Positions 1 through 64,000 are shown, counted from the stretch's first letter. The stretch is 64,000 nt of DNA from an uncultured Alphaproteobacteria bacterium (GCA_964455525.1 CAYVWR010000007.1:117169-181168); one strand, 5' to 3'. Notes: generated by a model not told the origin, from the letters alone. Program-made: numbers and translations.

Positions 1-918
1 GAACCGGTCCATTGCATAACCACTGGCCATCAGGCCGGTCATGACCGAGCTGACGCCGGGGACGATTTTGGGTTCGACGCCCAGCTTACGGAGCTTGCTG
101 GAGAGGAGATTCCCCGGATCGGCCAGCACCGGAAGCCCGGCATCGGAGATCACGGCGATCTTCTTTCCCTTGCGGATCAGCTCTATCACCTCGTCGCTCG
201 ATTCATCCTCGTTATGCTCGTTCATCTCGATCAACTTCTTCGAGATGTTATAATTTCGGAGCAGGCGGGCGGCCGTCTTATACTCCTCGCAGACCACCAG
301 ATCGGCCATCTGCAATACATGGAGGGCACGGAAGGTGATATCATCACGGTTCCCGATGGGAACGCCGACCAGGGTTACGGTTCCGGCCATCTGCTCGGGG
401 CTCATGCCCGCTTCCATCTCATGCAGCTCGTCGCTATCCTCGTCGGCCTGGTCATCATCCTCGTCGATGATCCCATATGGCGGGATAACCTGTGAGTCCG
501 TGTCGTTCGGTTCATCATCGACGTTCGGCTGGCTCTGGTCGATCTCGGAGTCATCCTCCTCGACATCGAACTCATCGTCATTGAAATCCTCATCGAGATC
601 AGCATCGTCCTCGTCATCAGAGAGATCCTCATCGATCTCGGGATCGTTATCCTCCTCAGCGCTATCCTCAACAGGGGAGGAATCTGGCACGGCTGCCTGG
701 CTGGGGTCGATTATTGCGGCTTCATCCGCCGTGGGAATGGTCTGTGTATCGGTCTCACTAGGCTCTGCATCAGGCGATGCTGCGGTTGTCTCGGCGACGG
801 GAGTATCCAGGTGGCCCAACACGGGCTCACCCTCCGCTCCGGTTTCAGGCTCCGAGCCGATCTCGACTTCAGGCCGGTTGTCCTCGAGTTCGTCCGAATA
901 AGGGGTTGAATCTGCCAT
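1..918 (-). CDS. rsmI: 16S rRNA (cytidine1402-2'-O)-methyltransferase RsmI with long acidic N-terminal extension (3' end runs off the window)
   Basis: Hand translation from ATG 918 is open to the window edge. It contains GTVTLVGVPIGNRDDITFRALHVLQMADLVVCEE, ISDAGLPVLADPG and VPGVSSVMTGLMASG, typical of RsmI. It is absent from the ORF track because it is truncated. Confidence 0.9.
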   Translation of the reverse strand, partial: MADSTPYSDELEDNRPEVEIGSEPETGAEGEPVLGHLDTPVAETTAASPDAEPSETDTQTIPTADEAAIIDPSQAAVPDSSPVEDSAEEDNDPEIDEDLSDDEDDADLDEDFNDDEFDVEEDDSEIDQSQPNVDDEPNDTDSQVIPPYGIIDEDDDQADEDSDELHEMEAGMSPEQMAGTVTLVGVPIGNRDDITFRALHVLQMADLVVCEEYKTAARLLRNYNISKKLIEMNEHNEDESSDEVIELIRKGKKIAVISDAGLPVLADPGNLLSSKLRKLGVEPKIVPGVSSVMTGLMASGYAMDRF

Positions 919-998
919 AGGTAGCAATTACGAATATCTGATAAACGAAAGGCTCGGTCGAGCCATGAGCCAAACCGAAACGCACGGAATTTCCGTGC

Positions 999-2357
999 TC
1001 AGGTATGAGTGGAAGGGGGTACCGTAACTGGTTGGCGTGTTTCCACAGTTAGCCGGTACCATTCTTTGAAGAACATCAGGATGACCGCCGAGGCCGGAAC
1101 GGCGAACAGCAGGCCAACGAAGCCAAGGAAGTGAGAGAAAACAAAGAGCGATGCGATCAGCAGAACCGGATGCAGGCCAACACGATCGCCGATGATCCTT
1201 GGCTCGATCATATAGGCGTTCAATGCATGCAGGCCGAACACCATGATCGCGGTCATCAGCATGTTGTACCAGAACGAGTCCGGCACGAACAGATAGATTA
1301 TCATCGCCACGCCGAGGTTCATAAAGATTCCGATCGTAGGAATCAGGTTGAAGACGCCGGTGAGAATGCCTACCACGACCGCATAGGGAACGCCTGCAAT
1401 CGATAAAAAGGCGATGGCCATGCCCCCGACCAGCGATGAGGTGAGCAGGATACCTCGAAGATAGGCGCTGAGGATCACATCCACTTTCTTGACGTAGTAG
1501 ACATAGCGCGGATGATCCTGCAACAGCGTGCTTCTGACAAAGATCCTGATCCGCTCGAAGTCCAGAAGCAGATAGAAGGAGAGAATAGGGATCAACGCCA
1601 GGTTCACAACACCTTCGAGAATGGCGCTGACGTTCTTAATGAACTGCCCTACCTGTGTAAAGAGCCATTGTGCTATCTGCGTCACCTGTGGCTCGATGTT
1701 CTGCGAGACCAGATCCTGCGCCTGTTTCTGCGAAACCCCATAGCTGGTAAGCCATTCGATAAGCTTGTTCCTGTCCAGGAGCGAGCCTGCATCCTTTGCC
1801 AGGCTTTGCATGGAGTTGGAGAGGGTCTGGAACTGCTCAACAACGGTCGGGATCACAAAAAGCCCTATTGCCGTATAGACTCCCAGAATGCCGAACACGA
1901 TCAGCAGCGATGTAATCCATCGCGGTACCTTGCGTCGTGTTTGCAATGTCCCTACCAGTGGCGAGCAGAGATATGCGATGATAAAGGCGACGATAAAGGG
2001 AAAGAGCACGCCGCTCAAGTTGAAAAAAAGCCAGATTGCAAACGAGATGATCCCAAGCTGCATTGTGCGGCGGGGTACTATCACCCTGCGGAACGGATAC
2101 AGGAAGAAGATAAGCGCTGCAAGCGGGAAGATCGGGTGGATAAAGGAGGTTACCATGGACGCAAGAAGAAGCGCCAGGAACCCGAATCCCCCGACGAGGG
2201 CGAACATCTCCTGTGGCTGAATAGTGCGCCTGAGCATCCTGAGCGGACGATTGGCGCGCCGGTCGGCTGCCTGCTCCGCTACGATCTCCGCCGTCGTTTC
2301 GCTCTTCCGGTCAAGCTGCGATTCCTCTGGAACTGGAACGTGATCGCTCTCTGCCAT
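999..2357 (-). CDS. AI-2E (PerM/UPF0118) family transporter
   Basis: Multiple TM segments; PFIVAFIIAYLCSPLV, GVFNLIPTIG and IEPRIIGDRVGLHPVLLIASLFVFSHFLGFVGLLFAVP are family-typical. Confidence 0.88.
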   Translation of the reverse strand: MAESDHVPVPEESQLDRKSETTAEIVAEQAADRRANRPLRMLRRTIQPQEMFALVGGFGFLALLLASMVTSFIHPIFPLAALIFFLYPFRRVIVPRRTMQLGIISFAIWLFFNLSGVLFPFIVAFIIAYLCSPLVGTLQTRRKVPRWITSLLIVFGILGVYTAIGLFVIPTVVEQFQTLSNSMQSLAKDAGSLLDRNKLIEWLTSYGVSQKQAQDLVSQNIEPQVTQIAQWLFTQVGQFIKNVSAILEGVVNLALIPILSFYLLLDFERIRIFVRSTLLQDHPRYVYYVKKVDVILSAYLRGILLTSSLVGGMAIAFLSIAGVPYAVVVGILTGVFNLIPTIGIFMNLGVAMIIYLFVPDSFWYNMLMTAIMVFGLHALNAYMIEPRIIGDRVGLHPVLLIASLFVFSHFLGFVGLLFAVPASAVILMFFKEWYRLTVETRQPVTVPPSTHT

Positions 2358-2532
2358 AACGATATCGGTTGGTCTGAAATAATGGTTGAGCGCAGGTTAT
2401 CCGGCCTGCACGTATTCCGGACGGGGCGGGGAGGACCGTGTAGAAACAATGAACGGCACCTCCGAAACGCCACGTTGTTGCCGATACGTGCATTCCTGGT
2501 GCCATTATTTTTCGGTGGAAGGGGAAACGGCT

Positions 2533-2982
2533 CTACAGTGTGCCGGTACTGCCGAAGCCTCCGGCACCTCGATCGCTTTCGTCAAGGCGTTCTACCTGCT
2601 GCCACTGCACACGCTCATAGCGGGCAATGACCATCTGGGCGATCCGGTCCCCACGGTTGATCGTAAACGGCTCGGCTGCAAGGTTGATAAGGATCACCTG
2701 GATCTCTCCACGGTAATCTTCATCAACCGTGCCCGGTGTGTTCGGCATCGAGATGCCATGGCGGAGCGCAAGGCCGCTTCGCGGCCGTATCTGACACTCG
2801 TGGCCAGGGGGGAGGGCGATGGCGATGCCTGTTGGAACGGCAGCACGCTCTCCCGGTCCCAGCACCATCGGCTGGTCGATCGCAGCGCGAAGGTCCGCGC
2901 CGGCGGCTCCCGCGCTTGCATACGCCGGGAGGGGAAGATCCTCAAAGCCGTCGCGTACACGGCTGATAGCAATACGGAGCAT
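2533..2982 (-). CDS. dut: dUTP diphosphatase
   Basis: [35 protein letters not shown] and [10 protein letters not shown] motifs; ATG 2982 chosen as start. Confidence 0.95.
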
Positions 2983-3368
2983 ACAGGGCGTTGCGTTGTA
3001 GGTTTGAGTAAGGCGCCTGGCTGGCCGCTCATCGGTGGATGCGATCCACCGCATGAGCACGCTTCCGGGCGTATTCCGTTCTGCCGCAAACCGCCATGCC
3101 GGTCCGGGCAACGGCGGGCTTGTCTATAAGGCGGATTTGGATGAATCCGGCCTGCCCCGTTTCGTTTCCCACTGCCGCTGCCGGCCGACAACGGCATACA
3201 AAAGGCAAGCATGGAGCATGCCAGGAAATGCTCTGCCGCCGGTAATGCATCGCCCTGCCTGCCGGAGGGCTGCCGATACTGACGTACCACCGCCCTCAAC
3301 ATTTCCCTTCCGGCCGGATTGCAGGTCCTTGCCGCGCAATGCCGGCCGTGCCCTTTCAGTCCAGGCCG

Positions 3369-4535
3369 TTACTTGAACGCATCCAATCCTGTGATATCGG
3401 CGCCCAGGATAAGCGTATGGATATCGTGTGTTCCCTCGTAGGTCTTTACCGATTCCAGATTGGCCGCGTGGCGCATGATCGGGTATTCATCGAGGATGCC
3501 ATTGGCACCGTGCAGATCGCGGGCCATCCGTGCGCACTCCAGTGCCATCCAGACGTTGTTTCGCTTGGCAAGCGAGACCTGCTGGGTGGTCATCTTCCCC
3601 TCATCCTTCAATCTTCCAAGACGATACGAGAGAAGCTGGCCCTTGGTGATCTCGTTGAGCATCCAGACGAGCTTCTCCTGGACAAGCTGGAATCCACCGA
3701 TCGGGCGATCGAACTGGACACGGGTGGTCGCATAGTTCACCGAGGATTCGTAAACCGCGATAGCCGCGCCGATTGCTCCCCAGCTTATGCCATACCGTGC
3801 CTGGGTAAGACAGGAGAGCGGGCCACGCAGACCCTGGACATCCGGGAAGATATGGCTCTTCGGGATCTCGCAATCCTGAAACACAAGCTCGCTTGTCACC
3901 GATGCACGGAGCGAATGTTTCCCCTTCATTTCCGGTGCGGTAAAGCCGGGGGTCCCCTTCTCGACCAGGAATCCACGAATCTTACCGTCAAGCTTTGCCC
4001 AGACCACCGCTATATCGGCAATGCTGCCGTTGGTGATCCACATCTTTGCGCCGTTCAGGAGATAGCCATGATCGGTCTCGCGTGCATTGGTGAGCATGCC
4101 GCTTGGATTGGAGCCGAAATCGGGTTCGGTCAGGCCAAAGCAGCCTAAAGCGTCGCCGCTTGCCAGACGGGGAAGCCAGCGGTGCTTCAGCTCCTCTGTT
4201 GCATACTTCCAGATCGGATACATCACGAGCGATCCCTGTACCGAAACGCAGCTTCTGATCCCTGAATCCCCTCGCTCCAGCTCCTGGCAGATCAGGCCGT
4301 AACAGACGGAATTAAGCCCGCCGCCGCCGTATTCCTCGGGGATCGTGGGGCCGAACATGCCGAGTTCGCCGAATCGCTTGACAAGATGGGCGGGGAAGGT
4401 CGCCTCCCGGTTATGCTTCTCGATGATCGGAAGCACTTCGTCATCGACGAAGGTCCGTACCGTGTCGCGTACCATCCGCTCCTCGTTGCTCAACAGGGAG
4501 TCGATGTCGTAGTAGTCAGGGATCGTAATAGGCAT
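3369..4535 (-). CDS. gcdH: Acyl-CoA dehydrogenase, glutaryl-CoA dehydrogenase-like
   Basis: GCFGLTEPDFGSNP, LNGAKMWITNG, ARYGISWGAIG and TYEGTHDIHTLILG match the GCDH-type ACAD pattern. Confidence 0.8.
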   Translation of the reverse strand: MPITIPDYYDIDSLLSNEERMVRDTVRTFVDDEVLPIIEKHNREATFPAHLVKRFGELGMFGPTIPEEYGGGGLNSVCYGLICQELERGDSGIRSCVSVQGSLVMYPIWKYATEELKHRWLPRLASGDALGCFGLTEPDFGSNPSGMLTNARETDHGYLLNGAKMWITNGSIADIAVVWAKLDGKIRGFLVEKGTPGFTAPEMKGKHSLRASVTSELVFQDCEIPKSHIFPDVQGLRGPLSCLTQARYGISWGAIGAAIAVYESSVNYATTRVQFDRPIGGFQLVQEKLVWMLNEITKGQLLSYRLGRLKDEGKMTTQQVSLAKRNNVWMALECARMARDLHGANGILDEYPIMRHAANLESVKTYEGTHDIHTLILGADITGLDAFK

Positions 4536-4905
4536 TGTTCTGGTACTATGGTTCTCGAGGCTCCGGAACTAATCCAGCAAATATATATGGTTGCCGGGAA
4601 CTGCACCGTCTTCCGCTTTGCAAGAACATGTATTTGCCGGGGGGCTTGTAGCTCCTATCCGGTCCGTTTGTTATTGAGAGAGACCCCGTAGATCGGTTGT
4701 GCAGCCGGAAATCCTCTCGGGTGTGTTATGAACGTTATTTGTTGCAACCACGGCAATTATCGAGGCGATGCATCACTCCCCTATATGGCAGCCAGAGCTG
4801 CTCCTCTGGAAGGAGGGCGTCGGCCTGTCGGCGAACATCGAATAGGGCCATGATACGCCGCCGCTCTCTGTGCTGTGCAATCGCTGCAAGCTTGCAGGGA
4901 AGCAG

Positions 4906-4939
4906 CACGGGTCCGTGCGCTGGCATGCACGGACCCGTG
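4906..4939. terminator. Perfect 13-bp inverted repeat just downstream of the T9SS cargo gene
   Basis: CACGGGTCCGTGC, 8-nt loop, GCACGGACCCGTG. There is no clear U-tract, so a terminator role is uncertain. Confidence 0.4.
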
Positions 4940-4968
4940 AGATGATTTCCGATGAGCGATGGCAGGTC

Positions 4969-6783
4969 TTAGTTGTCGAGCACGACAACACGTGTGGTTC
5001 GTATGGTCTGGCCGATACGCACGCTGATCTGGTAGGCGCCAGGAGTCCACCCAAGGGTCTTCACCGAATGCATGGCTGCGCCGGCAGCGTTGAGCGTGAC
5101 CGATTCCTGGTGGACGGTCCGTCCCATGATGTCGGAGATGGTAACCTCCAGAGGCATCTGAGAATGGAGATCGAAGTCGAGCGTGAGGGTCTGGCCGCTG
5201 GAGAGGGGGTTGGGATAGCTCCGCACAGCACCCTCGGAGAAGTTGATGGTTGCCGAGGATTCCACCATGGGCGCCTTGGGATAGATATAGCAGAGCTGCG
5301 CTGCCCAGAATCGTGGGGTTGCAGGGAAAGCCGTTGGCCAGCAGCTCGCCGTGAGAGGATTCTGGGCGACAGATATGCATGTTACCCCGATCGGCGCCGA
5401 GCTGGTCTGGATGGTAAAGGCCACCTCGTTGCAAAGGCTGGAAAGATTCAGATCGGTCTTGATAAGGTACATCTGCTCGGGATCTGTTGTGCCGATCAGG
5501 TTGGAGCTTCTTGTAAACCCTGCAACCACAAAGCCTGGCGTCTCGGTGGCGCTGGAGTTGGTGGCGATGTTCACCGACCAACCTTCGTCGGTGCCGACGC
5601 CACCATAGGCCATGCCGGTCCCAACCGGTGCCATGTTGCCGGTGCTATAAAGCTGGAGAAAGGCGTTCTGTCCGGCTACGGCTGCATTGCCGAAATTGGT
5701 ATACCCGGTGACGATCACCTCGTGTACGGCGGCTGGGGAGAATGGGTTTTCCTTCACATCGAGCGCGCCATCCGCGGTTGTGCCGTTGTCTCCTGTGACG
5801 CTGAAGGCGAGCATGGTGCAGGGGTGTGGCCCGATCTCCAGCATGAGAATCTCGTTGTTGCCACTTGGCAGCAAGCCGCTGCGTGTCATCCCTGCAATCA
5901 CAAAGTTGCCGGTGCTGGCGCCCTGCTGAATCTCGATGACCGCCCGACCTTCGTCATAGTTCGGGCCACCGTACAGGGCTGCTCCCTGCATCAGCGTGGT
6001 GTTGATGGAACCATCCACGCCGCTAACGCGCACCACAAATACCTCATTGTTTCCGGTAGTGGTGGGGGGGCCGGAAACCCCTACCGCCACCAGATCGGCT
6101 CCGGTAGATGCCAGGCTTGAGAGCGTAGCCTCGCATACACTATAGAAGATATCCCTGTTGCCAGCGCCGATTGCGTCGTAGGTCTGCCCCCAGATCATAT
6201 TCAGATTCTGATCGGTGCGCAGGATGTACCCGTCGACACTGCCAGCCGGGCCGCTTGAACCAACTACCACATAGTCTCCCGGATTGGTGGTGGTGCCATT
6301 GCCGGTGGTGGTCTCGATCAGCCCCCAGGCCATCTCGTCGAACGTTGAGCCATAGGTGTTCACCAGAAGCACACCTCCGGTACTATTGATCTTCAACAGA
6401 AAGATATCCCGGCTGTTGGTGCAGGGGGTGCTGGGGCCGGTAACGCCACAGATCACAAAATCGCCTGTGGTGGTTTCGATCACATTGGTGGCGGAATCGA
6501 ACGGGGAGAGGTTGTAGGTGTACGACCAGAGAAGCGTGCCATCTGGATTGGTACGGACCACATAGATATCCGATGTGCCGCAGGTGGCGGTTGTGGAATA
6601 GGATTCACCAACGGCGATATAGCCTCCGCCCGCGAGCTGTTTTACGCCGGAGTGCCCAGCCTCACGGCAGCCTGCGGCGCCATATACCGCTTGAAAACGT
6701 TGTGCCATCAGGTCGGTTCCTGCAACGGTGAGGATTGTGATAATGGCCAGCAATAGCCTGTGATAGATTGGGGGTGTACTCAT
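4969..6783 (-). CDS. Secreted beta-propeller-like protein with T9SS type A C-terminal sorting domain
   Basis: Signal peptide from ATG 6783 (MSTPPIYHRLLLAIITILTVAGTDLMAQ); repeated YG-x-D-x-G...GxFVIxG blades; CTD motifs YPNP, ISDIMGR, GAYQISV and TRVVV. Confidence 0.85.
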   Translation of the reverse strand: MSTPPIYHRLLLAIITILTVAGTDLMAQRFQAVYGAAGCREAGHSGVKQLAGGGYIAVGESYSTTATCGTSDIYVVRTNPDGTLLWSYTYNLSPFDSATNVIETTTGDFVICGVTGPSTPCTNSRDIFLLKINSTGGVLLVNTYGSTFDEMAWGLIETTTGNGTTTNPGDYVVVGSSGPAGSVDGYILRTDQNLNMIWGQTYDAIGAGNRDIFYSVCEATLSSLASTGADLVAVGVSGPPTTTGNNEVFVVRVSGVDGSINTTLMQGAALYGGPNYDEGRAVIEIQQGASTGNFVIAGMTRSGLLPSGNNEILMLEIGPHPCTMLAFSVTGDNGTTADGALDVKENPFSPAAVHEVIVTGYTNFGNAAVAGQNAFLQLYSTGNMAPVGTGMAYGGVGTDEGWSVNIATNSSATETPGFVVAGFTRSSNLIGTTDPEQMYLIKTDLNLSSLCNEVAFTIQTSSAPIGVTCISVAQNPLTASCWPTAFPATPRFWAAQLCYIYPKAPMVESSATINFSEGAVRSYPNPLSSGQTLTLDFDLHSQMPLEVTISDIMGRTVHQESVTLNAAGAAMHSVKTLGWTPGAYQISVRIGQTIRTTRVVVLDN

Positions 6784-6883
6784 CGTACGGTTACTCCTTC
6801 GCAATGCGATTGTATATAGTGTGATGTCCTGGTTGTGCCAGGCTTTCCCGGGAGGAGCTACGCGATCGGAACTATCCGTATAG

Positions 6884-6923
6884 CCAGCAGGGCAGAGGGT
6901 GGGCGCACTATCTGCCCTGCTGG
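6884..6923. other. 13-bp stem-loop in the upstream region of the T9SS cargo gene
   Basis: CCAGCAGGGCAGA (6884-6896) pairs with TCTGCCCTGCTGG (6911-6923). Confidence 0.5.
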
Positions 6924-7041
6924 AGGATCGTTGTCGCAGCTTCCGAATCGTTGCTCTGCATGGTGATAGGGGGGGGGGAAGCGGCCAGGCGGATGCATAT
7001 CCGTTGCTGGTACTTCCTGGCGTGATGGGCGATGCGGGCAC

Positions 7042-7294
7042 CGTCAGGATGTGGACGGTCGTATGGTAAAAGTGCAGTAGAGAATGGTACGATGGGAGTA
7101 CATCTTTGGGTACCCCTATAGGTACCATCGGTGGCCGTGATTTCCATTCGGCAGGCCTGCTGAACCATGTTCTCATGGCCTGTTTATTATCGCAGAGTTG
7201 CCGTGATCTGGTGCTCTCCCGTTCCCGGTTGCCGGGGGGGCTGTTCCCCATGTTTCGGGGCCGTACGATATCAGCGTACCATTTTTCCGGCATC
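7042..7294 (+). repeat. Diverged non-coding tandem duplication, copy 1
   Basis: Aligns ungapped at a 319-bp offset to 7361 onward for about 190 nt; core 7095-7126 is 30/32 identical to 7414-7445. Confidence 0.8.
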
Positions 7295-7360
7295 GGCGTG
7301 AGACCGCATGCGGCGTCGCCACCGTGGTATACGATCCAATGGTGCTGAGTGTGAGGGGAT

Positions 7361-7623
7361 CGTCAGGATATAGGCGATTATGCTGCAAAGCTGCGATATG
7401 GCAGGATGCCGCAGGAGTACATCCTTGGGTACCCCTATGGGTACCTCCGGTGCTGAGGATTATGGCCTGGCGGCCTCCCTGAATCACTTTCTCACGGTCG
7501 GTTTACTATCGGTGAACGGCCGGGATTCGGTAATTTCTCGCTTGCAGCGGCAGGCGCGGGTGCATTTCCCACGTTTCGGCGCTATACGAAATCAGATCAT
7601 CCTTATTTATTGTCACCGGCATG
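7361..7623 (+). repeat. Diverged non-coding tandem duplication, copy 2 (ends at the polX start codon)
   Basis: Shares CGTCAGGAT, GGAGTACATCYTTGGGTACCCCTATRGGTACC, TACGAWATCAG and CCGGCAT with copy 1. Confidence 0.8.
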
Positions 7624-9378
7624 ACCGCACGCGACATCGCCAATGTTCTGTACGACATCGAGATCTTCCTGCAACTCCATGGCGAGAACGATTTCAAGAG
7701 CAGGGCCTATGGCCGCGCCGCGCGGGCTTTGGAGACCAGCACGTTCGATGTCGAGGGAGCGGTGCGCGCCGGCCTGCCGATCGATGTTCCCGGCGTGGGT
7801 AAGTCGCTGGCCTCGGAGATCGCCGAGATCGTTCAGACCGGCACGGCGGCCCAGCTTGAGGAACTCCGTGCTGCCACTCCTGCCGGCCTGCTCGATATCC
7901 TTCAGATACGGGGGCTTGGCGCCAAGAAGGTTCGGACTCTGCACCTTCAGCTTGGCGTGGAGTCGCTTGCGGATCTGGAACGGGCGGCGGTGGAAGGACT
8001 GATAGCGAACGTGGCCGGTTTTGGAAAGAAATCGCAGGATAATATCATTGCGGGCATCCGGGAACTGGCGACCCATCAGTCGAAATTCCGAATCAATATT
8101 GCCACGAAGCTTGGCGAGGATCTGCTTGGCGTGTTACAGGGGTTGCCATCGGTGGTGCGTGCGGCCATTGCCGGACGCCTCCGAAGAGGAGCCGAGGAGT
8201 TCGATTCCCTTACCTTTGTGGTGGAATCTGCCGATCCCGATGGGCTTCTTCGCGAGCTTGGTGCCGCCGCGGTCGTAAGCGATGTGGCGCTCGATGGTGG
8301 GGAGATCACGGCGTTGACCGAGGAGGGATATCCGGTCCTGATCGCTGTCGCTTCTGCGGAGAATTTCGTCGCGCTTCTGCATGGGCGCACTGGCGCCAGC
8401 GATTATGTGTCCATGATCTCGATCCCTCTTGCCCAGCGTGGCTACGATCTGCGCCAGGATGGGCTGTATAAAGATGATGAGATGGTGCAGCTTGGCATGG
8501 AGGAGGAGATATTCCGGCATGCCGGGGCACAGTATATCCCGCCGGAACTGCGAGAGGGGCTTGATGAGGTGCGCAGCGCTCTTGATGGGGAATTGCCGGA
8601 GCTGGTGCGTGCGGACGATCTGCACGGCATGCTCCATGTGCACTCTACCTGGAGCGATGGCCGCAGCTCTATCGCCGATATCGCCGAGCATGTCCGGGGG
8701 CTTGGCTACCGGTATCTGCTGATGACCGACCACTCCAAGGCCGCCTCCTATGCCAATGGGCTTGATGAGTTCCGCCTGCAAGCACAGGGGATGGAGATCG
8801 ACCAGATCAACCGTGCCTACGATCCGGCGGAGTTCCGGGTGCTGAAGGGGATCGAATGTGATATCCTCGGCGATGGCTCGCTCGATCTGAGCGAGGATGC
8901 TCTGGCAGCGCTCGATGCGGTGATAATCTCCGTCCATTCACAGTTCTCGTTGCCGATGGAGGCGCAAACCGAGCGGATCTGCCGTGCGCTGGAGAATCCT
9001 CTCTCCACGATTCTGGGACATTCCACCGGTCGGCTTATCCTGAAGCGCAAGGGATACGACGTCGATCTGCATCGTGTGATCTGCACGGCTGCCGAGCATG
9101 GGAAGTCTATTGAACTGAACTGCAATCCGTTCCGGCTGGATCTGAGCTGGCGGATGGTGAACTATGCCGTGCGCAAGGGGGTGCCGATCGCAATCAACCC
9201 AGACGCCCATTCCCTCGCCGATTTCGGTAATATGCGTTATGGCGTTACGATGGCACGAAAAGGGTGGCTGACCCCGCACATGACCCTGAACGCGCTGAGT
9301 GCTGAAGGGTTCCTTGAGTTCGCTTCGGGCACGCGCCGCAATGCCCCACGGGGAGCCGATACCGATTCCCTGCCGTAG
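7621..9378 (+). CDS. polX: PolX-PHP family protein with non-canonical polymerase active site
   Basis: N-terminal 8-kDa and HhH domains (AYGRAA, VPGVGK, IRGLGAKK); PHP motifs HVHSTWSDG, TDHS, GIECDI, GHSTGRL and INPDAH. Confidence 0.92.
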   Translation: MTARDIANVLYDIEIFLQLHGENDFKSRAYGRAARALETSTFDVEGAVRAGLPIDVPGVGKSLASEIAEIVQTGTAAQLEELRAATPAGLLDILQIRGLGAKKVRTLHLQLGVESLADLERAAVEGLIANVAGFGKKSQDNIIAGIRELATHQSKFRINIATKLGEDLLGVLQGLPSVVRAAIAGRLRRGAEEFDSLTFVVESADPDGLLRELGAAAVVSDVALDGGEITALTEEGYPVLIAVASAENFVALLHGRTGASDYVSMISIPLAQRGYDLRQDGLYKDDEMVQLGMEEEIFRHAGAQYIPPELREGLDEVRSALDGELPELVRADDLHGMLHVHSTWSDGRSSIADIAEHVRGLGYRYLLMTDHSKAASYANGLDEFRLQAQGMEIDQINRAYDPAEFRVLKGIECDILGDGSLDLSEDALAALDAVIISVHSQFSLPMEAQTERICRALENPLSTILGHSTGRLILKRKGYDVDLHRVICTAAEHGKSIELNCNPFRLDLSWRMVNYAVRKGVPIAINPDAHSLADFGNMRYGVTMARKGWLTPHMTLNALSAEGFLEFASGTRRNAPRGADTDSLP

Positions 9379-9538
9379 GGTGGGTGGGGCGGTCGGGGGG
9401 TAGTCGTATGGCACCGGCCGAAGGCAGGTTTGGCATAGATGCTCCTGCCTGTATATTCTGTTGCTCGTACCGAGTAGCGATAATAACGCGATCGAGGGGG
9501 ATGCCCGCGATCGGCATCATCAATTACTTGCGACATTG

Positions 9539-10426
9539 ATGTCTCAACCAACTATCATCGACGGCAAGACCGTCGCGAACGCAGTCATCGAACAGGTGCG
9601 GCTGGATACGGCGGCGTTGATCGCCGGGCGTGGGATCACCCCAGGGCTGGCCGTGGTTCTGGTGGGCGACGATCCTGCCTCGGCCACCTATGTGCGATCG
9701 AAGGAGAAGATGTGCCAGGCCCTCGGCTTTCACTCGGTGGCGTATCGCCTGCCGGCGGATACCGCAGAGGAGCCGCTTCTCGAACTGATTGCGGCGCTGA
9801 ATGCCGATCCGGCCATTCATGGCATTCTTGTTCAAAGCCCTCTCCCCTCCCATATAGATTACGAGCGGGTGGTGGAGACGATCGACTACCGCAAGGATGT
9901 GGACGGTTTTCATCCGGTAAACGTCGGGCGGATGGTGATCGGCCTGCCCGCGCAGGAGTCGTGCACCCCCGCCGGAGTGATCGAGATGCTGAAGTATTAT
10001 CGCATCCCTACCAGCGGGCGGCGCGTTGTGGTGATCGGACGGAGCAATATCGTGGGCAAGCCGCTGGCCAATATGTTGATGCAGAAGCGGGAGGGGGGCA
10101 ATGCCATTGTGACGGTGGCACACTCGGCGGCGGCGGATCTTGCGGCGATCACCCGCGAGGCTGATATCCTGATCGCGGCGATAGGACGCCCCCGGTATAT
10201 CACTGCCGATATGGTGAAGCCGGGCGCCGTGGTCATTGATGTCGGCATCAATAGGGTCGATGATGCGGAGTCGAAGAAAGGATATACGATCGTCGGCGAT
10301 GTCGATTTCGAGAATGTAGCCCCGAAATCATCGGCGATCACACCGGTTCCAGGCGGCGTCGGGCTTATGACGATTGCCATGCTCATGACCAATACGCTTC
10401 GCTCTGCGCGGGGGGATTTCAAGTGA
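9539..10426 (+). CDS. folD: Bifunctional methylenetetrahydrofolate dehydrogenase/cyclohydrolase
   Basis: IIDGK, VGDDPAS..YV..K, KDVDGFHP, GRSNIVGKP and ITPVPGGVG motifs. Confidence 0.96.
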   Translation: MSQPTIIDGKTVANAVIEQVRLDTAALIAGRGITPGLAVVLVGDDPASATYVRSKEKMCQALGFHSVAYRLPADTAEEPLLELIAALNADPAIHGILVQSPLPSHIDYERVVETIDYRKDVDGFHPVNVGRMVIGLPAQESCTPAGVIEMLKYYRIPTSGRRVVVIGRSNIVGKPLANMLMQKREGGNAIVTVAHSAAADLAAITREADILIAAIGRPRYITADMVKPGAVVIDVGINRVDDAESKKGYTIVGDVDFENVAPKSSAITPVPGGVGLMTIAMLMTNTLRSARGDFK

Positions 10427-11214
10427 TGACAGAAGAGATCGATTATTCAGAGTTTTTCGAGGAAGAGGAGCCGGAGCGGCCAAGCCGATCGCGCCCGAAA
10501 TACACGATCATATATCAGGATGAGCGTATCATCGCCTTCGATAAGGGGCCGGGCATCTCCTCCATTCGCGAGCGTTTCATTCCCGGCATCTCCTTGAAGG
10601 AGATGGCCGAGGAGAAGCTGGGACGGCTCTGGACGGTGCATCGTATCGACAAGGATACAAGCGGGGTGATCGTGTTTGCACGGGATGCCGAGGCACATAA
10701 GAGCCTGAACGATCAGTTTGAGCGGCATGAGACCACAAAGATCTACGCTGCGATCCTGGAAGGGGAGATGCCGCAGGATGAGATGACGATCGACATTCCG
10801 CTGATGAGCGATCCCGCACATCCTGGCCGGATGCGCCCAAGCGCTCGTGGCAAGGAGTCTACCACGATCCTTCATCTTCGCGAACGTTTCCATGGGTTCA
10901 GCTATGTGGAGGCGCGGCCATTAACCGGGCGCCAGCATCAGATCCGCGTTCATTGCAAGGCGGTTGGTCTGCCGCTGGCGGTTGATCCGTTCTACGGCAA
11001 CCGAAAGGAGCTTCTCCTCTCTACCTTCAAGAGGCGCTATCGCGATTACGGACAGGAGGAGAAGCCGCTGATCGCCCGTCTTACGCTGCATGCCGAGCGT
11101 CTTACGGTGATCCATCCGGGCACCGGCGAGCCTATCACGTTCGAGGCAGCCCTGCCACGGGATATGAGCGCGCTCCTGAATCAGCTCCGCAAGGTTGCAA
11201 AGGTGAAGGGCTAA
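10423..11214 (+). CDS. RluA-family RNA pseudouridine synthase
   Basis: HRIDKDTSG catalytic motif, PLTGRQHQIRVH and LHAERL; overlaps the folD stop. Confidence 0.92.
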   Translation: MMTEEIDYSEFFEEEEPERPSRSRPKYTIIYQDERIIAFDKGPGISSIRERFIPGISLKEMAEEKLGRLWTVHRIDKDTSGVIVFARDAEAHKSLNDQFERHETTKIYAAILEGEMPQDEMTIDIPLMSDPAHPGRMRPSARGKESTTILHLRERFHGFSYVEARPLTGRQHQIRVHCKAVGLPLAVDPFYGNRKELLLSTFKRRYRDYGQEEKPLIARLTLHAERLTVIHPGTGEPITFEAALPRDMSALLNQLRKVAKVKG

Positions 11215-11245
11215 GAGAGAGCTTCTACGATATCCACGTCTACAT

Positions 11246-11321
11246 CCTTGAACCTGACACGTACGAAGGCGTAAACACACACACCGTTCTTTGCGCCTGT
11301 GCGTGCGTGTCGCGTTCAAGG
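11246..11321 (+). other. Long imperfect hairpin (REP-like element or structured RNA)
   Basis: Stem pairs CCTTGAAC/GTTCAAGG, GACACG/CGTGTC, TACG/CGTG, AGGCG/CGCCT and TAAA/TTTG; two G-U pairs form only on the + strand. Confidence 0.6.
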
Positions 11322-11338
11322 CGGCTTTGCCGCTTTAT
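11319..11338 (+). terminator. Possible rho-independent terminator
   Basis: GCGGC-TTT-GCCGC followed by TTTAT, downstream of the RluA gene. Confidence 0.45.
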
Positions 11339-11439
11339 CCCGTCTGCGTGTCGGCAATTGCAACCACCGTAGGGCTTGCTTCCGAGGGTTTTTGCGCTCA
11401 GGCTTGGTAAGAGAGGTGGTGATAGGATGGACGGTGGTG

Positions 11440-12582
11440 TTATCTCTGTTGTTTAAAATTCTCTACAAACGAAAGTACAATCTGTTCCAGCGAGCACCCA
11501 GGCTCCTTGAATAATCTGTCCTTGTATTGCACATGAAGCTTATCTGCCAGACGGGCCATATTGAACCCAATGGCATAGATGTAGTTGGTTTTGCTGGTAA
11601 GGTACATGTCCGGGTTATCCTGCAATCTATACGTCCGAAAATATTCGTAGGCGCGATAAGCGGTATCTATCCCGGTTAGCTCCTTGTCAGGCTCTTTGTC
11701 CTTGTAAATATTGATTAAGCCGTATTCAATATATCTTGCTGTGCCTTCCATGGTCTCGTAAAATCGTTCGTACTTGCCTATATCAAAACCGGAAGAGCGC
11801 TCTATTATGTCCCGCCTTTTTGTTCGTAATACAAAAAAGCTGTCGATCAGTGATGCCGCTTCTTTCATGTTGTCGGTCTCTATTGCGCTTAGCAATAAAT
11901 CATTTTCATCGTCTATGCTCTCCTTGATCCATGCGTTGTCATCGTAAATCTTTCTTAAAGTTGTTCCGGCAACGGGCACAATAGAGTCTGTATAATAGGC
12001 CGAAAAGGTCGGGTGTGTAAGCTGAAAGCCATGAAAATACTCATGCAGTACCAACGTTGCCCATCGCTCCATGTTCTTTACTTCGGCGTCGGGATGTAGA
12101 CTCGTGATTTCAAAACTGCTACAATGCATAAACCACGATGTATAGTTATATGCGGCAGTATCGGTAAAGTTCTTGTACGTCTCCATGTGGAAGGATGTAG
12201 TATCCAGTAAGCCCGTTTTGTAGATTTCAATCCGACCATTTTTATGAATAAGTGGTGGGTTGTAGATGGATAGAAATCTTTTTGTAGGGTCTGCTATATA
12301 ACAATGTCTATCTGTGTAATAAATCAGGGGTACCTCAAATGCAGGGTCGTCAAACCCCATCCATACGGATTTATCCGCCAGCGCTTTTAATCGATAAAAA
12401 TATTCGATCCGGTTCACGATTATCCGATCCTCTTTGATGTCGTCATGCTCGGCAGGAACAGAAGGAATTTGAGGAGCCGGTGAATCCTGCCCAAAAGAAC
12501 TGTGTACAACAAAAAGAATAGACACAAAGAGTAATAGTATATTCTTTGTGTCTATTCTTTTTATGTTGTTCAAAGTAGGCAT
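11440..12582 (-). CDS. Secreted hypothetical protein, putative gluzincin-type Zn metallopeptidase; AT-rich
   Basis: Signal-like N-terminus; LVLHEYFHGFQ (HExxH) plus downstream ETMEGTARYIE; spot-checked 60-nt lines gave 33-45% GC. Confidence 0.7.
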   Translation of the reverse strand: MPTLNNIKRIDTKNILLLFVSILFVVHSSFGQDSPAPQIPSVPAEHDDIKEDRIIVNRIEYFYRLKALADKSVWMGFDDPAFEVPLIYYTDRHCYIADPTKRFLSIYNPPLIHKNGRIEIYKTGLLDTTSFHMETYKNFTDTAAYNYTSWFMHCSSFEITSLHPDAEVKNMERWATLVLHEYFHGFQLTHPTFSAYYTDSIVPVAGTTLRKIYDDNAWIKESIDDENDLLLSAIETDNMKEAASLIDSFFVLRTKRRDIIERSSGFDIGKYERFYETMEGTARYIEYGLINIYKDKEPDKELTGIDTAYRAYEYFRTYRLQDNPDMYLTSKTNYIYAIGFNMARLADKLHVQYKDRLFKEPGCSLEQIVLSFVENFKQQR

Positions 12583-12885
12583 CGTATTACCGCCTGTGTA
12601 TGGTTGTTATCGTCGTTGCCAAAATCTTTCCTTGATCTCGATTCTTCTTTGTGAGGAAAGCCTGCCGTCCACAGAAGTGAGCATCGCTTGGAGCCGCCAT
12701 GATCTGAGCGGTAAACAACTGCACCTTCGTTGCAGGATCGAACTTCCCAACGTCTATGACGATGAATCCTTCATAGTGCTTGCATATGAATAGTATATCC
12801 ATCCATTTTCATCGTTTCCTACTACCGTAGCGGTCAGGAGCATCGCCGTTTACTCTGCAATGCCCGCTCGATTATGCGGAGGCGA

Positions 12886-13446
12886 CTACTGTATAAGCAC
12901 CCGCCGCGCAAAGAGAACTCGGTCGCGATAATACGGTTCGCTTAGATTGTTCAAGGTTACCCCAAGCGATGTGGATGCATGAATGAAGGTGCTCCCCTCC
13001 ACGATAATGCCCACATGCGAGACCCCCGAGCCGGATGTATTAAAGAAGACAAGATCGCCTGGCAGTGTCTGGCCAAGGCTTACCGATTCGCCTGTCTGTG
13101 CCTGTTCTGCGGAGTTGCGGGGAAGTTTCTTCTCGACCGTTTTGAAGACGTTGCAGATAAAGCCGGAACAGTCTACGCCGGAACGTGTGGTGCCGCCGAA
13201 CTGATATGGGGTGCCTATCCATCGCTCGGCTTCGTCGAGCACCTTGCGGCGGTCGCGCCCAAGCGATGGTGCGGTGCGGGCGCGTTCCATCGTGGTGCGT
13301 ATCTCCGGGTAGCTTACGGTCCCTGATCCGGCTCCTCTCTGGGTGGAGCGGGATGCGGGGAGGCATCCGTGAAGGAGGAGGGTCAGGGCGCAGAGCGCCA
13401 GTGTAGAGCATCGTTTTGTCATCATCGTCATCATACGCGGCTGCAT
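12886..13446 (-). CDS. NlpC/P60 (C40) cell-wall peptidase, lipoprotein
   Basis: GTPYQFGG..GVDCSGF, PGDLVFF, SHVGI and FIHAS motifs; lipobox-like LHGC; start uncertain among ATGs at 13422-13446. Confidence 0.9.
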   Translation of the reverse strand: MQPRMMTMMTKRCSTLALCALTLLLHGCLPASRSTQRGAGSGTVSYPEIRTTMERARTAPSLGRDRRKVLDEAERWIGTPYQFGGTTRSGVDCSGFICNVFKTVEKKLPRNSAEQAQTGESVSLGQTLPGDLVFFNTSGSGVSHVGIIVEGSTFIHASTSLGVTLNNLSEPYYRDRVLFARRVLIQ

Positions 13447-13927
13447 TGAAGTCAGGGTGTAGATTGCGGACCTTGCAGCACCTCTGACCGGTGACCGATT
13501 GCGCGGTTTGATGGGCTGTGCCGGGGGCTGGCAAGATTCCCGGCATAGCTTTCTATTGGGAGATCCCGGCTGCTCTGCGAGCATCCATGAAGTTCGCCCA
13601 TACCGGTTCATGATACAAGCATCGTTATAGGATAGCGCGAAGAATTTCCGGCGCAATGCCTGGCCCCGGCCTAGATATGCCAGTGCGCTCCGGTTCTGCG
13701 ATCTCTTCCCTCTGTTCCCGTAGTGCTCTGCAACTCCTGCTGTGGCATAATGCCGATTGGCGTTAAGTTGTATGTTCTGAACGATGGCCGTCCGGTGCAT
13801 CCATACCTGGGCGGCGCAATCAGGATGGAAGCCTTGTGCCGTGGCACATTCTTTTGCGTCTCTGCGCGGCCTTTTGCTTCCCCCAATCAACCTGTGCGGC
13901 TTTTGATCCCATTTCCTGACTTCTGGA

Positions 13928-14677
13928 ATGCCTTCTTCTTCTTCTCGGCCTCTTCATATCTTCTATCGTTCCACTGGTGGTGATAACAAGAAGAATCGTC
14001 CCCCGTACTACTCAAAGATGCTCTGTCTGATGAGTTTTCTGGGGGCATTCGAGCGGGTTCGCGATCGTGCCGACATTACCTTTGTCAACGATGGTCCCAT
14101 GCCGGACGATCGTCTGGCGATTATGGGGCAATGGGGGCGGATCGTCTCATTCCCCGGCCTGGGCAACAGCCCATCGTACCGGCAGGCGCTTGCGCTGGCG
14201 ATCGCGCATCCGGCCGATTCGCTGGTGTACTTTGCCGAGGATGATTACCTCTATACCAGGCAGGCGCTTGAAAAGCTGCTTGCAGCCTTTGATGAGCTTC
14301 CCGAAGCCGATTACGTCACCTTGTTCGATCATCTGGATCGTTATACCAGAACGGACGATGCGCGCGGTGGCTACAGCCGTCTGTATCTGGCCGGTGGGAT
14401 TCACTGGCGTACCGTGGAATCCACCTGTATGACCTTTGGCGCCCGCACCGGCAGGCTGCGGAGCGATTCCTGGATCCATCGGCTCGGCACGGTTCCCAAA
14501 ACGCCGCGCGATCGTACGATTTGGCGCTGCACACAGGGAGAGAAGGAGTTCTTCTGGAAGTTTCCCAAGCGGACGCTGATCGGCCCTGTTCCCTCTCTTG
14601 CGACCCATATGGACCCCGAGGGACTTGCCCCGAACGTGGATTGGGAGCGGGTGGCGGCAGAGGTCGGGGGAGAGTAG
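13928..14677 (+). CDS. Glycosyltransferase-like protein (GT-A/GT2-like)
   Basis: FVND, GLGNSPSY and VYFAEDDYLY (DxD-type) pattern. Confidence 0.6.
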   Translation: MPSSSSRPLHIFYRSTGGDNKKNRPPYYSKMLCLMSFLGAFERVRDRADITFVNDGPMPDDRLAIMGQWGRIVSFPGLGNSPSYRQALALAIAHPADSLVYFAEDDYLYTRQALEKLLAAFDELPEADYVTLFDHLDRYTRTDDARGGYSRLYLAGGIHWRTVESTCMTFGARTGRLRSDSWIHRLGTVPKTPRDRTIWRCTQGEKEFFWKFPKRTLIGPVPSLATHMDPEGLAPNVDWERVAAEVGGE

Positions 14678-14753
14678 CGGCCCTCCCTGCGGACCACAAG
14701 CATGGCTCTATCCCGCACCTGAACCTCATACTATCCGCAATGGAATATTCCTC

Positions 14754-17495
14754 GTGAAGCGCTTCCCAACCATACCATCGCTCTATCCTCCGGCAATCCT
14801 TCTGGCCCTGTTCTGCTGTGTGATACGGGGTGTTGCACAGCCCGTCATTGCCGATAGCATCGTACGGATGTATGGGGTCGGCGATCGGGAGTTTCTTATC
14901 AGCGCGTATCTGGCCACGGCTTCGCCCGATAGCATCGGCGATCTCTGGAACTTTGCCCGTAGCATGGGGGTAAGCACGATCCAGCCGGGAGGCACGATCG
15001 AGCAGCTTGATACCCTGGTGAACTCCAGCTTCCGCGATCCTGCAACCGGCCGCATTATCGTGCGCGGGTTAAGTCCCATCCAGGATGCGGGGATCGGCCG
15101 GGAAGTGCGGTTCTTCCCTTTCGATTCGGTGCAAAGCCCTTTTTACCAATGGAAGTTCACCCGGCTTGCGGGGGGGAGTCGTTTCTACGATAGCCTGGAA
15201 CGGGGCGCGCAGGTGCGCCTGTATACGTCGGAGAACACACGCCCGGGGGAGATGATCGCCTCGGCGATTGCGTTCGAGTGGGCGCCTTGGCAGGTTCATC
15301 GTTTCCCGGAAGGCGGCTACGATACAAGCGCGCAGAACTCGTCGGCACTGGTGGACTGGTATCTCTATCGTGCGGCGGCCAACAAGCAGGCCCCCACCTT
15401 TCATCTGGCGCTGCGTGGCCTGATGCTCCCGGAGGGACGCAACGGTCGTGGGAGCGACTCGGTGCTGCGTGCCGAGATATGGTACGAGGTTCCGAAGGGA
15501 AAAAATTATATCGATACGAACGATCGCGTTCGCCCCGCATCGTCCGATCGCGCCTTTCTGTACAAGACATTCTGGATCGTGCGCGACAGCCTGATGCCGC
15601 GTGATGGTCGCGAGGCATACCGGGAATTCTCATTGCCGGTAAACCTTCTGCGTGCCGATGGTGAGACCTGGGGGCCGCTGCACCCTGCAAATGAATCGCG
15701 ACGGATTGATCTGCGGGTGTACTGGAGTGGTGCCGCACCGCTTGCGCTGCGCAGTGTGGCGCTGCGCGATTCGATTGGCGAGCTGGTTCTTGGCAATGGT
15801 CCGTCCAGTGTGGCCTATCGTGCTGCGATCGTGGATATGGCCCGGCGTGCGCTCTACGGGGAACGCCGACGGGGAACGCCGCGGCAGGCCGTTATCAGGC
15901 TGATGTCGGGGATCGAGCCGCATCCGACGGAGTATGCTGGCAATGCTGCGGTGGAGGATCTTCTCCGCAAGACGCTGCGCGACGGCTTTGCCCCGGGCGA
16001 TAGCATCGCAATCCATACCGAGGGGGGAACAAGCGAGCCGGGGGTGCCGAGCTTTCATCATATGACCCGCTCCGATGCGGTGTTCACCGAGATCGGGCTT
16101 GCCCCTCCTGTGGATACCGCAACCCGTTTTGGCGCATGGGAGAACCAGGCATATCAACGGCTTTTCCGTACCCCTATCGTACGGATTCCATCGCTTGCGG
16201 AACATAATGGCGGCCGTTTTCAGATACCGCTTCTGGAGCCAACGGCCGAGGCGGTTGAACGCGACTACGTGCCGGTGCTTCAGGTGCTGCGCTTTGGTCA
16301 GTACGATCCGGGCCGTCTGGAATGGCCGTGGAGCATCGGTGGGGTGATAAATCTGGGGCGCGGCTCCGAAGTGATGCGGCGGACGGGACGGCGGATGATC
16401 GCCACCGTGTTTACCACTGCCGAACTCCACCTTCGTCTGAACGGGCCGGGCGAACGGCTCGATACCTTGATGAGCCATACGGTGGAGCCATCGGAGTTGC
16501 GGGCGATGGTGAATCTCTCCCTCTGTTATGGTGCCAGAGGCATCCACTATTTCTGGCTTGGCAACTATGTCAATCATATGACCCCATCGGAGCACGACCC
16601 GCGCATCTGGGTAGGCTCGAACGATTCATGGGGGTCCAACGGGCCGCTGACAAGCGATACCACGCTCGACCATGCCCAGCTCTTTGCGCTCACCGATAAT
16701 CGTCCCACCCCTGACTATCCGCGTGGAACGCCGCGTGTCCTGATCCCCGATTTCTATGTTGGTTATGGCGTGCGAACCCGCGAGGTACAGCATATCAACC
16801 GGTGGCTGGCGCGCATCGGTCCCGAGATGGCAAGGTTGCAGTGGCGCGATAGCTACAGCATGCATTACGCCGTGCCACATCCAAACATCGTGTCGCAGCG
16901 TGTGCGCCCTCGCCCGCTTCCAACCGATGAGATCGTGGCGGGGGTGCGATCCCGCTCCAGAACCGGGCGGCTCGATTCGCTTTATGCCACCTATGTGGAG
17001 CTGGGCTTTTTCCGGGGGGAGAGTGCGGGGGAGGGTTCGCAGAGCGCCAGGCATCATCTGTTTGTGGTGAATCGCCGATGCTTCGAGCGCCCGGATGATA
17101 TCCCGGCGGGAAGCCCGGCCGGCGCTCGACTGGATTCGCTTGCCGAATCGCGAACGCTCGTGATTCGCTTCAACCTTCGGCGTGCCGGGGACTGGCGTCG
17201 CAACTTCATCCGGGTTCGGGAGATCGAGCCTGATACAACCCGTTTGCCGCTTGCACACGCTCCGCGCATGCCGCTCGACACGTTCATCCTGGCCGATAGC
17301 GCTGTGGAGCTTGCGCTGCGTCCGGGGGGCGGCGCGTTGCTGGAGATCACTTTTCCGATGGGCGGACGCGAGGCCGGACTGTTCAACAGAACAATTGATC
17401 CCAGAGGGCGCCATCGTTGGTGGCAAGGGCTGCTGCCCCGTAACGTGCCAGTGGTTGCTGGCGCAGGGAGAGGGAACGAGGGCCGCGACGGTTAA
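14754..17495 (+). CDS. Large (about 913 aa) secreted hypothetical protein
   Basis: Long ORF; signal peptide from GTG 14754 (MKRFPTIPSLYPPAILLALFCCVIRGVAQ); YGARGIHYFW resembles a TIM-barrel glycoside hydrolase strand. Confidence 0.65.
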   Translation: MKRFPTIPSLYPPAILLALFCCVIRGVAQPVIADSIVRMYGVGDREFLISAYLATASPDSIGDLWNFARSMGVSTIQPGGTIEQLDTLVNSSFRDPATGRIIVRGLSPIQDAGIGREVRFFPFDSVQSPFYQWKFTRLAGGSRFYDSLERGAQVRLYTSENTRPGEMIASAIAFEWAPWQVHRFPEGGYDTSAQNSSALVDWYLYRAAANKQAPTFHLALRGLMLPEGRNGRGSDSVLRAEIWYEVPKGKNYIDTNDRVRPASSDRAFLYKTFWIVRDSLMPRDGREAYREFSLPVNLLRADGETWGPLHPANESRRIDLRVYWSGAAPLALRSVALRDSIGELVLGNGPSSVAYRAAIVDMARRALYGERRRGTPRQAVIRLMSGIEPHPTEYAGNAAVEDLLRKTLRDGFAPGDSIAIHTEGGTSEPGVPSFHHMTRSDAVFTEIGLAPPVDTATRFGAWENQAYQRLFRTPIVRIPSLAEHNGGRFQIPLLEPTAEAVERDYVPVLQVLRFGQYDPGRLEWPWSIGGVINLGRGSEVMRRTGRRMIATVFTTAELHLRLNGPGERLDTLMSHTVEPSELRAMVNLSLCYGARGIHYFWLGNYVNHMTPSEHDPRIWVGSNDSWGSNGPLTSDTTLDHAQLFALTDNRPTPDYPRGTPRVLIPDFYVGYGVRTREVQHINRWLARIGPEMARLQWRDSYSMHYAVPHPNIVSQRVRPRPLPTDEIVAGVRSRSRTGRLDSLYATYVELGFFRGESAGEGSQSARHHLFVVNRRCFERPDDIPAGSPAGARLDSLAESRTLVIRFNLRRAGDWRRNFIRVREIEPDTTRLPLAHAPRMPLDTFILADSAVELALRPGGGALLEITFPMGGREAGLFNRTIDPRGRHRWWQGLLPRNVPVVAGAGRGNEGRDG

Positions 17496-17522
17496 GCCAG
17501 GGAGAGGAGACGGCCTCTTCAA

Positions 17523-17563
17523 CAGAAACGTCCCACCGGGATTCTCCTGATGGGACGTTTCTG
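17523..17563. terminator. Bidirectional terminator between convergent genes
   Basis: Perfect 13-bp stem CAGAAACGTCCCA/TGGGACGTTTCTG. Confidence 0.7.
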
Positions 17564-17597
17564 AAGTTCTTGAAAAGGGCGGAGGCCACTTGGCGGG

Positions 17598-18056
17598 CTA
17601 CCCTTTAACAGCTTCCGGGCGTACTTCGCCAACGTGATCGTGGCCATCTTCGCATACCTCGCAGTTGGAGCAGAGGCGCATATTCACCCAGTGTGCGCTG
17701 GCGATCATCAAACCGGCAAACGCTGCGATATAGGGGTGCAGCATCTCCATAAGCTCGGAATGGGAGTCATGGCCAAAGAAGTTGAAGACGAGGATCATGC
17801 CGCCTGAGATCATCATCAGGATGGGATTGATCCTCCGATGCACCCGATAGGATGTGCCAAGGCTGATGGCGGCAATGCCGATCGACGTAGCGATCATGAC
17901 CAGCTCAAACGTTCCTTCGGCCAGAAACCCCAGGCCAAGCGCCGGCAGAATGCTGAGCAGCAGAGGCATCGCCGCGCAATGGATGGCACAGATCGTGGAG
18001 GCCGAGAAGCCAAGACGATCGAATGTCCGCTGAAATCGTACTGAATGTGTTCCCAT
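17598..18056 (-). CDS. MerC-domain membrane protein
   Basis: DRLGFSASTICAIHCAAMPLL motif, four TM segments and a Cys/His-rich tail CSNCEVCEDGHDH. Confidence 0.8.
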   Translation of the reverse strand: MGTHSVRFQRTFDRLGFSASTICAIHCAAMPLLLSILPALGLGFLAEGTFELVMIATSIGIAAISLGTSYRVHRRINPILMMISGGMILVFNFFGHDSHSELMEMLHPYIAAFAGLMIASAHWVNMRLCSNCEVCEDGHDHVGEVRPEAVKG

Positions 18057-18075
18057 AAGATTCTTCTACCCCCGT

Positions 18076-18501
18076 TCATTTCCGGCAGCCGGGGCAGGTT
18101 CCATAGAACTGAAGTGAATGGCCGATGTTTGTGAATCCGGTTGATCGCTCCACGCTCTTTTCCATGCGATTCAGGTCGCACACATCCAGAGGGGATTTAC
18201 TGCCACAATCGGAGCAGACGATGATATGATGATGGTCCTTTGCACGAACGCCGTACCGCCATCCATCATCGAGCCGATCCACACGTGTTACCAGCCCACA
18301 GCGTTCCAGCGTCTCAAGCGTGCGATATACCGTTACCAGGTCGATCGGCGTAGTGCCGGCCTGGATCGCGGCGTTAACCTGCGCCGCCGATAGAGGCTCT
18401 TCCGCCCCTGCCAGGATCTGGTAGACGCTACGCCGTGCCTGTGTTACACGTACTCCCTGCTGGCGCAGTGCCCGGTCGATATGGTTATCTCGAATGCTCA
18501 C
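18076..18501 (-). CDS. Fur-family transcriptional regulator (Zur/Nur-like)
   Basis: RVTQARRSV, DLVTVYRTLETL, HHHIIVCSDCG and FYGTCPGC motifs. Confidence 0.9.
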   Translation of the reverse strand: MSIRDNHIDRALRQQGVRVTQARRSVYQILAGAEEPLSAAQVNAAIQAGTTPIDLVTVYRTLETLERCGLVTRVDRLDDGWRYGVRAKDHHHIIVCSDCGSKSPLDVCDLNRMEKSVERSTGFTNIGHSLQFYGTCPGCRK

Positions 18502-18522
18502 GACTGTCCAATATAAAGAAGA

Positions 18523-18537
18523 TGCAAGTGAGTTGCA
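18523..18537. promoter_or_regulatory. Candidate Fur-family operator TGCAA-N5-TTGCA
   Basis: Perfect 5-5-5 palindrome 21 bp upstream of the Fur-family start codon. Confidence 0.55.
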
Positions 18538-19168
18538 AAAGTATGCCCTTTCAGGGGGACGGTTTTGTGGGGCAGAAGGGAACCTGGTTCTTCATGGATG
18601 GCCCTGCCGCCGATGGTTTCCAGGGAATGAACTTGGGGCCGTGAGTTCCTCCGGTATGCCCTGGTTTCCCCTTTTCTTCATGGTGCCGACGCGCCATGCA
18701 AGCGGCGGTCTCAGCCCCTGTGATACGCCGTCGGGCACAGGGCGTGCCCGTACAAAAAACGACCGGATCAGCCCCACACTTCGTCTTGCATATATGCCCG
18801 TTCCATAGTTATATTGACGCTCTTCTCTCGTAGAGTAGGGATCATCCCATCCCTCTTGAGAGGAATCCGGCTGCCGATATATAACAGAAACCTGTCACTT
18901 AAATCACATGGTACCCGCCTTGCCGGCGCGGAGTGTATGACAGATTTGCCGCACGGCAAAAGCAACCGGGCCACGTTGGTATACTCGGCCGAACTCTCCT
19001 TCCCGGAGCCACGAAGGTGGAATCTTGGAAGACGGCAGCCAGGAGTTCGGAGTTCGTTATAACAACCACTGTGCTCGGCGCCCGTTCAGGCAGGCAGTAA
19101 TGCCGTTGCAATCTGACCCACTCGAACGGACAGTATAAGGGTATGTGTCACAACTGCTAGGAGTAATG

Positions 19169-21091
19169 ATGCCAGAGGACATCTCTATCAACGAGAGTAA
19201 CCTCGTAGCTAATGGGGCCGCGAAGCATCGCGCAGGGCGCGCTCGGAGTTCACGTTTTGAGCGTGAAAGCGACTATTCCGCGGACGAGTACAATCTGTTG
19301 GCGAAGATGTACGAGGGGACACTCGGCGAGATCACGGAGCACGAGATCGTCAAGGGCCGGGTCGTCCAGATTACGGACGGCGAAGTTTCGATAGACATCG
19401 GATTTAAGTCGGAAGGGGTCCTGCCGCGCAATGAGTTCAATAACATTGAAGATCTGAAGCCCGGCGACGAGATCGAGGTATATCTCGAGAAAGTAGAGGA
19501 TTCTGACGGCAAGCTGATCCTGAGCCGCAAGCGTGCGGACTTCATGAGGGTCTGGGAGCGGATCATCAAGGCATACGAGACGCAGGACGTGCTCAAGGCC
19601 AAGGTTGTCCGCCGCATCAAGGGTGGTCTGGTTGTCGATCTGCTCGGCGTGGAGGCATTCCTCCCCGGCTCGCAGGTTGATGTCCGTCCGGTTCGCGATT
19701 TCGACGCTCTCATCAACCGTGAGATGGACGTCCGGGTCGTGAAGATCAATCACCCGAACGAAAATGTTGTCGTCTCGCACAAGGTGCTCCTGGAGGAGAA
19801 TCTGGCGGGGCAGCGCGAGGAGATTCTCTCGAAGCTGGAGAAGGGGCTTGTGCTCGAAGGCGTCGTCAAGGCGATCACCGACTTCGGTGTGTTCGTCGAT
19901 CTGGGCGGCGTCGACGGCCTGGTGCATATCACCGATCTGTCGTGGGGCCGTGTCAACCACCCGAGCGAGGTGGTCAAGCTCGACGAGACGATTCAGGTTG
20001 TTGTGCTCGATTTCGACGAGGAGCGTCGCCGCATCTCGCTCGGACTCAAGCAGCTTACGCCGCACCCATGGGAGAACATCGATACGAAGCTCCAGGTTGG
20101 CCAGCGTCTGGCCGGCAAGGTTGTCTCGCTTACCGACTACGGCGCGTTTGTGGAGTTGGAGCGTGGCATCGAGGGTCTGATCCATATCTCGGAGATGTCG
20201 TGGACGCAGCATATCAAGCACCCGTCGCAGATGGTCGCACTCGGCCAGATGGTGGAGGTGCAGGTGCTGAACATCGACAAGGACGAGAAGAAGATCTCGC
20301 TCGGCATGAAGCAGCTCGATCCCGATCCGTGGGATGCGCTTCTTCAGAAGTACCCGGTTGGCTCGGTGCATACTGGCATCGTGCGCAACCTCGCCAACTT
20401 CGGCGTGTTCGTGGAGCTGGAGCCGGGTGTCGATGGCCTGGTGCATATCAGTGATCTGAGCTGGACGAAGAAGCTTCGCCATCCAGGTGAGATGGTGAAG
20501 AAGGGGCAGGAGCTTCAGGTGCTTATCCTTGGCATCGACGCAGCACAGCGCCGTATCTCGCTTGGCCACAAGCAGGTGACGCCGAACCCGTGGGAGGAGT
20601 TCACCGACGAGTACCGCGTTGGTCAGGAGACCGAGGGGAAGATCGTCCGCATCATCGACAAGGGTGTTGTGGTTGAGCTTCCGCACGGCGTGGATGGCTT
20701 TGTTCCGACCTCGCAGCTTGCGTTTGCTCCGGTGAAGAACATCGCCAGCTACTTCCGCGTGGGCGACAACCTTCCGCTGAAGGTCATCGAGTTCGACAAG
20801 GAAGCCAAGAAGATCGTCCTCTCGGTTGTAGAGGCTCTGAAGGCGAAGGGGCAGGAAGCGCAGGAGGAGTACTACCGTCTGCATCCGGTTCCGCAGTCGG
20901 CTCCGGCAGGTATGGAGACCGCGGCAATCGAAGCTGCCGAGGCGCAGCAGCAGGATGCTCCGGCAGAGACAGAAGAGGTAGTTGCAGAGACCGAAACCGC
21001 CTCGCAGGAGCCGAGCGCTCCGGTGCAGGAGGAGAATGAGCCGGTGGCCGTCGAGACAGGTGAAAACACCTCGGACGAGCAAAACGGCTAA
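19169..21091 (+). CDS. rpsA: 30S ribosomal protein S1
   Basis: Six S1 repeats ([21 protein letters not shown] and similar); AGGAG RBS at 19159-19163; acidic C-terminal tail. Confidence 0.97.
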
Positions 21092-21374
21092 CATGTTCTC
21101 TTGTCTGGCTCGCTGAGCCATACGATGCATGAATGATGATGCGCCCGGATCGACCTTGGTCGATCCGGGCGTTGTCGTTTTTTGGGTGGGGCCTCTCTTC
21201 TGGCAGGCCTCTGCCTTCGCTGCCGGGACAACACGGACTGGAACAATTCGGCCACACGATTTCCGAAGAGGATTCCGAGCCGGTCTCGTATTCTATGCGC
21301 CGTTGTGGCAAGGAAAGTTGATCGGCTGATAGAGCTTTCGTATCATTATCTGATGATTGTGTTTAACAGTCTGT

Positions 21375-21382
21375 TACATTTG
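21375..21382 (+). promoter_or_regulatory. Bacteroidota-type -7 promoter box upstream of nuoA
   Basis: TACATTTG matches TAnnTTTG, about 50 bp upstream of the nuoA start. Confidence 0.4.
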
Positions 21383-21432
21383 GGCGCCCAAGAGGCTCGC
21401 ATGCCGTACTGGACCATCAAGGAACTGTGTCG

Positions 21433-21897
21433 ATGCTGACGGAATTCGGTACCGTGTTCATCTTCTTTCTGCTCGGAGGGATCTTTGTAGCGGGCGGTTT
21501 GGTTACCAACTGGCTTATACGGCCATCGAGGCCAACCCGGGAAAAGCTGATGCTCTACGAGTGCGGGGAGGATTCCGATGGAACGGTCCATGTGCGATTC
21601 AATATCCGATTTTATGTGATCGCGCTGGCCTTTCTTCTGTTCGATCTGGAGTTTGTGATGCTCTTTCCCTGGGCTACGGTGTTCCGCGATCTGGGCGTTC
21701 CCGCCTTCTGGCTTGGCAGCGTTTTTATCGTTGTGCTGCTGGTGGGGGATATCTATCTCTGGAAAAAGGGGGATCTCGACTGGGTGGTGCCACAACCGGT
21801 GCGGCCCGATCTGGCGATGATGCTCACACATGAACAACCCCGGTTTCGTCCTATGGCGGCCGAGCAGGTGAGCGAGGAGCCTGCCGGCGCGGAGTAA
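21433..21897 (+). CDS. nuoA: NADH-quinone oxidoreductase subunit A
   Basis: YECGED, FNIRFYVIALAFLLFDLE and WKKGDLDW. Confidence 0.95.
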   Translation: MLTEFGTVFIFFLLGGIFVAGGLVTNWLIRPSRPTREKLMLYECGEDSDGTVHVRFNIRFYVIALAFLLFDLEFVMLFPWATVFRDLGVPAFWLGSVFIVVLLVGDIYLWKKGDLDWVVPQPVRPDLAMMLTHEQPRFRPMAAEQVSEEPAGAE

Positions 21898-22046
21898 AAA
21901 AGCATGCATGGCCCGCCGCTGCCGGCAGGGGGGCTTGTACCGCTCCCAAGGCAGGGCGCGCATCCGGGCCTCGATAGTTACTCCTGATAGCGCGGTCGCG
22001 ATGAACCCGCTGAGAGTGGAGTTGGCAGAAACAGGGACAACGTGAT

Positions 22047-22565
22047 ATGGGTCTTCTCAATAAACTCGATAGCGTCGAATCGTTCGAGTCGGGCAATATC
22101 ATCCTCAGCTCGGTGGAGTCGCTGCTGAACTGGGGACGCCTAAGCTCCATCTGGCAGATGGGGTTTGGTCTGGCCTGCTGTGCCATCGAGTTCATGGCTG
22201 CCAATGCATCGAATTTCGATATGATGCGTTTTGGCGTTATTCCACGGCCAAGCCCTCGTCACTCCGACGTTATCATTATCTCCGGCACGGTTACGCTGAA
22301 GATGGCAACGCGTGTCAAGCGATTGTACGAGCAGATGCCCGATCCGAAGTATGTGATCTCCATGGGAAGCTGTGCCAACTGCGGTGGCCCCTATTGGGAA
22401 CATGGGTATCATGTCCTGAAGGGGGTCGATCGGGTGATCCCGGTTGATATCTATGTCCCCGGCTGCCCCCCGCGCCCGGAAGCTCTGCTGGAAGGTCTTA
22501 TCCGTCTGCGCGATAAGGTACGGCATCAGAGCTTGAGCAAAACAACGGCGGCTGAGGGTCGGTAG
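22047..22565 (+). CDS. nuoB: NADH-quinone oxidoreductase subunit B
   Basis: [23 protein letters not shown] and [12 protein letters not shown]. Confidence 0.96.
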
Positions 22566-22696
22566 GGAGCGCTCTGGTATGCGGCTGGCCTGCCGGAGCA
22601 TCTGTAGAATGTGGCTCGGGGAATCCGTACGGTGGATGAACCTGGAACGGATATGCCACGATTCCCAGGCGTGTGTTATCAATAATCTGACATCTG

Positions 22697-23248
22697 ATGC
22701 AGACCATACCCATGACGCCGGTTTCCATCGAATTGATCTATGCCGATCTGCAACGCAACTTCTCCGATATGATCGGGGACCTGCGCCGCGAGCCTGCTGC
22801 AACCGGCACCCCCTATATCATAGTGAACAGAACGTGGATTCGTGATGTCTGCCTCTACCTGCGCGATGAGCCGGCGTATCTGATGAACAATCTCAATGTT
22901 CTCTCCTGCATCGATTTCCGGGGAATGAAAGGGGAACAGTATGCAGGGCAGCTCGGCGTGGTCTATCATATGTCGTCGTTGCAGCCGTCAGGCGATTCCT
23001 GGAAGACGGTTCACCGATGCGCGCTCCGGGCATATGTGCCGGTGGATGACCCCCATATCCCATCGGTCGCCAGGGTCTGGCGTACGGCCGACTGGCACGA
23101 ACGCGAGGGATATGATCTGCTGGGAATCGTTTTCGACGATCATCCCGATCTGCGCCGTATTCTTCTGCCGGACGATTGGGAGGGGCATCCTCTTCGCAAG
23201 GACTACACGGTGCCGGATTATTACAACGGGATGAAGGTGCCATACTAG
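22697..23248 (+). CDS. nuoC: NADH-quinone oxidoreductase subunit C
   Basis: ADWHEREGYDLLGIVFDDHPDLRRILLPDDWEGHPLRKDY. Confidence 0.95.
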   Translation: MQTIPMTPVSIELIYADLQRNFSDMIGDLRREPAATGTPYIIVNRTWIRDVCLYLRDEPAYLMNNLNVLSCIDFRGMKGEQYAGQLGVVYHMSSLQPSGDSWKTVHRCALRAYVPVDDPHIPSVARVWRTADWHEREGYDLLGIVFDDHPDLRRILLPDDWEGHPLRKDYTVPDYYNGMKVPY

Positions 23249-23570
23249 GGGCATCTGCCGGATCGGGATGGTTCCCGGCATATGTTTCCATGCGGTATCG
23301 GTGCGCATTGCCGATGCAGGCGAGGGAGCAAAGGAACCGTATATCCTTCCCAGTTCCCAGGTTCATGCCGCCGGTATCAGTGTGCAACGTTCTGATGAAT
23401 CAATCGGTTCAAGTAGGCCGCTGGTCTATCTTTGGCGCGATATAATGACCGGGGCCGATGGTGGTGTGTGGGCTGACGATGCAAGCCATGAATCGGATTG
23501 CATTGTATCGCCCTCCCTCTTCATGCCGAAGGGATGCACAGAGGGAGATGGAAAGATCGGCGAACGAGCA

Positions 23571-23843
23571 ATGCAGGACGCCCGGAGACACCGGGAGAGT
23601 CCAACCGAGAACGAATCCGTGATGCAAGCCTTGGCACAGCAACAAACAAAGAATCCCGCCCGCGCATTTCTGATGATGGCTGCGTTCAACGTGGTTGCAG
23701 CCATCGCTTTTATCATCTTCTATTTCCTCTATAAGAATTCCGGCGGTGAGGATAGCTATTTCCTGCTGGTGGCAGGGAGTATAAGCGGCGTGGCGGCGGT
23801 GGCCCTTGTGGTAGTGTATAATACATTCAAGAAGAAGTTCTAA
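23571..23843 (+). CDS. Small two-TM hypothetical protein between nuoC and nuoD
   Basis: The C-terminal 90 codons of ORF 23268-23843 encode two hydrophobic helices and a basic C-terminus; start uncertain. Confidence 0.5.
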   Translation: MQDARRHRESPTENESVMQALAQQQTKNPARAFLMMAAFNVVAAIAFIIFYFLYKNSGGEDSYFLLVAGSISGVAAVALVVVYNTFKKKF

Positions 23844-23957
23844 CGGGAGTTTGCATCCGTCGCGAGCAGGCATAACCTGCGGGCCTCATGCCATGGCCAG
23901 GCCCTGGCATACGGGCGTGGGGGCAACTCAGGGGATCAGGACGGGAGTGTAGCGCTT

Positions 23958-25169
23958 ATGGCAGACGTGCTCGACCCATTTTCAAAGACCGGAGCAGCCG
24001 ACCCGCAGGTCGATGGCATCCGTGCACGGCGTACGCTCCGAACCGAGGAAATGACGCTGAACATGGGGCCGCAGCATCCATCCACGCACGGTGTGTTCCG
24101 GGTGGAACTGGTGCTCGACGGCGAGCTTGTGGTTGATGTTATTCCCCATCTCGGATATCTCCACCGCTGTTTTGAGAAACATACCGAGGCGATGACCTAC
24201 CCGCAGGTGATCCCATACTGCGATCGTATGGATTACCTGGGAGCGATGAACAACGACTGGGGTTTTTCCCTTGCCGTTGAGCAGTTGATGGGCATAACAG
24301 TCTCCGAGAAGGTGGAATATATACGGGTGATTGTTGCGGAGTTGAACCGGATTGCCTCGCATCTGGTCGGGGGCATCGGCACCTACGGGCTTGATGTGGG
24401 CGCATTCACCCCGTTTCTATACTGCTTCCGCGATCGCGAGATCATCCTGAATATCTTTGAGCGCCTTTGCGGTGCCAGGCTCCTCTATAACTATATCTGG
24501 GTTGGTGGGCTGTCGCATGATATCTATGCCACGTTCCTGGATGATGTGGAGTCCTTCTGTGGCACGTTCCGTGCTACCATTGCCGAGTTGAACCAGTTGC
24601 TTACCGGCAACAGGATCTTTACAGCGCGCACGCAGGGCATAGGGGTTCTGCCGTTGGATGTTGCCATCAATTATGGCGTCAGCGGGCCGATGATCCGTGC
24701 CTCCGGCATGCGATGGGATATCCGTCGCGATGATACGTATTCCATCTACGACCGCTTCGATTTCGAGATTCCCGTTGGGGTTGATAAGGACGGCGCCGTG
24801 ATCGGGGACTGCTTCAATCGCTACCAGGTGAGAATGCGCGAGATGGAGGAGTCGCTGAAGATCGTAGAGCAGGCGGTGCGCGACTGCCGGAAGACCCCCA
24901 CGATTCTGCATGGAGACGTGCACAAGGATATGCCAAAGCGAATCAAGCCGGCTCCCGGCGAGATCTACAGCCGAACCGAGACCTCGAAGGGAGAGCTGGG
25001 GTTCCATATCATCTCCGAAGGTGGAACCAATCCCTACCGCGTAAAGGTACGCCCCCCCTGCTTTGTGAACCTGAGCGTTCTCCCCGATATCTCCCGTGGC
25101 TATTACATCGCCGATTTGATTGCCATTATGGGCTCGATCGACTTTGTGATGGGGGAAGTCGACAGGTAA
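23958..25169 (+). CDS. nuoD: NADH-quinone oxidoreductase subunit D
   Basis: NMGPQHPSTHGVFR, GYLHRCFEK, DRMDY and GSIDFVMGEVDR. Confidence 0.96.
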   Translation: MADVLDPFSKTGAADPQVDGIRARRTLRTEEMTLNMGPQHPSTHGVFRVELVLDGELVVDVIPHLGYLHRCFEKHTEAMTYPQVIPYCDRMDYLGAMNNDWGFSLAVEQLMGITVSEKVEYIRVIVAELNRIASHLVGGIGTYGLDVGAFTPFLYCFRDREIILNIFERLCGARLLYNYIWVGGLSHDIYATFLDDVESFCGTFRATIAELNQLLTGNRIFTARTQGIGVLPLDVAINYGVSGPMIRASGMRWDIRRDDTYSIYDRFDFEIPVGVDKDGAVIGDCFNRYQVRMREMEESLKIVEQAVRDCRKTPTILHGDVHKDMPKRIKPAPGEIYSRTETSKGELGFHIISEGGTNPYRVKVRPPCFVNLSVLPDISRGYYIADLIAIMGSIDFVMGEVDR

Positions 25170-25475
25170 TGGATCTGTCCTCCTCCGAAACCCGGCCGTT
25201 TTGTTTATAATTTCCTGCTGAGACCGTGTAATTGCCTCTTGTCCATCTATCACCAATTCGTTCATCTATTGACTCTCCTATGGGTACCTATAGAAAAATA
25301 CCGTGGGGGGATAATTCGATACGGTTTCGTGAGAACAACGTGTGGGATATCGGCCTGTTGAATTATATGTAGTACAGTGTTCTTTGTATAGGTACGTGGA
25401 GCATACATTCTGCTGAGGGGTACTCCGGCTCCTCAAGCGGGATGATCGTAGCCGGGTTGTAACTGTATTCCATCT

Positions 25476-26223
25476 ATGGCTAAAACATGCGCACGTTATC
25501 TGTTATTGTTTTCCTTCTGTCTGTTTCTTGAAACCGTTTGTGCAAATGCCCAATCCAGGCCCTGTCTTTTAATACTGCCGTATAAGGCAATGGGGGGTGA
25601 TTGGATAACTGCCTGTACCGCTGTTGAGCTAATGCGTCGTGGCATCGACCAGCAGGAGCGCTTCAGCGTGATACCCGAGAGCAGAACTTCGGCACATATC
25701 TGTGCGGATATTTTATGTGCGGTAGAAGAGGGGAAGGCCGCCGATGCCGACATGGTGATGTATGGCGGAATCAGTATGCTGGGGGCAGCGTTCGGGCAGA
25801 TGTATCCCACGGCGGGATATGATGATATCGGCCGCGCCTTTGTGCTCGATTCCCGGGTGAGCTTCCAGTACCCGCAGCATTTGTTCAATCTTCTTGGTGG
25901 GTGGCGCTTCGGGCCGATGGGTCAATATCGGGGCCTCCTATTTGCTGGCTGAAGGGGATATTACTCCCTATGTTGGAGGGGGCGTCGGTTATGCCTTCCT
26001 GTTCACGGGCGATTTCAATCCTGACCCGCTCGCTCCAACCGCCGGAGAGTCCGGGCGATCGGGCTTTCAGGTGATGCTAAGCGGGGGGCTGATCCTGCTC
26101 CGCACGAACGAGATCCGGTTCTCGCTCAATGGCGATTCCATGATTACGGCCTCAGGCCATGGTGATAAGGCATTTGTCCTTACGCTCGGCGTTTCCGAAA
26201 CATCCACAGGCGCATCGTTCTAG
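25476..26223 (+). pseudogene. Frameshifted secreted/outer-membrane protein (periplasmic domain plus beta-barrel strands)
   Basis: ORF 25476-25952 has a signal peptide. ORF 25894-26223 continues in the +1 frame with barrel-like strands (TPYVGGGVGY, FQVMLSGG, FVLTLGV). The two frames overlap. Confidence 0.55.
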
Positions 26224-26328
26224 GCCTGCTGGCTGTAATGCCTTGTAGTGATGGCGTCGGCTGTCACGCAGCGGTTCGGACAGATGCCGGGAGATCAGGG
26301 GCAAATTTCTGATCCTTCTCTCAGAACC

Positions 26329-27594
26329 ATGCAAGATTTCCTATTCGGACTGTTCGGCGACACTCTTGTGCCGTATCTGCTGATGGCCGCGCTGCCGCTC
26401 GTCTTCATCCTCCTCTTTGCGCTCGTTACGATCCTGGGAGAGCTGAAGGTCTCGGCCTTTATGCAGCATAGGGTTGGCCCGATGGAGGCCGGCCCGTACG
26501 GTATATTACAGCCGCTTGCGGACGTTCTCAAGCTGATGCAGAAGGAGGCGCTGCGTCCGGCCGGTGCAATCCGCTGGCTGTTTCAGCTTGCCCCGTTTCT
26601 TGTGTTCATCGGGTCGTTTGCGGCCTTTGCGGTGATTCCGTTCAGCCCGTTTTATATCGCTGCCGATCTCAACGTGGGGGTGTTTTATATCCTTGCGGTA
26701 AGCGCTATCGTGGTGATCGGTATCTTTATGGCGGGCTGGGCATCGAACAACAAGTACAGTCTCTTCGGCGGCGTGCGCTCGGTTGCGCAGATCATAAGCT
26801 ACGAGATACCGGCTGGCTTTGTGATACTTGGTGTGGTGATGATGGCCGGTACGCTTTCCATGCAGGGGATCATCGAGCAGCAGGGGGGAGGCTTCTGGAA
26901 CTGGTATATCCTCGGCGGGCCGAAGGATCTTACCGTGAGCAGTGTGATCGCCGATGGTCCGGTTTATGTTGGTGGCACATGGCTTAACATCATCCTTGCC
27001 CCCTTGATGCTGCTTGTCGCCCTGATCTACTACGTCTGCGGCCTTGCCGAAACCAACCGCGTTCCGTTCGATCTCCCCGAGGCGGAATCGGAGCTTGTCT
27101 CCGGCTACAACACCGAGTATAGCTCGATGAAGTACGCCATCTTCTATCTCGCCGAATATGCCAATATGTTTGTGGTCTGTGCTATTGCCGTCACCCTGTT
27201 TCTGGGGGGATGGCATTCGCCGCTGCCACGGTTTGTTGTGCAGTACTTCGGTGTGGAACATCGTCTCTGGATCGGCGCCGAGGGCCTTGTATGGTTTGTA
27301 CTGAAGGCGATGCTGCTGGTGCTTGTGCAGATCCTTCTGCGCTGGACCCTGCCACGCCTCCGTGTCGATCAGTTGATGCACCTCTGCTGGAAGGTTTTTC
27401 TGCCGGTCGGTTTTGCAATGGTGATGATTATAGGGGGATGGATGACCTTTGTAGCGCCAAGGCCTCCGGCAAAAGAGCACGGTGCCAGGGAGATGATCCC
27501 GTTTGTCGATGATTCAACAGCGGTAGTTCCCGGTACAGGGGATTCTTCCAAAGCCGACGGGACGGCCGAAGATGCGCCGATCAATAACAGGTAA
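26329..27594 (+). CDS. nuoH: NADH-quinone oxidoreductase subunit H
   Basis: MQHRVGP, GILQPLADVLKL, SYEIP, ETNRVPFDLPEAESELVSGY and WTLPRLRVDQL. Confidence 0.96.
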   Translation: MQDFLFGLFGDTLVPYLLMAALPLVFILLFALVTILGELKVSAFMQHRVGPMEAGPYGILQPLADVLKLMQKEALRPAGAIRWLFQLAPFLVFIGSFAAFAVIPFSPFYIAADLNVGVFYILAVSAIVVIGIFMAGWASNNKYSLFGGVRSVAQIISYEIPAGFVILGVVMMAGTLSMQGIIEQQGGGFWNWYILGGPKDLTVSSVIADGPVYVGGTWLNIILAPLMLLVALIYYVCGLAETNRVPFDLPEAESELVSGYNTEYSSMKYAIFYLAEYANMFVVCAIAVTLFLGGWHSPLPRFVVQYFGVEHRLWIGAEGLVWFVLKAMLLVLVQILLRWTLPRLRVDQLMHLCWKVFLPVGFAMVMIIGGWMTFVAPRPPAKEHGAREMIPFVDDSTAVVPGTGDSSKADGTAEDAPINNR

Positions 27595-27609
27595 GCCAGG
27601 GACAGTGCC

Positions 27610-28836
27610 ATGGGAGTTCTTGCTGATATATGGGATGGCGTTCGTACGACGCTATCAGGACTGAAGGTGACGATTCCCTATATCTGGAGGAAACCGGTCA
27701 CTACGATGTACCCGCACCAGCGGCTTGAACTGCCGGAGCGTACACGGAATCGCCTCTATGTGAACATGGACGATTGCATCGGTTGCGACCAGTGCGCGCG
27801 TGCGTGCCCGGTGAACTGCATTTCCATTGAGACGGTAAAAGCGGTGGAGGGAGATTCTCCGGGTATTACCTCGAATGGAAAGAAGAAGGCGCTCTGGGTT
27901 ACCCGCTTCGATATCGACATCGCCAAGTGCTGCTACTGCGGGCTTTGTGTGTATCCCTGCCCTACCGAATGCATCAAGATGACCGATGTGTTCGAGTTCG
28001 CTGAGCAGGAGCGGAATAATCTTATCTATAACTATATCACGCTCACCCCGGAGGAGACGCAGGAGAAGATCGTTAAAGCCGAGGAGGCGGAGGCGGCGCT
28101 CGCAGCGAGAAAAGCCGCTGCAAAGGCTTTAGCACAGAACGCGCCCGCGGTCGCTCCAGCACCCCCCGCTTCGGGAACCGCCGCTCCTCCGGCACCTATG
28201 CCCTCCCCAGTCGATGATGCGGAGAAAGCGGCAAAGATCGCGGAGTTGCAGGCAAAGATGGCGGCTGCCAAGGCAAAGCGCGAGGCAGATGCCGCCGCTG
28301 CGCAGGCCTCGGCGTCCGCTCCGGCCGTTCCCAGTGGCATAAGTCCAGAGGGAACCCCGGAGATCGACGCGGAGAAAGCGGCGAAGATCGCGGAGTTGCA
28401 GGCGAAGATGGCGGCCGCCAAGGCAAAGCGCGAGGCAGATGCCGCCGCTGCGCAGGCCTCGGCGGTAGCTGGAACATCGGAAACCCCGGTTGCGCCATCC
28501 TCCGGTGGGGCAGATCTTCCTGTCCCGCCGGGAACCGACGTGGAGAAAGCGGCGAAGATCGCGGAGTTGCAGGCAAAGATGGCGGCCGCCAAGGCGAAGC
28601 GCGAGGCGGATGCTGCCGCTGCGCAGGCCGAGGCTGCCAGCACATCGTCGGAAGCCGTGTCCGTACCAGCATCGGACATCGTACCAGGTGCCTTGCCTCC
28701 GGTTGTGCCTGGAACATCGGAGGTGTCCGGTGGAACTGTCTCTTCACCCGGAGAGGAAGATGCCGAGAAGGCTGCACGTATCGCCGCGCTCAAGGAGAAG
28801 ATCGCGGCGTTGAAACGAGAGCGTGGTGAGGAATAA
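27610..28836 (+). CDS. nuoI: NADH-quinone oxidoreductase subunit I with long repetitive C-terminal extension
   Basis: CIGCDQCARACP and CCYCGLCVYPCP 4Fe-4S motifs, followed by an Ala/Pro/Lys/Glu-rich tail. Confidence 0.93.
   Translation: MGVLADIWDGVRTTLSGLKVTIPYIWRKPVTTMYPHQRLELPERTRNRLYVNMDDCIGCDQCARACPVNCISIETVKAVEGDSPGITSNGKKKALWVTRFDIDIAKCCYCGLCVYPCPTECIKMTDVFEFAEQERNNLIYNYITLTPEETQEKIVKAEEAEAALAARKAAAKALAQNAPAVAPAPPASGTAAPPAPMPSPVDDAEKAAKIAELQAKMAAAKAKREADAAAAQASASAPAVPSGISPEGTPEIDAEKAAKIAELQAKMAAAKAKREADAAAAQASAVAGTSETPVAPSSGGADLPVPPGTDVEKAAKIAELQAKMAAAKAKREADAAAAQAEAASTSSEAVSVPASDIVPGALPPVVPGTSEVSGGTVSSPGEEDAEKAARIAALKEKIAALKRERGEE
28216..28833 (+). repeat. Coding repeats in nuoI: three near-identical 99-nt units plus a diverged partial fourth
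   Basis: Units at 28216-28314, 28366-28464 and 28537-28635 encode D(A/V)EKAAKIAELQAKMAAAKAKREADAAAAQA; a diverged unit starts at 28759. Confidence 0.9.
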
Positions 28837-28991
28837 GGGGGCAGGGATGGGGGTGCGAAATGCCTTTATATTCCCGTTGGCGATTCTTTTTTCAGGGTGA
28901 TGCCGGATCATTGCGTTCTGCTTTGTCGGGAAGCGGTTCGGATATCCGTATCGCCGGTGGTTAGCAACGGATTCCTTGTAATCGGCCAGAT

Positions 28992-29525
28992 ATGTACGAG
29001 ATCATCTTCTATACGTTTGCGGCGATCAGCCTCATTTCCGGTGGGGTGGTGGTCTTTGCGCGCACTATCGCTTCTGCCGCGTTTGCGCTGATGTTTACCT
29101 TCTTTGGTGTGGCAGGGTTATACATCCTGCTGGGTGCCGATTTTGTCGGTGTCACGCAGTTGATGATCTATGTGGGCGGCATTCTGGTCCTCTTTCTTTT
29201 CGGAATGATGCTTACCGCGAACATCGACCGGCTTCGCGAGGAACGTACCGGTGCCGGGCGATCGCTGGCAGGAGTTGTGGTGGCGACGGCGATCGGCGCG
29301 ATGCTTCTCACGGTGATCTGGGGGGTACCGCAGTGGCAGCGGGCCAGACCACGCGAGCTGGAGGAGGGGGGCCGGACCACATCGGTTCTCGGCACGCTGT
29401 TCATGGGCGATTACGCGCTTCTGTTTGTTGCAAGCTCCATTGCGATTCTTGTTGCGCTTGTCGGCGCTGCGATGATAGCACGGTCGGATCGTCTCTCGCC
29501 CGAGAAAGGGGCCGGGCGGATGTGA
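28992..29525 (+). CDS. nuoJ: NADH-quinone oxidoreductase subunit J
   Basis: LLGADFVGVTQLMIYVGGILVLFLFGMML. Confidence 0.93.
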   Translation: MYEIIFYTFAAISLISGGVVVFARTIASAAFALMFTFFGVAGLYILLGADFVGVTQLMIYVGGILVLFLFGMMLTANIDRLREERTGAGRSLAGVVVATAIGAMLLTVIWGVPQWQRARPRELEEGGRTTSVLGTLFMGDYALLFVASSIAILVALVGAAMIARSDRLSPEKGAGRM

Positions 29526-29780
29526 TCCAAGTGGCCCGGAACTGTTGCAACGAGCCTGAACATAGGGTGCAGGAACGTCGGCGTTCGGGCTATCTCATCC
29601 GAGCCGCATAGTGTCCGTAGTGTTTGGGCGATCGGGCGATGTGTGCATCATGTTGCCGCCGTCCACGCCATCGAGCAAGCGCGCATCGGGCACTGCTGGT
29701 GACCGGGTGCCGGTACACATGGTTCGCAGTGGACTCTGACCGATATCTCGCTTCCGTAATTCCAAACTCAGTGGACGATC

Positions 29781-30104
29781 ATGAACCCCATCGGTCTGCC
29801 TCACTTTCTTACGATCGGCGCGATACTCTTCTCGCTTGGTCTGTATGCCATTATCACACGGCGCAATGCGGTGATGCTGCTGATGGGGATCGAGTTGGTG
29901 CTCAACGCCGCGAACGTCAACTTCATCGCGTTCTCACGGTTCAGTGTGGGCGGGGCATCGCAGATGATGGCCGGGCAGGTGGCATCTATCGTTGTGATCG
30001 TGCTGGCGGCATGCGAGGCGGCGGTGGCGCTGGCGATCGTGCTGAATATCTACAAACGCTTCAACACGATCAACGTGGATGAAGTCGACATGCTCCGCGA
30101 TTGA
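29781..30104 (+). CDS. nuoK: NADH-quinone oxidoreductase subunit K
   Basis: RRNAVMLLMGIELVLNAANVNF and AACEAAVALAIV. Confidence 0.95.
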   Translation: MNPIGLPHFLTIGAILFSLGLYAIITRRNAVMLLMGIELVLNAANVNFIAFSRFSVGGASQMMAGQVASIVVIVLAACEAAVALAIVLNIYKRFNTINVDEVDMLRD

Positions 30105-30152
30105 ACCGGACCCCCGGATTCAACACCCTGCATCCGACGACCGAGAGCCTTC

Positions 30153-32546
30153 ATGGATATACGACTCCTTCTATCGCTCCTGATTCTTCTGCTTCCGCTG
30201 CTGGGGTTTGTGCTGCAACTCATCCTTGGCCGATCCAGAACGCCGCTCGATTATATCATCGACCCGCACGAGAACCCCTTGCACGCTCCGGGGCCGCATG
30301 GCAATCCGGCCGATCTGCAAACCGCCGATCACTCGCAGCCTGCTCTGGACGATCCGTATGTAGTGCAGGGAAGGGTGGAGATCGAGACCCATACGGCCGG
30401 GCACGACGCGCACTACCAGATCCGTGTTGTGCGGCGGCGGGAGCCGTGGAGCGATGCCGATCAGCGCCGGGCACGCGGGCTATCCTGGATATCTACGGCG
30501 ATCATGGGGGCCTGCTTTCTTCTCTCGCTCGTTGTGGCCTATCTCACGATATCGGCACCGGTCTCCGCTGATCTGCCAAGCTATCACCCGACGGTGGAGC
30601 AGAGCACCATCTGGGTCGATTTTGCCGATCAGCTCTCCAGTCCCATCGGCATCGGGTATACGGTGACGCTGGGGGTGCTTGCCGATAATCTTGCGTCGAT
30701 CATGCTGGTTGTGGTGACGCTGGTCTCGCTGCTTGTGCATCTGTTCTCCAGCGAATACATGCGGGAGCCTTCCATGCATGGCGGGCGTTTCAACCGCTAT
30801 TATGCGTTCCTCGGGCTGTTCACTTTTTCGATGCTCGGCATTGTGATCGCCAACAACCTTCTGATGATCTATATCTTCTGGGAGCTTGTGGGGCTAAGCT
30901 CGTATCTGCTGATAGGTTACTGGCACGAACGTCCGGGTCCGGGATATGCCAGCCGCAAGGCGTTTATCACCAATCGTGTTGGCGATATCGGCATGTTCGC
31001 CGGCATCATGATCCTCTACACGCAGTTCGGCACGTTTCAGCTTACGACGATCTTCGATACGATCGCTGCCGGCGCCTTGCCATTCAACTCGGAGCTATGG
31101 CTGACCATCGCAGGAATTCTTCTGTTCTGCGGCGCGATCGGCAAGTCCGCACAGTTCCCGCTGAATGTCTGGCTGCCGGATGCGATGGAGGGGCCAACGC
31201 CTGTCTCGGCGCTTATCCATGCTGCCACGATGGTGGCGGCCGGTGTCTATCTCACCGCCCGGATCTTCCCGCTTCTCACCGGCGATGCCATGCTTGTGGT
31301 TGCCATCATAGGTGCGGTCACCGCATGTATCGCTGCCTCGATAGCACTGGTGCAATGGGATCTGAAAAAGGTGCTTGCCTTCTCCACCGTCTCGCAACTT
31401 GGCTATATGGTGCTGGCGCTTGGCGTGGGGGCCTATGGCGCTGCCATCTTCCATCTGGTGACGCATGCCATGTTCAAGGCCTGCCTGTTTCTTGGTGCCG
31501 GTTCGGTGATCCACGGCATGCATGGGGCGCTCCATCATCTGCACGACCATAGCCGTGATCCGCAGGACATGCGGTATATGGGAGGGTTGCGGCGCAGAAT
31601 GCCCCGTACCTATGCCACGATGCTGGTCGCAACGCTTGCGATCAGCGGGGTGCCCCTGTTCAGCGGTTATATGTCGAAGGATGAGATTCTGGCGGGAGCC
31701 TGGGCTTTTCGTACGATCAACCCCTCGATGGTGGCCGATGTGGTCTGGATCATCGGCTATCTGGTCGCCGGGATGACCGCGTTCTATATGTTTCGGATGA
31801 TCTTCCTGACGTTCCATGGAGAGCCGAGGGCGCCCGATATCCACCAGAAGGTGTACGAGAGCCGACCTATCATGACCATACCGCTTGTGCTGCTTGCGGC
31901 GCTATCACTCTGGATTCCGTTCGGGGCCAATCCTCTCGATCCGTCCTCCGGCTGGTTTCTTTCGGACTGGGTGCGCGCTCCCGCAATGGTGGTGCCGGTG
32001 CATGCACAGCCATCTGTGGGCGATGCTGCCGGTTTCCAGGAGGCGATGGAGCATGCCACGCACCGCCTTCACCAGACCGGGATTCCGCATGTGGCGAGCC
32101 TTCCGGCCCTGGCTTCGCTGCTGGTGGCCGGTTGCGGCATCACGCTCGCGTTTATCTTCTACGGTCGTGCAGGAGCGCGTGGGCAGCAGGTTGCCTGGCA
32201 GGCGCCTCGTGGCATCCGCGCCTTCCTCTTCAATCGGTGGTATCAGGATACTCTCTACGAGAAAGTGTTTCCGGTCGGCTTTATCACCATCCTTTCGCGT
32301 GTGATGGCATGGTTCGATCAGAACGTGATCGATAGCGTTGTCAACGGCGTGGCCGCTGGCACGATCGCCGCATCGCGTGCAGTGGCCGGGTTCGATACGT
32401 ACGTTGTGGATGGCCTTGTGAACCTGGTTGCCGGTATGGCCCAGTTCACCGGCCTCGTTTTCCGCCAGCTTCAGACCGGCCGTATCCAGACCTATATCGT
32501 CTATCTGGTGCTTGGGGTGGTGGTGCTGTTTCTTGTGTTTCGCTAA
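30153..32546 (+). CDS. nuoL: NADH-quinone oxidoreductase subunit L
   Basis: WELVGLSSYLLIG, NRVGD, GKSAQFPLNVWLPDAMEGPTPVSALIHAATMV and STVSQLG. Confidence 0.95.
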   Translation: MDIRLLLSLLILLLPLLGFVLQLILGRSRTPLDYIIDPHENPLHAPGPHGNPADLQTADHSQPALDDPYVVQGRVEIETHTAGHDAHYQIRVVRRREPWSDADQRRARGLSWISTAIMGACFLLSLVVAYLTISAPVSADLPSYHPTVEQSTIWVDFADQLSSPIGIGYTVTLGVLADNLASIMLVVVTLVSLLVHLFSSEYMREPSMHGGRFNRYYAFLGLFTFSMLGIVIANNLLMIYIFWELVGLSSYLLIGYWHERPGPGYASRKAFITNRVGDIGMFAGIMILYTQFGTFQLTTIFDTIAAGALPFNSELWLTIAGILLFCGAIGKSAQFPLNVWLPDAMEGPTPVSALIHAATMVAAGVYLTARIFPLLTGDAMLVVAIIGAVTACIAASIALVQWDLKKVLAFSTVSQLGYMVLALGVGAYGAAIFHLVTHAMFKACLFLGAGSVIHGMHGALHHLHDHSRDPQDMRYMGGLRRRMPRTYATMLVATLAISGVPLFSGYMSKDEILAGAWAFRTINPSMVADVVWIIGYLVAGMTAFYMFRMIFLTFHGEPRAPDIHQKVYESRPIMTIPLVLLAALSLWIPFGANPLDPSSGWFLSDWVRAPAMVVPVHAQPSVGDAAGFQEAMEHATHRLHQTGIPHVASLPALASLLVAGCGITLAFIFYGRAGARGQQVAWQAPRGIRAFLFNRWYQDTLYEKVFPVGFITILSRVMAWFDQNVIDSVVNGVAAGTIAASRAVAGFDTYVVDGLVNLVAGMAQFTGLVFRQLQTGRIQTYIVYLVLGVVVLFLVFR

Positions 32547-32642
32547 GCCGAGGTCCGATAAGGGGCCTGCCGATGAAACAGCAGCAGGCAGGAGGGGATC
32601 GGGAGATGGCGCGGGCATCAACAATCGCAAATCATACATTCG

Positions 32643-34271
32643 ATGAGTACGTTACTGATTCTCCTCACGTTTCTGCCGCTGGCCGCAATGGTGGGGGTGC
32701 TGGCGCTGCCGAAACGTGCTACCGGCGTTATCCGGTGGTTCTCCCTGGCGGTGGCAGTGGCGCAGGTGGTGATAGCGTTCGTCCTCTGGAGTGCGTTCGA
32801 TTCGTCGCTTGGCGGCATCAACGATCCTGAGAGCTTCCAGTTTGTGACCAGTGCAAACTGGCTCAACCTGAACACATCGGCGCTCGGCAATGTCCGTATT
32901 GATTTTTATCTCGGGGTCGATGGCCTATCGATGCCGATGATTCTCCTGAGCAGCATTGTGATGGCGATTGCCACGGCAAGTTCCTGGACGATCGACAAGA
33001 GCCGCAAGGGCTATTTTGCCCTGCTGCTCCTGTTGAACACAGGGATTATGGGGACGTTTGTCGCGCTCGACTTCTTCCTCTTCTATGTCTTCTGGGAGTT
33101 GATGCTGCTGCCGATGTATTTCCTGATCGGCATCTGGGGTGGTGCACGCCGCGAGTATGCCGCGATGAAGTTCTTCCTCTATACGCTGGCAGGCTCGGTC
33201 TTTATGCTGCTGGCGATCATTGCCCTGTATTACAGCTCGAACCTGACGCCGGGGAGCGGTACGGTTACCCATACCTTCAACATGCTTGCGCTGATGAACC
33301 CGGCCAACTATATCCCCGGCTCGCTTCTTGCCTCCGATGTCGCCGGGAGCTTTGCACTCACCGATCTACGGTTCTGGGCGTTTGCCGCGCTCTTTGTCGG
33401 CTTTGCCATCAAGATCCCGATGTTCCCGTTTCATACCTGGCTCCCGGATGCTCATGTGGAGGCGCCGACTGCCATCTCCGTGATCCTGGCCGGTGTGCTT
33501 CTGAAGCTTGGAGCCTATGGCATCATGCGTGTCTGTTTCTCGATGTTCCCCGATGTTGCCATGAACGATGCGGTGGTGGAGTCGATCGCGATCTTCGGGT
33601 TTGTTGGCATCGTCTACGGTGCGCTCTGCGCATTGGCGCAGAAGGATATGAAGAAGTTGATCGCCTACTCCTCGGTCTCCCATATGGGGTATGTGCTCCT
33701 TGGCCTGGCCTCGATGAACACCATCGGCTTCTCCGGCGCGGTGCTTCAGATGTTCAACCATGGCACGATCACGGCGATGCTCTTTCTGATCGTTGGCGTG
33801 GTGTACGACCGTGTGCACGACCGTACGATTGCAAAGTTCGGCGGGCTGGCGAACATCATGCCGGGCTACTTTTTTATTGCCATCATCGCATTTTTTGCCG
33901 CGCTCGGGCTGCCCGGGCTTTCCGGCTGGTGGTCCGAGGCATTTGTCTTCATCGGCGCCTTCCGCAATGGGACGGTTCGTCTGTGGACAGTGCTTTCGCT
34001 GGTCGGCGTGGTGCTCGGGGCCGCATATATGCTCTGGCTGCTTCAGCGTGCCTTTCTCGGCACACTGAGGACGAGGGAGTGGGAGACACGACTTGCCGAT
34101 CTGACCGGGCGCGAGTGGGCGATGTTTGCCCCTCTGGCCGTTATTGTTGTTGTGCTCGGGGTCTGGCCCCGTCCGGTGCTCGACATGATGAACGGGAGCG
34201 TCAATACGCTGGTGGACGTTCTCAAAGCAAGCAGCAGTGCCGTAACCTCCGCGATGAATCTCCTGCCGTGA
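32643..34271 (+). CDS. nuoM: NADH-quinone oxidoreductase subunit M
   Basis: FWELMLLPMYFLIGIWG, PFHTWLPDAHVEAPT and KKLIAYSSVSHMG. Confidence 0.95.
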   Translation: MSTLLILLTFLPLAAMVGVLALPKRATGVIRWFSLAVAVAQVVIAFVLWSAFDSSLGGINDPESFQFVTSANWLNLNTSALGNVRIDFYLGVDGLSMPMILLSSIVMAIATASSWTIDKSRKGYFALLLLLNTGIMGTFVALDFFLFYVFWELMLLPMYFLIGIWGGARREYAAMKFFLYTLAGSVFMLLAIIALYYSSNLTPGSGTVTHTFNMLALMNPANYIPGSLLASDVAGSFALTDLRFWAFAALFVGFAIKIPMFPFHTWLPDAHVEAPTAISVILAGVLLKLGAYGIMRVCFSMFPDVAMNDAVVESIAIFGFVGIVYGALCALAQKDMKKLIAYSSVSHMGYVLLGLASMNTIGFSGAVLQMFNHGTITAMLFLIVGVVYDRVHDRTIAKFGGLANIMPGYFFIAIIAFFAALGLPGLSGWWSEAFVFIGAFRNGTVRLWTVLSLVGVVLGAAYMLWLLQRAFLGTLRTREWETRLADLTGREWAMFAPLAVIVVVLGVWPRPVLDMMNGSVNTLVDVLKASSSAVTSAMNLLP

Positions 34272-34309
34272 ACGGCTTCGCACGCAACTCCTAACACGTG
34301 TAGGGACAT

Positions 34310-35914
34310 ATGGACATCGATTTCGTACAACTCGCCGCAAGCTTCGCGAGCTTCCTGCCGGAGATCGTTCTTGGATTTTTTTTCGTCGTTGCAGTCCTGG
34401 CCGATTCCTTCTCTGGCGGCTCCAGGCGTGGCGTTGGCTATCTGGCGCTTGTGGGGTTCCTGCTTGCCGGAATCCTCGCGTTTCTCCGTATCGGCCCAAC
34501 CTTGCCGGATGGGCAACTGGAACTGTGGACGCTCGGGGTGAACGATTTCCGTGGCGACTGGATCTTCAAGGCGAGCGATCAGCCGTTTGGTGTGGGGATG
34601 TATGTGATCGACGACTTCGCGATCTTTTTCAAGATCCTTATCGCGATCACCGCAGTGTTTGTGGTGGTCTTCTCCTTGCTCTCGCGTGAGCTGAAAACCG
34701 ATGGGCAGCCGCGTCTCGGCGAGTATTATTCGCTGATGCTTGCGATGACCTTTGGCATGTTCCTGATGGCCGGGGCCAACGATCTGTTCCTGGCCTATCT
34801 TGCCATCGAGATTGTCTCGCTCAGTTCCTATGCCATCGTTGGATTCACCAAGCATGTTCCCCGCTCCAGCGAAGCCTCGATGAAGTATGTGATCTATGGG
34901 GGCGTCTCCTCCGGCATCATGCTCTTTGGCATCTCGCTGATCTATGGTCTGCTCGGGACCACCAACTTCACGCTTATCATGAGCACGCTGGGCACGGCAA
35001 ATGCCGAGGTTGCGCTCGTCAATCCTCTGATGATCGCCAGCGTGATGATCCTTGCCGGGCTTGGCTTCAAGATATCCGTGGCGCCCTTTCATTTCTGGAC
35101 TCCCGATGTCTACGAGGGCGCTCCTATCACCATGACGGCGTTTCTTTCGGTAGCATCGAAGGCCGCCGGGTTTGCCCTGCTGGTCCGCTTTATCGTCACT
35201 GCCTATCCGCCGATGCAGGGGTTCGAGTGGAAGCCGATATTGACAGCGGTCTCCATCCTTACGATGTCGCTAGGCAATCTGGCGGCGTTGCAGCAGACCA
35301 ATCTGAAGCGTCTGCTCGCCTATTCCTCGATCGCCCATGCAGGGTATATGATGATGGGGCTTGTTGTGGGTACTACCTACGGCGTTGCGGCCATCCTTAT
35401 TTATTTCGCCTTCTATCTTGTGATGAACCTGGGGGCATTTTTTGCCGTGCAGAAGGTGGCCGAGCAGATAGACTCCGAGGAGATCGAGGATTACCGGGGC
35501 CTTGGCCCACGGATGCCGCTTGTTGGCGTCTGCATCAGCATCTTTATGATCGCCCTTGTGGGCCTGCCCCCCACATGCGGGTTTATCGGCAAGCTGTTCC
35601 TCTTCAACTCGCTGCTCGATGGCGGGCGCCAGTATATATGGCTGGCGGTGGTCGGCGTTCTTAACTCGGTGATATCGTTGTACTACTATCTGCGCGTTCT
35701 CAAGGTGATGTATATCGACAAGCCGATCGGCACGGCACCGCCGGTGCGGATCGGCTACGGCTCGGTTGCGATCCTCGGCGTGCTGGCCGCAGCAACCATT
35801 CTGTTCGGCCTGCCCAATTTTTTCGGTCCGCTTGTTGAGCTTGCCCAGGGATCGCTCGGCACTCTGGCCCGGCTTCTTCCCGATGGTGGGCAGGGAGCCA
35901 TGGGAGGATTCTAA
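34310..35914 (+). CDS. nuoN: NADH-quinone oxidoreductase subunit N
   Basis: EASMKY, APFHFWTPDVYEGAP, KRLLAYSSIAHAG and SLYYYLRV. Confidence 0.95.
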   Translation: MDIDFVQLAASFASFLPEIVLGFFFVVAVLADSFSGGSRRGVGYLALVGFLLAGILAFLRIGPTLPDGQLELWTLGVNDFRGDWIFKASDQPFGVGMYVIDDFAIFFKILIAITAVFVVVFSLLSRELKTDGQPRLGEYYSLMLAMTFGMFLMAGANDLFLAYLAIEIVSLSSYAIVGFTKHVPRSSEASMKYVIYGGVSSGIMLFGISLIYGLLGTTNFTLIMSTLGTANAEVALVNPLMIASVMILAGLGFKISVAPFHFWTPDVYEGAPITMTAFLSVASKAAGFALLVRFIVTAYPPMQGFEWKPILTAVSILTMSLGNLAALQQTNLKRLLAYSSIAHAGYMMMGLVVGTTYGVAAILIYFAFYLVMNLGAFFAVQKVAEQIDSEEIEDYRGLGPRMPLVGVCISIFMIALVGLPPTCGFIGKLFLFNSLLDGGRQYIWLAVVGVLNSVISLYYYLRVLKVMYIDKPIGTAPPVRIGYGSVAILGVLAAATILFGLPNFFGPLVELAQGSLGTLARLLPDGGQGAMGGF

Positions 35915-36255
35915 GGCAGGGTGATGGGGCTTGCCGCTCTATCCTATCAGTTTGGAGTTGTACAAACAGAGCCTATGCGGGCGGATAACCCTTTCCCGCA
36001 TAGGGGGGGATGCGATCGTAGGGCCATCACAGGACGATGGTTCCCTCCGGCCTGCATGTTCTCCGCCATGGTGGTGCTCCATGTGCTCTGCTGTTGACAT
36101 GCGCGGTCCTGATGCGTAGCTTGTCCTGTATACACCACAGGTGCGTGCTTCCTTTCCCATGCGAAAGGAGACAAATGTAAGCCCCACAACCACCAGGATA
36201 CCGGTACCCCCCCCGAGCGATGCTGTAGCGTCGCGATGCGGTTGGCATAGAGCCG

Positions 36256-39200
36256 ATGGTTTTCACTGTCCGGGACGCGGGACGGTCCTTCGACGATTGG
36301 AGAACAGCAGCGATGAATAGTGCACCACACAATAAGGACGGACGTTCAGGTGCGGAGGATAGGCGTCTGGACCCGCCAGCCGATATCGATGGCGTGCTTG
36401 CCGAAGAATGGGCGCAGATTCGGATGCGCCGCCGATTTCTGGACGCGCTTCGTGTGTACATAGCAACCAGAGGCGGACACCGATCCGGTGCTGGAGATCG
36501 CGGCGGGGCAGGCCCAAGGCATCCTCTGCGGGGGAGCGATGAGCTTCCCGGAATATCCGTGCCCCCGGATCTGATGGGGCTTGGGCTTTCCGGCGGTGGC
36601 ATCCGAAGCGCCACCTTCTGTCTTGGGGTAGTGCAGGAGCTTCGTGCCTGCGGCCTTCTTTCCTCGTTCGATTATCTGTCCACCGTTTCCGGCGGCGGAT
36701 ATCTGGGCGGATGGTGGAGCGGATGGCTCTCACGCGAGCCGTTTTTTGTTCCGGCGGAGCTTCTCGATCCGGTTGGTCTGTTGCAGGAACTCTTCCCGGA
36801 TGAGAATTCGATATATCCGAGCACTCATCCGGTGCTTGAGAAGATGCCATCAACTGAAACGCTCAGGCTTCGTGAGCTTGCAAAGGGGCGCCCTGTGGGG
36901 GTGATGGAGCGTCAGCTTCTTGTGGAGTATCTGAACCGTCTGCTTGAGCAGGGGACGCTGTACGCGCAGTTCTCCGAGTTTGCCAGCGAAGGGCTAGAGA
37001 CGTTTGCCGCCGCGCTGCGTGTTATTCATGACGATATGCATGACATCAGAGACGAGGAGGATCAGGCACAGGAGCATTTCGCCTGGGAGCGCTGCGAGCA
37101 GGTGCTTCTTAATAGATTTTTTCTGGAGGAATTGTTCCCCGGATATTTCGATCCGCTCGGGGATATCCATGCGATCTCCTTTCCGCGAGAAGAGGGGATC
37201 GAGCCTGATCGGTATGAGGCGTTCGGGTCGGAGCAGCAGGGGGACGAGCCGTGTGGTGGACCGGGAGCGGCTGGACCGAAGGAGCCGGTACGGCCGGCCT
37301 GGCCGGATATGCAGCCGCGCGGTCGCCGCGATGATGATTCCTCCAATGCCTGGTTTGACCCCATTCATCACCTTCGTCTGTTTGCCAATTATCTGACGCC
37401 CCGCAAAGGCTCGCTTAGCGCCGATACCTGGCGGGCGATCGCGGCGATCTCGCGCAACCTTGTGCTCACATGGCTGGTGCTCGTGCCGATCTTTGTTGCG
37501 GTGATGCTCTGTGGGCAGCTTTATTTTCTCTGGCATCCCGATACCACCGGCGATTTTCTTCCGCCCCGTGATACCATCGCAGTATCGGCCACGACGATGC
37601 CGGCCGATAGTACTGGCGAACCGCTCTCACCGGCTATGGCGGCCACAAAGGGCCTGACCGCAGCAGGGGTGAAGGGGGCTGCCGTCCCGGCTGCCAAACG
37701 GTCGCGTCATGAAGTGTCAAGCTCCGATGTGCTCCTTGCCCGTCTTGCCGCCGCTGCCGTTCCAATCGTTCCGATCCTGGGCTGGATCGTTGTGGTGGTG
37801 ACGGTATGGATCATCTATGGGCATGATACATCCACGGTGCGCGAGAAGATGATGCCATGGGTGGAGCTTGGTGTGGCAATGATGCTTGTCATCTTTCTCT
37901 TCTGGAGTTTTACTGCCGATGGCCTTGCCTTGCCGGGCACAGAGCAGCCGTCGGCGGCGCTTGCAATCCTGAGCTGGTGGTGGTCCAGTTGGCCGCCGCT
38001 GCTGTTCTGGGCGCTGGTGGCTGTGGGGTTGGTGGTGTTCGGGCTGAGAACGTCAGGATCGGCCGGAAAATACCCGGAGGCCCGCAATCCAAGGATCGCC
38101 GGCCAGCTCAAGCGCGAGGTGTGCCGTAACCAGTTGGTTCGCATCCATTCCACGCTTCTTGTTGTCGCGGTCGGCATTGCGATTGTGTTGCTCTTTGCCG
38201 GGTTCGGCCACGAGCTGGTGAACTATCTCTTCTACAGCGCCGATACCAAGAGCACCGTCAGCGATTATCTGAAGGAGATCGGTGGATGGAGCGGCCTTGT
38301 TCTGACGCTTGGCGGGACGATCTATACGCTGATGAAGGCATCGCCTGCCGGGGGAGGGGATACGGGAAATGCTGGCGTGGCGTCGCGGTGGGGAGGGATC
38401 ATTCTGGGCATTACTCCTCCGTTGCTTATCCTGTTCCTGGCGCTCCTCTCGGCGTGGTGGGGACATGGGGTGGTCAGCGGGCTGGTGCCGGATGCCAACG
38501 GCGTTTCGGAGTTCATCATACGGAACCGGCCGTTCCACTATATCACCTTCGTCGGCATTTTCCTCTGCTTCATCTTTACCTGGTACGAGATGACGTTCAT
38601 CAAGGGGAACTGGCCCGCTGTCTGGGTCTTCGGTGACACGGTGCCGAAACGATACATAGGCCATGTGCTGCTTGCGGTTGCCCTGGTCCTGCTTGCACTT
38701 CTGGTCTCCAATGGTGTCTGGTCGATCTATACCGGCACGTTCTATGACTCGCTGACCGGCGATCCCGACCGTCTGTTCTGGGAGTGGTACGAGGGGTTGC
38801 TCCCGTATGTCCTGCTCGGAGCGCATCCTGCACCACGATTCCTTTCGCTTGCCATGGCGATGCTTGCAGGGGGGGCATTGCTCGTACGGCTGCTGTTCCA
38901 CAGGGTTCCGCGCGCAGAGTGTGGTGGGGCCAATCGGTTTGTGTGGGCGCGGCGGCCATCCAATGCTCTGAGTGCACCGGCCTATCGGACCGCATGGGAG
39001 CTTGCCGGACTGACCGTGGTTGTGGTGCTGATCCTTGCCGTGGTGAGCTTTGCGTTGATCCCGCTGGCCACGTCGTGGGAGGCTGGGGTGGCGGTGCTGG
39101 ACTGGCTGAGGATGGATGCCACAAGAAATCTTACCGCCTATGTTCTCTTTGGATTCTGCTTCTGTCTGATCTTTCTGATGGTGGAGCTGTTTTTTGGTGA

Positions 39201-40620
39201 TGGTGCCAATTATCGGTCGATCGGGCTGCTCTGCGGGATCTTTCTCACGCTCGTTGTGCTTCTACGCTTCAGCTATATTCCATGGAATGGCGATGGCGTA
39301 ACAACGGGGGGGACCACCAAGCTCTGGCTTTATCGTGTGCATGCCGCATTCGGGCTTATCACCACACTGCTTACCTGGGCCATCGCCATCGGGTGGACTG
39401 TCAACCCGAATATGGTCTCGCTGCATGGCTTTTATAAAGCGCGCCTTACCAGAGCATATCTCGGCGCATCCAACCGCCGCCGCCGTGGCTCCGGGATGCG
39501 AATCACTGAGGCGGTGGTCGGCGACGATCTCCCGCTTGCCGAGCTTCGGAACTGCCGTCGTGGTGGACCCTACCATCTGGTTAATACGACGCTGAATCTT
39601 GTTGGCGGACGCGATCTTTCCACAGCCCAGCGTTCGGCTGCGAATTTTATTCTGACACAGAATTACTGTGGCTCGCTCCGCACCGGGTATCGTCCCACCC
39701 AGCATTATATGCGAGGAGGGATGACGCTCGGCACGGCGGTCTCCATTTCCGGCGCAGCGGCAAGCCCGAACATGGGCTCGAAAACTCCCACGGCCGCGCT
39801 TGCAATGCTGATGACGTTTTTCAATGTCCGGCTGGGCTACTGGGCACCGACGCCGAATGCCGATGGCTGGGAGTTCGGCCAGGCCCGTCTGTGGCCGTTT
39901 TATACGCTTCGGGAATTCCTGTCGCAGACACATGATCTTTCCAGCTTCTGCTATCTTACCGATGGTGGTCACTTCGATAACACCGGCCTGTACGCGCTTA
40001 TAGAGCGGGGATGCCGGTATATCCTGGTGATTGATTGCGGCGCCGATCCCCAGCCCTGTTTTTCCGACCTTGGCGAAGCAATCCGCCGGTGCCGTATCGA
40101 TTTCGGTGCGGAGTTTGAGCTGGATCTCGACCCCATAGTCTCGGCCGGAAGCGATGGCGTGTGCGCAGCGCGGAGCCACTATGTGGCCGGCACGGTGACC
40201 TATTCGGCGGCCCATCTGCGTCGGCTTCATGGGGTGGATATGGCCAGTGCCAGGGCGATTGATCCGGTAGGGTATATCATCGTGGTGAAACCGATGCGTG
40301 TAGGGAACGAGACCGTGGATGTTCGCCAGTATGGGTTTCAGAATGGCGCTTTCCCCCAGCAGACCACCGCCGATCAATGGTTCGATGAGTCGCAGTTCGA
40401 GAGTTATAGAAAGCTTGGCGAGCGTTCTATCCGGCAGCTTATAAGGGAGACCAGCCAGACCTCGACTGCTCTGCGTGTGCCGCCGAAACCACCGATGCGC
40501 CGGGTGGAGGATGCGGCCGATGCCATCGGCAGGCTTGGGAGAACCTATCTGCCGACAGCCGCCGATCTGCGGCTGATATTCAAGGGGGTACAAGCAGGGC
40601 TGAAGGCCCGGCAGGGCTGA
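36256..40620 (+). CDS. Very large polytopic membrane patatin/cPLA2-like phospholipase
   Basis: GLSGGGIRSATF, STVSGGGY (Ser about residue 145) and LTDGGHFDN (Asp about residue 1236), with many TM segments between; start may be ATG 36313. Confidence 0.8.
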   Translation: MVFTVRDAGRSFDDWRTAAMNSAPHNKDGRSGAEDRRLDPPADIDGVLAEEWAQIRMRRRFLDALRVYIATRGGHRSGAGDRGGAGPRHPLRGSDELPGISVPPDLMGLGLSGGGIRSATFCLGVVQELRACGLLSSFDYLSTVSGGGYLGGWWSGWLSREPFFVPAELLDPVGLLQELFPDENSIYPSTHPVLEKMPSTETLRLRELAKGRPVGVMERQLLVEYLNRLLEQGTLYAQFSEFASEGLETFAAALRVIHDDMHDIRDEEDQAQEHFAWERCEQVLLNRFFLEELFPGYFDPLGDIHAISFPREEGIEPDRYEAFGSEQQGDEPCGGPGAAGPKEPVRPAWPDMQPRGRRDDDSSNAWFDPIHHLRLFANYLTPRKGSLSADTWRAIAAISRNLVLTWLVLVPIFVAVMLCGQLYFLWHPDTTGDFLPPRDTIAVSATTMPADSTGEPLSPAMAATKGLTAAGVKGAAVPAAKRSRHEVSSSDVLLARLAAAAVPIVPILGWIVVVVTVWIIYGHDTSTVREKMMPWVELGVAMMLVIFLFWSFTADGLALPGTEQPSAALAILSWWWSSWPPLLFWALVAVGLVVFGLRTSGSAGKYPEARNPRIAGQLKREVCRNQLVRIHSTLLVVAVGIAIVLLFAGFGHELVNYLFYSADTKSTVSDYLKEIGGWSGLVLTLGGTIYTLMKASPAGGGDTGNAGVASRWGGIILGITPPLLILFLALLSAWWGHGVVSGLVPDANGVSEFIIRNRPFHYITFVGIFLCFIFTWYEMTFIKGNWPAVWVFGDTVPKRYIGHVLLAVALVLLALLVSNGVWSIYTGTFYDSLTGDPDRLFWEWYEGLLPYVLLGAHPAPRFLSLAMAMLAGGALLVRLLFHRVPRAECGGANRFVWARRPSNALSAPAYRTAWELAGLTVVVVLILAVVSFALIPLATSWEAGVAVLDWLRMDATRNLTAYVLFGFCFCLIFLMVELFFGDGANYRSIGLLCGIFLTLVVLLRFSYIPWNGDGVTTGGTTKLWLYRVHAAFGLITTLLTWAIAIGWTVNPNMVSLHGFYKARLTRAYLGASNRRRRGSGMRITEAVVGDDLPLAELRNCRRGGPYHLVNTTLNLVGGRDLSTAQRSAANFILTQNYCGSLRTGYRPTQHYMRGGMTLGTAVSISGAAASPNMGSKTPTAALAMLMTFFNVRLGYWAPTPNADGWEFGQARLWPFYTLREFLSQTHDLSSFCYLTDGGHFDNTGLYALIERGCRYILVIDCGADPQPCFSDLGEAIRRCRIDFGAEFELDLDPIVSAGSDGVCAARSHYVAGTVTYSAAHLRRLHGVDMASARAIDPVGYIIVVKPMRVGNETVDVRQYGFQNGAFPQQTTADQWFDESQFESYRKLGERSIRQLIRETSQTSTALRVPPKPPMRRVEDAADAIGRLGRTYLPTAADLRLIFKGVQAGLKARQG

Positions 40621-40941
40621 CGTGGATTGCCGGAAAACTATATACCGCAAGGGTTGTAGGGCGATAGCTGTTGTAGTATGGCAAGAAGTGTGGCAAAAAC
40701 GTCGCGAAGGTAGTAACGACTCTACTTGCCTTTTCTTCGCTTCGTTGAAAGGTGTAAGTGATTCATCTGTGAGGCTCGTTCTCAGAATCTTTGTATATGC
40801 GGCTAACCTCCCTGTTCCCCTGCTAGAGGGTACATCATCATGTATTGGTAGATCATTACGCCCCTGGAGAATTTTTAGTTCTTTCGTATGATGATGTGTT
40901 TCGCACAAACGTCCGTTTAACACTTTTGTGAGAAAACCCGT

Positions 40942-42039
40942 ATGAGCACGAGGCATCACCGCTGGTTTATAATCCTAGGGTTGTTGCTGGTAGTGACGGC
41001 AGCACAGGCTCAGAACGAGTCAGGACGCAGGCCAATCAACAAGCAGAGATGGCAGGAAACAAAGGTCTGGTACGATTCAAGCACTGCAACATTTGAAGTT
41101 CGTTATCCCATTATCCGCAGTCTGCCGCCTGTCAATAGCGGGATGCCGTGGGATATCCTTGGCACCTACATCTATATGGATAGTCTGGCGCGATTCGATG
41201 CCTACAACCAGACGGCAAAAGCTCTGGATAGATGGATGGGCGAAGGGACCATGAACGATACGTTACGGTGGATGATAACGTATCTCTACAAGGTTACCGA
41301 CTACAACCCTATCATCTTTAGACAGTATGCCGATGAAACCGAACTCAAGATGGGGAACCGATATGTGGCGAGCCTGAACCGTCTTGCGTCCGGGATCAAA
41401 CAGGGGTACCGATTAGCCGCGCCCAACAAAGAGGACATGCGGGCAATCTATGCCATGCTCTATTCCGATTATGTGCTTCGGGTGAGAGTGAATAGAGTGG
41501 ATTCCATGCCTCTGAAGAATCCGGGATTGTTTGATACTCACATCTTCAGGGTAACAGCGGAAGTAGTGGACACGCTGAAAGGCCATGTGTTCACTACATG
41601 CAATCAGCAGAGCACATATAAAGCCCTTGATGAGGGAGAAGAAGGTCCCTTTGTCTCTACTGAAGGGTGGAATCCCTGCATCACCTTCAATTACGAGCAT
41701 CATAACTACCCTGACCCCTACGGAACTCCTCGCGGCCCCTTTCTTTACTTTGCCCGAGATCAGGAATTCACGATGCCAGCGGATAGCGGGTTCACTATGA
41801 AGCCAGGGCAGGAAGCTATCGTATTCCTGTCCCATCACGATGCTCTGAAAGATTCTACAAGGGATTACTACAACCTTGCCGTGGAGGTTCAGGGCTGGAA
41901 TGCTCTGCCAGTTCTGGATGGCCAGGTCCGAGATCTCAACAGGGCCTGGGTAAGCACATCGCAAACGATGATAAGCTATGAGGAGTGGAAGGCCAGATTT
42001 ATGGCCCTTCGTGATAAGATCCTGAATGGAACGTACTAA
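40942..42039 (+). CDS. Secreted hypothetical protein (365 aa)
   Basis: Clear signal peptide (FIILGLLLVVTAAQAQ) and a long ORF in an AT-richer segment; no family recognised. Confidence 0.7.
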   Translation: MSTRHHRWFIILGLLLVVTAAQAQNESGRRPINKQRWQETKVWYDSSTATFEVRYPIIRSLPPVNSGMPWDILGTYIYMDSLARFDAYNQTAKALDRWMGEGTMNDTLRWMITYLYKVTDYNPIIFRQYADETELKMGNRYVASLNRLASGIKQGYRLAAPNKEDMRAIYAMLYSDYVLRVRVNRVDSMPLKNPGLFDTHIFRVTAEVVDTLKGHVFTTCNQQSTYKALDEGEEGPFVSTEGWNPCITFNYEHHNYPDPYGTPRGPFLYFARDQEFTMPADSGFTMKPGQEAIVFLSHHDALKDSTRDYYNLAVEVQGWNALPVLDGQVRDLNRAWVSTSQTMISYEEWKARFMALRDKILNGTY

Positions 42040-42069
42040 CCGAACCACCTACACCATAAAGGGATTGCC

Positions 42070-42177
42070 ATGAAGATTGTTATCGCCATTCTGGTTCTAG
42101 CCTTCTGTGGCTCTCTGGCCTCTGCACAACCGCGTGGGGCAAATAAAATCAATGATCCTTATCGCTATATTTTTTAG
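42070..42177 (+). pseudogene. Truncated secreted-protein remnant
   Basis: MKIVIAILVLAFCGSLASAQPRGANKINDPYRYIF then TAG immediately after a T6 run. Confidence 0.4.
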
Positions 42178-42516
42178 AATATCCCGGGAATATCAGATAA
42201 AAGGGAGGGAAATATCCCGGCTCCACAGTGCTCGGTAATCGTGTATCTGCAACTTCTGAAGAGGGCTGTTGATACGATGGCAGAACTTCAAGGAGATATG
42301 CGGTTAATGCAAGCCTATGCCGATACCTTCCATAACCTGCCGAATAATTTATGCCCTGAGCGGAATGATGAACGGGAGGAAAGAACGGTATGAGAGCATA
42401 AAGGACAGGGCAGAGAACTATGGTATACGGGATAAGTTGCAGCCGTGGCCACACGATATTCTTGGCGAGCCTGCCAGATAATAACGTGAGGGCGTAGCAT
42501 TCAATTGCCTCGGTTT

Positions 42517-42904
42517 ACTACTGGTATGGTCACGACCAATCAGGGACGAGTCGATAGCGTGTGGTCGCGGCTGGATGGTCCTGGTATCACCGGTCTTCTG
42601 GCAGCGTCAGGAGTACGATCACAGCGGCCAGATCACCGTGCAGGAGTACGAGCATGGTGGCGGCGGGGTCAAGCCTTAGGAGTACGCCTACGACCGTGCC
42701 CAACGTCTGAGCTTGTGGGAGCTTGACGGTGTGAGGACCGGCTATCAGTACGATGGGGTCGGCAGCCGCCAGCAGATGAGCCGGAGCACGGGTCTGATCG
42801 AGCCGTATACGTAGTGCTTTATCACGATGAACCTGGTGACTACCCGGCATGATGGATATCCACCGGGCGGCGGCGGGCCGTATGCGTGTACAGTCCCGGC
42901 GTGA
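42517..42904 (+). pseudogene. Decayed RHS/YD-repeat gene fragment
   Basis: One frame reads QEYDHSGQITVQEYE..KP*EYAYDRAQRLSLWELDGVRTGYQYDGVGSRQQMSRSTGLIEPYT*, with in-frame TAG at 42677 and 42812 and frameshifts upstream. Confidence 0.7.
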
Positions 42905-43012
42905 CAAAAAGAAAAAGAACGATAAGAGACGATCGAGCGCACATTGAGTAACTTCCCTGTTGCGTCCTATAGCCGGGCGTAGCAGCACGTTATCTTATGT
43001 ATGTGAGGGTTC

Positions 43013-43999
43013 ATGAAAGCACTGATTACCGGGGCTACTGGTTTCATCGGAAGTCACCTGGCCGATCATCTGCACGCCAAGGGGTATGACCTGCGTGTGA
43101 TGGTACGGGGAAGCTCGAACAATAAGTATATCAAGCAGCTTCCGCTGGAGTATATGACGGCCGACTTCAACGATCCGGAATCGCTTCGTGCAGTGGTGAG
43201 CGAGGTGGATTACATCTATCATGTTGCCGGGGCCACGGCTGCGCGCGACCGGGCGGGATTTTTTTCGGGGAACCAGCTTGCCACGCGCAACTTGCTGCTT
43301 GCCGTACAGGACGCCAATCCGAATCTGAAGCGTTTTGTGCATGTCTCAAGCCAGGCGGCTGTCGGTCCGGCGCGAAGCCCTGATGCACCTGCCGATGAGC
43401 GGACCGCGTTCCATCCGATCACTGCCTATGGTGAGAGCAAGGCCGCGGCCGAGCGCGAAGTGCTTGCCATGATGGGCAAGCTGCCACTGACGATCGTTCG
43501 TCCTCCGGCGGTATACGGGCAGCGCGATGCCGAGATCTTCAAGTTCTTTCAGGTGGGGGCCAAAGGGGTGGCACCGCTCATCGGGTTCGGGCAGAAGCTT
43601 GTAAGCCTGGTGCATGTGGAGGATCTGGTGCGTGGCTTTGTTTTGGCCGGGGAGAGCAGGCGTGCCGAAGGGGAGACCTATTTTATCAGCTCGGAGGAGT
43701 TCTATACCTGGGAGCAGGTAGGGGCAATCACTGCCAAGGTGTTTGGCCGATCGCGTGTCAGGAACCTTCGCGTTCCGCATGCATTGGTGTTCCTGGCAGG
43801 GGGCGTCAGCGGCTTTTTTGGTCGTTTTCAGCAGAAACCGCCGGTCTTCAACTTCGAGAAGGGGCGTGATATCACCCGCCCGTACTGGCTCTGTTCGGTG
43901 GAGAAGGCAAAGGAGGAGCTTGGCTATCGCCAGCTTGTATCCATTGAAGAAGGGGTCGCCAAGACCGTGGAGTGGTACAAAAAGGAAGGGTGGTTGTAG
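43013..43999 (+). CDS. NAD-dependent epimerase/dehydratase (extended SDR)
   Basis: ITGATGFIG, VSSQAA and YGESK (YxxxK) motifs. Confidence 0.9.
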   Translation: MKALITGATGFIGSHLADHLHAKGYDLRVMVRGSSNNKYIKQLPLEYMTADFNDPESLRAVVSEVDYIYHVAGATAARDRAGFFSGNQLATRNLLLAVQDANPNLKRFVHVSSQAAVGPARSPDAPADERTAFHPITAYGESKAAAEREVLAMMGKLPLTIVRPPAVYGQRDAEIFKFFQVGAKGVAPLIGFGQKLVSLVHVEDLVRGFVLAGESRRAEGETYFISSEEFYTWEQVGAITAKVFGRSRVRNLRVPHALVFLAGGVSGFFGRFQQKPPVFNFEKGRDITRPYWLCSVEKAKEELGYRQLVSIEEGVAKTVEWYKKEGWL

Positions 44000-44369
44000 A
44001 GAAAAAAGAACTGAAAGGTGGTCCGGGTGGAACTTTATCGCCGTTCGTGGGTTTAATGTAAGAACCCCTGCTTTGTCATGCCCATATAGTAAAGAGGCGG
44101 GCCGGGGAAACGAGAAATTTCTTGTACGAGAGTTTCTGAAGCGGCTATATTCGTAGCTGTCCTTGTAACATACCTCTTGGCAGAGTAATCCCATAAAGGT
44201 TTCTATAGTCATACGTGAACGTCGTACAGCGCAACCTCTGCGTCGCTTGCAATTCGGTACAGAGTCGATAGTCATACTGGTAACGACACGATGGCGTGGG
44301 TTTGTATGAGCTGTATTGTCATGGACATGTAAGACTTCCAGTTCCCTGATCTCTATGAGGATTACCTTG

Positions 44370-45455
44370 ATGCGGTCCCCTTTCTATCGCCGCCTTACCC
44401 CGGCGCTTTCAATATTTATCCTTGCGGCTGTTGCGGCTTCGGCCCAGGGTGGTTCCGGTGGCTCTGCTGTTCCCTTTTTGATCATTCCACCGAATGCTCG
44501 CTCGGGCGGCATGGGTGAGGTTGGAACCGGGATTGCGAGGGATATCAACGCGACGTTCTATAATGTTGGCGGCCTTGCCTACCAGCAGAACACGCAGGTG
44601 AGCCTTACATACTCCAAGTGGCTCCCGCAGTTCAACGCCGATCTCCACTACAGCTATCTTAACGGCTCCACCTACGTTAAGGATCTTGACGGCACCATCA
44701 ACGGTCATCTCATATTTCTTGATCTGGGCGAATTCCAGCAGACGTTTGAAACCGGGCAGGCAGGCGCAAAGTTCCGCTCGCTTGAATTTGCTGTCGGGGC
44801 CGGATACTCCACCATGATCGCCGAGGATGTGGGGGCAGGTGTGCAGGCCCGGTATATTCAGTCGAACCTCTCCAGTGTTACCGTCGGCAACGAAAAGCCG
44901 GGCATTGGCCGCAGTGTCGCCTTTGATATCGGTGCGCTCTGGACGCCACGGACCGATTGGGGAATGCCGGAGGATTTTGTGAGTGTTGGCGCTAATCTTG
45001 CCAACATCGGCCCGAAGATCCACTATGTGGATGTGACCCAGGCCGACCCGCTCCCAACCTCGTTCCGTCTTGGTGTGGGCCTTCATCTGCTGAGCGATGA
45101 GTTCAACGATCTTACCGTTGGCATCGACATGAGCAAGCTGCTGGTGAACCGTCCAAGCATCAATGAGGTGGACCCGGTGCCGAAGTCGCTTGTGACAGCC
45201 TGGGGCAACGGCAAGGGGGTGGAGTGGTCGCTTGGCATGGAATACTGGTACGAGCAGCTTGTAGCGCTTCGTGCGGGGTATTTCACCGAGACGGCGGCTG
45301 GTGGCAACCGTAAGTTCTTTACGTTCGGTGCCGGTCTGCGCTACGATATGTATGGATTCGACTTCAGCTTTATCAATACCATCGAGGATTCGCACCCGCT
45401 TGCAAATACTCTCCGCTTCACGTTTGTGGTCGATTTCGATCATGTCACGAAGTAG
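44370..45455 (+). CDS. porV: Type IX secretion system outer-membrane protein PorV
   Basis: SAVPFLIIPPNARSGGMGEVG, YSKWLP, GANLANIGPKIHY, LALRAGYF and HPLANTLRFT fit the PorV/FadL-like barrel. Confidence 0.85.
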   Translation: MRSPFYRRLTPALSIFILAAVAASAQGGSGGSAVPFLIIPPNARSGGMGEVGTGIARDINATFYNVGGLAYQQNTQVSLTYSKWLPQFNADLHYSYLNGSTYVKDLDGTINGHLIFLDLGEFQQTFETGQAGAKFRSLEFAVGAGYSTMIAEDVGAGVQARYIQSNLSSVTVGNEKPGIGRSVAFDIGALWTPRTDWGMPEDFVSVGANLANIGPKIHYVDVTQADPLPTSFRLGVGLHLLSDEFNDLTVGIDMSKLLVNRPSINEVDPVPKSLVTAWGNGKGVEWSLGMEYWYEQLVALRAGYFTETAAGGNRKFFTFGAGLRYDMYGFDFSFINTIEDSHPLANTLRFTFVVDFDHVTK

Positions 45456-45490
45456 GTCTGCGCTCAGTCGTCATCCTATGAAGAATACAG

Positions 45491-45523
45491 AAGCCCAGCC
45501 GATAAAAGTCGGCTGGGCTTTTT
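45491..45523 (+). terminator. Rho-independent terminator after porV
   Basis: AAGCCCAGCCGA, loop, TCGGCTGGGCTT followed by TTT. Confidence 0.8.
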
Positions 45524-45815
45524 CCGTGGTGTGGGGATCTCTCAGGGATAGGCTGGACCCGGTGGGCGTCCATGCACGATGCGCGCATGGCGTGGCAGGG
45601 GCTGCTTGGATTCTACAGGAGCTTGCGCGTACTTTGCGAGGATGGCAGAGTGTGCATATTGCCTGTGGTGATAGTTCCATCTCAAGGGGGTTCTGCCCCC
45701 CCGTGGCCAGACTCCGTCAATGCCTGCCTAGCGGGCTTGCTATCTCACCATGACATGGTGTTCCATGTACCATGCCGACGAGGGGTTGCCTACTTCTTGC
45801 GTCGCGCCATCCAGC

Positions 45816-46718
45816 CTAGGGCTGTTCGGTGATCTCGCGGGCGATGCGCTCTGCTTCCAGCGCTCGATGATCTCGCGGGAAACGCATCCAGAAATCGTTG
45901 TAGGCACGAATAGCCTCATCCTTTCTTCCTGCTTTTGCCAGCGCTTCAGCATGAAAAAAGTGCGCATCCGAGGACTCACTGTTCAGCATGACCGCATATT
46001 CCAGCGATTCTATCGCCTCCTCGGGCCTGCCGATCTTCAGCAGGAGCCTGCCAAGCTTCATCCAGTGGATAAAGGAGTCGGGGAGCAGTTCGGAGATGGC
46101 CTGATAGTTCGCAACGGCCTCTGCCTCCCGGCCGAGTTGTGTCAGGACTTTTGCTCGCTGTACATGTGCCTGCGCATAGCGGGGATTGTGAGCAATGGCG
46201 GTATCTAGCTCTATCAGGGCGGTATCGTAGGACTTCATCATCATATGCGCCTCGGCCAGCGTAACGCGAGCGCGTACAAAGTGTGGCTCCACGCGGAGCG
46301 CTTTCAGCAATGTGCCGATCGCCTTGTCCGGCATCGCATTGTCGAGCTGGGCATCACCCTGGGTAAAGTAGGCCAGCGCCGAGCCGGGGTTTGCGGCAAC
46401 CATCCTCTCGGCAAGCAGCAGTTCCTGATCGTAATGGCGGCGGGCCTTGAGCACCGTGATGATCTTCTGGTACTCGTCAAGCAGCGATGAATCGCGACGA
46501 ATGGCCTGGCGGGCGGCATCCAGCACGGAATCCTGGGAACGGCGCAGAGAGTCCGACGACCGATACATACCGTCGGAGCCTTCACGCTGTGCCGCTGCTG
46601 GGCTGTGGATGCCGAGCAGTGCCAGGACGATCAGCAGCGCGCACGCTGCTGATAGCAGATGCGATGCGTCCCTTTTGTGACGTTGCCCGGATGATCTGTA
46701 AGGTCGATATAGGAACAT
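45816..46718 (-). CDS. Exported tetratricopeptide-repeat protein
   Basis: Hydrophobic signal/anchor and several TPR units (ALAYFTQG, ARVTLAEA, AHVQRAKV, AHFFHAEA). Confidence 0.85.
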   Translation of the reverse strand: MFLYRPYRSSGQRHKRDASHLLSAACALLIVLALLGIHSPAAAQREGSDGMYRSSDSLRRSQDSVLDAARQAIRRDSSLLDEYQKIITVLKARRHYDQELLLAERMVAANPGSALAYFTQGDAQLDNAMPDKAIGTLLKALRVEPHFVRARVTLAEAHMMMKSYDTALIELDTAIAHNPRYAQAHVQRAKVLTQLGREAEAVANYQAISELLPDSFIHWMKLGRLLLKIGRPEEAIESLEYAVMLNSESSDAHFFHAEALAKAGRKDEAIRAYNDFWMRFPRDHRALEAERIAREITEQP

Positions 46719-46822
46719 TCTTTGTGCGATCTCTTCGGCCGGCAAAACATCGTTGTGGCCGATATGGGTACGATGTGACGATAAAAAACTACGATTGATC
46801 GGTAGGCCTTGCAAGAAACTCT

Positions 46823-47818
46823 ATGGTCCGTAAGCTCACTGTTGCAATTCTTCTTCTCCTGCTGATTGCCGGCGGGTATTTCGTCTATCAGATCTGGTTG
46901 CGCAATGGAACCAGTGGCGACGTTATGGTGCGTATTCCAGAGGGGGCTTCCTTCTCCGAGATGCTCGATTCTCTGGAGTCGGCCGGTGTAATAGATAGTC
47001 CTACCGCATTCAAGGTGCTGGCCGTGGCCACAGGGAAGGACGATAAGATAAAGCCTGGCACGTATAAATTCGGTCGCGATATTCCTGCGCAGGAACTCCT
47101 GGAGGCGCTTGTGGAAGGACGATCGACGGTGAAGGTAAAGGTAACCTTCCCGGAGGGGATTACCATACGGCGTATTGCCTCGATTGCCGCACGCGATGCC
47201 GGATGCGATTCGGCGGAGATCGTGGCGCTGGCAGGTGATAGGGCATTTCTGAAAACCATCGGCATCAATGCCTCGATTGCCGAGGGATATCTGATGCCCG
47301 ATACCTATTTCATCTTCTGGGGTGAGAAGCCCGGAACCCTGCTGAGGCGAATGGCCGAGCTGTTCAGGAATTTCTATGTGGATTCGCTGAAACAGAAGGC
47401 GGCGGCGGTGAACCTTTCACCGTACGAGGCCATTGTACTTGCCTCGATCGTTGAAGGGGAGGCACGCGTCGGCTCCGAGCGCGAGACCATCGCCGGGGTC
47501 TATCTGAACCGTCTCCGCATCGGTATGAAGCTTCAGGCCGATCCCACGATCCAGTATATCCTTCCAGATGGCCCACGGCAGTTGTTCTACCGCGACCTGG
47601 AGATCGATAGTCCCTACAACACCTACAAATACAAGGGGTTGCCGCCAGCTCCTATCAACAATCCCGGTCGGGCCTCTATCCTTGCCGCGCTTCATCCCGC
47701 CAGGCATGATTACATCTTCTTCGTTGCCAAGGCAGATGGGAGCGGCGCGCATACGTTTACACGTACGGCAGAGGAGCACATGGCGGCGGTCCGGGAATAC
47801 CGTGCTCGCCGGAACTGA
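46823..47818 (+). CDS. mltG: Endolytic transglycosylase MltG
   Basis: N-terminal TM, EGYLMPDTY, ASIVEGE, LQADPTIQY, SPYNTY and GLPPAPINNPG. Confidence 0.95.
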   Translation: MVRKLTVAILLLLLIAGGYFVYQIWLRNGTSGDVMVRIPEGASFSEMLDSLESAGVIDSPTAFKVLAVATGKDDKIKPGTYKFGRDIPAQELLEALVEGRSTVKVKVTFPEGITIRRIASIAARDAGCDSAEIVALAGDRAFLKTIGINASIAEGYLMPDTYFIFWGEKPGTLLRRMAELFRNFYVDSLKQKAAAVNLSPYEAIVLASIVEGEARVGSERETIAGVYLNRLRIGMKLQADPTIQYILPDGPRQLFYRDLEIDSPYNTYKYKGLPPAPINNPGRASILAALHPARHDYIFFVAKADGSGAHTFTRTAEEHMAAVREYRARRN

Positions 47819-47868
47819 CCGGGACGCGCGCGGTTGCGATAGTGGGCAGCGTCCCGGCCTTTTATGGT

Positions 47869-48642
47869 TCAGGCTGGCACCGGAATCCGTTCCAGAAAAC
47901 GTTGCACCGCGCTGTTGAACTCTTCGGGGTTCTCTATGTTGGCCAGATGCCCTGCATTGCTGATGATCGTCAGTGTTGCGTCCGGGATGGCCTCTTCCAT
48001 CGCTCTCCCCTCGTCCACGGTGGTGATCGCATCGTGCTCACCGAAGATGAGGGCCACAGGCACCGAGATTGTGGGAAGAATCGGGGTGGAATCCGGGCGC
48101 GCCGCCATGCCGAGCAGTGGTGGCACGATCGATTCCGGCTGTGAACTGTAGATGATCGTCCGTACCGCCTCGACGACGTTCGGCCGCTCACGCCGGGTGC
48201 TCTCGGCAAGGAGCCTTTGCAGTGTCTCGTCGATATAGCTGTCGTATTCACCTCCTCCGATCCGCTCCGCCGCCTTGTAGCGTCCCTCTCGTGCCTCCTC
48301 CGAGTCCGCCGATGCTTTTGTGTCGGCCAGGATCAATCCGGTGATCCGTTCAGGGAAGAGCCTCCAGCATGCAAGCGCGATATAGCCTCCCATGGACAGC
48401 CCTGCGATCACACACCTGCCGATGTTCTGCGAGTCGAGACTGTGTTCGATGAACCTTGCGGCCAGCTCCATGGAGAATTCCTCGCCGTCGAGCCGGGGCT
48501 GCTCACCGAAGCCTGGAAGGTCCGGGGTGATGATATCGGCGTGTTCGGCGAGCGCGGCCCGTTGTGGCTCCCACATCGCGCTGTTCAGCGGAAATGCGTG
48601 GATCATGACAAGCACTGGCCGTGATGGCATTGAAGTATTCAT
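47869..48642 (-). CDS. Alpha/beta fold hydrolase
   Basis: IHAFP, PDLPGFG, GLSMGG nucleophile elbow and AGHLANIE. Confidence 0.9.
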   Translation of the reverse strand: MNTSMPSRPVLVMIHAFPLNSAMWEPQRAALAEHADIITPDLPGFGEQPRLDGEEFSMELAARFIEHSLDSQNIGRCVIAGLSMGGYIALACWRLFPERITGLILADTKASADSEEAREGRYKAAERIGGGEYDSYIDETLQRLLAESTRRERPNVVEAVRTIIYSSQPESIVPPLLGMAARPDSTPILPTISVPVALIFGEHDAITTVDEGRAMEEAIPDATLTIISNAGHLANIENPEEFNSAVQRFLERIPVPA

Positions 48643-49250
48643 ACGCGTTCGGGATGTTATCGCAGGCATGTGCAACAGGATGGCTGAATGCCTGCGTATG
48701 ATGAAGCTTTGTTATGGTTCTCCTTCCGCGATGAGAGCTTGTTCATGGCTATCGCTGCGGCATTCTGAACCAGCACCTCTCCCTGGTAGATCCGTATGGG
48801 GAGCGTTGCGCAGTTGGAGGAAGAACCATCTATGTCTGATGCATATATGCATCGCAAAAGTCGGGCCTGTCAGGGTGTACAGAGCGAGGTGGAGGGGGGC
48901 GGCCGTAAAGCTATGGTGCCGTGCAATGTGATGTGTAGTGGTATTCTGTACGGCATCATGGGAGCCGTGCCGGGGGCCGATGCCCAGGTGGTGCTCCATG
49001 CGGGGCCACCTGATGATAGTGCCCTGTATCAATGCGGTTCCTTTTTCACGATCTGGTATGGGCTGCATCGCCGCTCTGGCCTTCGCTTCCGCGGATCGGA
49101 TTATCTGGGTGGGGGGCCGTACTGCATCGACGGCTGGAAACGTGTTGCCGTTGGCTCGTGTGATGGCTCTGTATGCCAGCCGGCTGTTCCCGCACCGAAA
49201 CTTCGTTCCCTGCCCCCTCTGCATTCGGGGAGGCGCTTTGGCCGGATGGC

Positions 49251-50429
49251 CTAGAATTTTATTCGTGGCGTGATAAAAAGATAGGCGGAATGCTCGAATG
49301 GTTTGCGAGCGCGCAGGGCATCGGCTGCTGCCAGGGTAGCCTCGATCCAGAGTATATGGGTGAGCCGCGCGGAGAATCCCATATGCGGTGCCAGATCGGC
49401 AACGCCCACGCTGAACCGCATATTGCCCTGTGCGCTGATCCAGGTAAGATCGGCGATGGGCGAGAGACGGCGCACCTCGCCATCGGACACCGGTCTCTGC
49501 TCATCGAGCCGTGCGCGAGTGAACTCCTCGTATCCAACGCCCACATCGCCACGGATTGTTCCCAGAAACGTCTCCCATACATCGGCATAGGTTACCTGGC
49601 CGGATAACGTATGGACATAAACGGCATTGCCTGCATGTGGTGCCTGAAATGCCATATCGCCGATTGCGGTGAACCGGACGCGCCCGGTGATCGGGCCGGT
49701 GCGTACCATGGCGGCAGCACCGAAGCCGGGGGCGAGCAGACGGGCGCGAAGCGGGCCGACGCTGGTAGAGCCTCCGGCAAACGGCAGCACGGCCCCGATC
49801 TCCCATGCTGCGGAGGTAAGGCCGATGCGCCAGGTGCCATCGCTCCACCACGGGAGGTTCGACTCCGGTGCACCTGCGGCCACGAACCCACCCAGCGACT
49901 CCGTGAATCGCCAGTCCAGCCGATCGAGCGATACGATCACCCTGCTGCCATCCTCCCAGTTGTCATGCCCGAACGTATCCCATTCGATCACGGTACGTTC
50001 CTCCGATGCTGCATTCCTGCGTGAGAGGAGGAGCGATGCATACAGATCCTCGCCGAGCGCTATGCGTATCGTGGTAGAGGGATAGAGGATGATCTGGCCG
50101 ATGGAGATGGAGATGATCTGTCCCAGCGAATCGCTTGCGCCGAGCCGTGCGCGCAGCCTGTACTGCATCCGAGGTTCGTTGTTCCGCAGATAGCGAAGGC
50201 GGAGGCTATCGGTCTTGACGTAGGTGAAATACCGGTGGAGCGCTGCGGTGGTACGTGCATGCAGTTGCGGATCGGCCAGTTTCCACTCACGTACCTGCGA
50301 CAGTGCCGTGCCCGTGGCACCCAACAGCAGCACAAGCGCTATCATGATAATAGCAGGCAATGGCAGCCAGGAGCCTTGCTGCGCAGTTACCCCATACCGT
50401 TCGTGCAGGATCGGAAGAGATCGGCCCAC
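49251..50429 (-). CDS. Predicted outer-membrane beta-barrel protein B (paralog of the upstream gene)
   Basis: GGAG RBS right at the upstream stop, then GTG 50429; signal-like segment; C-terminus YLFITPRIKF. Confidence 0.65.
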   Translation of the reverse strand: MGRSLPILHERYGVTAQQGSWLPLPAIIMIALVLLLGATGTALSQVREWKLADPQLHARTTAALHRYFTYVKTDSLRLRYLRNNEPRMQYRLRARLGASDSLGQIISISIGQIILYPSTTIRIALGEDLYASLLLSRRNAASEERTVIEWDTFGHDNWEDGSRVIVSLDRLDWRFTESLGGFVAAGAPESNLPWWSDGTWRIGLTSAAWEIGAVLPFAGGSTSVGPLRARLLAPGFGAAAMVRTGPITGRVRFTAIGDMAFQAPHAGNAVYVHTLSGQVTYADVWETFLGTIRGDVGVGYEEFTRARLDEQRPVSDGEVRRLSPIADLTWISAQGNMRFSVGVADLAPHMGFSARLTHILWIEATLAAADALRARKPFEHSAYLFITPRIKF

Positions 50430-50440
50430 GAATGTCTCTC

Positions 50441-51658
50441 CTACCAGATTGAGATGATTGGGGTAATGGAGATCGAATAGGGGGGGAGGTAGGGATCGCG
50501 TGTGCCGAAAACGCCATGGGCGGCGACGGCTGCGCGAACTCCGAGCACAGGCAGTATCTGTTCCTGATAGCTGGCGATGAGGCTCCCTCCGAACAGTTCC
50601 GCGGCACATCGCCGCTGGGTGCTTCCCTCTCTGTCGAGCGTCGCAATCTCGATCCGGGCCATCACCTTCAGGCCGCTCAGCCCCTCGGCAACCGTCCTGT
50701 GCGTGCCGCCATCCTCGGCAACCGGCACCTGCTGTGCCTGATGGTAGCCGATGCCGAGTTTTGCTCTGATCGGCATATTATCCAGCAGGAGAAGCCGTAT
50801 CGGCACGATGCCGTAGGCAAAGGCCGATGTTGCCATATAATACCGTTCCTGCTCGGCTGTTGCCGGCGTGCCGATCTGTTCGGAGATATCGGCGATGGAG
50901 ACGGCTCCGCCGAGCCATTCCTGCTCGAACGAGAGGCCGAACCCATATGCCCCCTCCAGGCCACGGGCAAGCACTACGTTGTCGAGCGAGCCAAGGGCGG
51001 CAGGCACTTCTCCCCAGATTTTCAGCATGCCATATGCGGCTCCGATGCGGATGCGGCCATAGCTGAAGTCGGGAAGGCCGAGTTCTTCATAGCCAAGGCC
51101 CGCCCAGGCATAGGCATCGGACGATATACTGTAGCGGCTTTCATCAAGCCCAAGGCGGATACGCGGGACCCGTTCGCCGCCGAACGTTCTCTGAAAGAGC
51201 AGCGCGGTGGTATCATCCTCGGCATTGCCGATCGCCATGATCGGGGAGACCGATGGATCATAGACGACAACGGATTCGTCGCGCCAGTAATGGTCGCGGC
51301 GAACCAGGCTGGCGATGGTGGCCGTATCGAGAAAATCTCCAAAGCTGGTATCGATCACGATGGTGCCAAGCACAAGGCGGCGCAGTCGTGGGTGGACAAG
51401 GCCGCCGCTCGGCATCATCTCTCCCACCACGGTTACACGCAGCGGATCATCAATCCGTGCGGTGGATTCATTAGGGTCATCGCGGGTAAGCCAGTCGTTG
51501 GCGCGCTCGATAACGCTCTGGGCAAGCTCCTGCTTCAGCCCGCGCCCCTTGTCCTGGATTGTCCAGCTTGCACGATAGATCTCCTGGGCGCTGGCCGTGG
51601 CGCCTGAGGCCATCAATGCGGCAAGGAGAACCAGCGATAGCAGAGATTTAGTTACCAA
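50441..51658 (-). CDS. Predicted outer-membrane beta-barrel protein A
   Basis: Signal peptide MVTKSLLSLVLLAALMASGATASAQ, amphipathic strands and C-terminus YSISITPIISIW; 11-bp overlap with the upstream gene. Confidence 0.7.
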   Translation of the reverse strand: MVTKSLLSLVLLAALMASGATASAQEIYRASWTIQDKGRGLKQELAQSVIERANDWLTRDDPNESTARIDDPLRVTVVGEMMPSGGLVHPRLRRLVLGTIVIDTSFGDFLDTATIASLVRRDHYWRDESVVVYDPSVSPIMAIGNAEDDTTALLFQRTFGGERVPRIRLGLDESRYSISSDAYAWAGLGYEELGLPDFSYGRIRIGAAYGMLKIWGEVPAALGSLDNVVLARGLEGAYGFGLSFEQEWLGGAVSIADISEQIGTPATAEQERYYMATSAFAYGIVPIRLLLLDNMPIRAKLGIGYHQAQQVPVAEDGGTHRTVAEGLSGLKVMARIEIATLDREGSTQRRCAAELFGGSLIASYQEQILPVLGVRAAVAAHGVFGTRDPYLPPYSISITPIISIW

Positions 51659-53216
51659 AGGGATGTATTGAAGAAAATGATATCAACCCCGATTTTCCCG
51701 CGCTGCTTCCCCGCTGATCCAGGGCATAGGCCTTGAACGCAAACTCCTCGCTCGCGCTGCGCCGCCGCAGGCGCCAGTTCTGGGTCATGGTCTTGCTCTT
51801 CTCGTCGTATTTGAAATCAAGCTCCTCGGGATCGAGGACGTTGCCTTCCAGGACAATAAGGCGGGTGCGATTCGGACGCCCCCCCATCATGCCATAACAG
51901 ATCGTTGTCACGGTCACCTCGCCGGAGCCTGCTTGCTCGCGTGGCTTCAGCACGCTTGGCAGCGGCAATGGTTGTACGTCGGTGTATGAGGCCTCTATGA
52001 ACTGGTCGTCGAAATATCGGGTGAAGCGCACCTTGCCCGGCGCTTCCGGCTGGTAGGTAATAACCGAGCGGCGTTCATCCCGGCTGACGATGATTTTGTT
52101 GTTCTCCACCACCTCGACGGCGATGTTCTCGCTTGGCAGACCAGGAGCCGTGAAATCGAGCCGGTAGCTCTGGCCAACAAACATCGACTGGACGATATCC
52201 GGCGATGGAAGTTTTGCCGAGCGAACAACAAATGTAGTAGATACGGGGCGCCCATCCGAATTGCGTGTTGCTGTTACCGTTACCTCGACGCTTCCATCAA
52301 GGGGTGCGGTTCCCATCAGTTCGATAGAAGTGGGGGTGCGCGACATCACCTTGATGCCGGGAGGGTCCACTTTCACATTCAGATCATTGAACGATGCGTA
52401 GCCGGAGAGCGTGATCCTGTTATGCCATGTCTGGCCGCCGGGGACCGGGAGCACAGGGTTGGATGGCTGAATCTCGAATGGCTGCCCAAACCCAAACGGG
52501 GAGAGGAGATCCGAGGGGGTGGCCGGGGGGGGGACCAATGGCCCCAGCGCGGCAATCATGCTGGCGTCGCTCCGATTGCTCGGGGTCTGTAGCAGCGCCA
52601 TCTTGCTGAGCGCGGCCTGATTGTCGATAGCGAAGACATTGACCGTAAACGTGACCGAATCGCTCACGGTGCCACGGCGTTTCATGATCTCGGCGATCTT
52701 GTCGCGGACTGCCGGCTCCAGATCGTCCGGCGGGAGTGGAACCGCCGTTCCCACAACGGTAACGCGGTAGACGGCATTGCGGTCGGTTGGCGATGTGCGC
52801 CACTGGAAGATCGTTGTGCGGTCATCGCGACGCGCCAGCGTAGCATGTGCCTCCGGCGGGAGCGTTGTTCCGGTGAGGCTATCCTGGATGCCAACCACGG
52901 TAAAGCGCACCGAGGAGAAGCGGCCGCGCGCGGTGATCAGGTTCATGCTGTCGCGGCGAAGGCTGGTGCCGGTGGTATCGAGCCGGATGCCTGCGGGGAT
53001 AAAACTGTACAGGAGCGCGGCCTTCTCCGCTCGTACGCGAAAGTCGGGGGCGAGCAGATGCAGGATCGTCTCCTCCAGTTCCGCCTCGTCGTTTCCCTTC
53101 TGCCAGGGGGTTGTGCCGAGCAGAAGGATGATCGCCGAGAGATAGAGGACAAAATAGATCTCGATCGATGCTTTCCGGCGGCGAGGTGCCACCCTCGTCT
53201 GTGCAGGGGTCTTCAT
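51648..53216 (-). CDS. GldM/PorM-like single-TM protein with periplasmic Ig-like domains
   Basis: PRRRKASIEIYFVLYLSAIILLL resembles the GldM N-terminus PRQKMINLMYLVFIAMLA; a long beta-rich periplasmic part includes PLPLP. Confidence 0.6.
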   Translation of the reverse strand: MKTPAQTRVAPRRRKASIEIYFVLYLSAIILLLGTTPWQKGNDEAELEETILHLLAPDFRVRAEKAALLYSFIPAGIRLDTTGTSLRRDSMNLITARGRFSSVRFTVVGIQDSLTGTTLPPEAHATLARRDDRTTIFQWRTSPTDRNAVYRVTVVGTAVPLPPDDLEPAVRDKIAEIMKRRGTVSDSVTFTVNVFAIDNQAALSKMALLQTPSNRSDASMIAALGPLVPPPATPSDLLSPFGFGQPFEIQPSNPVLPVPGGQTWHNRITLSGYASFNDLNVKVDPPGIKVMSRTPTSIELMGTAPLDGSVEVTVTATRNSDGRPVSTTFVVRSAKLPSPDIVQSMFVGQSYRLDFTAPGLPSENIAVEVVENNKIIVSRDERRSVITYQPEAPGKVRFTRYFDDQFIEASYTDVQPLPLPSVLKPREQAGSGEVTVTTICYGMMGGRPNRTRLIVLEGNVLDPEELDFKYDEKSKTMTQNWRLRRRSASEEFAFKAYALDQRGSSAGKSGLISFSSIHPFGN

Positions 53217-54073
53217 CGCCGCGATTCCTTCTGAGCACGTAGGTGAACCGGCACGGCATCCTCGGCAGCATCGTGCCTGTCGCGCCCGACCATACGCTCG
53301 AACTCCCTGCGGACATAAAATTCCAGCTCCTTGCCGAACAGCATGTCGATCCGGCTGTTCATGGATTCGATGGAGGAGACAAGCTGCGACAGCAGCGAAT
53401 TGGTCGTCTCAAGACGCTCGGCATGTGCCTCCAGCAGATTTAATCCCTGAATGGCCGAGACGCGCTGGGCAAGCTCCCGAAGGCCCTCCTCCTGGGCTTT
53501 TGCCGACTGCTCAAGGCGCATGCCGATGCCTGCATAGGAGCTGCCGATATCCTCAAGCTCGCCGAGCACCTCGCGGATCACCTGGCGATCCTCCGATCCG
53601 ACATCCTCCTCCTGATGCCGTGTGTCGTTCTCGGCGACCGGGTGTGCTGGCGCATCATCCTCCGGCGCATAGAACAGCACGGTAAAGAGCATAAGCAGCA
53701 TGAACGCTTCGATGGCGATGCCGATCAGGGCCACGCGCTCGGAGAGAAGGCCGGCAAAACGAAGGCCAAGGAATACTAGGAGGATCACCGCGCCGAAGTA
53801 GACAAGCGCCTGCACATTGTTGTAGTAGTGCCGGACGATGATCTCCTCCATGAAGATCCGGGTGCCCACACGGGTTCCGAGCGGATGCCCGATCTTGTAG
53901 GATGTATCGGTGGCCGTCACCCGAAGCTCGCTGCCGGAGGCAGCCTTCCGCCAGAGTTGCCAGAGCGATGGCAGTACGGCGCTACGCTGCTCCACGATCA
54001 GATCGTGCCAGTATTCCTGGTATGCCGTGCGTCCTGCTGCCGTTGCAAGGTTGGAGATAGTTTTCTGGTTCAT
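53213..54073 (-). CDS. GldL/PorL-like two-TM protein with cytoplasmic helical tail
   Basis: YFGAVILLVFLGLRF...IGIAIEAFMLLMLFTVLFYAP resembles GldL GAAVVIVGALFK...IGLLTEALIFALSAFEP, including the TM2 Glu; ATGA overlap with the next gene. Confidence 0.65.
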   Translation of the reverse strand: MNQKTISNLATAAGRTAYQEYWHDLIVEQRSAVLPSLWQLWRKAASGSELRVTATDTSYKIGHPLGTRVGTRIFMEEIIVRHYYNNVQALVYFGAVILLVFLGLRFAGLLSERVALIGIAIEAFMLLMLFTVLFYAPEDDAPAHPVAENDTRHQEEDVGSEDRQVIREVLGELEDIGSSYAGIGMRLEQSAKAQEEGLRELAQRVSAIQGLNLLEAHAERLETTNSLLSQLVSSIESMNSRIDMLFGKELEFYVRREFERMVGRDRHDAAEDAVPVHLRAQKESRR

Positions 54074-54415
54074 GCAGGCTTGAAAAATAGCATATCGCAA
54101 CTGGGCGGACAATGGCTTGGACGGGTCATCGGACGAAGATAGCGCCTATCAGGGGTACTGCCCGCACCATTGTTGCAACAGTGCTCCGGTCTCTTCGGTG
54201 GATGCCGCAACCTATCCTGATGTGCCCAGATATCAAGACGGTAAACGCGATGAGAACATTGGCACCGGCGCGCACCATCCGGGGGCTGCTGTGTGCGCGG
54301 CCGGTTCAGCCCAGGGCGAGCGCTTGTGCGGGGCCTGCTCCCGGATTCTTGTGGATCGGGCGCGCCTCCCGTACATTGCCCGCGGAATGTCCCGGTACCC
54401 TCTTTCTCACTCAAG

Positions 54416-54859
54416 ATGCCTTATCCTATGATACTCTGCCCAACATGCCTGCACGCCGTTTCGGACGAGCTTGAGCGTTGCCCATTCTGTTCCGAGGAAC
54501 TTGAGGGGGCCGAGGAGACGGAGCTTGATGAGGTGACCCAATGGAAGATCATTCGCACGGTCAGCACCGAGATCGAGGCCCGGCTGATCGCCGGAAGACT
54601 TCGGGCTTATGGGGTTCCCGCGTTTGTTCTTTCGCAGGTCGATAGCACGCGCAATTTCACGGTTGGCGCCCTTGCCATCGCCAAGATATTCATTCCAGAT
54701 ACGAGAATGGCCGAGGCGGATGCTATCCTTTCGGGGCCGCCGGATGATCCGGCATTTTTTTATCCGCAGGAGCATACCGAAACCGAACGCAACGATGAGG
54801 ATGGGGGGGGCGATCGTGGTGAGCATGGCGATATCGACCAACCCTGGCCCCAGCCCTGA
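54416..54859 (+). CDS. Zinc-ribbon plus DUF2007-like protein
   Basis: CPTC..CPFC, followed by EARLIAGRLRAYGVPAFV..KIFIP..EADAIL. Confidence 0.6.
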   Translation: MPYPMILCPTCLHAVSDELERCPFCSEELEGAEETELDEVTQWKIIRTVSTEIEARLIAGRLRAYGVPAFVLSQVDSTRNFTVGALAIAKIFIPDTRMAEADAILSGPPDDPAFFYPQEHTETERNDEDGGGDRGEHGDIDQPWPQP

Positions 54860-55033
54860 TCGCTGCGCTGCCGGTGCCATGCCAGTGTTCTGCGTGCAGA
54901 ACGTTCCTGCCGGGCCTATACAGCCCGGATACCATCAGCCATACGCCCTTGTCCGATAGATGAGCCATATCCACGTTCTGCTGGCTGTGGCCTGCTCTTG
55001 CGCTCATATCATACTTCACTAGCCTGTAGTTCG

Positions 55034-56029
55034 ATGTCTCAAACCCAACCCACCGGCTGGCCGCACGGTCCCACACAATTCGAGCTTCGCCGAGGCAATG
55101 CCACGATGCGTGTAGTGACAGCCATCATCGCCATTCCGATCGTTGCCACGGCCATCTGGCTTGGTGGCTGGTTCTTCTTCATCTTTGTTGCCGCCATAAG
55201 CAGTGGTGCGCTGGTGGAGTTCTACTGGCTTACCGAAAAACGTGGCGCGCTCCCGAATAAGAAGCTCGGCGTGGCGGCAGGGCTTCTTCTCTCGTTTGCA
55301 TTTATGCATGGGGTCTCCGATGAGCTGCTCCTCGGGCTTTTCAATGTGGCGCCGAGTGATATGGCCGTGCTTCTGGCGCGTTATACGCTTGTGATCGGCG
55401 TGATGCTTCTGTTTGCCATCGGCACCATGATCGACCAGATGTTCCGCAGGGAGGGAAGCCCACTGCTCAATAATGTGGCAACCGTTACAGGGGTTGCCTA
55501 TATCTCGCTTTTCCTCTCCACCCTGATCGGGTTGCGGCAGCTTTTTAGCAGCGATCTGCCGTTCGGGCGCTATATCGCTGCCTTGGACCCTGCGCTTGCC
55601 GACCGGGCGAATGCGCTTGGCGGGCTTACGGTGCTCGCCATCATGATAACGATCTGGACCTGCGATTCGGCCGCATATTATGCCGGACGGGCCATGGGCA
55701 GGCATAAGCTCTTCGAGCGGATCTCGCCGAAGAAGACCTGGGAGGGATCAATTGCCGGTGCCATCGGCGCCGTTGCGGCGATGATCGGGATGCAGCAGTG
55801 GTTTCTTCCATATCTGAGCGTGCTCGACGCGGCGGTGCTCGGCAGCATCGTGGGGGTGTTCGGTCAGCTTGGCGATCTTGCCGAATCGCACATCAAGCGC
55901 GATGCCGGTGTGAAGGACTCATCCAACCTGATCCCGGGCCACGGCGGCCTGTTCGATCGGTTCGATAGCCTTCTCTTTGTGGCGCCGCTGGTCTATCTCT
56001 ACCTGAATATCGTGGTGCTGGTACGATAA
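55034..56029 (+). CDS. cdsA: Phosphatidate cytidylyltransferase
   Basis: IWTCDSAAYYAG, ISPKKTWEG, GQLGDLAESHIKRDAGVKDS and PGHGGLFDRFDS. Confidence 0.95.
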   Translation: MSQTQPTGWPHGPTQFELRRGNATMRVVTAIIAIPIVATAIWLGGWFFFIFVAAISSGALVEFYWLTEKRGALPNKKLGVAAGLLLSFAFMHGVSDELLLGLFNVAPSDMAVLLARYTLVIGVMLLFAIGTMIDQMFRREGSPLLNNVATVTGVAYISLFLSTLIGLRQLFSSDLPFGRYIAALDPALADRANALGGLTVLAIMITIWTCDSAAYYAGRAMGRHKLFERISPKKTWEGSIAGAIGAVAAMIGMQQWFLPYLSVLDAAVLGSIVGVFGQLGDLAESHIKRDAGVKDSSNLIPGHGGLFDRFDSLLFVAPLVYLYLNIVVLVR

Positions 56030-56142
56030 CAAGAGGCATCGGAACGATGCTGGCTTGCCGGGGGCTTTGCTCGGCAGGCGGCCACTTGCAGGCATTCGAT
56101 ACCACACAGGCTCCGCTGCGTTGCAGTGAGCCTGTGGATGTT

Positions 56143-56955
56143 TTACTTCTGTTGTTCCTTCGTTCCATCGGCGGCCGGAGGAACGAAGTTGTCGATCTGA
56201 TAGCCCGCCGGGAAGGTGAAGGTTGTATCGGCAACGGTGATGTCGGCACGGATCGAGACCGGCTCGACGAAATATTCAAGGTTGTCGGCGTGGGAGTACA
56301 GGCGCTCGCGGATGACGATGCCACGCCAGATCCAGTTGGTGACGGTCATGCCCTTGACCTTCTTGCGGAGCACCGTGCAATGGTATCCGGCGATGGTTGT
56401 ATCGGGCAGCCGTTCGGCCCCGGACATATGCACCACATAATCGGCGAGCGACATCGTTTTTGATTCCGGCGAGGCCAGATAACGGCTTACCCCCTCGTTT
56501 GTACGCTTCCATCCACGCTGTGTGCGAACGTCGGCATAGGAATTCTCCTCGGGCGTCGCGATGGTGATGATATTGTTGACGGCACCTTTGGCGCCGGGTG
56601 GGTTGGGTGCCATGTTCTCCTCGCGCCGCTCGCGCAGGCCATAGCGATCGAAGATGATCCGCCGCTCGCCGATGCTGCTGCCGGTAAAGCGCTGGAGGAT
56701 CTCCCCCGAGGCGACTCCATAACGGGCTGGCGCCCCATCGGGAGCACGAAGCGGCACGGTGTCGGCCGAGAGGCTGGCAGGGGCCTGGGCCAGAGGGGGG
56801 GGCGGGGCCTGCATGGCGCTATCCACCGATGCAACGACGGATGCAACGGAATCGGCCTCCTGTTTTGCGATGCCTTCCTTTGCATCACCACATCCGGCGC
56901 CAAGGAATGTCAGGACAGCGAGCAGCGCCACGGTGGCGCCGGATATGTTTTTCAT
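56143..56955 (-). CDS. Hypothetical lipoprotein (possibly DUF4412/LolA-like fold)
   Basis: Lipobox LGAGC; TIAGYHCT..WIWRGIVIR..FTFPAGY pattern. Confidence 0.6.
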   Translation of the reverse strand: MKNISGATVALLAVLTFLGAGCGDAKEGIAKQEADSVASVVASVDSAMQAPPPPLAQAPASLSADTVPLRAPDGAPARYGVASGEILQRFTGSSIGERRIIFDRYGLRERREENMAPNPPGAKGAVNNIITIATPEENSYADVRTQRGWKRTNEGVSRYLASPESKTMSLADYVVHMSGAERLPDTTIAGYHCTVLRKKVKGMTVTNWIWRGIVIRERLYSHADNLEYFVEPVSIRADITVADTTFTFPAGYQIDNFVPPAADGTKEQQK

Positions 56956-56992
56956 GGATCTATCGTATGCTGTTGTTGGAGTGCCTGCCATA

Positions 56993-58267
56993 TCAGATGG
57001 TTTCGATCGGATCAATTCGTAGAAGGTGATCGAGCCACATGCCCGATATCTTTTCCAGCAGCGCGTTGGCACGGAGTCGCGAGTTGAGAAACTGAAAGTC
57101 AACCGTGTCGAGATTCTGATCCTGGTTGAAACAACTGAAGATAAATCCCTGCTCCTGGCCGGTCTCCGGGTCCACATGGCGCTGAAGACACTGTGCGCAG
57201 ACCTCCTTCATCATACACTGCATGGGGGAGTTGATGGAGCCGATTGCCACATGCGGTCCCAGATACGGGGCAAGAGCACGGTGGCGCGCTCCCTGAATGG
57301 CTGCCATCATCCGGTCGGAGCCGATGGCGACCAGACGCTGTGCCTGGTTGAGAGGGACCACCGGCTCGGCAAGCTCGTTGTTTGCGTAGGCGATCATCGC
57401 CTCCAGGATATTGCCTCGGAAATATGCATCCTGCGGGCGCCGTGGGGTGATCTCCGCTCCCGTATCGCTGCTCCAGATCACCTGATCGGCGGAGTCCTCC
57501 ACGTCGCTCTGATGGTACAGATCCTCCCCTTTTTTATAGCCGGCGAAGTAAATGACCCTGCAACCGGCAGCGCGCATCGCCTTGCCGATGGAGAAGAGCA
57601 CGGCATTGCCCAGGCCGCCTCCGCAGAGTATCACCTTCTCGTGCTTCGGGATCTCCGTTGGTGTGCCGGTGGGGCCCATCAGCACCACGCGTTCCCCTGG
57701 CTTCAGCATGGCGCACAGGCGTGAGCTTGTCCCCATCTCCAGGACGATGGTGCTGAGCAGGCCGCGCTCGGTATCAACCCAGGCACCGGTCAGTGCCAGC
57801 CCCTCCATAACAAGCCTGGTGCCTGCTGCCACCGGGGCCGTGCTTTCGTAATTCTGCAAGCGGTAGAACTGCCCGGGGCGAAAGCGCTCGGCCGCCATCG
57901 GCGCGTGCAATATCACTTCCACGATTGTCGGGGTAAGCCGTATCACCTCGTGTACCCTGGCGGTAAGCCTGTTCTCAAGCATATCGGTGAAACTGTCCCA
58001 TTCGGCGTCGCGGTCCCTCTGTTGCGATGGATCAAGCCCGGCAAGCTCCTGCTCGAAGAGCCGCACCACATGCGGGTAGCCATCCTTTGCCGATGCCATG
58101 GCTTTTACGACGTTGCCAGCGTAGTTCGGGTGATTATCGCCGTAATAGCTGATGAACTTTCCGTCGCGATTATAGGAGGTAAAGAAACCAACTTCGCCCC
58201 GCTCTGCCTGCCGCAGCAGAACCTCGCCGAGCGAGCCATGCGTATGCCTATTGTGGTTCTGTTCCAT
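56993..58267 (-). CDS. C-terminal moiety of an Fe-S flavoprotein; PyrK/NfnA-like FAD/NAD-binding protein with 2Fe-2S motif
   Basis: FRPGQFYRLQNYE, GPTGTP, GGGLGNA and SINSPMQCMMKEVCAQC; the N-terminus GFFTSY..GDNHPNYAGNVVKAMASAK resembles a GltD/NfnB C-terminal segment. Confidence 0.8.
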   Translation of the reverse strand: MEQNHNRHTHGSLGEVLLRQAERGEVGFFTSYNRDGKFISYYGDNHPNYAGNVVKAMASAKDGYPHVVRLFEQELAGLDPSQQRDRDAEWDSFTDMLENRLTARVHEVIRLTPTIVEVILHAPMAAERFRPGQFYRLQNYESTAPVAAGTRLVMEGLALTGAWVDTERGLLSTIVLEMGTSSRLCAMLKPGERVVLMGPTGTPTEIPKHEKVILCGGGLGNAVLFSIGKAMRAAGCRVIYFAGYKKGEDLYHQSDVEDSADQVIWSSDTGAEITPRRPQDAYFRGNILEAMIAYANNELAEPVVPLNQAQRLVAIGSDRMMAAIQGARHRALAPYLGPHVAIGSINSPMQCMMKEVCAQCLQRHVDPETGQEQGFIFSCFNQDQNLDTVDFQFLNSRLRANALLEKISGMWLDHLLRIDPIETI

Positions 58268-58383
58268 AGAGGGATGCCAGGGGCCGGGGACACCGGCTGC
58301 CGATAATGTTGATGTTCAGTACAAGGGGACGTCTATCGTGCCAGGCGCATAGCCAGAGGTGTATGCCCGGCAGCGTTCGGCGT

Positions 58384-60909
58384 TCAGTTCTGGGCGTTGA
58401 TCGTTACATGCCGGACATCGACATGGGGCGCAAAAAACTGGTTCCATGTATCGTAGGTGAACGCTCCAGGCGTCTCCCGCTCGATGATCGTGTTCGGGGA
58501 GGTGCCGGCGGCCACCATCACGGTTCGTGCTGGCATGCGGATAAGCTCGTCCGAGTTGTGCCAGCGTCCATCTTCGCCCATCTCCTGCCGGTCGAATATC
58601 ATCGCCTCCACTGCATCGTACTGGTCGGCGACCGCCTCCACCGGCGAAAGATTTTCCACGAAGTAGATGCCCTCCTCCAGCGCCTTGATGATCTCTTCAT
58701 GGTTCAGGCGATAGGCCGGGGCATCGTTGATCCCCTTGCGGTATACCAGCGACACCCCACCCCAGGAGCGGATCAGGCTGATGAAGTCCGGCGTCCGGTT
58801 CTCCAGGCTGGCCTGTTCGCGCTCTGCGCGAATCGCCCGGCCATGCGCGATGAACTCCTCCAGGATCTGCCGATCCTCGTCGTTGAAGCTCATCCAGAAT
58901 CTCTCCTGGCCCAGCTCCTCGATAAGCACGCCGGTGCGACGGAGCACCCGTTCGACCTGTACCGGATAGTAGGCCATCATCTCGGTTGCGGTATCGATGC
59001 CGGTAAGCCCTCCGCCGATCACGATTGCCGGGAGCCGTACCTGGAGATTGGCAAGGGCATCGGGCTTGTATGCGCCGGTGAGCTGAAGCGCCATCAGGAA
59101 GTCCGATGCCTGACGGATGCCGCGCAGAAGGTTGTTCTTCATCGGCACGATCGTCGGCTTGCCGGCGCCGGTGGCGATGGCAACATGATCGAATCCAAGA
59201 TCCCATGCATCCTCAACGGTGATCGTGCCGCCGAATCGCACGCCGCCATGGAACTTGAAGTTCCGTTTGCGCGCCAGCGAGATATAGATCACTTTCAGAA
59301 AATTCTTGTCCCATCGTACCGTGATGCCATACTCGGAGACGCCGCCGAATCCAAGCAGGACGCGGTTGTCAAGCTCCTCGTAGATCTCGTCGCGCCAGTT
59401 GAAGATCGGCACCGGGGGGAGGTCTCTGGTGCCGGTCCAGCGAGTTGGAAGCGGCTCGATCTTCAGGCCATCTATGCCGACCACGCCGAACCCTTCGTTT
59501 GCCAGATAATGCGATAGGGTATAACCTGCCGGGCCAAGGCCAACCACCAGCACCTTCTTGCCATTATAGGGAAGGGCATGGGGGCGTTGTACGTTGATCG
59601 GGTTCCAGCGGGTGAGCAGCGAGTAGATCTCGAACCCGAATGGATAGTCCAGCACCTCGGTCAGCACCCCGGTCTCGATCTGCGGGATGTTCACCGGCTC
59701 CTGCTTCTGGTAGATGCATGCTTTCATGCAATCGTTGCAGATACGGTGCCCCGTGCCGGGGCACATCGGGTTGTCGATCATCACGATCGCCAGCGCTGCA
59801 AGCCCGTCGCCATTATGCTTCAGGGTATGCATCTCGGAGATCTTCTCATCCAGCGGGCAGCCGTGCAGCGCCACGCCGAGCGGGTTCCGTTTTTTGCTGC
59901 CATCCTTCTCGCGCAGCCCCTTCGAGCAGGAATCCTTGTCGCGGTTATGGCAGTAGATGCAGTATTCCACATGATCCATCACCTCGCGATGGCTGAAGCG
60001 CTGATCGGTAAGCTTGAACCCGTCGCGGAACCGCAGCAGCGTATCCGGTCCCTGCTGGCTGCCGGGAGGCATGTTCGGCGGCGGTTGCAGCACCACAAGG
60101 TGGGCGTAATCGAGCGTATGAGGGGTGCGCAGCGAGACCCAGCCGTGTTGTTCCGGCGACGGATGATGATGCTCCAGCACTACCCATTTCTCGAACAGCT
60201 CCAGGATCGCCGTTGCCAGGGTCTCGGCCTGTGATATCTCCTGGAACGGCATGATAAGCTCGGCAAGCACCGGTTCGGCCGCACGCGCCTCGGCAATGCG
60301 CCTGATAAGATCGGCCGCGTCGTTGTGTAGCTCTCCGGCGATGTCGTTTGCGGTGCGGAGCGATTTTTCCAGGTTCATCAGCCGCACTACCGTCAGAGCG
60401 GTTGCACGTTCCGGGTCATGCGCGGCGTAGTTTGCCGCAAACGCGGTACGGCTCAGCGCCGCCACCGCGGCATGGATCACCGCAGAGTCCATCGCCTGAG
60501 GGGATGGATGGCGTTTCAAGGCGCGGCGGGTTACAAACTCGCGTTTGAAGATGAAGACCACCGCCTCATCCTCTACAACCCGGCGCATCCGTCCGTGGCG
60601 ATCCTGTACCTGAAACAGCTCGGCGATAAACGCCGAGAGGTGAGGTGCCATATCAATGATGATCTGCGAGATCGCCTCCGGCGCCATATCGCTGCCAGCG
60701 GTAGCGCGATAATGATCGAACCGTTCCCAGAGCAGCGGATCGCTTGCGCTCACCGAGTCGTAGAAAAGTGCCGTCAGCTCGCCGAGGCGCGCCGGATCAT
60801 AGAGATCGCCGTAGGAGAAGCCGGGAATGCCAATGTGTAGATGAGGGGTGCCGCCTGTGCCGGACATACGATCGTTCCTGTCTGCTAGTTCAAATGGGGG
60901 ATGCGACAT
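58384..60909 (-). CDS. GltD/NfnB-like FAD-dependent Fe-S oxidoreductase, N-terminal moiety
   Basis: YCIYCH..DSCSKG, GCPLDEKISEM, PMCPGTGHRICNDCMKACIY, VVGLGPAG and GGGLTGIDTATE; start ATG 60909 or 60867. Confidence 0.85.
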   Translation of the reverse strand: MSHPPFELADRNDRMSGTGGTPHLHIGIPGFSYGDLYDPARLGELTALFYDSVSASDPLLWERFDHYRATAGSDMAPEAISQIIIDMAPHLSAFIAELFQVQDRHGRMRRVVEDEAVVFIFKREFVTRRALKRHPSPQAMDSAVIHAAVAALSRTAFAANYAAHDPERATALTVVRLMNLEKSLRTANDIAGELHNDAADLIRRIAEARAAEPVLAELIMPFQEISQAETLATAILELFEKWVVLEHHHPSPEQHGWVSLRTPHTLDYAHLVVLQPPPNMPPGSQQGPDTLLRFRDGFKLTDQRFSHREVMDHVEYCIYCHNRDKDSCSKGLREKDGSKKRNPLGVALHGCPLDEKISEMHTLKHNGDGLAALAIVMIDNPMCPGTGHRICNDCMKACIYQKQEPVNIPQIETGVLTEVLDYPFGFEIYSLLTRWNPINVQRPHALPYNGKKVLVVGLGPAGYTLSHYLANEGFGVVGIDGLKIEPLPTRWTGTRDLPPVPIFNWRDEIYEELDNRVLLGFGGVSEYGITVRWDKNFLKVIYISLARKRNFKFHGGVRFGGTITVEDAWDLGFDHVAIATGAGKPTIVPMKNNLLRGIRQASDFLMALQLTGAYKPDALANLQVRLPAIVIGGGLTGIDTATEMMAYYPVQVERVLRRTGVLIEELGQERFWMSFNDEDRQILEEFIAHGRAIRAEREQASLENRTPDFISLIRSWGGVSLVYRKGINDAPAYRLNHEEIIKALEEGIYFVENLSPVEAVADQYDAVEAMIFDRQEMGEDGRWHNSDELIRMPARTVMVAAGTSPNTIIERETPGAFTYDTWNQFFAPHVDVRHVTINAQN

Positions 60910-61054
60910 ACTGCAAACATACTCAGACAGAGCGTCTTGTTCTATCGTTCCGGTGGAAGAAAACCGGTTTGCCCGGCTTCGCCGCGTATCCATCGACTCG
61001 TTAAAGATCGTATCTCATGTAAAAAAATAGTTGCGATACCCCACGGCAATTCGC

Positions 61055-61062
61055 TAGGTTTG
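61055..61062 (+). promoter_or_regulatory. Bacteroidota-type -7 promoter box for the tRNA pair
   Basis: TAGGTTTG matches TAnnTTTG, with TTG about 21 bp upstream. Confidence 0.5.
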
Positions 61063-61090
61063 TATCTCCTCGAAGCGAGGAAGCGAGTTC

Positions 61091-61163
<73 letters not shown>

Positions 61164-61175
61164 CGGAAATTTTTT

Positions 61176-61249
61176 GGGGTGGTAGTTCAGTTGGTTAGAA
61201 CGCCTGCCTGTCACGCAGGAGGTCGCGAGTTCAAGTCTCGTCCATCCCG
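61176..61249 (+). tRNA. tRNA-Asp(GTC)
   Basis: Acceptor GGGGTGG/CCATCCC, anticodon CCTGC-CTGTCAC-GCAGG and GTTCAAGTC T-loop. Confidence 0.96.
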
Positions 61250-61253
61250 CAGC

Positions 61254-61288
61254 CGATGCCGATCATCAGTACCCGATGATCGGCATCG
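61254..61288 (+). terminator. Hairpin after the tRNA pair
   Basis: Perfect 14-bp stem CGATGCCGATCATC/GATGATCGGCATCG followed by CTATTT. Confidence 0.6.
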
Positions 61289-61430
61289 CTATTTATAGCC
61301 TCTCGAAACGCCCTACAGGAACCCCGGATGCTGTACGTCGTGTAGGTGGGGAGAATACCACATATTCCCGTAGAGCGGACCACCCCTCCGTCTCTTGCGT
61401 ACTTTATTATCATTTCGTTCCGTTACGGAC

Positions 61431-61994
61431 ATGACCATACTGCCCATTTATACGTACGATCATCCGATCCTCCGGAAGAAGCTTACGCCGGTCAGAGAGA
61501 TCACCGATGACATCGTCCGACTGACGCTCGACATGCTGACGACGATGAGGAATGCAGAGGGCATCGGGCTTGCTGCAAATCAGGTCGGTAGAGATGTCGC
61601 CATCACCGTGATCGATATCGGCGGCGTGGAGGGGTATGAAAATACCCGTCCGCTTACGTTGATAAACCCTGTGGTTGAGGCGTTCTCCGAGGAGGAGGAG
61701 GCATACGAGGAGGGCTGTCTCAGCCTCCCGGACCTTCGCTCCGATGTGGTTCGCTCCAAGGAAGTACAGGTGCGTTATTACGACCTCGATATGCATGAGC
61801 ATGTGGTGGAGGTGGACCGCTTGATGGCTCGTGTGATGCAGCATGAGATCGATCACCTGAACGGCATGTATCTTTTCGATCGCGTCAAGCCGATGCGCCG
61901 TGCCATGATGAAGCGGAAGCTTCTGGAGATCAAACGTGGGGATGCCGAGTGCGACTACCCATTGTATCTGCCTGGGACAAAAGCCCGCTCCTGA
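61431..61994 (+). CDS. def: Peptide deformylase
   Basis: GIGLAANQVG, EGCLS and QHEIDHLNG motifs. Confidence 0.96.
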   Translation: MTILPIYTYDHPILRKKLTPVREITDDIVRLTLDMLTTMRNAEGIGLAANQVGRDVAITVIDIGGVEGYENTRPLTLINPVVEAFSEEEEAYEEGCLSLPDLRSDVVRSKEVQVRYYDLDMHEHVVEVDRLMARVMQHEIDHLNGMYLFDRVKPMRRAMMKRKLLEIKRGDAECDYPLYLPGTKARS

Positions 61995-62207
61995 CGGTGC
62001 GACGATCATATGGCGGTCCCCGTGCCGTGCAATGCCGGGGAGGCCAGCGGCAACGATTGGAGAGGATCGTGGCAATACTTTCCAATCGTCTGCCGGGGGT
62101 GCGGCCAGACAAAACTCCATCACGCGCCGTGCGCGCCATTAACTACCAACAACCGCTATCTTTGCCATCGTGTGGAACAGGATTCTCAACGGTAAATAAT
62201 TCCTCCA

Positions 62208-64000
62208 ATGACCTCGCGCGAACTTCGGCAATCGTTTCTTGAGTTCTTTCGCCAACGTGGCCATACGATCGTTCCATCGGCACCGGTGGTTCCTCATGGC
62301 GACCCGACGCTTCTTTTCACGAACGCTGGCATGAACCAGTTCAAGGATGTTTTTCTTGGCAGCGGCACCCGCGATTATACCCGTGCGGCCGATACCCAGA
62401 AGTGCATCCGTGCATCCGGCAAGCATAACGATCTGGAGGATGTGGGATATGATACCTATCACCATACCTTCTTCGAGATGCTGGGGAACTGGTCCTTCGG
62501 CGATTATTACAAGGAGGAGGCAATCACATGGGCATGGGAGCTGCTGACGGATGTGTGGGGGCTGCCAAAGGAACGCCTTCACGTTACAGTCTATCGTGCC
62601 GATGATGGCAGCGAGCGCGATCAGGAGTCATATGATGTCTGGTTGAAACAGCCTGGCATGCGGCCGGACCATATCCATTGGTTTGGTGCCAAGGATAATT
62701 TCTGGGAGATGGGGGATAGCGGCCCATGCGGCCCCTGCTCGGAGATTCACTTCGACATGACCCCGGACGGCAATGGCGGCCATCTGGTGAATGCGGGCGT
62801 GCCGGAGGTGATCGAGATCTGGAACAACGTCTTTATCCAGTATAACCGCCGCTCCGACAGAACCCTTGAAGAGCTGCCCGCCAAGCATGTCGATACCGGC
62901 ATGGGCTTCGAGCGGATCTGCGCGGTGATGCAGGGAAAGACCAGCAACTACGACACCGATGTCTTTATGCCGCTGATCGGCGAGATCGCCCGTATCTCCG
63001 GTATGGAATATGAGGGGAGCCTTGCCGATCGTCCGAGCATCGCCATGCGTGTGATCGCCGATCACGTTCGCACGCTCACCTTCGCCATTGCCGATGGCGC
63101 ATCGCCGGGCAACGCAGGACGTGGATATGTGCTTCGCCGTATCCTTCGCCGCGCGGTCAAGTATGCCTTCATCGAGCTGAATATCAAGGAGCCGGTGCTC
63201 TACCGTCTTGTGCAGATCCTCGTTCGGACGATGGGGGATGTGTTCCCGGAGATCGCTGCCCAGCAATCCTATGTGGAGCGGGTGATCCGGGCCGAGGAGG
63301 AGAGCTTTGGCACGGCACTGGAGAAGGGGGTTGCGGTATTCGAGAATATCGTTGCAAAGCTTGGCCCGGAAGGAGAAAAAGGACAGGGAACACGGGTGGC
63401 CATCCCGGCCGATGCTGCGTTTCTCCTGTACGATACCTTTGGCTTTCCGCTCGATCTTACCGAGTTGCTCGCCCGTGAGCGTGGCATGGCGGTGGATGTG
63501 GCCGGGTTCAACCAGCGTATGGCCGAGCAGAGGCAGCGCGCCCGTGAGGCACGCAAGAGCTACTCGCAGGAGGCGCTCGGCGATACCTTTGGCGCCGATA
63601 CGGAGTTTATCGGGTATAACGACTGGAGCACCGATGCCCACGTTGTTGCCGTTGCCGATGCAGGTGTCGTCCTGGATCGTTCGCCGTTCTACGCGGAGAT
63701 GGGCGGGCAGCTTGCAGATCACGGGACGCTGGTGATCGGCGGCGAGCGGTATCAGGTGGCCGATGTGCACAAGGTGGGCAATGCCTTTGTTCATATCGTG
63801 GATGCCGAGGAACTGGCCGTACAGCCGGGGGAACGGGTTCATGCGGAGATCGACAGGGTGCGCCGCGGTGCCATTCAGCGAAATCACTCCGCCACCCATA
63901 TCCTTCATGAAGCGCTTCGCCGTGTGCTTGGCACCCATGTGCAGCAGGCAGGATCGCTGGTGGCCCCCGGCTATCTGCGTTTCGATTTCAATCACCTGGA
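62208..64000 (+). CDS. alaS: Alanine--tRNA ligase (5' part; runs off the window)
   Basis: Hand translation MTSRELRQSFLEFF..GDPTLLFTNAGMNQFK; also HHTFFEMLGNWSFGDYYK, GPCGPCSE and VDTGMGFER. Confidence 0.97.
   Translation, partial: MTSRELRQSFLEFFRQRGHTIVPSAPVVPHGDPTLLFTNAGMNQFKDVFLGSGTRDYTRAADTQKCIRASGKHNDLEDVGYDTYHHTFFEMLGNWSFGDYYKEEAITWAWELLTDVWGLPKERLHVTVYRADDGSERDQESYDVWLKQPGMRPDHIHWFGAKDNFWEMGDSGPCGPCSEIHFDMTPDGNGGHLVNAGVPEVIEIWNNVFIQYNRRSDRTLEELPAKHVDTGMGFERICAVMQGKTSNYDTDVFMPLIGEIARISGMEYEGSLADRPSIAMRVIADHVRTLTFAIADGASPGNAGRGYVLRRILRRAVKYAFIELNIKEPVLYRLVQILVRTMGDVFPEIAAQQSYVERVIRAEEESFGTALEKGVAVFENIVAKLGPEGEKGQGTRVAIPADAAFLLYDTFGFPLDLTELLARERGMAVDVAGFNQRMAEQRQRAREARKSYSQEALGDTFGADTEFIGYNDWSTDAHVVAVADAGVVLDRSPFYAEMGGQLADHGTLVIGGERYQVADVHKVGNAFVHIVDAEELAVQPGERVHAEIDRVRRGAIQRNHSATHILHEALRRVLGTHVQQAGSLVAPGYLRFDFNHL

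Follow-up and report, generated by a model that had tools for sequence, protein, structure and literature searches.

GldL and GldM assemble as a GldL5-GldM2 complex, the proton-driven motor that powers type IX secretion and, in the Bacteroidota, gliding. The known sites of these proteins are Glu49 in TM2 and Lys27 at the end of TM1 of FjoGldL, together with Arg9 and Tyr17 of GldM; structures of the GldL5-GldM2 and PorL-PorM complexes are those of PDB entries 6YS8, 7SAT, 7SAU, 7SAX and 7SAZ, with the periplasmic part of GldM or PorM in 6EY4, 6EY5 and 7CMG. A second gliding machine, the Agl-Glt system of Myxococcus, has an inner-membrane motor that is linked by periplasmic parts to the paralogous outer-membrane barrel proteins GltA and GltB. 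The role of the membrane-proximal cage of GldL has been addressed (10.1101/2022.01.28.478170). In Melioribacter and Ignavibacterium PorV, SprA and Plug are reported to be present and the other type IX proteins to be absent (PMC11705866).

Four co-oriented genes on the minus strand of a Kapabacteria genome, here termed g1 to g4, overlap or abut one another within the whole 64,000-nucleotide stretch of DNA that was analysed (the window), as seen on checking the open reading frames. All four are unannotated. The L-like g1 (53213-54073, 286 aa) is placed by its reading frame and start, its homologs and an AlphaFold2 model, and begins at ATG 54073; all of its homologs open with MNQ.T. The M-like g2 (51648-53216, 522 aa) is placed by an AlphaFold2 model and its conservation. 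The junction of these two genes (...CGGCGATGAAGACC...) contains an ATGA at 53213-53216 that holds both the TGA stop of g1 and the ATG of g2. The TAA stop of g2 (51648-51650) lies beyond the point at which g3 opens (TTG 51658), so that g2 and g3 share 11 nt (51648-51658). From this TTG, g3 (50441-51658) encodes 405 aa. On identical contigs the gene callers choose a downstream ATG giving 390 aa; the signal peptide (MVTKSLLSLVLLAALMASGATASA/QE), which is retained in orthologs, arises from the TTG start only. The TAG stop of g3 lies inside an AGGAG Shine-Dalgarno-like motif that is 8 nt ahead of the GTG of g4 at 50429 (50429-50443; junction TAGGAGAGACATTCGTG). Because the AGGAG with its embedded stop precedes this GTG, g4 is taken as 392 aa (49251-50429), in agreement with the gene callers; a 452-aa reading frame reaching 50609 was rejected. 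The genes are a translationally packed four-gene unit, and the layout given in the preliminary description, with its ATGA, its 11-nt overlap and its ribosome-binding site built into a stop codon, is all present in the sequence.

The g1 protein has no signal peptide, and has large soluble parts at both ends. Its two membrane helices are assigned to residues 87-108 (TM1; nt 53750-53815) and 114-137 (TM2; nt 53663-53734) with a short loop between; in the AlphaFold2 model the helices run from 66 to 106 and from 112 to 135, and the loop is of five residues. The cytoplasmic N-domain comprises residues 1-61, about 60 aa. After TM2 come YAPEDD and an acidic linker that is not conserved, and then in the model a single long helix from 159 to 267. 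The model agrees with a hairpin whose two termini are cytoplasmic and whose periplasmic loop is short, as in GldL. The motif GIAIEAF is present in TM2, and its Glu122 (codon 53708-53710) is within the membrane helix in the model rather than outside it. Two membrane helices with a glutamate in the second, a helical cytoplasmic tail and an N-terminal extension had all been proposed for g1 from the sequence, and each is found in the model; compared with GldL, the extension amounts to about 60-85 additional amino acids. Glu122 and Arg105 are invariant in all 27 members of the family, and among 75 remote relatives the conservation of G94, A95, L98, G103, R105 and E122 is in each case at least 90%. 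The consensus fraction is 0.92 in TM1 and 0.84 in TM2, compared with 0.30 in the linker.

The N-terminus of g2 reads ...APRRRKASIEIYFVLYLSAIILLLGTTP. A basic cluster (R12-K15) is followed by one membrane helix (nt 53106-53183) that carries S17, E19, Y21, F22 and Y25, although Glu19 is not retained in a homolog from the distant metagenomic locus L105. The AlphaFold2 model continues with a helix at 43-58 and with beta domains at 60-196, 247-334, 344-415 and 426-515, the first and second being separated by a disordered linker (197-246); pLDDT exceeds 90 for the last three of the four. The earlier expectation of a single tyrosine-containing N-terminal helix followed by a beta-rich periplasmic part is thus matched by Tyr21, Tyr25 and the four beta domains. 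The model supports the view that g2 is bitopic, its beta-rich rod spanning the periplasm. The 50 Foldseek matches listed for the model are generic strings of Ig domains, such as titin and NCAM, with neither GldM nor PorM among them.

The two remaining proteins are paralogs by profile comparison (hhalign probability 97.9%, E 5e-13), and signal peptides were found in both, that of g4 having a long N-region. In g3 a conserved N-terminal domain (about 24-153) precedes a C-terminal one of about 240 aa that is paralogous to that of g4, and in one lineage a single gene joins a g3-like N-terminal domain to a g4-like C-terminal domain. The C-terminal domain of g4 terminates in FEH..LF(I/L)TPR(I/V)KF. 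The final Phe of the g4 type is found in 13 of the 14 compared sequences from two-gene cassettes, while the end of g3 varies (W, R, Q, F, K or N). The g4 family is confined to Kapabacteria, and every annotation within it is 'hypothetical'. Searching Pfam at E values up to 10 gave no match for members of the g4 family and one for those of the g3 family, at E 4.5; neither family matched a PDB entry. Comparison by hhalign with 48 GldK and 43 GldN sequences from canonical loci gave probabilities below 1%, as did comparison with Kapabacteria PorV. The Pfam models for PorV and PorP_SprF were included in the search and were not matched, and neither protein has a lipobox. These negative results in Pfam, PDB profile and hhalign searches exclude g3 and g4 as homologs of PorK, PorN, PorP or PorV. 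The suggestion that the partners are two paralogs, and not the PorK lipoprotein and the PorN ring, therefore stands, and the genes did not prove to be ordinary PorN or PorP homologs. As for the other part of that suggestion, the proteins are probably located in the outer membrane, and the signal peptides together with the conserved C-terminal Phe of g4 suggest that they could be beta-barrels.

The four families are co-inherited. Of 16 informative GTDB Kapabacteria species genomes, 14 keep the order g1-g2-g3-g4 intact. Two distant loci from metagenomes, L105 and L110, have the permuted order X1-X2-L(-M), where X1 and X2 match the g3 and g4 HMMs at E values of 1e-14 to 1e-10 and L matches that of g1 (5e-20 and 3e-17). 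M matches g2 (1e-11) in L105 only; in L110 L is followed by a gene that does not resemble M, after which the contig stops. Since the linkage has outlived a change of gene order, functional coupling can be argued. A second L/M subfamily adjoins lptFG and is without the putative barrel genes, so the family is not a simple one-to-one replacement.

We tentatively favour the reading that g1 to g4 are one undescribed envelope-spanning module, analogous to GldL/GldM and possibly a very remote relative, that may be driven by ions. g1 would oligomerize in the inner membrane via its two-helix hairpin, and the membrane helix of g2 would sit against or inside this assembly. Protonation and deprotonation of the buried Glu122, acting with Arg105 and with the g2 helix through its polar face (Ser17, Glu19, Tyr21 and Tyr25), could couple the flow of ions to movement of g2, with the four beta-sandwich domains as a rod carrying the movement across the periplasm. 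The rod may contact g3 and g4, which are probably a hetero-complex in the outer membrane, and the most likely output would be type IX secretion or the handling of surface proteins.

Such an arrangement would share a proposed general logic with the 5:2 stators MotAB, ExbBD, TolQR and ZorAB, in which several copies of a membrane subunit enclose a partner that has one helix. The analogy may extend to an acidic, protonatable residue that the partner helix carries or faces towards its cytoplasmic end (Glu19 of g2 and Glu122 of g1) and to the transmission of energy to the outer envelope. By contrast g1 has only two membrane helices, where the stator subunits have three or four, and g2 is without an OmpA-like or TonB-like domain. 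No Pfam match to MotA/ExbB or ExbD was found in 27 close and 75 remote g1-type and 25 g2-type sequences, nor any match to the PADLOC Zorya models; a placement of g1 or g2 with ExbB/TolQ or the flotillins, which would have contradicted the original proposal, was not encountered. The combination of an inner-membrane protein with a paralogous secreted pair also recalls the Agl-Glt system. The motor there is TolQR-like, which is a difference, and no Glt homologs were found among the Pfam matches for g1 to g4.

It is rather unlikely that the four proteins are a passive trans-envelope scaffold or integrity tether that is not coupled to ions and is closer in function to outer-membrane tethers or to the accessory parts of Tol-Pal. 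Arg105 and Glu122 are both near the periplasmic half of one hairpin, so they could pair, and would then be a structural salt bridge. Such a role would fit with the lack of a detectable relation to known motor families in Pfam, NCBIfam, PADLOC and the PDB, with the envelope housekeeping genes nearby and with the position of lptFG next to the paralogous L/M pairs. Against it, conservation is extreme on nearly every face of the three membrane helices and in the cytoplasmic tail, which is more typical of a working core, and the retention of buried acidic residues across remote relatives is characteristic of ion-coupled transducers. In g2, conservation is highest in the membrane helix (0.86, compared with 0.45-0.59 for the periplasmic domains), and true GldL and GldM have the same pattern, the corresponding values in GldM being 0.92 and 0.50-0.66. 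Conservation dominated by the helices in this manner is not expected of a mere anchor.

The module that we favour resembles GldL/GldM in several respects. Both g1 and GldL are small inner-membrane proteins of two helices, in which TM1 terminates in a basic residue and TM2 carries a conserved Glu, and in both the cytoplasmic tail is helical. In g1 (G94-R105) as in GldL (G16-K27), the basic residue comes 11 residues after the Gly-Ala, and the alignment of g1 to GldL scores better than 197 of 200 column-shuffled controls. g2 directly follows g1, as gldM follows gldL; it is of similar length (about 510-520 aa), and has a single N-terminal membrane helix, where basic residues precede Tyr, ahead of a long periplasmic part made of several domains. 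Components of type IX secretion occur in the lineage. Could g1 and g2 be true, extremely diverged orthologs of GldL and GldM, forming the type IX motor of Kapabacteria, in which g3 and g4 would take the place of the PorK/PorN ring? We think this unlikely. The hairpin is in register with GldL in every alignment (Tyr, Gly-Ala, the basic residue ending TM1, the TM2 Glu and an acidic Pro-Glu thereafter). With a profile of the g1 superfamily, GldL 7sax_C ranks 12th of 177,635 PDB sequences (E 0.059) and is the sole envelope-motor protein among the top matches. Gene order and overlapping start are those of gldL-gldM, PorV and a cargo with a C-terminal domain (CTD) are found in the lineage, and type IX translocons without a recognisable motor are described in Ignavibacteria (PMC11705866). 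Yet every score is under accepted thresholds. The hhalign probabilities for g1 and GldL are 25.8%, 6.9% and 4.3%; there is no match to GldL in Pfam or NCBIfam at E values up to 10 among the 27 close and 75 remote g1 members, nor for the g1 family profile in an hmmsearch of the PDB. Glu122 is paired with Glu49 of GldL in every profile alignment, the alignments themselves not being significant, and the correspondence of Glu122 and Arg105 to Glu49 and Lys27 is a positional analogy. The cage motif that follows TM2 in GldL, FEP..(D/E).DW..VYPEL, is missing from g1, where the linker has a conservation of 0.30 compared with 0.82 for the cage.

Comparison of g2 with GldM gives still less. None of the GldM_N, GldM_2nd, GldM_3rd and GldM_C profiles, nor any GldM or PorM in the PDB, is matched significantly, and NCBIfam likewise gives no placement of g2 with GldM; GldM_3rd gives E 0.096 in one of 25 family members, and hhalign a probability of 9.7% over one Ig domain. 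In the segment RRKxS(I/V)E(I/V)YFVLYLSA an Arg is 8 residues ahead of a Tyr, as in GldM, although 30 of 200 column shuffles score equally well when the N-termini are aligned, so that the resemblance is at chance level. In place of the all-helical D1 of GldM the model has the mixed beta domain at 60-196. GldM has three C-terminal Ig-like domains (D2-D4); in the g2 model three beta-sandwich domains (247-515) are confident, and the Foldseek matches listed are only the generic Ig strings. The partners of g1 and g2 also differ from GldK and GldN, being novel paralogous secreted proteins, and the L/M subfamily at lptFG, lacking the putative barrel genes, is a further difficulty. A distant LM motor, as the preliminary description had it, is thus not upheld in the sense of homology; a GldL-like topology is supported, and kinship of the sequences is not demonstrable.

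A lesser prospect, which we consider quite improbable, is a system that exports or inserts another component of the envelope (lipoprotein, polysaccharide or lipid), with g3 and g4 as the outer-membrane conduit, g1 and g2 as its inner-membrane platform and no part in type IX secretion. In its favour, neither the g3 nor the g4 family matches a type IX component, paralogous L/M pairs adjoin lptFG, and in divergent genomes the cassette is not adjacent to PorV. Against this, the operon has no gene for an ATPase, permease or substrate, the rod of Ig-like domains modelled for g2 is neither a channel nor a lipid-binding groove, and type IX genes or cargo lie nearby in two independent contexts. That the four genes are adjacent merely through clade-wide synteny and do not work together is very improbable: the flanking housekeeping genes are equally syntenic in Kapabacteria, and g3 and g4 are separated from g1-g2 in two genomes (L014 and L015), but the start and stop codons overlap at g1/g2 and g2/g3, the families recur jointly in permuted order in distant lineages, and one lineage has the fused g3/g4 gene.

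The type IX genes expected in the window were found, one of them as a probable assignment. A PorV equivalog (44316-45455, plus strand) lies 4 kb beyond g4 (Pfam PorV E 8e-27; NF033710 260 bits, cut-off 250); it is noted here as genomic context. PorV is in the same position in eight of about nine informative Kapabacteria loci. Between g4 and PorV lie housekeeping genes, and because of this the linkage may be plain clade synteny. A probable CTD cargo is encoded at 4969-7293, its match to Por_Secre_tail (E 1e-4) falling short of the Pfam cut-off, and in L105 a CTD cargo adjoins the cassette. Envelope housekeeping genes among the neighbours include CdsA and YceG/MltG. Upstream of g1 is a gene at 54293-54859 on the plus strand, divergent as had been described, with a profile match to DUF2007.

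The cassette consists of four genes on the minus strand, i.e. g1 (53213-54073, 286 aa, ATG start), g2 (51648-53216, 522 aa, ATG start), g3 (50441-51658, 405 aa, TTG start) and g4 (49251-50429, 392 aa, GTG start). The junctions are those read in the preliminary description, with an ATGA overlap, an overlap of 11 nt and a stop codon lying within TAGGAGAGACATTCGTG. Between the genes, no signal resembling a promoter or a terminator rises above background, and the DUF2007 gene upstream is divergent. A search for RNA-seq data returned just four runs, all of them DNA metagenomes. All homologs of g1 share the N-terminus MNQ.T; a TTG at 54112 was rejected as the start of g1, as was a 452-aa version of g4. 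On identical metagenomic contigs gene callers gave lengths of 286, 522, 390 and 392 aa for g1 to g4. The shorter call for g3 loses a signal peptide that is present in all orthologs, and the TTG start was therefore retained.

Among named genomes, a Candidatus Kapaibacteriota MAG is the nearest, and its g1 is 84% identical. The close homologs of g1, g2 and g4 come from MAGs that carry the labels Kapabacteria, Chlorobi or Ignavibacteriae; every one is annotated as hypothetical and none contains a Pfam domain. Of 17 GTDB species genomes, 14 keep the order g1-g2-g3-g4; the contig ends after g2 in one of the others, and g3/g4 are displaced in two. In one Kapabacteria clade (loci L014, 5816-11366, and L015, 10384-16783) g1-g2 and g3 are ~5.5 kb apart, and the genes between them include one for a 752-aa membrane protein; in L015, g3 and g4 are missing from the 6.4 kb downstream. 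The flanking genes run in the order CdsA, DUF2007, cassette, hydrolase, YceG, TPR protein and PorV, with PorV in place at eight of approximately nine informative loci.

In a set of 1.84 billion proteins, the g1 profile matched at least 150 representative clusters at E <1e-3, 59 of them at E <1e-10. The remote relatives retain only the core (profile positions ~64-155), with G94, A95, L98, G103, R105 and E122, and no GldL domain was found in the 75 that were scanned. In two distant metagenomic loci, L105 (2713-10176) and L110 (2941-6754), the order is X1-X2-L(-M), where L, M and X1/X2 are proteins of the g1, g2 and g3/g4 types. X1 and X2 match the g3/g4 HMMs (1e-14 to 1e-10), and the YFVLYL motif is kept in the M-like protein of L105. 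X1 of L110 carries a lipoprotein box (FAGC). The contigs of three other remote relatives were too short for their gene context to be used. A second L/M subfamily lies directly after lptF/lptG and lacks X1/X2 (L103, 3389-4438; L104, 2583-4211; L109, 7001-9182); here the N-terminal motif of the M-like protein is RRK..(V/I)E(I/L)YF(I/L)LYL. In one divergent lineage a single gene of 485 aa, comprising a g3-like N-domain and a g4-like C-domain, replaces the two genes (L001, 11574-13031; L002, 11574-13030). The copy in L002, from an NCBI genome, is split into 333 and 113 aa; a frameshift or an error of assembly may be the cause. The strongest evidence that the four proteins work together is the co-inheritance of all four families despite changed gene order.

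The structure of g1 was predicted by AlphaFold2 from a 27-sequence alignment (mean pLDDT 76). A small N-terminal domain (residues 1-61) precedes two helices that form a hairpin (66-106 and 112-135); the acidic linker after them (136-156) is disordered and leads to a single long helix (159-267). Conservation peaks in the membrane parts, VQALVYFGAVILLVFLGLRFAG and VALIGIAIEAFMLLMLFTVLFYAP, where the consensus fraction is 0.92 and 0.84, compared with 0.30 in the linker. Arg105 and Glu122 are invariant. Matches of the tail to coiled-coil families (e.g. Baculo_PEP_C and DUF16) were rejected as compositional.

The corresponding model of g2 (25 sequences, pLDDT 79, and >90 for residues 250-515) has a membrane helix at 18-34 and a short helix at 43-58, followed by four beta domains (60-196, 247-334, 344-415 and 426-515). 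Conservation is by far the highest in the juxtamembrane and membrane stretch, RRRKASIEIYFVLYLSAIILLLGTTP, at 0.86 compared with 0.45-0.59 in the domains. We measured the same pattern in genuine GldM (0.92 compared with 0.50-0.66), and GldL behaves in the same way.

The preliminary description regarded g1 and g2 as a distant form of GldL/GldM, the motor of type IX secretion. The architecture and the logic of the key residues do match GldLM. Homology to GldL is unproven for g1 and homology to GldM is unsupported for g2. Searches of Pfam, NCBIfam and PADLOC produced no meaningful match, either for the four proteins or for sets of 27, 25, 15, 14 and 75 members of their families. A match of g2 to GldM_3rd (E 0.096) was rejected because it is confined to one of 25 family members. 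PDB profile searches with g1 to g4 brought up only noise, from coiled coils or pilins. Using Foldseek, the g1 monomer had no match below E 2, and g2 found only generic Ig strings among the 50 matches listed. A whole-model search is uninformative for proteins of this beads-on-a-string kind.

Reference alignments of GldL (77 sequences), GldM (56), GldK (48) and GldN (43) were assembled from PDB chains together with 80 canonical metagenomic gldKLMN loci. All hhalign scores of g1 to g4 against these were sub-threshold. For g1 and GldL they were 25.8% (five PDB chains), 6.9% (77 sequences) and 4.3% (164-sequence superfamily core); all three alignments span TM2, placing Glu122 opposite Glu49, the TM2 glutamate of Flavobacterium johnsoniae GldL. 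The score for the hairpin only (16.7) was equalled by 3 of 200 column shuffles, and is marginally above that obtained from composition alone. With a profile of the 75 remote g1 relatives, GldL chain 7sax_C ranked 12th of 177,635 PDB sequences (E 0.059), aligned in register along the entire hairpin (Y.GAA..I..GL(R/K)...LxxE); the remaining top matches are coiled coils. A transitive search of 1.84 billion representatives with the g1 profile widened the family and reached no protein with a GldL domain. The best hhalign result for g2 and GldM was 9.7%, across one Ig domain, and 30 of 200 shuffles did as well as the alignment of their N-terminal helices. There are also differences of anatomy; g1 lacks the conserved cage motif that follows TM2 in GldL, and g2 lacks the helical D1 of GldM.

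Both g3 and g4 have signal peptides, and they are homologous over the C-terminal ~230 residues (hhalign 97.9%, E 4.9e-13). The g4-type proteins end in ...FEH..LF(I/L)TPR(I/V)KF; of 14 such sequences belonging to two-gene cassettes, 13 have the terminal Phe. The terminus of the g3-type proteins varies. No meaningful Pfam match was found at E up to 10 for 29 sequences of the two families, a PDB profile search gave no match for either family, and alignment to GldK, GldN and PorV scored <1% in hhalign. On these results g3 and g4 are not ordinary homologs of PorK, PorN, PorP or PorV. We infer that both are outer-membrane barrels.

Our preferred reading, held tentatively, is that the cassette encodes an envelope-spanning module analogous to GldLM. 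An oligomer of g1 with the g2 helix would form an ion-coupled core around Glu122, and the g2 rod would pass force or conformational change to an outer-membrane complex of g3 and g4. We regard the alternative that the cassette is a passive scaffold as less likely; were it correct, the cassette would still be a clade-wide envelope complex.

Type IX secretion is thought to require the GldLM/PorLM proton motor and the PorKN ring. A PorV equivalog (44316-45455, plus strand) lies 4 kb from the cassette, adjoined by a divergent gene for a secreted TPR protein (45816-46814, minus strand) that may serve type IX secretion as a PorW/PorE-type accessory protein; the PorV-TPR-YceG arrangement next to the cassette is kept throughout Kapabacteria. 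A 774-aa protein (4969-7293, minus strand) is probably a type IX cargo, having a full-length but sub-threshold C-terminal match to Por_Secre_tail (E 1.1e-4), which scores 22.8 bits where the cut-off is 27; the rest of it has no Pfam match. In L105 a divergent upstream gene encodes a beta-propeller protein of 694 aa that carries a type IX C-terminal domain. A link of the cassette to type IX secretion is plausible, if circumstantial, because of the nearby PorV and the probable cargo in the window, the cargo adjoining the L105 cassette, and the Bacteroidota relatives Ignavibacterium and Melioribacter, which are reported to have the translocon proteins only (PMC11705866).

With a PorV equivalog and a probable cargo in the window, this conserved and wholly unannotated cassette, having the anatomy of an L/M motor and its own putative outer-membrane partners, offers a concrete candidate for powering type IX secretion. 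The fullest version of this proposal seems improbable. In it, L-M-X1-X2 would be the missing type IX engine of those Kapabacteria, Ignavibacteria and related FCB lineages in which SprA and PorV occur without recognisable GldKLMN. This engine would be an ion-driven motor, either descended from GldLM or convergent on it, and its Ig-domain rod would act on a new outer-membrane complex of two proteins in place of the PorK/PorN ring. An export system unrelated to type IX secretion is also improbable. The cassette could explain how translocon-only lineages power secretion, or be a separate envelope machine; either way a family would be added to the few envelope energy transducers known, and four protein families lacking a Pfam model would gain a testable role.

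Two very long plus-strand ORFs in the window (14598-17495, 965 aa; 36256-40620, 1454 aa) are putative genes; neither matches Pfam or NCBIfam, and neither has an obvious signal peptide. Upstream of the cassette region lies a respiratory complex I (nuo) operon (23958-35914), in which subunits D, H, I, L, M and N were identified.
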